From: Bacilli bacterium
GTDB lineage: Bacteria; Bacillota_I; Bacilli_A; RF39; UBA660
Reading direction: 5' to 3'
Length of the DNA: 32,000 bases
NCBI GenBank assembly: GCA_017527675.1
Contig: JAFXPU010000023.1
Location: forward strand, 6,052 to 38,051
Shown: positions 1 through 32,000 of the stretch, piece by piece
How positions within the stretch are numbered: the first letter of the stretch is position 1
How the letters are laid out: every line of letters begins with the position of its first letter
Program-made: the position numbers and the translations under genes
Notes under the pieces: generated by a model
What the model saw: the letters and a program-made list of their open reading frames with translations, nothing else
Told to the model about the DNA's origin: nothing
The model's database searches: none

Positions 1-10
1 TCTTTTTTTA

Positions 11-19
11 TGATATAAT
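11..19 (+). promoter_or_regulatory. Extended -10 box TGaTATAAT upstream of the ttcA-like gene
   Basis: Exact TGnTATAAT match 4 nt upstream of the SD. Confidence 0.45.
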
Positions 20-34
20 TAGTAAGGTGATTAC

Positions 35-859
35 ATGGAAAAATATCAATTAGTAGAACAAAGTATTATAAAAAAATTTCGCAAAGAAATATGGTCTAAA
101 TTTGTTAAGGCTGTTGCTGAATACGAGCTAATAAAAGAAAATGACAAAATAATGGTTTGTATTAGTGGTGGTAAAGATTCTTTTTTACTTGCTAAATGTA
201 TGGAAGAAATCAAAAAACATGGTAAAGTTGATTTTGATGTTTTCTATGTTTGTATGAATCCTGGTTATAATGAAGCTAATCTTAATATGATTAAGCAAAA
301 TGCTGAAATACTTAATATTAATTTAGAAATATTTGAATCTGATATTTTTTCAATTGTTACTAATGTAGATGAATCACCATGCTATTTATGTGCTCGTATG
401 CGAAGGGGATGTTTATATAATAAGGCTAAAGAATTAGGTTGTAATAAAATAGCTTTAGGGCATCATTTTGATGATGTAATTGAAACAACCTTATTATCAT
501 TGTTTTATGGAGCGGAAATTAAAACAATGATGCCAAAACTTCATTCAGATAATTTTCCTGGTTTAGAATTAATTAGACCAATGCATATGATACATGAAGC
601 AGATATAATTGCATGGACTAAATATAATGATCTTACATTTATTAATTGTGCTTGTAGATTTACTGAAAAAGTAAATATGGAAGATGAGTCAATTAGTAAA
701 AGAAGAGAAATGAAAAACTTAATAAAAGAGATGAAAAAAGTAAATAAAGATGTTGATCATAATATTTATAAGGCTTTAGATAATGTTAATTTAAACTGTG
801 TTATTGGAACTAAGAAAAATAAAAAATATGAAAGTTTTTTAGATAAATATGATAAATAA
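35..859 (+). CDS. ttcA: PP-loop ATPase, tRNA 2-thiocytidine synthase (TtcA)-like
   Basis: 274-aa ORF. PP-loop SGGKDS at 164-181. Cys motifs CYLCARMRRG and CACRF as in the TtcA family. SD AAGGTGA at 24-30. Confidence 0.8.
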   Translation: MEKYQLVEQSIIKKFRKEIWSKFVKAVAEYELIKENDKIMVCISGGKDSFLLAKCMEEIKKHGKVDFDVFYVCMNPGYNEANLNMIKQNAEILNINLEIFESDIFSIVTNVDESPCYLCARMRRGCLYNKAKELGCNKIALGHHFDDVIETTLLSLFYGAEIKTMMPKLHSDNFPGLELIRPMHMIHEADIIAWTKYNDLTFINCACRFTEKVNMEDESISKRREMKNLIKEMKKVNKDVDHNIYKALDNVNLNCVIGTKKNKKYESFLDKYDK

Positions 860-864
860 AATAT

Positions 865-913
865 AGTTCTTTACATATAATGTAGTAAAAAAGATGTAAA
901 GAACTTTTTTTTT
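865..913 (+). terminator. Rho-independent terminator after the ttcA-like gene
   Basis: 12-bp stem AGTTCTTTACAT (865-876) / ATGTAAAGAACT (894-905), followed by a T-run. Confidence 0.7.
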
Positions 914-935
914 GTTTTAATTTTTAATAAATATG

Positions 936-944
936 TGGTATATT
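936..944 (+). promoter_or_regulatory. Extended -10 box TGgTATATT for membrane-protein paralog 1
   Basis: TGnTATATT located between the upstream terminator and the SD. Confidence 0.45.
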
Positions 945-969
945 TAAATAAAGAAAGAGGTGTTTTAAA

Positions 970-1485
970 ATGAAATTATCAGTAAGAAAAATTTTTAGCA
1001 TAATTATTGCTTCACTTACATTATTACTATTTATAATGTCTTTTGCTCCACATATTGGTGGTTATACTGAGGGAAGTGGATGGTATTCTGTTGAAATAAA
1101 AAGTCAAAATTTATGGGATGGTAATAAAGCTCAACCAATTATGTATTTATTAGCTTATATTGGAATTATTGCTGTATATTTATTACATATCTTTATTAAT
1201 TTAAAAGAAAAATGGGTACAATATGCTAATTATGCAGTAGGATTTGTTGGACTTGGTTATTTAACTATGTTTTTCGCTGGGTTAGATCATTTAGGATTTG
1301 GATTAGTTATTGGTGTATTACTTGCCTTAGGAATTAATTCATTATCTGTTATTTGGTATTTTATGAGTGATAAACAAATGGGAGCTCCAGTAACTGGTTA
1401 TGATCCAAAAACAGGAAAACCAATTTATGCTAAGCCAACAGGTTTTGATCCAAAAACAGGAAAACCAATATTTGAACAAAAATAG
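970..1485 (+). CDS. Multi-pass membrane protein with C-terminal tandem G[YF]DPxTGKPI[YF] motifs (paralog 1)
   Basis: 171-aa ORF. SD AGAGGTG at 956-962, 7 nt before the ATG. Several hydrophobic helices. Tail motifs at 1396-1428 and 1441-1473. Terminator follows. Confidence 0.8.
   Translation: MKLSVRKIFSIIIASLTLLLFIMSFAPHIGGYTEGSGWYSVEIKSQNLWDGNKAQPIMYLLAYIGIIAVYLLHIFINLKEKWVQYANYAVGFVGLGYLTMFFAGLDHLGFGLVIGVLLALGINSLSVIWYFMSDKQMGAPVTGYDPKTGKPIYAKPTGFDPKTGKPIFEQK
1396..1473 (+). repeat. Two copies of a 33-nt coding motif (G[YF]DPKTGKPI[YF])
   Basis: GGTTATGATCCAAAAACAGGAAAACCAATTTAT at 1396-1428 and GGTTTTGATCCAAAAACAGGAAAACCAATATTT at 1441-1473. Confidence 0.85.
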
Positions 1486-1509
1486 GATTTATCCTATTTT
1501 TTTTTATTA
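1481..1509 (+). terminator. Rho-independent terminator overlapping the stop of paralog 1
   Basis: AATAGGAT / ATCCTATT inverted repeat followed by a long T-run. Confidence 0.6.
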
Positions 1510-1544
1510 TTTTTTCAAAAATAGTTTTTAAATTAGCAAAAATA

Positions 1545-1553
1545 TGATATATT
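1545..1553 (+). promoter_or_regulatory. Extended -10 box TGaTATATT for membrane-protein paralog 2
   Basis: Same box type and similar position as for paralog 1. Confidence 0.45.
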
Positions 1554-1577
1554 TATATTAGAAAAGAGGTGTTTGAA

Positions 1578-2114
1578 TTGAAACTAAGCATGAAGAAAAT
1601 ATACGGTATTATAATGGCTGGCTTATCAGTATTATTATTTGCGTTTACATTTATCCCACAATTTAAATATTCTACTGATTATAGTAGTGTTAAATATAGT
1701 TTCTGGGCTAAAGATGCTGTACAAGAATGTGCTAGATTCTGTGGTATCATTAAACCAATTTTATTATTGATTCTTCTTGTTGCTATTATAGCTGTATATG
1801 TATTACATATTTTTGATATTTTCAAAGATAAATGGATGTCATATGCAAACTATGCTACAGGTTTTGTTACATTTACATATTTAAATATGTTCTTTGCTAA
1901 TATTAAATATGCATATGTAGGAATTTGGTTAAGCGTAATTGTTGCTATTGGTTTAGGTGTTATATCTGTATTATGGAATTTTGCATCAGATAAAGCACTT
2001 GGAAATGGTGGTAATGGTGCTCCAATAACAGGTTATGATCCAGCAACAGGAAAACCAATTTATGCACAACCTTCAGGTTTCGATCCAGTAACAGGAAAAC
2101 CAATCTATAAATAA
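1578..2114 (+). CDS. Multi-pass membrane protein, paralog 2 of 970-1485
   Basis: I place the start at TTG 1578 rather than the track start 1569. SD AGAGGTG at 1565-1571 sits 6 nt upstream, and the N-terminus (M)KLSMKKIYGI then aligns with MKLSVRKIFSI of paralog 1. The same C-terminal motifs occur at 2031-2063 and 2076-2108. Confidence 0.75.
   Translation: MKLSMKKIYGIIMAGLSVLLFAFTFIPQFKYSTDYSSVKYSFWAKDAVQECARFCGIIKPILLLILLVAIIAVYVLHIFDIFKDKWMSYANYATGFVTFTYLNMFFANIKYAYVGIWLSVIVAIGLGVISVLWNFASDKALGNGGNGAPITGYDPATGKPIYAQPSGFDPVTGKPIYK
2031..2108 (+). repeat. Two further copies of the same 33-nt coding motif in the paralog
   Basis: Copies at 2031-2063 and 2076-2108. The core GATCCAnnAACAGGAAAACCAAT is shared by all four copies. 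Confidence 0.85.
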
Positions 2115-2116
2115 AA

Positions 2117-2140
2117 AATAGTACTAAGTACTATTTTTTG
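2117..2140 (+). terminator. Rho-independent terminator after paralog 2
   Basis: AATAGTACT / AGTACTATT inverted repeat followed by TTTTT. Confidence 0.6.
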
Positions 2141-2153
2141 TTTGCCTTAATTG

Positions 2154-2162
2154 TGGTATAAT
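2154..2162 (+). promoter_or_regulatory. Extended -10 box TGgTATAAT for the HD-domain gene
   Basis: Exact TGnTATAAT following the terminator at 2117-2140. Confidence 0.5.
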
Positions 2163-2183
2163 TTATATAGATTTGGTGGTATT

Positions 2184-2747
2184 ATGACATTTGAAGAATT
2201 AAAAGAAATATTAGTAAGTTTAAAACCAAGTGAAGAAATAAAAAAGAAAGAACAAGAAATATTTGATTTTATTCCAGAATTAGAAAAATCAAAAGGTTTT
2301 AATCAAAATAATCCATGGCATGTTTATGATGTTTATGAACATATCTTACATGTAGTTGATAATGTTGATGATATGTTTGAATTAAGATTAGCAGCTTTAT
2401 TTCACGATATAGGAAAACCATATGTTTATAAAGAAGATGCCAATGGTATAGGGCATTTTTATAATCATTGGTTGGTATCAGAAGAAATATTTAATAAGTT
2501 TGCTACTAGGGAAAGTATGGATGAAAAAACTATTAAAAGAATATCTAAATTGATATTCTATCATGATAAGAGTTTAAATAAACTTGATGATCATGAACTA
2601 GCATGTGTACTTAGTCAGTTTAGTCAAGAAGAATTAATTATGTTATATAAATTAAAAAGAGCTGATTTAATGGCTCAAAATGAAGAATATCATTATTTAT
2701 TGAGTGATTATGATAAAGAAGAAAAAGAACTATTAAAAAAATACTAA
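2184..2747 (+). CDS. HD-domain phosphohydrolase (resembles the HD part of CCA-adding/tRNA nucleotidyltransferase-family proteins)
   Basis: H..D signature in AALFHDIGKP plus HVYDVYEHILH. The track start 2151 lies inside a TGGTATAAT -10 box, so I chose ATG 2184, which is preceded by GGTGGT. Confidence 0.7.
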   Translation: MTFEELKEILVSLKPSEEIKKKEQEIFDFIPELEKSKGFNQNNPWHVYDVYEHILHVVDNVDDMFELRLAALFHDIGKPYVYKEDANGIGHFYNHWLVSEEIFNKFATRESMDEKTIKRISKLIFYHDKSLNKLDDHELACVLSQFSQEELIMLYKLKRADLMAQNEEYHYLLSDYDKEEKELLKKY

Positions 2748-2763
2748 AGTGGGAAGTAATGTT

Positions 2764-4164
2764 ATGAAAAAATATATGAAGTATGTAATTATAGGTGTTG
2801 CCTTTGTTTTAGTATCTTTAATAACAATGCTTATTGTTATTGATTATAACCGTAAATTAGATGTTACTTTAATTGGAGAAAATAATATTAAAGTAAATTA
2901 TAATCAAAAATATCAAGAGCAAGGTATTGTTGTTAAAAATGGTAATAAAGAAGTTAAAAGAAACAAGTATGATGTTGGTGTATCTAATAATGTTGATACG
3001 CATACTTTAGGTGAATACGAGGTAAAATACGAAATAAAATATCATAATCGTAAATATATTCTAAAAAGAAAAGTCCAAGTAGTAGATATGGAGGCACCTA
3101 ATTTAATAATCAATACTGATGTTATTAAAAGAGACTATTGTACAAAAGAAAATAAAACTGCTGTTGAATATCATGCTATTGATAATTATGATGCTGATAT
3201 AACTGATAAAGTTGAAGTAGAAGAAAAAGATGATGAAATAATATATAAAGTAAAAGATTCATCTGGTAATGAAAGTGTAAAAAAGATTAAACTAGAATAT
3301 GACAATATTCCAGAAGATAGATTTGTTTTAAATGGTTCAGAAATTACTTATGTCGAATTAAATCGTGAATATCAAGAACCAGGTGCAATTTATTTAGATG
3401 GTTGTGGTAATCCAAAAAAAGGCGATATTAAAGTTGATGGTAGTGTTAATACTAAAAAAGAAGGTGAATACACTATTACCTATACTTTAAATGGTAAGGA
3501 TAAATTAAAACGTAAAGTTATTGTTTATGAAAAGAAATATGCTCCAAAAACTATTTATTTAACTTTTGATGATGGCCCTGGTCCATATACTCAAGGAATA
3601 CTTGATACTTTAGATAAATATAAAGTTAAAGCAACATTCTTTGTTACAAGTCAATTTCCAGCTTATCAAGCTATGATAGGTGAAGAACATAAGAGAGGAC
3701 ATAGGGTTGCTGTTCATACTTATTCGCATAATTATTCAATAGTTTATTCTTCAGTTGATGCTTATTTTAATGATTTTAATCAAATGAATGAAATAATAAA
3801 GAATCATACAGGTTCTTATTCAAATTTATTTAGATTTCCAGGCGGTTCATCTAATACAGTAAGCTATAGATATTCACCAGGTGTTGTTTCTGCTATAGCC
3901 CAAACAGCTAATAATTTGGGTTATGTATATTTTGATTGGAACTTAGATTCTCGTGATGCTGAAGGATTTGACTCTTGGTCAATTTACAATAATGTAGTTA
4001 ATGGAACAGATAATTGTTCTGCTTGTGTTGTTTTAATGCATGATGTTAAAGCTCCAACTGCTGAGGCATTGGATTCTATTTTAGCTGAATTAACAGCTCG
4101 TGGTTATACATTTGCAACTTTAGATGCTAATAGTCCAACTGCTCATCATCGTATTCAAAACTAA
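2764..4164 (+). CDS. Membrane-anchored polysaccharide deacetylase (NodB homology domain) with N-terminal Ig-like repeats
   Basis: N-terminal TM helix. Two repeats resembling DUF5011/Ig-like modules (..GEYEVKYEI.., ..GEYTITYTL..). NodB motifs TFDDGP (3562-3579) and HTYSH. ATG 2764 preferred over GTG 2749, with GGGAAG as SD. Confidence 0.85.
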   Translation: MKKYMKYVIIGVAFVLVSLITMLIVIDYNRKLDVTLIGENNIKVNYNQKYQEQGIVVKNGNKEVKRNKYDVGVSNNVDTHTLGEYEVKYEIKYHNRKYILKRKVQVVDMEAPNLIINTDVIKRDYCTKENKTAVEYHAIDNYDADITDKVEVEEKDDEIIYKVKDSSGNESVKKIKLEYDNIPEDRFVLNGSEITYVELNREYQEPGAIYLDGCGNPKKGDIKVDGSVNTKKEGEYTITYTLNGKDKLKRKVIVYEKKYAPKTIYLTFDDGPGPYTQGILDTLDKYKVKATFFVTSQFPAYQAMIGEEHKRGHRVAVHTYSHNYSIVYSSVDAYFNDFNQMNEIIKNHTGSYSNLFRFPGGSSNTVSYRYSPGVVSAIAQTANNLGYVYFDWNLDSRDAEGFDSWSIYNNVVNGTDNCSACVVLMHDVKAPTAEALDSILAELTARGYTFATLDANSPTAHHRIQN

Positions 4165-4190
4165 AAAAAGGAATTTTAAATTCCTTTTTT
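4165..4190. terminator. Bidirectional terminator between convergent deacetylase and acyltransferase genes
   Basis: AAAAAGGAATTT / AAATTCCTTTTT palindrome flanked by an A-run and a T-run. Confidence 0.7.
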
Positions 4191-5266
4191 TAATATGTTT
4201 TAAAAGTATCAATATATTCTTTTTTAAAACTTTTTAGTGGTGTAATAATAATAACGGGAATAATTGTACCTAAAACAAAGTATAAAAACCATAATCTATT
4301 TGAGAATGCATATGGATAACTAGCAACTAATTTATAATCTGTAATACCTTTAATTGCTGCATATGTTATATCAATTATTTTGATTACTAGCAAATGCATT
4401 GCCATGATATGAAAACTATTTTCACCTAAGATAGTAAATATTTTTTTAGATGTTTTAAAGCAATTAATAGTTTTAGCAAGCGATAAACAAAAGTAAATAC
4501 CAAGTAATGATAATAAATAGAATACTAATGGATTAATTAATTGATTATTTCCTAAATCAATCCATGAGTTATATTGTTTTAAAATAATAAAAATTATAAA
4601 TGCACTTGGCATCCATGACCAGTTAGTAATTAAAAAGCTTATTTTTTCTTCATATTTTTTATAAATAATTCCTAAGGAAATAAAAGAAACAGAGATAAAT
4701 GATATTTGAATAAAATACTGAAAGAATCCATTATTAATTGTTAGTAAGATACCAATAATACCTGTTATAATACCAATTGAAGTAATATTTGCTAAACGAT
4801 TGTTAAAAATATTTTTACTATAGAGAATAACAAATATTATTTTAGCAAATAGCATCATTGGTATAAACCATAAAGCAGCAAGTAATTTTTCATTGGTAAG
4901 AAATTGTAATCCAGCAAAAATGTATTTAGAAATATCTCTTGTATGATATATTTCATCATCAATCATATGTAATTTAACAAAGGAGTTATGTGCAAGGACA
5001 AAAACTAAATTATATAAAAAGTATAAAGATAACATTTTAATTATTTGTTTTCCAATATACTGATATTTATAGTTTTTATCTTTTTCAAAAATATCACAGT
5101 TAAATAAATAACCAATAATAAACATAAAGATCATTAAGTGATAGGTATAAACAAATGGACCCATTGGTACATTATTTTTAAAAACAAATGCACAACTATG
5201 GCCTAAAACAATAGAAGTAATACCTACACCTTTTAATATATCCACATATTCATTTCTTTTATTCAT
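4190..5266 (-). CDS. Acyltransferase family 3 integral membrane protein (O-acyltransferase-like)
   Basis: 358 aa, about 10 hydrophobic helices. N-terminus NEYVDILKGVGITSIVLGH is typical of acyltransferase_3. SD AAGGAG upstream on the minus strand. Confidence 0.75.
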   Translation of the reverse strand: MNKRNEYVDILKGVGITSIVLGHSCAFVFKNNVPMGPFVYTYHLMIFMFIIGYLFNCDIFEKDKNYKYQYIGKQIIKMLSLYFLYNLVFVLAHNSFVKLHMIDDEIYHTRDISKYIFAGLQFLTNEKLLAALWFIPMMLFAKIIFVILYSKNIFNNRLANITSIGIITGIIGILLTINNGFFQYFIQISFISVSFISLGIIYKKYEEKISFLITNWSWMPSAFIIFIILKQYNSWIDLGNNQLINPLVFYLLSLLGIYFCLSLAKTINCFKTSKKIFTILGENSFHIMAMHLLVIKIIDITYAAIKGITDYKLVASYPYAFSNRLWFLYFVLGTIIPVIIITPLKSFKKEYIDTFKTY

Positions 5267-5332
5267 AAATAATCTCCTTGGTTAATTATTATACCTTATT
5301 TTGCAATAAAATCAATTAATTTAACTAAAATG

Positions 5333-5341
5333 TGTTATAAT
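5333..5341 (+). promoter_or_regulatory. Extended -10 box TGtTATAAT for the ITPase/membrane-protein pair
   Basis: Exact TGnTATAAT in the divergent intergenic region, 6 nt upstream of the SD. Confidence 0.5.
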
Positions 5342-5358
5342 TTAGGTAAGGTGATAAA

Positions 5359-5913
5359 ATGAAAATAACATACGTTACTGGCAATTGGGCTAAAATAGAA
5401 AGTGCCAGACAAACTTTAGAACCACTTGGCTTTGAAATTGACAATATTAAAATGGATACACCAGAGATTCAAGCAGATGATGTTGTTGAAGTATCTAAAT
5501 ATTCAGCTTCTTGGGCTGCTGAAAAACTTGGATGTCCAGTTTTAAAAAATGATTCTGGTTTATTTGTTGAAGGGTTAAATGGTTTTCCTGGCGTTTATAC
5601 ACGTTTTGTTGATGAAACAATAGGTGAAGATGGACTTTTAAAATTAATGGAAGGTATGGAAAACCGTAATGCTTATTTTAAAGAATCATTAGCTTATTGT
5701 TATCCTGGTAAAGAACCAGTTGTATTTGATTGTATTACTAAAGGACATATTGATACTAAAAAATCAGGTACTTATGGTTGGAGTTGGGACTTTATCTTTA
5801 TACCAGAAGGTGAAACTAAAACCTTAGGATGCTTTCCCGATAGTGAAAGATGGAAATTTTGGTCTAATGAAGCATATTTAAAATTAGCTGAATATTTGAA
5901 GGATAAAGCATAA
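5359..5913 (+). CDS. Non-canonical purine NTP pyrophosphatase (Ham1/ITPase family)
   Basis: Motifs VTGNWAKIESA and NDSGLFVEGLNGFPGVYTRF match Ham1/RdgB family signatures. SD AAGGTGAT at 5348-5355. Confidence 0.85.
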   Translation: MKITYVTGNWAKIESARQTLEPLGFEIDNIKMDTPEIQADDVVEVSKYSASWAAEKLGCPVLKNDSGLFVEGLNGFPGVYTRFVDETIGEDGLLKLMEGMENRNAYFKESLAYCYPGKEPVVFDCITKGHIDTKKSGTYGWSWDFIFIPEGETKTLGCFPDSERWKFWSNEAYLKLAEYLKDKA

Positions 5914-6419
5914 TGGAATTAATAATTGGTAATATCATTGCTTTAATAGCTTCATTAATAATGGTTGGCACAGGATTAATAAGAAATAAAAAAAAGATTA
6001 TTTATTTTCAAAGTATTGAAATAGGTCTTTATGTTATTAGTAATTTTATTTTAGGTGGTTATCCAGGTGCTATTATTAATATCATAAATTTTGCTAGAAA
6101 TATTTTATGTTATAAAGATAAATTAGGTACTAAAGAAAAAGGAATTATAGGTTTAATATCTATTGTATTAACAGTTTTATTTAATAATTTAGGTATTATA
6201 GGATATTTACCATTATTAGCTAGTTTAATATATTTATATTTGATGAATACAAAAGGTATTATTAAATTTAAAATATTAACTATTATTACTATGATTATGT
6301 GGTTTATTTATGATTTTTCTATTAAGTCATATACATCATCATTATTTGACGCTTTAACGGTTTTAACATCAATGGTAGCAATTTGTCAAATAAAAAGAAA
6401 AAAGAAGATAAAACACTAA
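5913..6419 (+). CDS. Small multi-pass membrane protein (possibly YgjV-like)
   Basis: 168 aa, about 5 hydrophobic helices. Start overlaps the upstream stop (TAATG), implying translational coupling with the ITPase gene. The family call is from memory only. Confidence 0.55.
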   Translation: MELIIGNIIALIASLIMVGTGLIRNKKKIIYFQSIEIGLYVISNFILGGYPGAIINIINFARNILCYKDKLGTKEKGIIGLISIVLTVLFNNLGIIGYLPLLASLIYLYLMNTKGIIKFKILTIITMIMWFIYDFSIKSYTSSLFDALTVLTSMVAICQIKRKKKIKH

Positions 6420-6433
6420 ATGTGTTTTTTTTA

Positions 6434-6442
6434 TGTTATAAT
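6434..6442 (+). promoter_or_regulatory. Extended -10 box TGtTATAAT for the P-type ATPase
   Basis: Exact TGnTATAAT 23 nt upstream of ATG 6466. Confidence 0.5.
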
Positions 6443-6465
6443 TTATATAGAATAGGGATGAATAT

Positions 6466-9066
6466 ATGAATAACAATTATAAAGAAATGAAAATAGAGGA
6501 TTTTTTAAATACATTAGAAACTAATGAAAATGGTTTAACTAGTCAAGAAGCTTTAAAAAGATTGGTTAGATATGGTAAGAATGAATTACCTAAAAAGAAA
6601 AAAGATAGTATTTTTAAAATATTTATTGGTGAACTTATTGATCCAATTGTATTACTACTATTAGTAGCTATTATAGCATCTTTAATTGCTTCTGAATATA
6701 TTGATGCTTTAGCAATATTTTTAATTGTTTTAATTGATTTAATATTAGGAACATATCAAGAAAATAAAGCAAGGCAAACAATAGAGTCATTAGCTAAATT
6801 AGTTCCTGAAAATGTTAAGGTAAAAAGAAATGGAAAAGAAATATTAATAAATGCTACTGATTTAACTATTGGTGATTATGTATTTTTAGAAAGTGGCGAT
6901 AAAATATCTGCAGATATGCGCTTAATTGAGGTACATAATTTTTCAGCAAATGAATCTATTTTAACAGGTGAGAGTGTTGCAATATTTAAAAGTAGTAATG
7001 CTGGTGAGGATAATTTAATATATGCCGGTACTAGTGTTCAAAGTGGACGTGGTATTGGTATTGTTACTAGTATTGGTATTAATACTGAAATAGGTAAGAT
7101 AGCTACTACTTTAAATGAAACTAAAGAGGAAAAATCTCCACTTGCGATTCGTGTTAATAAATTTTCAAAACAAATAAGTTTACTAATTGGATTATTAGCT
7201 ATTATTTTAACAATTGTCTTATCCTTAAAAGGAATGCCTTTTACGGAAATAGTAGTATCAGTTATAGCCTTATCTGTATCAGCTATGCCTGAGGGATTAC
7301 CTCTTGCTTTGACAATGGCTTTAACTATTGCTTCTAATAAAATGGCTAAGAAAAATGTTATTGTTAAAAAATTAAATTATGTCGAGTCACTAGGCAGTAC
7401 AACAGTTATAGCTAGTGATAAAACTGGTACATTAACCGTCAATGAACAAACTGCTAAAAAAATATTATTACCAAATAACATGGAATATGATATAGAAGGT
7501 AGTGGTTATCATATAGATGGTAAAGTAATTGGTAATAACTTAGAATATGCAAGTAAGATAGCTAAATTAGGGGTTATTAATAATGAAGCTAAATTTAGTG
7601 AAGAAGAACAAATAGGAGATTCTATTGATATTGCTTTTTTAGTATTAGGTGAAAAACTAAAAGTCAAAACTGATGATATTGATATTATAGATACTATTCC
7701 TTATGAATCAGAAAATAAATATTCTGCAGTATTCTATAAACATAATGATAAAACTTATTGTACAATTAAAGGTTCCTTAGAAACTGTTATGGCTTTTTGT
7801 AATCGTATAGATTTTATGGATTCCTTTAATGAGAATGTAATTGAAAAACAAAATGAAGAATTATCTTCAAATGGGTATCGTGTTTTAGCTATTGCTAGTG
7901 GTGAGATATTAAGTAAAGAAAGTTATTCAGAAAGTGATATTAAATCATTAACTTTTAATGGTTTAGTAGGTTTTATTGATCCAATTAGAAAAGAAGCTCA
8001 CGATGCTATTAATAAGTGTCTTGATGCAGGTATAAAGGTATTAATGATAACTGGTGATCATCCACTTACAGCTTTTAAAATTGCTAATGATTTAGAATTA
8101 AGTGATAACTTTAATGATGTTACAACTGGTGATGAAGTTTCATACTATTATGAACAAGGTGAAAAAGCATTTGATGAATTTATTAAAAGTAAAAAAATAT
8201 TTACACGTGTAAGTCCTATAAATAAATTAAGAATTGTGGAATCTTTAAAACGTCAAGGTGAATTTGTTGCCGTAACTGGTGATGGTGTTAATGATGCTCC
8301 TGCACTTAAAGCAGCTAACATTGGTATAGCTATGGGTAGTGGTACAGATATTGCTAAAGAAACGGCCAAAATGATTGTAATTGATGATAATTTTTCATCA
8401 ATTGTAAAGGGCGTTTTAGAAGGACGTGTAGCTTATGCTAATATTAGAAAAATAACATATTTTTTAATATCATGTGGTTTAGCTGAAGTATTATTCTTTG
8501 TTTTAGCTATTATCTTTAATATGCCAATACCACTTGTTGCTATTCAATTACTTTGGTTAAATGTAGTAACAGATGGTATTCAAGATATTGCTTTATCTTT
8601 TGAAAAGGCTGAAGATGGTATAATGATGGAAAAACCACGCAAACCACAAGAGAATTTATTTGATAGGCTACTAGCTGAAGAAATATTAATCTCTGGCTTA
8701 TTTATAGGTTTAATGGTATTTGCTTTATGGTACTTTTTAATAAATGGTGAAAACATGAATGTAAGAAGTGCACGTAGTTATACAATGGTTTTAATGATTA
8801 TTATGCAAAATATTCATGCATTTAACTGCCGTAGTGAAAAGAAAAGCACCTTTAAAATATCGCTTAAAAATAATCCAATATTCTTACTTGGAGTATTAGG
8901 TTCATTAATTTTAGGTATTGCTGTTATTAATGTTAATTTTTTATCAAAACTATTAAAAACTTGTGGTATGCCATTAGATGATATGATTTTATTAATTTTG
9001 TTTGGAACAATAATTATATTAGTAATGGAATTATATAAAATAATAAGACATAGAAGAGGTGATTAA
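6466..9066 (+). CDS. P-type (type II-like) cation-transporting ATPase, probably Ca2+/Mg2+ type
   Basis: 866 aa. TGES actuator motif, phosphorylation site DKTGTLT (7417-7437), PEGLP in TM4, hinge TGDGVNDAPALK, about 10 TM segments. Confidence 0.92.
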   Translation: MNNNYKEMKIEDFLNTLETNENGLTSQEALKRLVRYGKNELPKKKKDSIFKIFIGELIDPIVLLLLVAIIASLIASEYIDALAIFLIVLIDLILGTYQENKARQTIESLAKLVPENVKVKRNGKEILINATDLTIGDYVFLESGDKISADMRLIEVHNFSANESILTGESVAIFKSSNAGEDNLIYAGTSVQSGRGIGIVTSIGINTEIGKIATTLNETKEEKSPLAIRVNKFSKQISLLIGLLAIILTIVLSLKGMPFTEIVVSVIALSVSAMPEGLPLALTMALTIASNKMAKKNVIVKKLNYVESLGSTTVIASDKTGTLTVNEQTAKKILLPNNMEYDIEGSGYHIDGKVIGNNLEYASKIAKLGVINNEAKFSEEEQIGDSIDIAFLVLGEKLKVKTDDIDIIDTIPYESENKYSAVFYKHNDKTYCTIKGSLETVMAFCNRIDFMDSFNENVIEKQNEELSSNGYRVLAIASGEILSKESYSESDIKSLTFNGLVGFIDPIRKEAHDAINKCLDAGIKVLMITGDHPLTAFKIANDLELSDNFNDVTTGDEVSYYYEQGEKAFDEFIKSKKIFTRVSPINKLRIVESLKRQGEFVAVTGDGVNDAPALKAANIGIAMGSGTDIAKETAKMIVIDDNFSSIVKGVLEGRVAYANIRKITYFLISCGLAEVLFFVLAIIFNMPIPLVAIQLLWLNVVTDGIQDIALSFEKAEDGIMMEKPRKPQENLFDRLLAEEILISGLFIGLMVFALWYFLINGENMNVRSARSYTMVLMIIMQNIHAFNCRSEKKSTFKISLKNNPIFLLGVLGSLILGIAVINVNFLSKLLKTCGMPLDDMILLILFGTIIILVMELYKIIRHRRGD

Positions 9067-9572
9067 ATGAAAACACTATATTTAATTACTGGCCCAGCTG
9101 GTGTAGGTAAATCAACAATTTCTAATAAATTAGCATCATTATTAGATAAATCAGCTTTGATAGAAGGGATGATTTATATCATCAAGTTATAGGTAGTTAT
9201 AAGTCACCATGGAAGGAAGGTAATCATGTTGATTTAATGTGGCAAAATGCTATTATGCTTATTAAAAATTATTTGAATCACGATTATGATGTAATTTTTA
9301 ATTATATAGTGGAACCAAGTAAATTTGAATTGATAAAAGAAACCTTTAAGGATTAGCAAATAAAGTTTATAGTATTAATGGTTGATTCAGATACATTACT
9401 AAAAAGAGATAGAAAAAGACCATTAGACTGTCAAATGAAAGAAAGATGTTTAGTTTTACTTGAGAATTTTAAAAAACATAATTATGATGAAAAATATATA
9501 TTAAATACTGGTGTGAAAAACATAGATGAATGTGTTGAAGAAATACTTAATAATGATCGATTTTTAGTATAG
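9067..9572 (+). pseudogene. Disrupted P-loop NTPase/kinase-like gene (AAA-family small kinase fold)
   Basis: ATG 9067 gives MKTLYLITGPAGVGKST (Walker A) and stops at TAG 9190-9192. Reading continues in another frame from about 9172 (DDLYHQVIGSYKSPWKEG...) up to an in-frame TAG at 9354-9356. It then joins the track ORF 9378-9572. Confidence 0.75.
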
Positions 9573-9580
9573 GAGGTTAT

Positions 9581-10087
9581 ATGAATTTAGAGGATTTAAA
9601 ATGTATAGAAAATAATATTAATCCAGATGAATATTTAAAACATTATAAATATGTTAGAGATAATATGGAACATCCTGAATGGTTAGGAACATTTAAAAAA
9701 AATGAAGTAGAAGATATTTTAGCAATTGGTGGAAAGATATGGATGTATTATAATCCTACTAATAATGATGTAGTTTGTTCAGTATTTTATATTCCGCCCA
9801 AGAATAAGTCACTTAGAAAACATAATATAGAAACCGATGAAAAAGAAACTGGTTCTTTAGGACCAATTATGGTATCACCAAATTATGTTGGTAATGGCTT
9901 ACAACTAAAAATGATGAAAGTCTTTAATGATTATGTTAAATCTTTAGGACAAAAATATATTTTTACTAAGGCTCATAGTGATAATATTTATTCTATACGC
10001 AATATACTAAAAGACGGCTATAAATTAGTCCATGAATATGAAAATGAAAGAGGTCCAATGTCTGCTTTCTTTAAGATAATGGATTAG
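9581..10087 (+). CDS. GNAT-family N-acetyltransferase (putative)
   Basis: 168 aa. VSPNYVGNGLQLKMM resembles the GNAT motif A acetyl-CoA loop. SD AGGAGG upstream. Confidence 0.55.
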   Translation: MNLEDLKCIENNINPDEYLKHYKYVRDNMEHPEWLGTFKKNEVEDILAIGGKIWMYYNPTNNDVVCSVFYIPPKNKSLRKHNIETDEKETGSLGPIMVSPNYVGNGLQLKMMKVFNDYVKSLGQKYIFTKAHSDNIYSIRNILKDGYKLVHEYENERGPMSAFFKIMD

Positions 10088-10094
10088 GTGATTT

Positions 10095-11471
10095 ATGAAA
10101 AAGAACTATTTATTATATTTAGGTTTATTTTTAATTATTATTGGTTGTTCTACCTTGTTATTAATTCTTAAAGATAATAAAAAAGAAGAAACTAAAAAGA
10201 CAATTGTTACTATAGATATCAATCCTAGTATTGAACTTACAATTGATGATAAAGAAAAAGTAATTGATATAAAGGCCTTAAATGAGGATGCTAAAAAGAT
10301 TGTTAGTGAAGATTTAAAAAATAAAGAATTGGATCAGGTATTTGAAGTAATAGTTGAAAAGGCTATTAGTAATCATTATCTTGATAGAGGTAATATAGTT
10401 TTAGTAAATGTAGATGGAAAAATTGAAGAAGGTAAAATAACTAGTAAACTACAGGATATATTTGCTGAACGTCATTATCCTGTGGAAATAGTTATTCCTA
10501 AAATTACTAAAGAAGATGAAAAGTTAGCTAAAAAGTATAATATTACTCCTGCTAAAGCAGCTTATATTAATGAGGTAGCTAAGAGTAATGAAAATATTAA
10601 AATAGAAAACTTAATTGATAGACCTGTTTATGAATTAAAAGAAATAAAAGAGCGTGGACGTTATTGTGAAGATGGCTATTTCTTAGAAGGCGATTTCTGT
10701 CATAAAGAAATCGAAACACAAGCTGCCTCAACTGGTCCTGTTTGTCCAGATAGGTATTTTGATGCTGATGGTACCTGTTATAGAGGTTATAGTCTAAAAG
10801 AAAAAGAAGGTTGCAGTAACGGACAAGAACTTAAAAATGGTAAATGTGTTGGTGAAAGAGTAGAAGATGCGTTAATTAAATATTCATGTGCTACAGGTGA
10901 ACTAACTAGAAGAAGTGAAATACCATATCAACCTGTACGTGATACTGGTAACCCAGAGGAAATGATGTGTATGGATAAATCAACAGGTGTTGCTCCAACT
11001 CAAAGATGTTTATTAAATTCTGGACATATTATGATTGATGGGGCATGTTATAATGGACCAGCACCATTAATTGATGGCGGATGTCCTGGACCTGATTTAC
11101 CTATTAATGGTTGGTGTTATTCAAAAGATGATGGTGATCAATGGCAATGTCCAGATGGTTTTATCTATGAATATTCCAAAGATACTTATGTTGAGTTATG
11201 TCCTGATACATTTACTTATAGTACGGCAAGTTCTTCATATTACTGTGAAAAAGGATATGAACTTCAAGGTGATAAATGTGTAACTAATGCATCTACTAAA
11301 CCAGAGATGATTAGATATTGTGATAATGGTTATACATTGTATCAAGATAGAATATGCCTTGATTATAATGATTCTAAGGACTTTATTGAAGGTTTAGTAT
11401 GTGATTATCCAAATAGCAGACTAGAAGATGGAAAATGTATTATTTATGATATAAAAGAAGCTTTAGAGTAG
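10095..11471 (+). CDS. Membrane-anchored extracytoplasmic protein with a cysteine-repeat C-terminal region
   Basis: N-terminal hydrophobic anchor. The juxtamembrane segment TIDINPSIELTID recalls extracytoplasmic regions of some anti-sigma-like proteins (weak). The C-terminal half has 20 Cys, mostly as C-x10-12-C pairs. Confidence 0.8.
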   Translation: MKKNYLLYLGLFLIIIGCSTLLLILKDNKKEETKKTIVTIDINPSIELTIDDKEKVIDIKALNEDAKKIVSEDLKNKELDQVFEVIVEKAISNHYLDRGNIVLVNVDGKIEEGKITSKLQDIFAERHYPVEIVIPKITKEDEKLAKKYNITPAKAAYINEVAKSNENIKIENLIDRPVYELKEIKERGRYCEDGYFLEGDFCHKEIETQAASTGPVCPDRYFDADGTCYRGYSLKEKEGCSNGQELKNGKCVGERVEDALIKYSCATGELTRRSEIPYQPVRDTGNPEEMMCMDKSTGVAPTQRCLLNSGHIMIDGACYNGPAPLIDGGCPGPDLPINGWCYSKDDGDQWQCPDGFIYEYSKDTYVELCPDTFTYSTASSSYYCEKGYELQGDKCVTNASTKPEMIRYCDNGYTLYQDRICLDYNDSKDFIEGLVCDYPNSRLEDGKCIIYDIKEALE

Positions 11472-11489
11472 ATAATAATCTACTCTTTT
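11466..11489 (+). terminator. Rho-independent terminator overlapping the stop of the Cys-repeat gene
   Basis: GAGTAGAT (11466-11473) / ATCTACTC (11478-11485), loop AATA, then TTTT. Confidence 0.65.
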
Positions 11490-11490
11490 G

Positions 11491-11499
11491 TGTTATAAT
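11491..11499 (+). promoter_or_regulatory. Extended -10 box TGtTATAAT for the HAD-zincin fusion gene
   Basis: Exact TGnTATAAT directly after the terminator at 11466-11489. Confidence 0.5.
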
Positions 11500-11515
11500 G
11501 ATGTTAGGTGATAGT

Positions 11516-12793
11516 ATGAAGAAAAATAAATTAATCCTATTTGATTGGGGTAATATAGTTGAAGATGGTACTGCTTGTAAACAGGCTTGGTTTGATTTAT
11601 TTGCCGAGGCTGGTTATGATGCTGATGATACAAGAACTCGTCTTCGTACTTATGAGTTATCTTCTATTAAAACCGAGGAAGAGTTTAAAAAAACTTATAA
11701 GGAAATGAAAAAAGACTTTAATCTTAAAGTAGATTTTGAAGGTTTTAAAAAAATCTATCTTAAACACTATGCCAATATAAAATACTATCCAGAAATTGCT
11801 GAATATGAACATTCACTAGGCGATAAATGCTATATTGGAATACTATCTAATTTATGTATTTTTGATAAAGAAAGAATAGATAAACAATTAGGATTAGCTA
11901 ATTATGATTATACATTCTTATCATTTGAAATAGGTGCTAAAAAACCAAATAAAGAAATATTTGAATATGTTATGGATAATGTTCCATTTGCACCAAAAGA
12001 TATTATATTTATTGATGATAAAGATGGAAATATTAATATGGCTAAGGAAATGGGTTGGAATACTTTAAAAGCTACTCATGAAGATTTTGATTTAATTAAA
12101 GAAGAATGTGAAAACTTTATTGATAATGATAATAAAAAATACTACATATATGAGATGAACATTAATACATTAAATGTTCTATCAATTGTTTTATTTGCTT
12201 TTATGATTATTCTAACTTATATTATTAAAGGTAATATGAGATTTGAATATCAAGAATTAGCTTTAATGCTTATGCTGATGATACCATATTTAATCTTACA
12301 TGAATTAATACATGCGCTTGCTTATATAATAAATGGAGCAAGTCCAAAACGTATTACTTTTGGTGCTCACTTGGAAAAAAGTGTATTATGCTGTTTATGT
12401 AAGCAAAATGTTAAAAAAAGAAATATTTTAATATCATTAGTTAGTCCTTTTATTGTAATTGGAGTAGTAACTTACATAATAGGAATTATTTTAAATAATG
12501 CTATGTTAATTTATTTATCAATTATGAATATATCAGGTTGTTCTGGTGATTTAATGATGTTTTTGGCCTTTTTAAAATTAAAAGATTTTGAATATGCTGA
12601 ATACGATAATCCTATATCTTTTGGTTTATATAGTAAAAAAGATTTATCTAAGGAAAAGATGCTTGGATTAAAATATATAGAAACAAAAAATAAATTAAAA
12701 CAGGATGATTTAAAGAAAATTAGTATAAGTAAAGTAAGTATGATTTATTTTATATGTATAATCATTGGTAGTTTATTATTATTGTTTTTATAG
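11516..12793 (+). CDS. Fusion protein: YihX-like HAD phosphatase domain plus DUF3267-like membrane zincin domain
   Basis: HAD motif I variant LILFDWGNIV (D at 11543-11545) and IIFIDDKDGNINMAKEMGW. The C-terminal half has TM helices with HELIH (12299-12313). The track start 11498 lies inside the -10 box, so I chose ATG 11516 after AGGTGAT. Confidence 0.7.
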   Translation: MKKNKLILFDWGNIVEDGTACKQAWFDLFAEAGYDADDTRTRLRTYELSSIKTEEEFKKTYKEMKKDFNLKVDFEGFKKIYLKHYANIKYYPEIAEYEHSLGDKCYIGILSNLCIFDKERIDKQLGLANYDYTFLSFEIGAKKPNKEIFEYVMDNVPFAPKDIIFIDDKDGNINMAKEMGWNTLKATHEDFDLIKEECENFIDNDNKKYYIYEMNINTLNVLSIVLFAFMIILTYIIKGNMRFEYQELALMLMLMIPYLILHELIHALAYIINGASPKRITFGAHLEKSVLCCLCKQNVKKRNILISLVSPFIVIGVVTYIIGIILNNAMLIYLSIMNISGCSGDLMMFLAFLKLKDFEYAEYDNPISFGLYSKKDLSKEKMLGLKYIETKNKLKQDDLKKISISKVSMIYFICIIIGSLLLLFL

Positions 12794-12801
12794 GAGGTTT
12801 T

Positions 12802-13743
12802 ATGAATGCTAGGGAATTAATGCAAGTTATTGATAATCTAAAGGTTGATTCATCAGAATTTACAGTTTTGTCATCTGGGGGGTTAACTATTCGTGGTATT
12901 TTAAAGGAGGCTCATGATTTAGATATTGCAGTAACAAAAAAGGGATTGGAACAATTAATAGAAAACTATGATATAAGACCAAAAGAAGGTAATCCAGGTT
13001 GGTATATTGTCAGTGATATTATTGAGGCTGTGGATGATTCTATGGATGGTAAAAAAGAAAGATTTGGCCGTATATATATTCAAGATATTTATAATTATCG
13101 TGATTATCTAGAAGGTAGTAAACGTGAAAAGGATAAATTAAGAATACCTCTAGTAGATGCTTATATTAAAAAAAGAGAATTGGTGAAAAAGTATGACAAA
13201 TTAGAAACAGATAGATTAATTCTTAGAAAAGCCTGTTTAGAAGATTTAGATGATATTTATAATAATGTATGGTCTGATCCAAAACTAGCTGAAAATATGT
13301 TATGGCGTCCAAATACGGATATTGAATCAGCAAGAGATAGGTTATACCGTAATATACCTTTTCAAAAGGATAATTTTACTTATTTTGTTTGTTTAAAAGA
13401 AACTGATGAAGTAATTGGTTTTGCTGGTGTTCAAGAGTTTAGACCACATGTTTTTGAAGATTATGGTATATGTCTTGCTCAAAAATATCAAGGTATGGGT
13501 TTAGCTTCTGAGTTTATGGAAGCCTTAAAAAAACTTGTTTTTGAAGAACTAGGTGGAGAAGAATTTTATTATACTTGTTTTTCTCATAATACAAAATCTA
13601 GTACTTTATGTAAAAGATGTGGATTTACATATATTGGTTCAGAACCTCGTGTTCGAGAATATGATGGTATGAATTATATTTTAGATAAATATATTATGAA
13701 TAAGGAAATGTATAAAAATAATAAAAATATCAAAAAAAAATAG
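12802..13743 (+). CDS. Fusion protein: pol-beta-fold nucleotidyltransferase-like N-domain plus RimJ/RimL-type GNAT acetyltransferase
   Basis: N-domain has SSGG-x11-DLD (GG at 12877-12882, DLD at 12916-12924). C-domain has TDRLILRKACLEDLDDIY ... QKYQGMGLASEF ... HNTKSSTLCKRCGF, typical of Acetyltransf_3-type GNATs. Confidence 0.65.
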   Translation: MNARELMQVIDNLKVDSSEFTVLSSGGLTIRGILKEAHDLDIAVTKKGLEQLIENYDIRPKEGNPGWYIVSDIIEAVDDSMDGKKERFGRIYIQDIYNYRDYLEGSKREKDKLRIPLVDAYIKKRELVKKYDKLETDRLILRKACLEDLDDIYNNVWSDPKLAENMLWRPNTDIESARDRLYRNIPFQKDNFTYFVCLKETDEVIGFAGVQEFRPHVFEDYGICLAQKYQGMGLASEFMEALKKLVFEELGGEEFYYTCFSHNTKSSTLCKRCGFTYIGSEPRVREYDGMNYILDKYIMNKEMYKNNKNIKKK

Positions 13744-13760
13744 ATTAATTCTATTTTTTT
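13739..13760 (+). terminator. Rho-independent terminator after the NTase-GNAT gene
   Basis: AATAGA / TCTATT stem, 5-nt loop, T-run. Short stem. Confidence 0.45.
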
Positions 13761-13762
13761 TA

Positions 13763-13771
13763 TGTTATAAT
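13763..13771 (+). promoter_or_regulatory. Extended -10 box TGtTATAAT for the gene at 13798
   Basis: Exact TGnTATAAT after the terminator at 13739-13760. Confidence 0.5.
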
Positions 13772-13797
13772 ATAGCAAGTTGAAAGGAAGATATGCT

Positions 13798-14745
13798 ATG
13801 GATCAGTATGTAGAGGAAGTAAAAGAATATCTTAATAGTAATCCAGGATTAACTGAAGATGAAATAGTTATGTATGTTTATCTTGATTTAGCATCTAGAT
13901 TAAGATTTGATGCTGATTTCTTTTTTGGTGGAAGAAAGAAGAAAAGTGAAATATATCATAAAGCCTCTATTATAACTGAATTAAATAAATGTTTTGATAA
14001 TCATAAAATAATATGTAAATCATCAGCATACATATTTGAATATATACTAAAAAAACTTGGTATAAATGTTGTTACTATAAATGAAGTTAATCCATTAATT
14101 AAATATGAGCATGTAGTAAATATTGTTATTTCAGCTGATGGTAAAAAAAGTTATCAGGTTGATTTACAAAATGATTTAACTAATATTCATTATCATTGTT
14201 TTACTTCTAATTTTGGAAAAAATATTTATAATGATAAGGAATATATTATATCACCATTAAGACAAAAACAAATGCACCAAAAACTTGGATATATTAGTGA
14301 TGAAAATCCATATTTAGATGATTATGTTAGTCAATTTAGAATGTATATGCCATCTGATTTATCACTAGCTGAACAAGTTAATTTAGTATTAACTAATATT
14401 GAACCATATCCATTTTTAAATGTTTCTTATTGGGAAAGAAGATGGAAACATGAGCAAATGTTAAAAGAAATATTTGGTAGTAGAAAGCTATCTAATAAAC
14501 TCCATACAGTCGAATTTTATCAAAAAATTGATGGAGAAACAATAAACAATAATGGTTATTTTATGTTTGATAAAGATGGAGTAACAGTTTATTATTATAA
14601 TATTGATACTTTTTGTTATGAGGCATATGATGTTCCTTCTTTTGCTCAAAAGGTGTTAGATGAAGATATTTGTTATCGACAAGGTATTAAAGGCTTAAAT
14701 AGTGAAATAAACAAATTAAGGAAACAGAAGGTTAAAAAAATATAA
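13798..14745 (+). CDS. Hypothetical protein, possible transglutaminase-like cysteine peptidase fold
   Basis: Ordered Cys (14014-14016, IICKSSAYIFEYILKKLGI), His (14110-12, KYEHVVNIV) and Asp (14161-63, QVDLQND) with spacing reminiscent of transglutaminase-core proteins. ATG 13798 follows SD AAAGGAAG. Confidence 0.4.
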   Translation: MDQYVEEVKEYLNSNPGLTEDEIVMYVYLDLASRLRFDADFFFGGRKKKSEIYHKASIITELNKCFDNHKIICKSSAYIFEYILKKLGINVVTINEVNPLIKYEHVVNIVISADGKKSYQVDLQNDLTNIHYHCFTSNFGKNIYNDKEYIISPLRQKQMHQKLGYISDENPYLDDYVSQFRMYMPSDLSLAEQVNLVLTNIEPYPFLNVSYWERRWKHEQMLKEIFGSRKLSNKLHTVEFYQKIDGETINNNGYFMFDKDGVTVYYYNIDTFCYEAYDVPSFAQKVLDEDICYRQGIKGLNSEINKLRKQKVKKI

Positions 14746-14771
14746 TTACGTATGTATTTATATTTTTTTTA

Positions 14772-14780
14772 TGATATAAT
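14772..14780 (+). promoter_or_regulatory. Extended -10 box TGaTATAAT for the degenerate AAA mini-gene
   Basis: Exact TGnTATAAT 36 nt upstream of ATG 14817. Confidence 0.5.
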
Positions 14781-14816
14781 AAATCTAGAATAAAGATAAA
14801 CATAAAGGAGATAAAA

Positions 14817-15209
14817 ATGAAAAATAGAAGTGAACTATTAAAAGAGTATTTAAAAGCTAATGTAGTACCAGTATTAGTTGATTATGTTTTTGGAGAAGAT
14901 TTATATGATGCCGTTGTTATACCAGCTGATATTAAGAAAGAAGAATTAACTGGCCATTATGAAGGAGAGAATTATTTACCACCAAAGTGGTATAGTGCAT
15001 GTGCTGATACAGTAGAAGGAGATATTTTAATTATTGATCGTATTGATACTATTCCTAAAGAAGAACAATTAAAATTTGTTGAGTTACTTGAGTACCGTAA
15101 AGTATCAACATTTGAACTTCCAAGTAATACGGTTGTTATGGTAACTGCCAATAAAATTAGTAAGGATACTATTCATGAAGAAATATTATCATTAGTAGCA
15201 ATTGTTTAA
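14817..15209 (+). CDS. Small degenerate AAA-core-like protein (no Walker A; DR in place of the Walker B DE)
   Basis: 130 aa with its own TGATATAAT promoter, AAGGAG SD and terminator. PPKWY..GDILIIDRIDTIP..LPSNTVVMVTANK aligns by eye with KPAWL..LHILFFDEISNALP..LPANARIVAAGNE of the ATPase at 26995-29007. Confidence 0.5.
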   Translation: MKNRSELLKEYLKANVVPVLVDYVFGEDLYDAVVIPADIKKEELTGHYEGENYLPPKWYSACADTVEGDILIIDRIDTIPKEEQLKFVELLEYRKVSTFELPSNTVVMVTANKISKDTIHEEILSLVAIV

Positions 15210-15211
15210 GA

Positions 15212-15242
15212 AAAGAATATATAATAATATATTCTTTTTTTT
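15212..15242 (+). terminator. Rho-independent terminator after the degenerate AAA mini-gene
   Basis: 11-bp stem AAAGAATATAT (15212-15222) / ATATATTCTTT (15227-15237), loop AATA, then a T-run. Confidence 0.7.
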
Positions 15243-15274
15243 GTTAGTAAGTAGTTTTATAAATAGTAAAAATG

Positions 15275-15283
15275 TGCTATAAT
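15275..15283 (+). promoter_or_regulatory. Extended -10 box TGcTATAAT for the LtaS-like gene
   Basis: Exact TGnTATAAT after the terminator at 15212-15242. Confidence 0.5.
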
Positions 15284-15321
15284 TAACTACGTACTGATGA
15301 TGTTTGATGGGAGTTTTAAGT

Positions 15322-17142
15322 ATGAAAAAAATTAACTTTAAACTAATATTTAATATATTAATTCCACTTATATTATTATTAGTTTTTGAAAATAGTTTTT
15401 TAATGTTTTCAAAAACAATGGTATTATCATTATTATTAATATATACTATATATATCTTTTTAGCAGTTTTATTTAAAAATACAAAATGGGCTACTTTAAT
15501 ACTAAGTATAGTTGAGGTAATTATTCTATTTGTATCAAAGATGAAATTAGCAATATCTTATGAACCAATGTTTTTTACAGATGTTATATATGTACAAGAT
15601 GCAGGAGAGATAAATAGTATAGTTGATGGTATTTTTATGGATACTTTGTTTAAATTAATGCCATTTTTTGTAATATCATTAATTATAATAGTTTCTACAA
15701 ATATTTTTAGTTTTAAATATAATTATAAATTTGAAAATCAAAATAAGCGTATGATGATAGCTTGTTTTAGTTATATTATATTATTAATTATGTTTTTACC
15801 AATTGAGTCAATTAATAAATATGTTTTAAATACTTTCTTTGATGCTAATGCTAAAACAAATGAAATTGGTATTAAAAATGGTGTTGAAGCATGTGATAGA
15901 TATGGCCATTTAGCTGCTATATATGGTGACTTATTAGATAGTCGTTTATATAGATATAAACCGGATATTTATGATGAGAAAAAGATTGAAAAAACTTTAT
16001 CTTCTGCTGAAAAATTAGATGATACATCTTTAGGTAAACCAAATATTATAGTCATTTTTTCTGAATCATTCTGGGATATTGATCAAGTAAAGGAAATTGA
16101 GTTTGATAAAGAAATAACCCCAAACTTTAATAGATTAAAAGAAGAAGGATTATTCTTTAATATGATATCTCCATCATTTGGTGGTAATTCAGCAAATGTA
16201 GAATTTGAATTTTTAACAGGTGGATCACTTGCTTATTTTTCTCGCTCTTATGTTGCTTATATGGGACTATATAATAATAAAAAATATAATAATTCACCAA
16301 GCATATTAAGAGATTTAGATAAGGCAGGTTATTATATTAAACTACTTCCATTTTCAACACCAGCCTTATTTAGATGTGGTGAAGTATATAAATACTTTCC
16401 AATAGATGAAGTAGAGTTTTTACCAAAAGTATCTAAAAAGCATACAAAGGGTATTTATCCATCAGATGAATATGCTATGGATAAAGCAATTGAAGCTTTA
16501 GAAAATAAAGAAGAGGGTAGACCACTATTCTATATGACAATGACTATGGAAGCTCATATGCCATTTGTTGATGATAAGTTTGATAAATATGATATTAAAG
16601 TTACTAAAAGTGATTTAGATCCTAAAACAACTAATCAAGCTAAAGTATATGCTCAAGGTGTATATGATGCAGATAGACAATTAGCAAGATTATATGAATA
16701 TGTTAAAACTTTTGATGAACCAACTATTATAGTATTCTATGGTGATCATTTGCCATTCATTGAAGCAATAGATAAATGGAAATTCTTTAATACTAAAGAT
16801 GAAAAATTAAATTACTATAGAAGATATAATACTCAAAGTTTAATACTTGCTAACTTTGATATTAGTAATTTAAAAGAAGAAAATAAAACTGAATTGCAAT
16901 ATTTAGGACCTGATTTATTATCTTCATATATTTTAAATCATATGGATATTGAAATATCTGATTATTATAAATGGTTATATTCAACAAGAAATACAACTGC
17001 TGCATTTAATAGATTTGTGTCAGTTGACCAAAAGGGTAACATTTCTTATACTAAAAATTTAAATAAAGATATGCAAGATTTATATGATTTGCGCAAAATG
17101 ATTCAATATAAATATTTTGTTGATTTAAATTTAAAAAAGTAG
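15322..17142 (+). CDS. LTA synthase family / sulfatase-fold phosphoglycerol transferase-like membrane enzyme
   Basis: About 5 N-terminal TM helices, then an extracytoplasmic sulfatase-like domain (PNIIVIFSESFWD, GGNSANVEFEFLTG, FYGDHLP). ATG 15322 after GGGAG preferred over TTG 15304. Confidence 0.8.
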   Translation: MKKINFKLIFNILIPLILLLVFENSFLMFSKTMVLSLLLIYTIYIFLAVLFKNTKWATLILSIVEVIILFVSKMKLAISYEPMFFTDVIYVQDAGEINSIVDGIFMDTLFKLMPFFVISLIIIVSTNIFSFKYNYKFENQNKRMMIACFSYIILLIMFLPIESINKYVLNTFFDANAKTNEIGIKNGVEACDRYGHLAAIYGDLLDSRLYRYKPDIYDEKKIEKTLSSAEKLDDTSLGKPNIIVIFSESFWDIDQVKEIEFDKEITPNFNRLKEEGLFFNMISPSFGGNSANVEFEFLTGGSLAYFSRSYVAYMGLYNNKKYNNSPSILRDLDKAGYYIKLLPFSTPALFRCGEVYKYFPIDEVEFLPKVSKKHTKGIYPSDEYAMDKAIEALENKEEGRPLFYMTMTMEAHMPFVDDKFDKYDIKVTKSDLDPKTTNQAKVYAQGVYDADRQLARLYEYVKTFDEPTIIVFYGDHLPFIEAIDKWKFFNTKDEKLNYYRRYNTQSLILANFDISNLKEENKTELQYLGPDLLSSYILNHMDIEISDYYKWLYSTRNTTAAFNRFVSVDQKGNISYTKNLNKDMQDLYDLRKMIQYKYFVDLNLKK

Positions 17143-17162
17143 GTAAATAATCTACTTTTTTT
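17135..17162 (+). terminator. Hairpin plus T-run overlapping the stop of the LtaS-like gene
   Basis: AAAAGTAG / CTACTTTT stem, 9-nt loop, T-run. The next gene starts 13 nt later, so this may be only a partial terminator. Confidence 0.45.
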
Positions 17163-17174
17163 GAAAGGAGAAAT

Positions 17175-17828
17175 ATGACAACGGTATATTTAATTAGACA
17201 TTCAGTAAGAATGAAAAATAATTTAATTGAAAGTTATAATACTCATCAAGATAAGACTATTCAAAATGAAAAAGTAATATTAAGTGTATTAGGAGAAAGA
17301 AGAGCTGAAATACTAGCTAATGAAGAAGAACTTCAAAATATCGATGTTGTTTATACTAGTAGTTCAGTTAGAACACTTGAGACTGCTAAATATTTAATTG
17401 AAAAACAAAATTTAAAAGTTAATATAGATGAAAGACTAAATGAGCGAGTAGCTGGTATCCCAAATGAAAATGAAGTTGTCGATTGGAAAAAACAATATGA
17501 AGATCCAACATACAAAACTACTAATGGGGAATCTCAATTAGATGTGAGAAAACGTTTTGAAGAATCTTTTAATGAAATTATTAAAAATAATAAAGATAAA
17601 CGTATTGCTATTTTTTCTCATGGTTATGCTATTACATTTTTTTTACTTAAATATTGTAAATTATTACCATTTAAAGATGATAAATTAAATTATGAATATA
17701 ATGGTAAAATATTATTTAATAAAACTATAAATGCTCCAGAAGTATTTAAGATGATAATTGATGGTGATAATGTTATAGATATTGAATTAATTGAATTTGC
17801 TGATTTACCATTTGAATTTGGAGTTTAA
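17175..17828 (+). CDS. Histidine phosphatase family protein (phosphoglycerate mutase-like)
   Basis: N-terminal VYLIRHS catalytic RH motif and a downstream FSHGYAI His motif. SD AAAGGAG. Confidence 0.75.
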   Translation: MTTVYLIRHSVRMKNNLIESYNTHQDKTIQNEKVILSVLGERRAEILANEEELQNIDVVYTSSSVRTLETAKYLIEKQNLKVNIDERLNERVAGIPNENEVVDWKKQYEDPTYKTTNGESQLDVRKRFEESFNEIIKNNKDKRIAIFSHGYAITFFLLKYCKLLPFKDDKLNYEYNGKILFNKTINAPEVFKMIIDGDNVIDIELIEFADLPFEFGV

Positions 17829-17836
17829 ATGACTAA

Positions 17837-17870
17837 AAATAAGTGCATTTTAAAAATGCACTTATTTTTT
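17837..17870 (+). terminator. Rho-independent terminator after the histidine phosphatase gene
   Basis: AAATAAGTGCA (17837-17847) / TGCACTTATTT (17857-17867), followed by TTT. Confidence 0.75.
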
Positions 17871-17929
17871 GCTTGTATGATTGTTTAAAAAAGCCTATAA
17901 TTAAATCGTAAAGCACAGGAAATATTTTT

Positions 17930-17975
17930 AAATGTTAGCTCTGGTTGACAAATTTCCAACTAAATTTGGTAGAAT
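17930..17975 (+). promoter_or_regulatory. Promoter/operator region of the FtsX-type ABC operon (conserved element copy A)
   Basis: TTGACA (17945-17950), 19-nt spacer, TGgTAGAAT (-10 hexamer at 17970-17975). The spacer contains the dyad CCAA-N6-TTGG (17956-17969). A 40-nt block is shared with 21210-21249. Confidence 0.6.
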
Positions 17976-18018
17976 GTTAATATTTAAAAATATATAATTT
18001 TCAAGGAAAGGTGAAAAA

Positions 18019-20490
18019 ATGAAAATAATTTTAAAACACATTTTAAGAAATTTAAAGGAACATAAGATGCGTGCTTTTTTAATATTCTTTTCATTACTAG
18101 TATCTACTTCGGTATTTGTTATTAGTTTAACAATTTCAGATGACTTAACTATAAAAGTAGAAGATACATTAAGAAGTGTATATGGAAATGCTGAAGTACA
18201 AGTTGCAACTGTTGATCCATTTAAACTAGATGATTTAAAAATGAATAAGGATAAATATTCATATTTAGGTATGAGTAGTTTAGATGGTGTAGATGCAAAA
18301 GAAAAACCAATATCTATTTTAGGTATGGATATTGAAAAAGCAGTTGATTTTAAATTACTTGGTAATGATGCTAAAAAACTTGCTTTAAATGAAATATATA
18401 TTAATAAAAATTTAGAGGATAAAGGTTATAAAAAAGGTCAAGTAATAAAATTAAAGTATGAAGATAAAGAATATAATTTAACTATAAAAGGTGTAATAGA
18501 AAATAAAGGTATTGCTTCTATAAGACCAGATGATGATACATTCTTTGCATCAATTGAGACAGTAAATTCTATTAAAAATATAGAAGATGGTAACTACGAC
18601 ACTATTTATTTTGATCTTAAGAATAATAATAAAATAGGTGAATTTGTTGATTATATAAAAGATCATAATGATAATTATATGGTTGCTAAAACAGTTGATA
18701 TGGAATCAATTAAAGAAGCAACAAGTATGATTAGTACTATTATGTATTTAATATTATTAATGGCAACTATCATGATTTATTTTGTTATTAGTTCATTAAA
18801 TAAAATAATCTTAGCAGAGCGTATACCAGTTATTGGAACTTTTAGATCAGTTGGGGCATCAAGAACTAAGATGAATTTAATATTAGTTTTAGAAAATGCT
18901 TTATATGGAATATTTGCTGGTTTATTTGGAGCTATTATCGGAACATATTTAGATAGTTACTGTTCATCAGTATTTATTACAGCTGATGGTATAGACGTTG
19001 CTAAATCATCTGTATCTCTTTCAGTGGGTACAATATTAATTGGTATTTTATTTGCTACATTATTACAAATTATTATTGTTGTTAAAGAAATAATAAGAAC
19101 TAATAAAAAACCAATTAAAGATTTAATATTTAATACCCAAAATTCAAGATATAAAATGCGCAAAAAAAGAACTGTAATTGGATTTATCTTATTAATATCA
19201 TCAATTATATTATTTGTGTTAATTAAAAATATAGATATGTTAACTATAGGTGTTTTACTAATATGCTTTATAGTAGGTGTTGCTAATACACTTCCTTTAA
19301 TATTCCAATTAATATCAAAATGCCTTGCCTATATATTTAAAAAGATAGGTTGGTCTACTGGTATTATTACTTCCAAAAATATTGGCTATAATAAAATGAT
19401 TATCTCATCATCACGTTTAGTTGTTATAGCTATATCACTTTTATCATCAATTATTCTGATGTCAAAAGCAACTGCTGATTGTTTTACAGGTTTTAGAGAA
19501 GTAACTAAAAATGTAGATTTAATGATATCTAATCCACATAAATCATCAGAGGAATATGATTATTTAAATGATATAGATGGTGTTAAGGAAGTGCAATTTT
19601 TAAATAGCTATTTTGCTGATGATATAACATATACTAAGGGTAAAAATAAAAATAAAAAATTCAATCTTCCTCCAGGTTTCTATGCTGAAAAGGAAAGAAA
19701 AAATGTTTATATTGAAGAAATAGATTATAAAATAAGTGATCTTAAAGATGATGAAATCTTATTTGACGAAAAATATGCTTTTAAAAATAATATTAAAAAA
19801 GGTGACAAAATAACAATGCATTTTGGAACACTTAAAAAATCATATACTTATACTGTAAAAGGATTTGTTAATGCATCCAACTTTAATGTATCAAGAAATA
19901 TGGTAGTAGTATCATACAATCATTTAATAAATGATTTAAATGGTATTCCAATGCAATTACATATTGTCTTAGATAAAGGGTACGATCCAGATGAGATGAA
20001 AGATGTTGTACATGATGCTATGAAAGAAGTAGGCATTTATGTACAAACAACAGAAGAATATATTTCTGAACAAGAAGGCCAAGTAGCAGGTATAATTGCT
20101 ATTGTATATTTAGTAATTGGTATATCAGTAACCCTTGCATTTATAGGTATTTTAAATAATCAAGTAATTGGTTTTATTAATAGACGCAAAGAAATAGCAA
20201 TTTTAAATTCTACATGCATGAATAAAACCCAAATAAAGAAGATGCTTGCTTTAGAAACAATTTTATCTAATTTCATTTCATTATTTATTGCTACAATTGT
20301 TTCATTTATAACAACAATTTTTGTAAATAATTTTATGATGAATATAGGACTTTATTTAAATATTAAATATGATTTTATGACTGTATTTAAGTTTGAATTA
20401 ATTGTATACATATTACTATTGTTAACATTATTTGTACCATTTAGAAAATTAAAAAAGATGAACATCGTTGATGAAATAAAATATGAATAG
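18019..20490 (+). CDS. ABC transporter permease, double FtsX-domain (MacB-like) type
   Basis: 823 aa. Two TM clusters, each preceded by a large soluble domain. FtsX-like loops ERIPVIGTFRSVGASRTKM and RRKEIAILNSTCMNKTQI. Confidence 0.85.
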   Translation: MKIILKHILRNLKEHKMRAFLIFFSLLVSTSVFVISLTISDDLTIKVEDTLRSVYGNAEVQVATVDPFKLDDLKMNKDKYSYLGMSSLDGVDAKEKPISILGMDIEKAVDFKLLGNDAKKLALNEIYINKNLEDKGYKKGQVIKLKYEDKEYNLTIKGVIENKGIASIRPDDDTFFASIETVNSIKNIEDGNYDTIYFDLKNNNKIGEFVDYIKDHNDNYMVAKTVDMESIKEATSMISTIMYLILLMATIMIYFVISSLNKIILAERIPVIGTFRSVGASRTKMNLILVLENALYGIFAGLFGAIIGTYLDSYCSSVFITADGIDVAKSSVSLSVGTILIGILFATLLQIIIVVKEIIRTNKKPIKDLIFNTQNSRYKMRKKRTVIGFILLISSIILFVLIKNIDMLTIGVLLICFIVGVANTLPLIFQLISKCLAYIFKKIGWSTGIITSKNIGYNKMIISSSRLVVIAISLLSSIILMSKATADCFTGFREVTKNVDLMISNPHKSSEEYDYLNDIDGVKEVQFLNSYFADDITYTKGKNKNKKFNLPPGFYAEKERKNVYIEEIDYKISDLKDDEILFDEKYAFKNNIKKGDKITMHFGTLKKSYTYTVKGFVNASNFNVSRNMVVVSYNHLINDLNGIPMQLHIVLDKGYDPDEMKDVVHDAMKEVGIYVQTTEEYISEQEGQVAGIIAIVYLVIGISVTLAFIGILNNQVIGFINRRKEIAILNSTCMNKTQIKKMLALETILSNFISLFIATIVSFITTIFVNNFMMNIGLYLNIKYDFMTVFKFELIVYILLLLTLFVPFRKLKKMNIVDEIKYE

Positions 20491-20499
20491 GAGGATTAT

Positions 20500-21168
20500 A
20501 TGAGTATTATTAAAATAGATAAATTAGTTAAAAACTTCGGTAAGGGAGAAAACGAAGTAAAAGTATTAAAAGGATTAAACTTTGAAATTGAAAAAGGTGA
20601 ATTCGTATCATTAATGGGTGCATCAGGTTCTGGTAAATCGACTTTACTATATTTAATAGGCGGACTAGATAAACCAACATCAGGTACTGTTTATATTAAT
20701 GATAAAGATATAAATACCTTAAAAGAAAAAGAGATGGCTAAATTAAGAAGAAAAGATATTGGATTTGTATTTCAATTCTATAATTTGGTTCAAAATTTAA
20801 CAGTTGAAGAAAATATTATGTTACCTGTTGTTATGGATGGAAAAAAAGAAAAAGACTATAAAGATAGATTAGATAAAATATTATCAATTATAGGCTTATC
20901 TGATAAAAGAAAAAATTTACCTAATGAACTATCTGGTGGTCAACAGCAAAGAGTATCAATTGCTCGTGCGATGATCTTATCTCCAAATATTATTCTAGCT
21001 GATGAACCAATTGGTAACTTAGATTCTAAATCTGGTAAAGAAGTTATGGATTTATTTAAAAAGATTAATAAAGAAGAGGGTATTACAATATTACAAGTAA
21101 CCCACTCTGAAGAATCTGCTAAATATGGTAATCGTATTATTAGATTAAAAGATGGTGAAATAATATAA
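20500..21168 (+). CDS. ABC transporter ATP-binding protein (MacB/LolD-like)
   Basis: Walker A GASGSGKST, signature LSGGQQQRV, Walker B ILADEP. SD AGGAGG. Lies 9 nt after the permease gene. Confidence 0.92.
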   Translation: MSIIKIDKLVKNFGKGENEVKVLKGLNFEIEKGEFVSLMGASGSGKSTLLYLIGGLDKPTSGTVYINDKDINTLKEKEMAKLRRKDIGFVFQFYNLVQNLTVEENIMLPVVMDGKKEKDYKDRLDKILSIIGLSDKRKNLPNELSGGQQQRVSIARAMILSPNIILADEPIGNLDSKSGKEVMDLFKKINKEEGITILQVTHSEESAKYGNRIIRLKDGEII

Positions 21169-21170
21169 AA

Positions 21171-21196
21171 AAGATAGAAAAATCTATCTTTTTTTA
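21171..21196 (+). terminator. Rho-independent terminator after the FtsX-type ABC operon
   Basis: AAGATAGA (21171-21178) / TCTATCTT (21183-21190), loop AAAA, then a T-run. Confidence 0.7.
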
Positions 21197-21209
21197 TATT
21201 ATTCTTGTA

Positions 21210-21249
21210 AAATGTTAAATGTAGTTGACAAATTTCCAATGTTAATTGG
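21210..21249 (+). promoter_or_regulatory. Conserved element copy B upstream of the ABC-2 operon
   Basis: 31 of 40 positions identical to 17930-17969 by hand alignment, including an exact 16-mer GTTGACAAATTTCCAA (21224-21239) and the dyad CCAA-N6-TTGG (21236-21249). Confidence 0.55.
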
Positions 21250-21295
21250 TGGTGCGCAACTAAAAAAAATGCTATATTTTTAATGAGGTGAAGAA

Positions 21296-22237
21296 ATGGA
21301 AAAGGTAATAGAAGTTAAAGATTTAACTAAAGAGTATAATAAAGGTATTAAAGCCGTTGATAATTTATCATTAAATGTTTATAAGGGTGAAATATTAGGA
21401 TTACTTGGTCCTAATGGATCTGGTAAATCAACTACAATTAATTGCATCTTATCTTTATTAAATTATAGTAAAGGATCAATTAAAATATTTGGTAAGGAAA
21501 TGAATCCAAATAGTTATGATATTAAATCACAAATTGGCGTAGTATTTCAAGATGTATCTGTATTTGATGAATTAACAGTTTATGAAAACTTGGATTATTT
21601 TTGTGGTTTATATATTAAAGATAAAAAATTAAGAAAACAATATATAGAAGATGCTATTGAATTAGTAGGATTAACAGAATTTAAAAAATATTATCCAAAA
21701 CAATTATCAGGTGGTTTATTAAGAAGATTAAATATAGCTTGTGGTATAGCTCATAAACCAAAATTAATATTCTTTGATGAACCGACTGTAGCAGTTGATC
21801 CACAAAGCCGTAATAACATCTTAAATGGTATTAAAAAATTAAGAGATAATGGAGCCACTATCGTTTATACTACTCATTATATGGAAGAAGTTGAAACATT
21901 GTGTGATCGTATTATTATCTTAGATAAAGGAAATATTTTAGCAAGAGGTACTTCTGATGAATTAAAAGAATTAGCTGAGATAGAAGAAAAGATTACTGTT
22001 GAAGTCAATAACTTGGATGTTAAATATATTGAAAAAATATCTGAATTAAAAAATGTTGATGTTGTTACTTATAGTGCTAATACCTTATTAATAACTTATA
22101 AAAAAGGCAAAAATAATATTTCTGATATGGTAGAGTTTTTAAAGAATAATAAAATTAAATATAATAAAATATTCTCTGAACGTCCAACTCTAAATGATGT
22201 GTTCTTGGAATTAACTGGTAAGGAATTAAGAGATTAA
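21296..22237 (+). CDS. ABC transporter ATP-binding protein (ABC-2/DrrA-like subfamily)
   Basis: Walker A GPNGSGKST, signature LSGGLLRR, Walker B LIFFDEPT. About 90-aa C-terminal extension. Confidence 0.9.
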   Translation: MEKVIEVKDLTKEYNKGIKAVDNLSLNVYKGEILGLLGPNGSGKSTTINCILSLLNYSKGSIKIFGKEMNPNSYDIKSQIGVVFQDVSVFDELTVYENLDYFCGLYIKDKKLRKQYIEDAIELVGLTEFKKYYPKQLSGGLLRRLNIACGIAHKPKLIFFDEPTVAVDPQSRNNILNGIKKLRDNGATIVYTTHYMEEVETLCDRIIILDKGNILARGTSDELKELAEIEEKITVEVNNLDVKYIEKISELKNVDVVTYSANTLLITYKKGKNNISDMVEFLKNNKIKYNKIFSERPTLNDVFLELTGKELRD

Positions 22238-23385
22238 TGTTTTTACATAATTTTAAATATACATTTAAAACACTATTTAGAAATAGAGGATTAATATTTT
22301 GGACAGTTGCCTTTCCAGTTATAATGGCCACTTTCTTTCATATGGCTTTTGCTGATATTATTGAAAGTGATAAATTAAAAGTTATTGATATGGCTATTGT
22401 TTCAAATGAAGAATTTGAAAACAATATATTATATAAAAAGACATTTACAAGTTTATCTGATGAAAAGAATAAAGATAGATTATTTAATATTACTTATACA
22501 AGTAAAGATAAAGCAAAAAAATTATTAGAAGATGATAAGATAGAAGGATATTTAGAACTTAAAAATAATAAACCATATCTTACATTTCAAGCTAATGGTA
22601 TAAACCAAACAATTATTAAATATGTAGTTGATGAAGTACATGATACAGAAAAAATATTTTTAATGAATGCTGATTTAGATAATAGTTTAGGTACTATTTC
22701 AGCTGATATAGAAAATTATTTAAATAATAATAAAGTTGAACTTAAAAACATAGCTAATTCTAATTTAAATTATATGATGATTGAATATTACACTTTAATA
22801 GCTATGACCTGTTTATATGCAGGTTGTCTTGGTATGGTTGCTATTGATAATTCACTTCCATATTTAAAAGGTAATGGAAAAAGAATAACAGTATCACCAA
22901 CTAAAAAGATATCTATTATATTAAGTAGTTTATTAGCAGGTTATATAGTTCAATTAATCTCTTTAGGTTTATTATTTTTCTATACAATTTGTATATTAAA
23001 TGTTGATTATGGAAATCATATTGGTCATATTATTTTATTATCATTAGTAGGATCAATTGCTGGTATTTCTTTAGGCGTTTTAGTAGGTGCTTATATTAAG
23101 GCTAGTGATAATGTTAAATCTGGTATTTTAATTGCTATTACCATGGCAGGATGTTTCTTAGCTGGTATTATGGGTGTTGGCATGAAATACGTCATTGATA
23201 AAAACTTACCATTACTTAATAAAATAAATCCGGCAAATATGATTACAGATGGATTTTACTCATTATATTACTATACAGATTTTCATAGATATTGGATTGA
23301 TATAATTAGTCTATTAATATTTACATTAATAACAATAATATTATCATGTAATAAGATAGGGAGGGCTAAATATGACAGTATTTAA
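22237..23385 (+). CDS. ABC-2 type transporter permease
   Basis: 382 aa. One N-terminal TM, a large loop, then about 5 C-terminal TMs. Start overlaps the upstream stop (TAATG). Confidence 0.8.
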   Translation: MFLHNFKYTFKTLFRNRGLIFWTVAFPVIMATFFHMAFADIIESDKLKVIDMAIVSNEEFENNILYKKTFTSLSDEKNKDRLFNITYTSKDKAKKLLEDDKIEGYLELKNNKPYLTFQANGINQTIIKYVVDEVHDTEKIFLMNADLDNSLGTISADIENYLNNNKVELKNIANSNLNYMMIEYYTLIAMTCLYAGCLGMVAIDNSLPYLKGNGKRITVSPTKKISIILSSLLAGYIVQLISLGLLFFYTICILNVDYGNHIGHIILLSLVGSIAGISLGVLVGAYIKASDNVKSGILIAITMAGCFLAGIMGVGMKYVIDKNLPLLNKINPANMITDGFYSLYYYTDFHRYWIDIISLLIFTLITIILSCNKIGRAKYDSI

Positions 23386-24520
23386 AACATACCTTAAGAT
23401 ATTACGCAAAAACATCGTAATGGTTATCATATTTACTTTCTTATTAGTCTTATTTGGTGGTTTAAGCATGAGTTCGCAAGATAAATCATTATCTTTTTCA
23501 GCTATTAAACCTGATATTATAATTATAAATAATGATGAGAAGATAGGTATTACAAAAGGATTTATAGATTATTTAAAAGAAAATAGTAATACACCTAGTG
23601 TAAAAAATACAGAAGAAGCTTTAAATGATGCATTATTTTATAATGATACAGACTATATTATTTATATACCAAAAGGTTTTAATGAAGATTTTATGAGTGG
23701 CAAGATAGATCATATAGATGTTAAAAAAGCTGATAATTTTAACGCATCATATTCAGATATGCTGATTAATAGATATTTAAATATAGCATCTATTTATAAA
23801 GATAAAGTAAGTAACCAAGATGAATTAGTAAAAGTAGTAAATAAAACACTAAAAAATGATACAAAGATTAATATAACTACTAAATTAGATACAACTAGTT
23901 TAGAAAAAGCTCAATTCTTTTTTGATTTTGAAAGTTATAGTATGTTAGTATGTTTAATATTTATTATTAGCTTAATACTATCTATTTTTAATGAAGAAAA
24001 AATAAGAAAGAGAAATGTTATAAGTAGTAGTAGTTATAAAAGAAATAATCGTATTTTATTGCTAGCTAATTTGTTATATGCTTTTGTCCTTTGGATAATA
24101 TATTTTGGTTTAGCTTTAATATTATTAGGTGATATCATATGGACAAGTAATGGTATATTATATGTTATTAATTCCTTTGTTCATTTAATTACAATTACTA
24201 GTTTAGCTTTCTTAATAGGTAATGTAGTAACAAATAAAGATGCTGTAAATGGCATTACAAATATTATTGCTTTAGGTACATCTTTTTTCTGTGGTGTGTT
24301 TGTACCACTTGCATATTTACCAGATAGTGTTATTAAAATAGCACATTGTTTACCAACATATTACTATGTTAAATCAAATAGTATTATAACTAGTTTAGAA
24401 GAAATTAATTTTAATACATTACAACCAGTTTTAATCAATATGGCTATTTTAATTAGTTTTGCTATTTTATTTGTAATCTTAAGTAATATAGTATCAAATA
24501 AAAGAAGAAAAATAGGATAA
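23372..24520 (+). CDS. ABC-2 type transporter permease (second subunit)
   Basis: 382 aa with the same topology as the preceding gene. 14-nt overlap with it. SD GGGAGGG. Confidence 0.8.
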   Translation: MTVFKTYLKILRKNIVMVIIFTFLLVLFGGLSMSSQDKSLSFSAIKPDIIIINNDEKIGITKGFIDYLKENSNTPSVKNTEEALNDALFYNDTDYIIYIPKGFNEDFMSGKIDHIDVKKADNFNASYSDMLINRYLNIASIYKDKVSNQDELVKVVNKTLKNDTKINITTKLDTTSLEKAQFFFDFESYSMLVCLIFIISLILSIFNEEKIRKRNVISSSSYKRNNRILLLANLLYAFVLWIIYFGLALILLGDIIWTSNGILYVINSFVHLITITSLAFLIGNVVTNKDAVNGITNIIALGTSFFCGVFVPLAYLPDSVIKIAHCLPTYYYVKSNSIITSLEEINFNTLQPVLINMAILISFAILFVILSNIVSNKRRKIG

Positions 24521-24524
24521 AAAA

Positions 24525-24556
24525 CTTGTCAAATGATAAGTTTTTTATTTGACAAG
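24525..24556 (+). terminator. Hairpin after the ABC-2 operon
   Basis: 10-bp stem CTTGTCAAAT (24525-24534) / ATTTGACAAG (24547-24556), 12-nt loop. The T-tail is weak. Confidence 0.45.
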
Positions 24557-24576
24557 TACTATTTATTTGGTATAAA
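24549..24576 (+). promoter_or_regulatory. Putative promoter TTGACA-16-TGgTATAAA for the gene at 24602
   Basis: The -35 box (24549-24554) lies in the 3' arm of the upstream hairpin. The extended -10 ends at 24576. Confidence 0.5.
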
Positions 24577-24601
24577 ATTAGAGTACATAAGGAGGTTTGT
24601 T

Positions 24602-25066
24602 ATGGGAATAAATGGATTAAACGAGAAAGATCGTAAAGATTTAGCTATGTTATATTCATCATGTAATGAAAAACGTGATGAAATTGACCCACAAACTGCT
24701 GGATTAATTATTTTTGAAATGATGCTTCGTAAATGTCATAAATTTGGCTATGATGTTGAACTACAAAGGGTATCTCCTGATGATTCTATTTTTACTACAA
24801 GTTATATTAGTAAAGATGCTGATGGTAGTTACGTATATGTTGGTTTTGAACAAGGTGATGCAGTAGACCATATGCCAATGATATCAGTTTATGATAATGA
24901 AAAATATTCAAGTATTGAATTTTCTTTTAATGGTTTATATGAAAGTTTAAGAAGTCATAATTATACAGATGAAGAAAGAAAAAAATATGTTGATTTTATT
25001 CAATCAAAAATTGCTGAGGCAGCAGAAAAAAGAAATGAAGAATCAACTATAAAAAACAGATTATAA
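24602..25066 (+). CDS. Hypothetical acidic cytoplasmic protein
   Basis: ATG 24602 follows AAGGAGG. The track start 24533 lies inside a hairpin/promoter. No recognisable motif. Confidence 0.6.
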   Translation: MGINGLNEKDRKDLAMLYSSCNEKRDEIDPQTAGLIIFEMMLRKCHKFGYDVELQRVSPDDSIFTTSYISKDADGSYVYVGFEQGDAVDHMPMISVYDNEKYSSIEFSFNGLYESLRSHNYTDEERKKYVDFIQSKIAEAAEKRNEESTIKNRL

Positions 25067-25077
25067 TCTGTTTTTTT
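25051..25077 (+). terminator. Rho-independent terminator overlapping the stop of the gene at 24602
   Basis: AAAAACAGAT / ATCTGTTTTT stem, loop TATA, then a T-run. Confidence 0.65.
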
Positions 25078-25103
25078 ATAGTTATGTTAGAATAGGTGAA
25101 TTA

Positions 25104-25673
25104 ATGAATTTAGATGAATATAAAAAAGAAATGGAAGATATATTAGTAAATAAAAAAGAACAAATGGAAAAATGTGATCATTTATTCATTAAATTAGAAG
25201 AAGGTAAAAATTTTCAGGGATATTATTTAAAAGATTGTTATTATATGCCATGCAAAGTGGAATGTGTATTATGTGGTTTAACTAATAAATATAAAGCTGA
25301 GTCTAAATACTATGAAACTAAAGATGGTTATTTGCTTAAGCCAAACTTATTTTCTAATAGAGTTGTTAAATTAAATAATATGGTGTTTTCATCACAATTT
25401 TCAAGATATTATTCTAAAGATAAAAAGAGTTTTGATGAAAGTGTGTTTAACTTAATGAAAGATGAAGTATTAAATACTGATCATGCTATATATTTATATC
25501 GAAGAGCTGCTGATTTACGATTGGATTTTGGAAATGATGATTTATTTGAGATAATGAAAATACTAAATGATATTGATTATGAAAAATTAAAAGATATGGA
25601 TGATGATGAATTAACTAGTATAGTTATTGATAAAAGAATAAAAGTAAAAACAAAAAATAGAGGAAATAATTAA
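25104..25673 (+). CDS. Hypothetical protein with a Cys cluster (C-x4-C-x3-C-x2-C)
   Basis: 189 aa. KDCYYMPCKVECVLCG suggests a small metal-binding knuckle. SD AGGTGA. Confidence 0.6.
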   Translation: MNLDEYKKEMEDILVNKKEQMEKCDHLFIKLEEGKNFQGYYLKDCYYMPCKVECVLCGLTNKYKAESKYYETKDGYLLKPNLFSNRVVKLNNMVFSSQFSRYYSKDKKSFDESVFNLMKDEVLNTDHAIYLYRRAADLRLDFGNDDLFEIMKILNDIDYEKLKDMDDDELTSIVIDKRIKVKTKNRGNN

Positions 25674-25688
25674 TTTCTTCTATTTTTT
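25651..25688. terminator. Bidirectional terminator spanning the stop codons of two convergent genes
   Basis: TAGAGGAAAT (25658-25667) / ATTTCTTCTA (25673-25682), 10 bp with one G-T pair. A-run upstream, T-run downstream. Confidence 0.55.
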
Positions 25689-26858
25689 ATATAAAATATC
25701 AATATCAACAGTATTCTCAGTTATACCATCAATTTTACCTTCATCAGTCATTTGCCATAACATATAATCACCTTGGTAAGTTGTTTGATCAATATAATGA
25801 GCAAGCCAAATATTAGCATCGCCATAATTGGACCAAACATTTTCTAAATAAAATTTAGAAGAATATAGCATAGCATCATAGCCACCATCTTTCAAAGTTT
25901 TAGCAAAAGCTTTATAGTTTTCACCTAAAGTATGAAGTGACATATGATAAGAATTAAAATCCGTCCAATCCTCAAAATCATAACCAATTGGTAAATCTAG
26001 TTTATCACCATTTAGATTATCAATAATCCACTTAGCAGCTTTTTTAGCACCTTCGGGTGTAGAAGCATTAGTATAAACATAAACAGATACATCTAAACCA
26101 ACTTCTTTAGCTTGTTTATAGTATTCATCAAATTTCATATCCTTTTCATAATTATCATTAGCATCTTTTTGATAACCCATGCGCATTATGACAAATTCAA
26201 TTCCTGCATCTTTTACTTTTTTAAAATCAATATTACCTTGCCATCTTGATACATCTATACCAATAGATGTATTTTCATTTTTATAACTTTTTAAATCATC
26301 CATATAAACATAATTATGTACTCTTGGTTTAGAAGAAGGTAGTTCCTCTAAGACATTTAAATAACTATGATCATAATTTTCATTACCAGATGAATCTTTA
26401 ATAGTTATATCAAATTCATAAGTACCAATTTGATTTAAATTATAATCACCCGTAATTTCACAAGTAGGATTTTCGTCATAATTATCAGCAAATTGAATAC
26501 GTTCACATAAAATAACATCATCACCAATAGAAACATTTATATTCATAGGACTATAAATAAATATAGGTGGTATATCATCAATTACTTCATAAGTTAAATC
26601 ATATTTATATTTATTATCATTATATTTAAATTCTAAAGTATAGTCATGTTTACCAATAGTATCAGTATCAATTGTTTCATCATTTAATATTTCAATATCT
26701 TTATTCTTTATTAATTCCTTAGTTTGATGCTCTTCAAATACCTTAAATTGGTTTTCATTTAATTCAATTTTTACTTCATTAGGTATTATATATGGATCTA
26801 TTTTTTTACCACATCCAACTATAAGTAATAATAAAAAAAGTATATATATTTTCTTCAT
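25680..26858 (-). CDS. Lipoprotein GH25 muramidase (lysozyme) with N-terminal Ig-like (DUF5011-like) modules
   Basis: Signal peptide with lipobox LLIVGC. GIDVSRWQGNIDFKKVKDAGIEFVIMRMGY and C-terminal VDIDILY are typical of GH25. Ig-like repeats (..IGTYEFDITIKDSSGNE). Confidence 0.85.
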   Translation of the reverse strand: MKKIYILFLLLLIVGCGKKIDPYIIPNEVKIELNENQFKVFEEHQTKELIKNKDIEILNDETIDTDTIGKHDYTLEFKYNDNKYKYDLTYEVIDDIPPIFIYSPMNINVSIGDDVILCERIQFADNYDENPTCEITGDYNLNQIGTYEFDITIKDSSGNENYDHSYLNVLEELPSSKPRVHNYVYMDDLKSYKNENTSIGIDVSRWQGNIDFKKVKDAGIEFVIMRMGYQKDANDNYEKDMKFDEYYKQAKEVGLDVSVYVYTNASTPEGAKKAAKWIIDNLNGDKLDLPIGYDFEDWTDFNSYHMSLHTLGENYKAFAKTLKDGGYDAMLYSSKFYLENVWSNYGDANIWLAHYIDQTTYQGDYMLWQMTDEGKIDGITENTVDIDILYKK

Positions 26859-26945
26859 ATTAACCTCAATTCAAATTAATTATACTATATTTTTTATTTA
26901 TTTAAAATAAACCTTTAAAAATACCTTAAAGTAATATGAATTTAC

Positions 26946-26975
26946 TTGATAAATAAGTGTGAAAAATGATAAAAT
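26946..26975 (+). promoter_or_regulatory. Putative promoter TTGATA-18-TGaTAAAAT of the ATPase/VWA operon
   Basis: -35 at 26946-26951 and extended -10 at 26967-26975, in the divergent intergenic region next to the GH25 gene. Confidence 0.45.
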
Positions 26976-26994
26976 AATGATAGTAGGTGAAGGT

Positions 26995-29007
26995 ATGACA
27001 TATCTATCAGCAAAATACGGATTAATGAATAAAAAAAGTATATTTGGATTACACAAGAGTACCATTTTTAAAGGAGCTTATCATGCTGAAGCACGTCTAA
27101 CGGATTTTGCATTTGCTTTAGCTAAAGATACTAGTGGTTACCTTCATGAAAATAGTTGGATAATTATCAATGCTTCTTATCCAGGTTGTCATAAGGGCTC
27201 TGGTGATGTCATTGATAAAAATGGAAGACCTATTTTAATCTTTGATGCCAAAAATCAAATAGACAATAGTCATGGTATTAGACCAGCTATGTGTGTTGAT
27301 GAGGAAAATATAAAATTAATAAAATGTTTACCAAGTTTTATAGTTAATCAAATACCTGATGATCCTGAATATGGTAAAGTTGCAACATTTGAGTATGGAG
27401 AATATCCACAAACTATAGTTGAAGATGAACAGATTGAATTAGAAGAACAATTTCAAAATGGGAAAGTTGTAAAAACGAGAAAGGTATATTCAATTAATAG
27501 TCCTTTTGATGGCGATGGTAATCCTAATACTGATTATTCTCCAATATTTGTTAATGAATATTTCTATCAAGGAAAAAAATATGTCAGATTAGAGATACAA
27601 ACTTTAGATCATGATAGCATAGTTAAACTAATAGATGAAAAAATATGCAAAAAAAATGGTAATGTTGTATGGGTTCGTGTAGAACCTATTAAATGGCTAA
27701 TGGATTTAGAAAATAATATTATTATTTCAAAAGAAATATTAACAAGAGGAATTTCGTATCATAAGTATCCTGTTAAACCAGGCTCTTCTGAGTATGAATA
27801 CTATGAAAATACAAAAATATGTTATTTTTTTAAAAAATATTTTGCAAGTGAAATAATACCAAGTAATGTAAGTAAATTAATTAATAGTAATAATACTATT
27901 CAAAGTAATAGTAGTAATGCAAATACTAGTGCCAGTGTTAGTACTAATGATGAAGTAGGAGGAATTAATATGGCAAATAATGAAGAAGAAAAAAAGGTTA
28001 AAGAAGAAGAGTATAATCCATATGGATTAGATTTTAAGGAAGTATCAGAAGAAGAATTGATTAGAAATGCTGTTAAATCAGGTATATCAGTATTTTTACA
28101 TGGTAAATCATCAGATGGAAAAAGTGCCCGTGTAAAACAAATAGATCCTGATTGTGTCATTCTATATTTAAGAAATGAAACACCAGAAACTTTAACTGGT
28201 AAAAGTGTTTATAATGCTGATTTAGATAAGATGATTGATATTAAACCAGCTTGGTTAGTTAAATTGGAAGAAAAATGTGCAAAAGAACCAGATAAATTAC
28301 ATATTTTATTCTTTGATGAAATATCTAATGCTTTACCAACTGTTCAATCTGCAGCATTTAATATAGTTTTAGATGGTGAAGTAAATGGTAAATGGAAATT
28401 ACCAGCTAATGCTCGTATAGTAGCTGCTGGAAATGAAATTGCTGATTCTTTGGCAGCTAATCAAATTGCTGAACCATTATTCAATCGTTTTGCACATGTT
28501 TATATTAAAACATCTGTAGAAAAATGGTTAGCATGGGCAGAAAAAAGTGGTGTTATTCATCCAGCAATCTATGATTTTATAGCTTGTTATGGGGAAGCGG
28601 TTTTAAGAACTGAGTTTAATGAGAAAACATTAAATGCCGATCCAAGAAAATGGGAAATGGCATCAAGAATGTTAAATGAAACACATAATCCAAGTACAAT
28701 AACATCATTAGTCGGTGAGGAAATAACTAATAAATTTGTTGATTTCTGTACAATGGAAGTTATAGCCTTAGAAGATGTTATATCAGGTGAATGTGATATT
28801 GATCCAGATAATATTAGTAAAAAAGTTATATATGCTTCATTAATGAATTTATCTCAAGTTGATGAACAAAACTTAGAAACCGTAAGAGAATTCGTTAAAC
28901 AATTAGGTGAAGAATATGTATCAACATTTGATGCTTTATGGACTTATGGAGATAAAAAGAAAATAGAAATAATTGATAATTTAAAAAATAAAGATATGCA
29001 AAAATAA
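26995..29007 (+). CDS. AAA+ ATPase (MoxR/AAA_5-like core) with an N-terminal non-ATPase domain of about 340 aa
   Basis: Walker A GKSSDGKS (28102-28125), Walker B ILFFDE (28303-28320), sensor-1-like IVAAGNE, PLFNRF. N-domain motifs HGIRPAM, EYGEYPQ and VEPIKWL resemble the DUF6273-type pattern (from memory). ATG 26995 chosen because a TTGATA-18-TGaTAAAAT promoter (26946-26975) overlaps the upstream candidate starts. Confidence 0.8.
   Translation: MTYLSAKYGLMNKKSIFGLHKSTIFKGAYHAEARLTDFAFALAKDTSGYLHENSWIIINASYPGCHKGSGDVIDKNGRPILIFDAKNQIDNSHGIRPAMCVDEENIKLIKCLPSFIVNQIPDDPEYGKVATFEYGEYPQTIVEDEQIELEEQFQNGKVVKTRKVYSINSPFDGDGNPNTDYSPIFVNEYFYQGKKYVRLEIQTLDHDSIVKLIDEKICKKNGNVVWVRVEPIKWLMDLENNIIISKEILTRGISYHKYPVKPGSSEYEYYENTKICYFFKKYFASEIIPSNVSKLINSNNTIQSNSSNANTSASVSTNDEVGGINMANNEEEKKVKEEEYNPYGLDFKEVSEEELIRNAVKSGISVFLHGKSSDGKSARVKQIDPDCVILYLRNETPETLTGKSVYNADLDKMIDIKPAWLVKLEEKCAKEPDKLHILFFDEISNALPTVQSAAFNIVLDGEVNGKWKLPANARIVAAGNEIADSLAANQIAEPLFNRFAHVYIKTSVEKWLAWAEKSGVIHPAIYDFIACYGEAVLRTEFNEKTLNADPRKWEMASRMLNETHNPSTITSLVGEEITNKFVDFCTMEVIALEDVISGECDIDPDNISKKVIYASLMNLSQVDEQNLETVREFVKQLGEEYVSTFDALWTYGDKKKIEIIDNLKNKDMQK
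28090..28404 (+). repeat. ATPase-core segment duplicated at 31686-32000
   Basis: Gap-free 105-codon alignment with 85 identical residues by hand count. Long near-identical nucleotide runs around Walker A. Confidence 0.85.
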
Positions 29008-29033
29008 AACTAAAATATTGAGGTGAAGTTCCT

Positions 29034-30668
29034 ATGTATAATATAGACAGTTTAAAAAGAAAAATGTTGGTTAAATATCCCTTTTTTGGTAGTGTTGTTG
29101 TAAATGTTAAATATCAAGAAACTAAAGAAGTAGATACAGCATGTACAGATGGTAAAATTATTTACTATAATCCTGAATTTTTAAATTCATTATCATTAGA
29201 AGAGCAAATGTTTTTACTTGCTCATGAAGTATGTCATATAGCCTTTAATCATATTTTAAGAAGTGAAGGAAAGGATGCAAGATTATGGAATATAGCAACC
29301 GATGCTGTTATTAATCAGTTTTTGATGCGTGATGGTTTAAAAATGGTTGAAGGTGGAGTAGATATAGCTGAGGCTATTAACTATGATGCTGAGCAATTAT
29401 ATGAAAAATTATTAAAAGAGCAACAAGAAAAACAACAACAACAGCAACAAAATGGAAATGGTCAAGATCAACAAAAACAAGATGGTCAAGGACAAAGCGG
29501 TAATCAAGGTCAAGATGGTCAAAACCAAGGTGATCAACAAAATGAACAAGGTGAAGATGGTAAGAATCAAGAGGGAGAACAAAATAAACAAGGTGGTCAA
29601 GATCAGCAAAATGAACAAAGTAAGTCTGATCAGGTTCAAAGTAAACAACAAGGTAGTCAAGGACAAAGTGGCCAAGAAGGTAATCAGGAACAATCTCAAA
29701 ATGAAAATAGTCAAGGTGAAAATTCTACAGGTGGCGGTTCTGGATCTGAAGCAGGTAGTGCAAGTGGATCTGGAAATAGTGAAGATGAGATGGATGACCA
29801 AACTAAAAATGATGTTGGACATGATACTCATAAGATGTGGAAAGAAGCTGTAAAAAAACATAATGAGGAATTAAAGAATGCTCAAGAAAATAATAGTACA
29901 GTAGCAACAGACGAAAATGATAAAAAATCTTTTGAAGAAAAACAAAGAGAAAAAAAATTACAACATAAACAAGAAGAAATAGCTGAAAATGGTGAAAAAG
30001 AAGCTTTCAAAAAGAATAGCGAAACCAAAAAATCAATGTTTGAAGAATTAAAAGATGAACTTGCTAATCAAGCCACGTCACCAGCTGGAACAAAATCAAA
30101 AGGTGAAACTAGAAAAGTTGATGATTTAAGTACTAAAGGTTATACTCAATTAATTGATTGGCGTTATATACTAAGAGAAGCAATTCAAAGAAATGCTGAT
30201 TGGTCATATAAGAATGCGGAAATTGAAGATGGTGTTGTTTCTCCAAGATTAGAAGAATTACCAGCACCAGAAACAGAAATAGTATTAGATACTTCTGGTT
30301 CTATTTCAGATACACTTCTAAGAAATTTCTTAAGAGAATGTAAAGTTATTTTTCAAACATCAAATGTTAAGGTTGGATGTTTTGATACAAAGTTTTATGG
30401 TTTTGAAAATATAAGAACTGAAGAAGATATCGATAAAATGGAATTTAAAGGTGGCGGTGGAACTGATTTTAGGGCTGCTATTGGTGCCTTCACTGGCCGT
30501 ACAGAAAATAAAATAATATTTACTGATGGTCAAGCACCAATGCCTGATAAAGCAGTAAATGCCATCTGGGTTGTTTTTGGTGGTACTCAAATTAAACCAA
30601 AAGGAGGGCAAGTTATTGCCATAACTTCAGAACAATTAGAAAAATTAAAGGGTGGAAGAACAAGATAA
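29034..30668 (+). CDS. Putative metallopeptidase-like (DUF2201_N-type) plus VWA-like (DUF2201-type) protein with a long Q/G/N/E/K-rich insert
   Basis: YPFFGS..ACTDGKIIYYNPEF..LLAHEVCHIAFNH..WNIATDAVIN (HEVCH at 29223-29237). C-terminal MIDAS-like DTSGS (30288-30302), GGGGTDF and IIFTDGQ. SD GAGGTGA. Lies 26 nt after the upstream gene. Confidence 0.8.
   Translation: MYNIDSLKRKMLVKYPFFGSVVVNVKYQETKEVDTACTDGKIIYYNPEFLNSLSLEEQMFLLAHEVCHIAFNHILRSEGKDARLWNIATDAVINQFLMRDGLKMVEGGVDIAEAINYDAEQLYEKLLKEQQEKQQQQQQNGNGQDQQKQDGQGQSGNQGQDGQNQGDQQNEQGEDGKNQEGEQNKQGGQDQQNEQSKSDQVQSKQQGSQGQSGQEGNQEQSQNENSQGENSTGGGSGSEAGSASGSGNSEDEMDDQTKNDVGHDTHKMWKEAVKKHNEELKNAQENNSTVATDENDKKSFEEKQREKKLQHKQEEIAENGEKEAFKKNSETKKSMFEELKDELANQATSPAGTKSKGETRKVDDLSTKGYTQLIDWRYILREAIQRNADWSYKNAEIEDGVVSPRLEELPAPETEIVLDTSGSISDTLLRNFLRECKVIFQTSNVKVGCFDTKFYGFENIRTEEDIDKMEFKGGGGTDFRAAIGAFTGRTENKIIFTDGQAPMPDKAVNAIWVVFGGTQIKPKGGQVIAITSEQLEKLKGGRTR
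29410..29800 (+). repeat. Cryptic low-complexity CAA/GGT/GAT-rich coding repeat (Q/G/N/D/E/S-rich)
   Basis: Recurrent CAAGGT, GATGGTCAA and CAAAATGAACAA units. Three reading frames are open across it. Confidence 0.8.
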
Positions 30669-30683
30669 AAAGTTGGTGATCAA

Positions 30684-32000
30684 ATGATTGTACAAAATGG
30701 TAAAGTAACAATTTTTAATAAGGGACATTTAGGTAAACATGGTCCATTAGAAAGAATGTTTTCAGTAGAACCTATAGATAAAACTGTAACAATTTTAAAA
30801 AAACACTATGTTAGAAGGGTATGGCCAACAGATTTAGCCAAAATACTTGGAAGTTTTGACGATAAATATGAACATGCAACCTTATTAGGAGATCCATCTG
30901 CTAGTGGAAATGATCGTCCTCTCTTTAGATGTCTTGATGAAGATGGCAATGTATGCACAATTCGTAATTGTGAACATTTGGATGTAAGACCAATTATACC
31001 TGTTGATGTAACCAAGATGGATAAATCAGAATTAGAGAAGGATTCATTTGGATATATAGTAGTTGAATATGGTGAATATCCTCAATTATGTGGTAGATAT
31101 TGGTTTCATAAACATTTGGAAGCTTATTTTCAAGGTAGTGGCTGCTTTGAAACAGGTCGTTCATTTACCTTAGAAATAAAAGGTCAAAAAATAAAATTTC
31201 CTGAGTATTTTTGTTCCGTAAATGGAAAAAGATATATTCGTTTACCAATCGATTTGTTAAGAGGTAAAAACTGGATGGGTAATGGTGATATTGGTGGCGA
31301 TTCTATATATTTTAGAGATGTTGCTGATAATTTTGGAGCTTTATGGATAGAAGTTAAACCTATTGAATGGTTTCTTGATAAAAAGTCTGGATTACTAATA
31401 AGTTATCGTCCATTACTATCTGGATTTGCAAATAAGGGTTTTTATGATTTTGAAAATTCAGAAATATCTGGTTTTTTAAATAATGAATTTGTTAATGAAA
31501 TTAATGCAAAAATAGATTTTAGTAAATATAAACAAGTTACTGGTGAATCTCCTGAATTATCTAAAGAAGCAGCAGAAGAAGAAAAACGAAAATATCAATT
31601 TAAAAAAGTAAATCCATTTGGTTTTAAATTAGAACCTCAAACACAGGAGCAAACAATAGCAAGTGCTATGAAAGCAAGAGTAGCAGTATTTTTACATGGT
31701 AAGTCATCAGATGGAAAAAGTGCTCGTGTAAAACAAATTGATCCCGATTGCGAAATAGTTTATTTAAGAAATGCAACCCCCGAAAGTTTAAATGGTAAAA
31801 GTGTTTATAATGCTAAAACGGGTGAGATGAAAGATATTAAGCCAACCTGGTTAGTTAGATTAGAAGAAAAATGTGCTAAGGAACCCGATAAACTACATAT
31901 CTTATTCTTAGATGAAATAGCAAATGCCTTACCAAGTATTCAAGGAATAGCTTTCAATATAGTATTGGATAGAGAAGTAAATGGTAGATGGAAATTACCA
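30684..32000 (+). CDS. Second AAA+ ATPase paralog with a divergent N-terminal domain (3'-truncated by the window edge)
   Basis: Not in the supplied track because there is no stop in the window. My translation from ATG 30684 (SD GGTGATC) gives 439 codons with no stop. Walker A GKSSDGKS (31698-31721), Walker B ILFLDE (31899-31916). N-domain motifs DVRPIIP, EYGEYPQ and VKPIEWF. Confidence 0.8.
   Translation, partial: MIVQNGKVTIFNKGHLGKHGPLERMFSVEPIDKTVTILKKHYVRRVWPTDLAKILGSFDDKYEHATLLGDPSASGNDRPLFRCLDEDGNVCTIRNCEHLDVRPIIPVDVTKMDKSELEKDSFGYIVVEYGEYPQLCGRYWFHKHLEAYFQGSGCFETGRSFTLEIKGQKIKFPEYFCSVNGKRYIRLPIDLLRGKNWMGNGDIGGDSIYFRDVADNFGALWIEVKPIEWFLDKKSGLLISYRPLLSGFANKGFYDFENSEISGFLNNEFVNEINAKIDFSKYKQVTGESPELSKEAAEEEKRKYQFKKVNPFGFKLEPQTQEQTIASAMKARVAVFLHGKSSDGKSARVKQIDPDCEIVYLRNATPESLNGKSVYNAKTGEMKDIKPTWLVRLEEKCAKEPDKLHILFLDEIANALPSIQGIAFNIVLDREVNGRWKLP

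What the first reader, a model, noticed from the sequence alone, without database searches (positions are those of the whole stretch)
26946..32000. Candidate undescribed AAA+ / metallopeptidase-VWA operon with two N-terminally diversified ATPases
Seen in the sequence:
- Three co-directional genes are separated by only 26 and 15 nt.
- Each has a strong SD, and there is no hairpin between them.
- A promoter-like TTGATA-18-TGaTAAAAT lies upstream.

Gene 1 (26995-29007) has a non-ATPase N-terminal region of about 340 aa, a low-complexity linker, and an AAA core with Walker A GKSSDGKS and Walker B ILFFDE.

Gene 2 (29034-30668) has an HExxH-containing N-domain. Its pattern (FFG..TDG..NP.F..AHE..H..H..WN.A.D..IN) fits what I remember of the DUF2201_N putative metallopeptidase family. 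Its C-terminal VWA-like domain has a DxSGS MIDAS motif.

Gene 3 (30684 to the window end) is a second ATPase of the same architecture. The supplied ORF track misses it because it has no stop in the window.

Established knowledge:
- MoxR-type AAA ATPases pair functionally with VWA proteins.
- Comparative genomics has predicted vWA-MoxR modules as cores of NTP-dependent biological-conflict systems.
- VWA proteins occur in known defence systems such as TerY-P.

Inference: this is a sensor-ATPase plus protease/VWA system, possibly for anti-phage or stress sensing, rather than housekeeping. Any effector genes may lie downstream of the window.
Basis: partly seen in the sequence, partly recalled or inferred. 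Interest (0 to 1): 0.85.

Follow-up and report, generated by a model that had tools for sequence, protein, structure and literature searches.

The report
Variable-sensor ATPase array with VWA-metallopeptidase partner
The window ends inside a five-gene chromosomal operon of an AT-rich gut bacterium: four ATPases that carry very different front "sensor" domains on near-identical motors, plus one protease-like VWA partner. In related bacteria the same sensor domain is deliberately hypermutated by a retroelement, which suggests a recognition (possibly immune) system, although its function is untested.

Summary
The same contig in public metagenomes shows two more ATPase paralogs beyond the window: g1-DUF2201-g3-g4-g5.

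- **Mosaic paralogs.** g3-g5 share 645-882 nt of identical DNA in the ATPase half. Their roughly 300-aa N-domains are only 26-32% identical.
- **Conserved pair.** DUF2201 follows the ATPase in 70 of 71 related loci with room downstream.
- **The missed point.** The N-domain is the target of a diversity-generating retroelement (DGR) in 19 of 51 relatives with enough upstream sequence. RTs are intact and all 50 TR-VR mismatches sit at template adenines. The domain is a remote, circularly permuted relative of DUF6273.
- **This window has no DGR.** No RT, TR or IMH-like motif was found, and six assemblies are identical in g1, g2 and the g3 N-domain. Diversity here lies in diverged paralogs (N-domain dN/dS 0.36-0.60, ATPase 0.07-0.15).
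- **Context.** The bare ATPase + DUF2201 pair is common in N4-like and jumbo phages and has been noted in the literature. No PADLOC match, no metabolic operon context.

Verdict: a new variant of a known kind. A defence role is inferred, not shown.

The parts
26946..26975 (+). Promoter-like site TTGATA-18-TAAAAT with TG extension
   Evidence: Best-scoring match in the scan, but the number of such sites in the region equals the shuffle expectation. Position upstream of g1 is the only support.
26995..29007 (+). g1: position-1 sensor-ATPase, 670 aa (variable N-domain + low-complexity linker + AAA+ module)
   Evidence: ORF. PHROG 1297 ATPase 6e-44 on residues 354-649. Its ATPase module is only 60-61% identical to those of g3-g5. 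The ortholog in L089 lacks the N-domain (348 aa).
26995..27900 (+). g1 variable N-domain (about aa 1-300), with conserved family motifs GIRPAM (27274-27291), YGEYPQ (27394-27411) and WVRVEPIKW (27670-27696)
   Evidence: Alignments A1 and A3. Sub-threshold DUF6273 hit, 17.8 bits. After swapping the two halves, the sequence aligns to DUF6273 profile positions 5-171 (E 0.005). dN/dS 0.36 against 0.15 for the ATPase part.
27190..27294 (+). g1 segment homologous to the DGR variable region (VR) of relatives; not hypervariable here
   Evidence: It aligns to the hypervariable block between 'WTRSDDG' and 'GAVRPxL' in A1. It lacks the GC-rich VR/IMH flanks. It is identical in six assemblies.
28015..29007 (+). 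g1 AAA+ module: Walker A 28102-28125, Walker B 28303-28320, sensor-1 VAAGN 28420-28434, LFNRF (putative Arg finger) 28477-28491
   Evidence: Motif coordinates. These residues are invariant across the family. Foldseek finds NorQ (MoxR family) at probability 0.98-0.99, but with TM 0.27 on a model of pLDDT 62.
29034..30668 (+). g2: DUF2201 protein. Zincin-like HExxH domain (29034-29408), Q/E/G/K/N/S-rich linker (29409-30233), VWA domain (30234-30668)
   Evidence: Pfam DUF2201_N 1.2e-38 and DUF2201 2.6e-13. PHROG 1314 2e-63. Invariant or near-invariant H64/E65/H68/H73, DVGHDTH 260-266, MIDAS D419-x-S421-x-S423, T477, D498. dN/dS 0.06 for the peptidase domain and 0.00 for the VWA domain. Weak match to the minigluzincin MJ1213.
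30684..32000 (+). g3: second sensor-ATPase, cut by the window end (full length 641 aa on L001 11651-13576)
   Evidence: N-domain 30684 to about 31540, VR-equivalent 30897-31001, Walker A 31698-31721, Walker B 31899-31916. The N-domain model has pLDDT 79 and pTM 0.80.
31678..32000 (+). Start of the long repeat shared with the downstream paralogs g4 and g5 (outside the window)
   Evidence: On L001 the longest exact matches are 671 nt for g3/g5, 645 nt for g3/g4 and 882 nt for g4/g5. The window copy carries 7 third-codon-position differences here relative to L001.

Best explanation
**What is shown**

The 3' end of the window is the first half of a chromosomal five-gene operon, g1-g2-g3-g4-g5, in an AT-rich (26% G+C) bacterium seen so far only in metagenome assemblies. 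Its relatives are mostly gut 'uncultured Bacilli' genomes.

- **Sensor-ATPases.** Four genes encode soluble proteins with no signal peptide or membrane segment. Each has a ~300-aa beta-rich variable N-domain, a charged linker, and a divergent MoxR-like AAA+ module with intact Walker A/B, sensor-1 and a putative Arg finger.
- **Partner.** One gene encodes a DUF2201 protein: a zincin-type HExxH domain, a low-complexity linker, and a VWA domain with a complete MIDAS.
- **Conserved unit.** ATPase plus DUF2201 is a nearly obligate pair in relatives.
- **DGR link.** In about a third of related loci the N-domain is the target of a diversity-generating retroelement. That element rewrites roughly 24 codons just upstream of a conserved 'VRP' motif.
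- **This lineage has no DGR.** Variation is carried by several paralogs. Their N-domains have diverged over their whole length, while the ATPase-coding halves of g3-g5 are kept nearly identical, most simply by gene conversion.

**What is inferred**

The N-domains are ligand-recognition modules with different specificities. Binding is passed to the AAA+ ring. The ring engages the shared VWA-metallopeptidase partner, as MoxR ATPases engage VWA proteins (NorQ-NorD, CbbQ-CbbO, RavA-ViaA). This controls or directs proteolysis. The most likely ligands are foreign (phage or other invader) proteins, which would make it a cytoplasmic recognition and conflict system.
For: **Architecture and extent**
-.

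**Mosaic paralogs**
- N-domains are 26-32% identical among g3-g5. Their ATPase modules are 96-98% identical in protein, with 645-882 nt exact DNA matches.
- The array is seen in independent assemblies from different samples (L001, L002; partially L090) and, with two downstream copies, in a related species (L089).
- Within-genome ATPase modules (93-98%) are more alike than between-species ones (76-78%). N-domains are about equally far apart within and between genomes. This is the pattern expected from concerted evolution.

**Selection**
- dN/dS is 0.36-0.60 for N-domains, 0.07-0.15 for ATPase modules, 0.06 for the peptidase domain and 0.00 for the VWA domain.

**Pair conservation**
- DUF2201 lies directly downstream in 70 of 71 loci with room.

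**DGR link in relatives**
- RT lies upstream in 19 of 51 loci with at least 2.3 kb of upstream sequence.
- Intact RT reading frames of about 340-400 codons are present (stop-to-stop ORFs); the L018 RT scores RVT_1 1e-16.
- In five loci, 50 of 50 TR-VR mismatches fall on TR adenines.
- Near-identical homologs differ almost only in that block.

**No DGR here**
-.

**Cytoplasmic location**
- Maximum Kyte-Doolittle value over 19 residues is 1.24 or less.

**Catalytic and MIDAS residues invariant**
-.

**Cellular rather than viral**
- 221 relatives among GTDB species representatives against 1 IMG/VR contig.
- Window neighbours are transporters and housekeeping-type genes.

**Precedent**
- DGR-diversified cytoplasmic sensors attached to MoxR/vWA or other NTPases have been proposed as antigen sensors (PMC7159879; PMC10907252).
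- NorQ-NorD VWA complex structures appear among the fold matches.
Against: - No experiment or direct computational test bears on ligand, proteolysis or phage defence.
- There is no PADLOC match.
- No conserved effector was found. The TIR-TM-WD40 and DUF488-like genes downstream are syntenic only in the two closest relatives.
- The MoxR assignment is weak. No curated AAA model passes threshold. PDB sequence searches find nothing. The NorQ fold match rests on a model of pLDDT 62.
- The N-domain has no significant structural neighbour (best PDB E 0.23). A lectin-like binding fold is therefore not demonstrated.
- The same bare pair occurs in lytic phages, where a virion-assembly role has been proposed.
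- Exact identity of long repeats in short-read metagenome scaffolds may be partly produced by assembly. The window copy of g3 keeps 7 differences that L001 lacks.
Confidence: 0.5

Rival explanations
1. It is a housekeeping MoxR-VWA chaperone or maturation system, like NorQ/NorD, CbbQ/CbbO or CoxD/CoxE. In this view the N-domains are adaptors for several different client enzymes, and the HExxH domain processes or holds the client.
For: MoxR-VWA pairs are classically maturation factors (established knowledge). NorQ is the best high-probability fold match. The locus is chromosomal and syntenic among close relatives. All genes are under purifying selection overall.
Against: No conserved client or metabolic operon lies next to the pair in any of the loci examined; flanks differ between lineages. 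A housekeeping adaptor would not be expected to be an RT hypermutation target, nor to show N-domain dN/dS 3-8 times that of the engine. Copy number varies from 1 to 4 among species.
Confidence: 0.12
2. It is a cytoplasmic, programmable regulated-proteolysis or signalling device directed at self proteins or small-molecule cues (stress or nutrient sensing), not at invaders.
For: The architecture is the same as in the best explanation. DGR targets have also been proposed to tune regulatory pathways (PMC7517822, listed). The N-domain is also found fused to ankyrin, DUF4116 and LRR modules, which suggests a general protein-binding role.
Against: Nothing separates this from the defence reading except context: TIR- and DUF488-like genes nearby in the window lineage, and the general argument that open-ended diversification fits open-ended ligands.
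Confidence: 0.2
3. It is a phage-derived or prophage-borne module acting in virion assembly, or as a diversified receptor-binding function, which is the usual role of DGR targets and DUF6273 proteins in phages.
For: Strong PHROG matches. Hundreds of phage records match each protein (552 for DUF2201, 771 for the ATPase). A virion-assembly role has been proposed for the phage pair. DUF6273 domains are phage receptor-binding DGR targets.
Against: Phage homologs cover only the ATPase module and lack the N-domain (query residues 305-627 only). No integrase, capsid, terminase or tail genes occur in about 41 kb around the locus. Only 1 IMG/VR contig carries a relative against 221 GTDB species. The proteins have no secretion signal.
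Confidence: 0.06
4. The paralog array with identical 3' halves is largely a metagenome assembly artefact (collapsed or chimeric repeats), and the real locus has fewer genes.
For: Several contigs break inside the repeated ATPase region (L003-L005 end at window 31649-31732). L001 and L002 differ from the window and L006 at 7-8 sites exactly within the repeat.
Against: The four N-domain halves are unique sequences, each joined in frame to an ATPase module. The same gene order occurs in two scaffolds from different samples. Orthologous arrays exist in L090 and L089 with their own sequence divergence. Arrays of 2-4 copies occur in 11 of 75 other species.
Confidence: 0.05

Closest known systems
Phage MoxR-like ATPase + metallopeptidase-vWA pair (PHROG 1297 + PHROG 1314; Pfam DUF2201_N/DUF2201), noted in jumbo phages by Iyer et al. 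2021 (PMC7824862)
   Same: The ATPase module and the whole DUF2201 protein are homologous (6e-44 and 2e-63; 25-33% identity by tblastn). Both are two adjacent genes.
   Different: Phage ATPases are about 330-350 aa and lack the ~300-aa variable N-domain. They have no DGR and no paralog arrays. The role proposed for them is virion assembly. The window locus is chromosomal with no phage genes.
DGR-diversified sensors of NTPase conflict systems: vWA-MoxR (VMAP) ternary systems (Kaur et al. 2020, PMC7159879), 'putative antigen sensors' (Dore et al. 2024, PMC10907252), and CLec-AAA ATPase DGR targets of CPR bacteria (cited there)
   Same: A variable ligand-binding domain diversified by a DGR is coupled to a MoxR-type or other NTPase and a vWA protein. 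The proteins are cytoplasmic. Relatives of the window genes have bona fide DGRs.
   Different: - The variable domain is fused to the N-terminus of the ATPase itself, not to the C-terminus of the vWA or STAND protein.
- The VR lies near the 5' end of the target gene, which is reported as rare (PMC5758913).
- The vWA partner carries a zincin domain.
- No VMAP, trypsin or caspase third component is seen in the neighbourhoods.
- Hosts are small-genome, gut-associated Bacilli rather than multicellular bacteria.
- The window locus itself has no DGR.
DUF6273 (PF19789), a domain reported as C-type-lectin-like and a DGR target in phage receptor-binding proteins ('tentaclins', PMC10743442)
   Same: Shared sequence motifs (W-x-V-x-P-I-x-W ... 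L-x-S-G; W-W/F-T-R-S ... V-R-P). The VR sits just before the VRP motif. The top BFVD fold hit is a DUF6273 protein.
   Different: - The order of the two halves is swapped (circular permutation). A full-length DUF6273 match above threshold appears only across the junction of tandem copies (P0241, 26.3 bits).
- An extra ~100-aa beta-rich segment (YGEYPQ...GKKYIRI) is inserted.
- The window proteins stay below the Pfam threshold.
- The fold match is not significant.
NorQ-NorD, CbbQ-CbbO, RavA-ViaA and CoxD-CoxE MoxR-VWA remodelling pairs
   Same: An AAA+ ATPase sits next to a VWA protein with a MIDAS. NorQ is the best high-probability structural match for the ATPase module.
   Different: There is no metabolic client operon. 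The ATPase is very divergent, with no Pfam AAA_3 or AAA_5 hit at threshold. The VWA protein has a peptidase-like domain. The ATPase has a variable N-domain.

Membership tests
AAA+ ATPase, MoxR-like clade | Walker A GxxxxGK[ST], Walker B hhhhDE, sensor-1 Asn and Arg finger present and conserved | tested here: met
   GKSSDGKS, ILFFDE/ILFLDE, VAAGN and LFNRF were located. Their key residues are invariant in family alignments A1 and A2.
AAA+ ATPase, MoxR-like clade | Match to a curated AAA/MoxR profile (Pfam AAA_3, AAA_5, bpMoxR; NCBIfam) at the gathering score | tested here: not met
   The best Pfam hit on g1 is Sigma54_activat at 17 bits, below its 20.2 cut-off. Homologs give AAA_5 at about 16 bits, below 22. 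NCBIfam has nothing relevant. Only PHROG 1297 'ATPase' is strong.
AAA+ ATPase, MoxR-like clade | Structural similarity to solved MoxR-family ATPases | tested here: inconclusive
   Foldseek finds NorQ at probability 0.98-0.99, E about 1e-3, TM (target) 0.27. MCM subunits rank first by E-value. The query model has mean pLDDT 62. PDB sequence and profile searches find no AAA+ relative.
AAA+ ATPase, MoxR-like clade | Adjacent, co-conserved VWA-domain partner gene | tested here: met
   DUF2201 lies immediately downstream in 70 of 71 loci with room.
Pfam DUF2201_N + DUF2201 (putative metallopeptidase + VWA-like) | Both profiles above gathering score; HExxH and MIDAS (DxSxS...T...D) conserved | tested here: met
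   133.8 bits against 23.2 and 50.6 bits against 26.4. H64, H68, H73, D419, S421, S423, T477 and D498 are invariant in 20 homologs; E65 is nearly invariant.
Diversity-generating retroelement (DGR) system | DGR-type reverse transcriptase (with or without Avd) in the locus | tested here: not met
   No RT or avd homolog was found by tblastn in L001, which covers window 19034-32000 plus 8.7 kb downstream. No RVT Pfam hit occurs among called genes spanning the window and L001. Relatives do have it: 19 of 51, with intact RT frames.
Diversity-generating retroelement (DGR) system | TR-VR repeat pair differing at template adenines | tested here: not met
   No TR/IMH-like GC-rich motifs occur anywhere in the window or L001, and the VR-equivalent segments lack the conserved flanks. 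In relatives, 50 of 50 mismatches are at TR adenines.
Diversity-generating retroelement (DGR) system | Hypervariability confined to the VR among otherwise near-identical copies | tested here: not met
   Six assemblies of the window lineage are identical across g1, g2 and the g3 N-domain. In the DGR-bearing clade the VR block is hypervariable. The window genes are therefore homologs of DGR targets, not part of a DGR.
DUF6273 / C-type-lectin-fold DGR target domain | Pfam PF19789 at gathering score (23.5 bits) | tested here: not met
   g1 N-domain scores 17.8 bits, and the g3-g5 N-domains give no hit. The artificially permuted g1 aligns to profile positions 5-171 but scores only 17.2 bits. The threshold is passed only across the junction of tandem copies in P0241 (26.3 bits) and by permuted P0010 (23.7 bits).
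DUF6273 / C-type-lectin-fold DGR target domain | Structural match to C-type lectin / FGE-type DGR variable proteins | tested here: not met
   The g3 N-domain model (pLDDT 79, pTM 0.80) has no PDB neighbour (best E 0.23, probability 0.02). The top BFVD hit is a DUF6273 protein, but at E 0.046 and TM 0.21. Circular permutation may hide similarity from a sequential aligner.
vWA-MoxR (VMAP) ternary conflict systems (Kaur et al. 2020) | Third VMAP component or an associated peptidase/effector (trypsin, caspase, EAD) in the operon | tested here: not met
   No such Pfam families appear among the neighbours of the window locus or of relatives. bpMoxR gives no hit on the window proteins.
Named anti-phage defence systems (PADLOC-DB v2) | Any component matching a PADLOC model | tested here: not met
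   No hit at E up to 0.1 for g1, g2 or g3.
CobS/CobT, NorQ/NorD-type maturation pairs | Embedded in a metabolic (cobalamin, NOR, Rubisco, CODH) operon | tested here: not met
   Neighbours are ABC transporters, a GH25 lipoprotein, small unknown ORFs, and PNPOx-like, DUF488-like and TIR-WD40 genes. Flanks differ in other lineages.

The most novel reading that the evidence does not exclude
Gut Bacilli and some Clostridia carry one family of cytoplasmic receptor-ATPase / VWA-protease systems that solves the repertoire problem in two interchangeable ways. Some species use somatic hypermutation of a single receptor gene by a DGR. Others, like the window lineage, use a germline tandem array of highly diverged receptor domains on gene-converted, interchangeable ATPase engines that share one protease partner. 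If the ligands are phage proteins, this would be a prokaryotic immune receptor family showing both an 'adaptive-like' and an 'innate multigene' mode. It would also offer a tractable system for asking what intracellular DGR targets recognise.
Probability: 0.3. Interest if true: 0.85.

Novelty: new variant of a known kind. Interest (0 to 1): 0.65.

Why it matters
- **An open question becomes testable.** What cytoplasmic DGR targets do, and whether they are antigen sensors, has so far been argued only from comparative genomics (PMC7159879, PMC10907252). This family is abundant: more than 2,700 homologs in one search, 221 GTDB species, and 2,900 N-domain cluster representatives.
- **The system is compact.** It needs one to five genes plus one partner, and it occurs in at least one cultured organism (Zhenpiania hominis, L080).
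- **A natural comparison exists.** The DGR-free array in this window provides fixed receptor variants with a shared engine. That is convenient for ligand pull-downs and domain swaps.
- **It may inform phage biology.** It gives a functional lead for DUF2201/DUF2201_N and for the very common but uncharacterised ATPase-DUF2201 pair of N4-like and jumbo phages.
- **If the defence reading is wrong,** it is still a clear case of concerted evolution of one protein half alongside diversification of the other.

Tried and rejected
- **Curated profiles for the ATPase.** Pfam and NCBIfam gave only sub-threshold hits.
- **PADLOC on the three window proteins.** Nothing.
- **PDB sequence and profile searches.** Nothing for the ATPase or N-domain. 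Only a weak minigluzincin (MJ1213) match for the HExxH region of g2.
- **Full-length g1 structure.** Poor model (pLDDT 62). Its fold search was dominated by generic AAA+ hits (MCM, dynein), with NorQ the only high-probability match.
- **g3 N-domain structure.** Good model, but no significant neighbour in PDB or BFVD. I therefore do not claim a C-type lectin fold.
- **Permuting the N-domain halves in silico.** This raised coverage of the DUF6273 profile for g1 but not the score above threshold, and it did nothing for g4 and g5.
- **Search for a hidden DGR.** No RT, Avd, TR or IMH was found in the roughly 41 kb available for the window lineage.
- **Downstream genes as conserved effectors.** p180, PNPOx-like, DUF488-like, p225 and TIR-WD40 were rejected: they are syntenic only in L089 and L090.
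- **Literature searches.** DUF2201, DUF6273, DGR+MoxR, DGR+RF39 and DGR+von Willebrand found no description of this specific family. Supplementary tables of the DGR survey were not available.
- **IMG/VR scan.** One relative only.

Full report
**1. Observation**

The three genes are as described:
- g1 runs 26995-29007 (670 aa).
- g2 runs 29034-30668 (544 aa).
- g3 runs from 30684 off the window end.

Other stated features also check out.
- The spacers are 26 and 15 nt.
- The Shine-Dalgarno-like sequences are AGGTGAAGG, GAGGTGA and the weaker GGTGA.
- The promoter-like TTGATA-18-TAAAAT at 26946-26975 exists and is the top match. But promoter-like sites in this AT-rich stretch are no more frequent than in shuffles (33 against 33.0), so it has no statistical weight.
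- Walker A, Walker B, HExxH and DxSGS are at the coordinates given.
- g2 is an unambiguous DUF2201_N + DUF2201 protein.
- The AAA assignment of g1 and g3 is not supported by any curated Pfam or NCBIfam model at threshold. It is supported by PHROG 1297 'ATPase' (6e-44) and by invariant AAA+ motifs.

**2. The unit is larger than the window shows**

The exact g2 protein occurs on 11 public metagenome contigs.
- Scaffold L001 (a 52.8-kb scaffold) overlaps the window with 7 mismatches in 12,967 nt and continues downstream.
- After g3 (641 aa) come g4 (637 aa) and g5 (632 aa). Then follow a 180-aa ORF, a PNPOx-like gene, a DUF488-like gene, a 225-aa ORF and a TIR-TM-WD40 gene.
- Upstream genes are ABC transporters, a P-type ATPase, a sulfatase-family enzyme and similar. 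No phage genes are present.

**3. Mosaic paralogs**

- g3, g4 and g5 have 96-98% identical ATPase modules, with exact DNA matches of 645, 671 and 882 nt. Their N-domains are 26-32% identical.
- g1's ATPase module is only 60-61% identical to the others.
- A close relative (L090; DUF2201 96% identical) has orthologs of g1, g3 and g4. A more distant one (L089; DUF2201 61%) has the same synteny, but its first ATPase lacks the N-domain (348 aa) and only two paralogs follow.
- Within a genome the downstream ATPase modules are 93-98% identical. Between these species they are 76-78% identical. N-domains are about equally distant within and between genomes. This points to concerted evolution of the ATPase half, probably by gene conversion, alongside divergent N-domains.
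- dN/dS between the window lineage and L090:

| Region | dN/dS |
|---|---|
| N-domains | 0.36-0.60 |
| ATPase modules | 0.07-0.15 |
| Peptidase domain | 0.06 |
| VWA domain | 0.00 |
| Neighbouring GH25 gene | 0.10 |

- Caveat: short-read contigs break in the repeat, and L001/L002 differ from the window/L006 at 7-8 synonymous-looking sites there. Exact identity may be slightly overstated by assembly.

**4. What the N-domain is**

- More than 2,700 homologs of the full protein exist.
- In a common relative (P0094, locus L007), the gene is preceded by an Avd-like ORF, an ~80-nt repeat of part of the target gene, and a reverse transcriptase. It is followed by a 130-aa truncated-AAA ORF and DUF2201.
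- In L007 the RT is degenerate and the repeat has drifted. Other loci have intact RT reading frames of about 340-400 codons.
- In L018, L060, L043, L035 and L075, all 50 TR-VR differences fall on template adenines. That is the DGR signature.
- In the protein alignment, near-identical homologs differ almost only in the ~24 residues between 'WTRSDDG' and 'GAVRPxL'.
- The VR lies near the 5' end of the target gene. A published survey describes that as rare (PMC5758913).

**5. Census of relatives**

In one genome per GTDB species, 221 relatives were found and 75 loci fetched. These are mostly gut 'uncultured Bacilli' or Tenericutes-labelled MAGs such as Clostridium sp. CAG:417 and CAG:609, Coprobacillus sp. 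CAG:605 and Ca. Faecisoma. Some are Clostridia, including the isolate Zhenpiania hominis. From:
- DUF2201 is directly downstream in 70 of 71 loci with room.
- The 130-aa ORF is present in 58 of those 71 loci.
- RT is upstream in 19 of 51 loci with at least 2.3 kb of upstream sequence.
- Two to four full ATPase copies occur in 11 of 75 loci.

N-domain divergence within arrays ranges from 100% identity (L047, with an intact DGR) through 75-88% (L026, L053, L058) down to the 26-35% of the window lineage. Only one IMG/VR contig carries a relative.

**6. Relation of the N-domain to known domains**

- A profile of the N-domain finds 2,900 cluster representatives, 976 of them below 1e-30. Some have tandem copies, and some are fused to DUF4116, ankyrin or LRR_5 modules.
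- Pfam DUF6273 gives sub-threshold hits. These fall on the C-terminal part of the profile near the protein's N-terminus, and on the N-terminal part of the profile near the end of the N-domain.
- In a tandem protein (P0241), a full-length DUF6273 match above threshold spans the junction between the two copies (26.3 bits).
- An in-silico swap of the two halves of g1 aligns to profile positions 5-171 (E 0.005).
- The N-domain is therefore best described as a remote, circularly permuted DUF6273 relative with an extra beta-rich insert. DUF6273 is a reported DGR target with a lectin-like fold (PMC10743442).
- I could not confirm the fold. A good model of the g3 N-domain (pLDDT 79, pTM 0.80) has no significant PDB neighbour. 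Its top BFVD hit, a DUF6273 protein, has E 0.046.

**7. The window lineage has no DGR**

- No RT or Avd homolog and no TR/IMH-like motif was found in about 41 kb.
- The VR-equivalent segments lack the GC-rich flanks.
- Six assemblies from different samples are identical in g1, g2 and the g3 N-domain.

**8. The core pair**

- PHROGs 1297 and 1314 match strongly.
- tblastn finds matches in 552 phage records for DUF2201 and 771 for the ATPase, mostly N4-like and jumbo phages. Only the ATPase module is covered.
- Iyer et al. 2021 describe this phage pair as MoxR-vWA with an N-terminal metallopeptidase, and propose a virion-assembly role (PMC7824862).
- DUF2201's HExxH, a conserved DVGHDTH motif, and the MIDAS residues are invariant or near-invariant.
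- All five proteins lack hydrophobic segments.

**9. Mechanism (inferred)**

Variable N-domains bind different ligands. The AAA+ ring couples binding to the shared VWA-metallopeptidase partner, by analogy with NorQ-NorD and other MoxR-VWA pairs. Proteolysis is thereby triggered or directed.

Three points make invader recognition the most likely purpose:
- The sensor is DGR-diversified in relatives.
- The N-domains evolve fast.
- The proteins are cytoplasmic.

This is in line with proposals for other DGR-linked NTPase systems. None of it is tested. Rivals are a client-specific chaperone, self-directed regulation, a phage-derived assembly module, and an assembly artefact; each is weighed in its own section.

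**10. Novelty**

- The components and the general theme are known.
- The specific architecture was not found in the searchable literature. It combines a permuted DUF6273-like, N-terminal-VR sensor fused to the MoxR-like ATPase, a DUF2201 partner, and small-genome, gut-associated Bacilli as hosts.
- The DGR-free, gene-converted paralog array in this window was likewise not found there.
- I rate it a new variant of a known kind, with interest 0.65.

Noticed in passing
window 25680-26858 (- strand): A 392-aa predicted lipoprotein with a C-terminal GH25 muramidase domain lies divergently upstream of g1. It is conserved in the same position in L089 and L090 (79% and 96% identity).
   Followed up: partly
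L001 19747-21635 (about 8 kb beyond the window end): A TIR domain protein with a predicted membrane helix and WD40 beta-propeller repeats (more than 800 aa). It gives weak PADLOC TIR hits (SAVED_TIR, ThsB). A DUF488-like gene (PADLOC candidate PDC-M45C, 1e-6) lies just upstream. This may be a small defence island, and it is syntenic only in L089.
   Followed up: partly
L007 11932-12324 and equivalents in 58 of the 71 related loci with room downstream: A 130-aa ORF sits between the sensor-ATPase and DUF2201. It looks like the Walker B to sensor-1 half of an AAA domain without a Walker A (Pfam AAA 18.5 bits, sub-threshold). It is absent from the window lineage and from the Zhenpiania-like clade.
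   Followed up: partly
L089 8929-9975: In a related species, the ATPase at position 1 (the ortholog of g1 by position and 65% identity) has no N-domain at all. At 348 aa it is the size of the phage ATPases.
   Followed up: partly
L007 8891-9937: This very common variant (P0094, listed in 142 index blocks of the contig collection) has a decayed DGR. The RT is split and lacks about 250 nt relative to intact ones, and 8 of 19 TR-VR differences are not at adenines.
   Followed up: yes
L047 6480-17989: An intact DGR (Avd, TR, RT) is followed by target - p130 - DUF2201 - three more targets. This is the same 1+3 layout as the window operon, but all four N-domains and VRs are identical. It could be a very recent expansion or an assembly collapse.
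   Followed up: partly
window 31739-31880: Seven third-codon-position differences separate the window (and L006) from L001/L002, all inside the g3 ATPase repeat. At every one of these sites, L001's g3 carries the base found in g4 and g5. This is consistent with a gene-conversion tract or with repeat mixing during assembly.
   Followed up: partly
phage records (e.g. NC_055784.1 vs MK301608.1; NC_027381.1 vs KM236242.1): PHROG 1314 and the RefSeq copies of several phage genomes label the DUF2201 homolog 'HNH endonuclease', while the GenBank originals say 'metallopeptidase' or 'hypothetical'. The HNH label looks like a propagated misannotation.
   Followed up: no
P0241, P0246, P0388, P0008, P0022: The ~270-aa N-domain also occurs in tandem copies, at the C-terminus of an ATPase, and fused to DUF4116 repeats, ankyrin repeats or BspA-type LRRs. 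Many hits of 270-400 aa may be stand-alone domains or fragments.
   Followed up: partly
window 29811-29831 (g2 aa 260-266): An invariant DVGHDTH motif is embedded in the otherwise low-complexity linker of DUF2201 proteins. It may be an additional metal site or part of the peptidase domain.
   Followed up: no
window 25104-25673: A 189-aa Cys-rich ORF of unknown function has no counterpart in the syntenic loci L089 and L090, whereas the adjacent 154-aa ORF is conserved. It may be a strain-specific insertion.
   Followed up: no

Follow-up and report, generated by a model that had tools for sequence, protein, structure and literature searches.

Among the closest described counterparts of the locus reported here are the VMAP ternary systems, which bring together a MoxR-like AAA+ protein, a vWA protein and peptidase activity, and carry a ligand-binding domain diversified by a diversity-generating retroelement (DGR) (Kaur, Burroughs, Iyer & Aravind 2020, PMC7159879; Dore et al. 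2024, PMC10907252). The same AAA+/vWA/peptidase set was found here, with a DGR-diversified domain in related loci, and a role in cytoplasmic sensing or in conflict may likewise be proposed for it. In VMAP ternary systems the vWA protein carries the DGR-varied FGS or CLec domain and a separate VMAP protein bears the effector, whereas here the variable head forms the N-terminus of the ATPase, the vWA protein itself bears a zincin (DUF2201_N), and the third gene encodes a 130-aa dead AAA fragment. No protein with a VMAP domain was recognised among the neighbouring genes by Pfam or PADLOC, a search made with no dedicated VMAP profile. The hosts also differ, being multicellular cyanobacteria or gammaproteobacteria for VMAP ternary systems and reduced-genome gut Bacilli here, with no DGR in the window (the whole 32,000-nt stretch of DNA analysed).

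In CPR bacteria, according to a secondary description, AAA ATPases carry a fused, DGR-varied CLec domain (Paul et al. 2017, cited in PMC10907252). As described there, these proteins share with ours a DGR-varied domain, of lectin type in the CPR proteins, an AAA ATPase and a small-genome, host-dependent bacterium; their variable domain is C-terminal whereas ours lies at the N-terminus and its variable repeat (VR) is ~250 nt away from the start codon, a comparison made with the CPR proteins by description only. The MoxR-VWA chaperone couples NorQ-NorD, RavA-ViaA and CbbQ-CbbO (PMC13036017, PMC9976466) are similar in fold and layout, as NorQ hexamers and NorQ-NorD(VWA) complexes were the best compact fold matches to our ATPase and a vWA partner with an intact MIDAS lies next to it. 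Unlike in those couples, the partner bears a peptidase domain, the ATPase bears a variable head, no metal-enzyme client gene was seen nearby, and sequence-level membership was lacking (AAA_5 below cut-off, no PDB sequence match).

Both engine proteins have homologues at 25-33% identity in N4-like (Schitoviridae) phages and cyanophage S-TIM5 (phrog_1297 and phrog_1314), encoded close together, for example at 16753-17658 and 18265-19383 in Acinetobacter phage At2. The phage ATPases (~300-340 aa) differ in having no head, and the phage V homologues in having no low-complexity linker. These V homologues were identified via tblastn; another phage gene considered for this role (L082, 5373-6671) showed no similarity and was rejected. 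Lastly, the DUF6273/C-type-lectin-like DGR targets of gut phages (tentaclins; PMC10743442; bioRxiv 10.1101/2024.10.15.618418) resemble the head in weak Pfam similarity, an N-terminal VR and a VR segment ending G-V-R-P. Tentaclins are extracellular receptor-binding proteins with Ig-like domains, whereas the domain studied here is predicted to be cytoplasmic, permuted relative to Pfam and fused to an ATPase.

Organization and assembly of the locus

The window holds the first three genes (A, V and the start of B) of a five-gene array, A-V-B-C-D, with the following features:

14817..15209, forward strand: small AAA fragment gene, 130 aa, without Walker A
26995..29007, forward strand: gene A, called as an ORF, 670-aa head plus AAA+ ATPase, or 682 aa if translation begins at GTG 26959
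26995..27999, forward strand: head of gene A, residues 1-335, a predicted divergent, permuted DUF6273-like binding domain with a disordered linker at residues ~292-338
27175..27309, forward strand: VR-equivalent segment of gene A, residues 61-105, counterpart of the DGR variable region of relatives, with its GIRP end at 27274-27285
28102..28500, forward strand: ATPase motifs of gene A read directly from the sequence, with Walker A GKSSDGKS (28102-28125), Walker B HILFFDE (28300-28320), sensor-1 VAAGN (28420-28434) and the FNRFAHV arginine (28480-28500)
29034..30668, forward strand: gene V, 544 aa, zincin-like metallopeptidase, linker and vWA domain
29223-29237, forward strand: zincin motif HEVCH of gene V, residues 64-68
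30288-30302, forward strand: MIDAS motif DTSGS in the vWA domain of gene V, MIDAS intact
30684..32000, forward strand: gene B (partial), first 439 of 641 codons, with the head at 30684-~31600 and then the ATPase core to the contig end
31739..31880, forward strand: cluster of synonymous differences between the window and L001, seven third-position differences in 142 nt within the repeated ATPase tract

The product of gene A (P0001, 670 aa) was found in identical form on seven public contigs, and its upstream neighbour is a GH25 gene on the opposite strand. The window ends with its contig (C7) inside gene B, and full-length B was read from a near-identical, conspecific 52.8-kb metagenome contig (L001, 13690-15615) that carries A, V, B, C and D in that order. 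In each of A, B, C and D a binding head of ~300 aa precedes a MoxR-like AAA+ ATPase whose Walker A and B motifs are intact. Neither the rest of B nor C, D and the genes downstream had a tblastn or blastn match elsewhere in this MAG. The head of B was identical over 966-1055 nt between the window and L001-L005, and the heads at the array locus were identical in all six of these assemblies.

As both the array and the exact identity of its ATPase parts (hereafter motors) rest on short-read metagenome assemblies, in which repeats of 650-880 nt can collapse or be mis-threaded, the copies or their perfect identity might have arisen from repeat threading or collapse, or from chained strain alleles. 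The contig ends within the ATPase repeat, as do three others (four of the six assemblies), differences between assemblies were confined to the repeated part, and the four nearly identical copies at another locus (L039) are suspicious. The window and L001 differed at 7 of 142 nt in the cluster listed above and at none in the remaining ~14.9 kb of overlap (Fisher p = 6e-15), which reflects either exchange among copies or an assembler mixing them. Yet two independent assemblies (L001 and L002) agreed in gene order, unique 16-nt spacers and unique head sequences, all four heads were intact ORFs of ~300 aa, each joined in frame to its motor, and similar arrays occur in ~10 other species-level genomes, including one closed chromosome (L036, CP091726.1). 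We therefore regard an assembly artefact as very improbable.

The ATPase and its vWA-peptidase partner

The ATPase part of gene A (residues 354-649) matched phrog_1297, annotated 'ATPase' (E = 6e-44), and its motif columns were invariant in 34 homologues. Foldseek matched a model of moderate quality (pLDDT 66) to AAA+ folds of the NorQ, MoxR, MCM and dynein type (probability 1.0, E ~1e-4): the NorQ structures 9qhg, 9qh4 and 9qh6 (probability 1.0, E 7e-5 to 3e-4, TM by target 0.36-0.38), NorQ-NorD(VWA) complexes, MoxR 2r44, MCM and dynein. The predicted fold, together with the undamaged Walker A, Walker B, sensor-1 and arginine motifs, places it in the helix-2-insert/pre-sensor-1 hairpin group of AAA+ proteins, and the vWA gene lying 27 nt downstream of A is the adjacent partner expected of the MoxR class. 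Sequence profiles did not reach this class: the only Pfam match of A was to Sigma54_activat (16.9 bits, cut-off 20.2), AAA_5 scores of relatives were 12-16 bits (cut-off 22), a PDB sequence profile search with the 34 homologues found no match, and no NCBIfam or PADLOC model matched A, B or V. A contig scan with a single protein likewise found no relative, and an alignment query was needed to find them. Amino acid identity of the motors across species was 65-69%.

Gene V passed the Pfam cut-offs for both DUF2201_N (PF13203; 133.8 bits against 23.2) and DUF2201 (PF09967; 50.6 against 26.4) and has the HExxH motif in the form HEVCH, which identifies it as a DUF2201 metallopeptidase-vWA protein. 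All MIDAS residues (DTSGS...T...D) are present, a low-complexity linker of ~230 aa rich in Q/G/N/E/K separates the zincin from the vWA domain, and the protein matched phrog_1314 (E = 2e-63). The A-V pairing was kept in 70 of 76 related loci. Typical loci carry the 130-aa AAA fragment between A and V, and here this gene lies ~12 kb upstream of its usual place, with an orthologue at L006 11926-12321 (50% identity, E = 6e-46).

Constraint accounts for the mosaic conservation of genes A and B

From the letters of the window, the original prediction had described two paralogs with near-identical ATPase cores and strongly diverged N-terminal domains. The gap-free alignment of 105 codons on which it relied (28090-28404 against 31686-32000) was reproduced, with 85 of 105 residues and 263 of 315 bases (83.5%) identical. 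Conservation of the cores is thus real, but 'near-identical' overstates it, as homologues from other genomes reach up to 76% where A and B share 80% of residues; similarly, nucleotide similarity around Walker A was seen, and the 'long' stretches reported there were generous, the longest identical runs being only 22, 20 and 17 nt. The preceding ~330-aa N-terminal parts were ~25% identical, and all the short islands said to be shared occurred in the same order: GIRP at residues 94-97 of A and DVRP at 100-103 of B, EYGEYPQ at 133-139 and 128-134, PIKW at 231-234 and PIEW at 226-229, and NPYGL at 341 and NPFGF at 310. In a computed pairwise alignment (MAFFT, 30-column windows, 682-aa numbering) divergence was not uniform along the genes, amino acid identity being 18-39% up to residue ~377 of A and 70-90% from there to the window end, an abrupt switch just before Walker A. 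The relationship of A and B is not due to chance (BLASTP E = 1e-74).

Either diversifying selection on the N-terminal module or gene conversion homogenising only the ATPase core had been offered in explanation. Neither is needed for A and B: the core of A (80% identity and pS 0.33 to B) is about as close to homologues of other genomes (up to 76%, pS >= 0.36), which argues that this pair was not specially homogenised beyond what constraint explains. An old conversion tract between A and B was also considered, and was rejected as unnecessary since the excess of similarity was only marginal. Family-wide constraint, with purifying selection on the ATPase and a fast-evolving head, alone accounts for A versus B. 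The broader idea of a conserved engine joined to a fast-evolving N-terminal module was supported by branch lengths and dN/dS throughout the family. Median terminal branches were 0.23 for the N-part and 0.033 for the C-part, the head evolving ~7 times faster than the ATPase, and dN/dS was ~0.5-0.7 in the N-part versus 0.1-0.2 in the C-part. In the most variable segment synonymous and non-synonymous differences were both raised, as would be expected if mutation, and not just selection, feeds the variation. Among 40 relatives there were no orthologues for a between-species dN/dS per domain, all belonging to other genera with a head identity of at most 31%.

Gene conversion among the motors of B, C and D

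Gene conversion of the ATPase core, dispensable for A and B, was strongly supported for B, C and D, which lie partly (B) or wholly beyond the window. Their amino acid identity was 28-36% in the N-part and 96.7-98.5% in the C-part, and the head of A was ~25% identical to all three heads. Bases of B, C and D were 100% identical over alignment columns 1059-1703 (645 nt), and C equalled D over ~880 nt. Synonymous sites followed the same division, with pS of 0.51-0.55 in heads and 0.06-0.12 in motors (Fisher p 5e-19 to 2e-24) and dS of 0.86-0.98 and 0.06-0.13, respectively. Low motor dS beside high head dS indicates gene conversion, and, provided that the assemblies are correct, recombination between the copies has maintained 96-100% nucleotide identity among the motors of B, C and D, up to the head/linker boundary, where homology ends. 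Low synonymous divergence in a shared tract with a sharp boundary is the signature of concerted evolution, and the same head-motor contrast in dS was seen in three other arrays (L007, L045 and L052).

Differential purifying selection without recombination or special diversification would explain A and B, and it agrees with the contrast of fast heads and slow motors across the family. It is nevertheless an unlikely account of the locus as a whole, as it does not predict synonymous sites of B, C and D that are identical over 645-880 nt next to saturated heads, and leaves the conflict between the head and motor trees of L007 unexplained. Foreign heads might instead have been recombined into recently duplicated genes with the motor as homology anchor. 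Neighbouring heads in L007 and L024 come from different clades of the family, the motors in L007 being sisters, and the cross-species motor identity noted above offers some homology for such exchange. The heads of B, C and D, however, form one clade (99/95) rather than grouping with those from other genomes, their identity to any head elsewhere did not exceed ~35%, and import would require a second, upstream crossover in non-homologous sequence, so we consider it quite improbable. The single clade favours a history in which the genes duplicated where they stand and their motors were homogenised afterwards, with the caveat that the branches it unites are very long (2.4-3.6 changes per site), so that long-branch attraction is possible.

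The head is a DGR target in related loci

Resemblance of the island motifs to a DUF6273-type domain, with motif order permuted and no signal peptide, had also been proposed from the window. The PF19789 (DUF6273) score of the head of A was 17.8 bits (E = 0.003), below the 23.5-bit cut-off, and the heads of B, C and D had no PF19789 match; across the wider family 17 of 92 N-domains matched at E <= 0.01 (best 4e-7). The head family is thus likely to be homologous to DUF6273, judging by these profile matches, although the four heads here do not qualify on their own. Permutation found weak support in PF19789 segments lying out of Pfam order, profile positions 113-171 aligning to residues ~52-106 (L023, P0097) and positions 5-73 to residues 242-310 of A, and the absence of a signal peptide was borne out. 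A shared fold could not be matched: AF2 gave a model of the head of A with pLDDT 78 and pTM 0.80, and Foldseek found no match to it in PDB or BFVD, C-type lectins included.

Rather than a domain of Bacillota surface proteins, the head is best seen as a DGR target domain. At least 17 of 76 related loci have a DGR reverse transcriptase (RT) 100-150 nt upstream of A. Pairs of template and variable repeats (TR/VR) were found in 10 loci, and in seven of these every mismatch fell at an adenine (L044 10/10, L016 12/12, L079 14/14, L015 12/12, L012 10/10, L057 14/14 and L062 11/11, all A-to-N). The VR of relatives spans 77-103 nt (residues ~72-107) and ends ...G[AV]VRPAL, so that the [GD][IV]RP island of A and B corresponds to its constant 3' end. 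Recently diverged paralogs within arrays had a mismatch hotspot at residues 61-105 (0.41, 0.67, 0.29 and 0.35 per 15-aa bin). The same head is therefore a DGR target in many other gut Bacilli, where RT and template repeat are both found close upstream.

The window genes themselves had neither a nearby RT nor a TR/VR pair with adenine mismatches. No RT was found at the array locus, where the GH25 gene occupies the position upstream of A, and no template copy of the VR-equivalent segments of A-D was found in the genome or locus. This genome has its own DGR (contig C8), whose template had no match in A-D, and it was rejected as a source of their variation. Across loci, arrays and RT absence were not significantly associated (1/10 versus 18/49, p = 0.14). 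With no RT, no template and heads fixed across samples, this lineage appears to have replaced hypermutation with a germline set of heads.

A lineage that lost its DGR might also retain the array only as a decaying leftover, its heads drifting under relaxed selection. The longest branches of the family are at the array locus, both for heads (2.4-3.6, median 0.23) and for motors (0.97 and 0.67, median 0.033), the W.WT.S motif otherwise conserved before the VR is lost in its heads, and the small AAA-fragment gene has moved away. We find decay rather unlikely, though, given that none of the four heads is broken or has lost the invariant core residues (G135, P138, W226, P231, W234 and D237), that they are identical across six assemblies, that ATPase and MIDAS motifs are intact, and that dN/dS is ~0.1-0.14 in the motors of B, C and D. 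Moreover, the array genes amount to ~8 kb, and that much useless sequence would be unexpected in a reduced genome of 1.1 Mb.

Possible function of the array

Cytoplasmic NTPase systems diversified by DGRs have been proposed to sense antigens in bacteria, and to our knowledge none has a known ligand or output. We read the locus as an expanded form, lacking an RT, of a DGR-targeted lectin-AAA+/vWA-peptidase cassette. If it works like NorQ-NorD and the DGR-linked MoxR-vWA conflict systems, the head would bind a cytoplasmic ligand, the hexameric ATPase would couple to V through the vWA/MIDAS domain, and ATP hydrolysis would then either activate the zincin domain or feed substrate to it. In this lineage somatic hypermutation appears to have given way to a few germline-encoded heads, very different from one another and mounted on interchangeable motors, with one V partner serving all. 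The combined account, namely an A-V-B-C-D array shaped by constraint and by conversion of the B, C and D motors, with a head that is DGR-targeted in relatives and fixed here and a NorQ-NorD-like mechanism, seems to us probable. More tentatively, and with considerable doubt, the heads might constitute a germline repertoire whose conversion-kept identical motors allow mixed hexamers to form with one vWA-peptidase partner, making the cassette an undescribed system for recognition of invaders or partners; if so, the repertoire would be a multi-specificity intracellular sensor-protease.

A natural contrast is provided by some genomes with one DGR-hypermutated head and this one with four fixed, extremely divergent heads. 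Fixed heads are stable reagents, which makes practical both a search for ligands and a test of whether the ATPase drives its zincin-vWA partner. The array locus also offers a clean bacterial case of concerted evolution limited to one module of a multidomain gene. As the repeat breaks short-read assemblies, the number of such arrays in MAGs is probably underestimated. Species-representative genomes contain the entire cassette family at 226 or more places, and it comprises more than 2,000 protein clusters, its hosts being mostly uncultured gut Bacilli with genomes of ~1 Mb.

Genes of the cassette

In the source genome (1.13 Mb, 26% GC, 24 contigs, 88.6% complete), a gene encoding an N-terminal head and an AAA+ ATPase motor (A) was followed by a DUF2201 zincin-vWA gene (V) and by a paralog of A (B), whose reading frame was still open at the end of the window, 1 nt before the end of the contig. 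The genes considered here were located as follows:

14817-15209, + strand: 130-aa AAA fragment without Walker A (50% identity, E = 6e-46 to the usual small gene of this family)
25680-26858, - strand: GH25 lysozyme, carrying a lipoprotein-type signal peptide and weakly matching the Rib domain, immediately upstream of A
26995-29007, + strand: gene A, 670 aa (682 aa from a GTG at 26959)
29034-30668, + strand: gene V, 544 aa
30684 to window end, + strand: gene B, open ORF, 439 codons within the window

No Pfam or NCBIfam family was above threshold for A or B. The ATPase part possessed intact Walker A, Walker B, sensor-1 and arginine motifs and was similar to phrog_1297 (E = 6e-44). V encoded a DUF2201_N zincin-like peptidase domain and a DUF2201 vWA domain, each over the Pfam cut-off, with an HEVCH motif and an intact MIDAS, and was similar to phrog_1314 (E = 2e-63); head-less homologues of both genes were found close together in N4-like phages and cyanophage S-TIM5. 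A full-length model (moderate, pLDDT 66) matched NorQ hexamers, NorQ-NorD(VWA) complexes, MoxR 2r44, MCM and dynein AAA modules (probability up to 1.0, E ~1e-4 to 1e-5), and the modelled fold and the vWA partner, rather than sequence-family membership, justify calling the ATPase 'MoxR-like'. The zincin and vWA domains of V were separated by some 230-280 aa of low-complexity sequence (window 29394-30230, residues ~121-400), first Q/G/N/D/E/S-rich and then K/E-rich; this insert was even longer in a related locus (L006, where V has 761 aa and contains internal repeats) and was missing from the phage homologues (~350-380 aa).

More than 2,282 protein clusters matched A, and relatives were encoded at 226 places in species-representative genomes, nearly all of them MAGs of some 1 Mb assigned to uncultured gut 'Bacilli' or 'Tenericutes'. 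Pairing of A with V was conserved, the typical locus comprising A, an AAA fragment of ~131 aa without Walker A, and V. The AAA-fragment gene of this genome was solitary, 12 kb upstream of the array, instead of lying between the ATPase and vWA-peptidase genes as is usual. The place of the GH25 gene upstream of A is that of the reverse transcriptase (RT) of a diversity-generating retroelement (DGR) in many relatives.

Motors homogenised within a four-copy array

The mosaic conservation of A and B in the original prediction was confirmed by alignment: the 315-nt core stretches aligned without gaps, with 85/105 residues and 263/315 bases identical (longest identical run, 22 nt), and in 30-column windows identity was 18-39% in the N-terminal part, then 70-90% from just before Walker A. 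All the short motif islands listed for the N-terminal parts were found in both genes, in the same order. Gene conversion of the ATPase core had been offered as one explanation. Compared with homologues from other genomes, the core of A had a median identity per window of 0.6-0.8 and a maximum of 0.77-0.86, against 0.77-0.86 with B; over the 105 codons, A and B had 80% identity and a proportion of synonymous differences (pS) of 0.33, whereas the best foreign homologue reached 76% and foreign pS was at least 0.36. As the core of A is about equally similar to foreign homologues and to B, the pattern is not special to this pair, and family-wide constraint on the engine is enough to explain it without conversion.

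Conversion is seen instead further along the array. The exact A protein was encoded by seven public contigs, the longest of which (L001, a conspecific metagenome contig of 52.8 kb) matched the window at every base of their ~15 kb of shared sequence, the repeated ATPase tract of B excepted. On L001, B (641 aa) was followed by paralogs C (637 aa) and D (632 aa) with 16-nt spacers between them, and an independent assembly (L002) had the same gene order. Among B, C and D, head identity was 28-36% and identity over the C-terminal 333 residues 96.7-98.5%; all three matched at 100% of nucleotides over ~645 nt, and C and D over ~880 nt, with nucleotide identity falling to ~45-60% upstream of the linker. 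pS was 0.51-0.55 in heads and 0.06-0.12 in motors (Fisher p 5e-19 to 2e-24). Since purifying selection cannot erase synonymous differences, the motors of B, C and D must have been homogenised by recombination between copies, the main uncertainty being that the array rests on short-read assemblies.

Four of the six assemblies (the window contig and L003-L005) ended either at the edge of the ATPase repeat of B or slightly within it. C, D and the genes downstream were absent from this MAG because its contig ends at the repeat, and arrays of this ATPase family are probably under-represented in short-read MAGs. Heads were invariant among conspecific assemblies, with the whole of A and the first 1055 nt of B identical. 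Between the window and L001, B had seven differences, all at third codon positions in a single 142-nt stretch inside the repeat (window 31739-31880), and every one of the 12 positions differing between L001 and L002 was in the repeated motors. This clustering (p = 6e-15) means either that the copies still exchange sequence or that assemblers have mixed them.

Arrays and trees across the family

Two to five ATPase ORFs were present in about 20 fetched loci, a few being single genes split by frameshifts. In the in-array pairs measured, motors were always 92-100% identical, with heads at 28, 31, 42, 64, 79, 84, 87 and 98-100%. Head dS greatly exceeded motor dS in L007, L045 and L052 also, and the opposite, motor dS somewhat above head dS, was found in L014, L028 and L038; dN/dS was about 0.5-0.7 for heads and 0.1-0.2 for motors. 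In the head tree 10/12 arrays were monophyletic, the exceptions being L007 and L024; in the motor tree the L007 motors were sisters (99), a conflict that is direct evidence for module-wise recombination.

Heads of the present locus had the longest terminal branches in the family (2.4-3.6, median 0.23), and its motor branches were also outliers (A 0.97, B/C/D stem 0.67, median 0.033). The B, C and D heads formed one clade (99/95), with a long-branch caveat; this grouping favours an ancient duplication in situ, with the motors homogenised afterwards, over the acquisition of heads from other genomes. Head divergence after duplication was asymmetric in L045 (8094/9914, terminal branches 0.87 vs 0.07) and L049 (7549/9650, 0.70 vs 0.24), so one copy remained conservative and the other accelerated. 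In L039 (2197-11665) an RT preceded four ATPase copies with heads 98-100% identical, which points to amplification in the very recent past or else to misassembly; 7/18 mismatches of its template/variable repeat (TR/VR) pair were non-adenine.

The head as a DGR target in relatives

A confident AlphaFold model of the A head, built from 92 heads (pLDDT 78, pTM 0.80), had no match in PDB or BFVD. DUF6273, described as a C-type-lectin-like DGR target in gut phages (PMC10743442; bioRxiv 10.1101/2024.10.15.618418), was matched by 17/92 heads (E <= 0.01, best 4e-7). Its segments were permuted, as had been suspected: profile 113-171 fell on residues ~52-106, N-terminal of profile 5-73 (A residues 242-310). 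Five homologues of 886-936 aa (P0050, P0049, P0002-P0004) carried two tandem heads ahead of the ATPase, and residues 4-267 and 283-534 of P0050 each aligned to the A head; tandem heads could be related to the origin of the permuted order.

Recently diverged in-array paralogs differed most at A residues 61-105 (mismatch 0.41, 0.67, 0.29 and 0.35 in 15-residue bins; other bins mostly 0.12-0.2, maximum 0.33). Synonymous and non-synonymous differences were both raised 2-4 fold there, which indicates extra mutational input. When the fetched loci were searched with a DGR RT, at least 17 proved to have an RT ORF upstream of A, at a distance of 100-150 nt, and 10 of these had a TR of 77-103 nt ~220-320 nt upstream of the RT, matching a VR ~250 nt into A. 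Mismatches were adenine-only in 7/10 (L044 10/10, L016 12/12, L079 14/14, L015 12/12, L012 10/10, L057 14/14, L062 11/11 at template adenine). The VR encoded residues ~72-107 and ended in ...G[AV]VRPAL, the [GD][IV]RP island of the original prediction. The interpretation given there was partly supported: the engine with a variable head held, as did the DUF6273 and permutation leads, whereas the variability of the head family is tied to a DGR rather than to any proven diversifying selection of the classical kind.

A had neither an RT nor a template beside it, and nowhere in the genome did the VR-equivalent segments have a copy resembling a template. The Arg-Pro codons of the island were AGA-CCA in A, B and C (D has Asn-Pro) and CGC-CCA in DGR-linked loci. 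The genome did carry one complete DGR, apparently active, outside the window on another contig (C8:71366-75851):

71366-73516: target gene, 717 aa, secreted, N-terminal signal/TM
73320-73430: VR
73622-73732: TR (13 mismatches to VR, all at template adenines)
74378-74737: avd-like ORF
74715-75851: RT

Its VR segment matched DUF6273 profile 120-171 (E = 5e-4). As a source of variation in A-D it was rejected, its template having no match in A-D and its target being different.

Proposed working and neighbourhood

The analogous NorQ-NorD pair and DGR-linked MoxR-vWA conflict systems (PMC13036017, PMC7159879, PMC10907252) lead us to postulate that the head would bind a cytoplasmic ligand, that a hexameric motor would engage V via its vWA/MIDAS domain, and that ATP hydrolysis would activate the zincin domain or feed substrate to it. 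Four fixed heads would give this genome four predicted specificities. With identical motors, B, C and D may co-assemble and share a single V, and such putative co-assembly would favour the keeping of conversion events. In contrast to the DGR-linked conflict systems, this cassette has its variable head N-terminal on the ATPase, a zincin domain on the vWA partner and a dead AAA fragment as third gene. Our literature search found no paper on the head-ATPase/V cassette family; particular to this window is an RT-less four-head array with concerted evolution confined to one module.

Downstream of D, L001 carried genes absent in this MAG:

19480-22013: 180-aa orphan, PNPOx-like, 167-aa protein, 225-aa orphan and 801-aa TIR-WD40, in that order

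The 167-aa protein matched PADLOC candidate PDC-M45C (E = 1e-6) and phrog_2450. This region looks like a defence-island neighbourhood, and the TIR-WD40 gene and PADLOC-candidate homologue, 2-3 kb downstream, hint at a conflict role.
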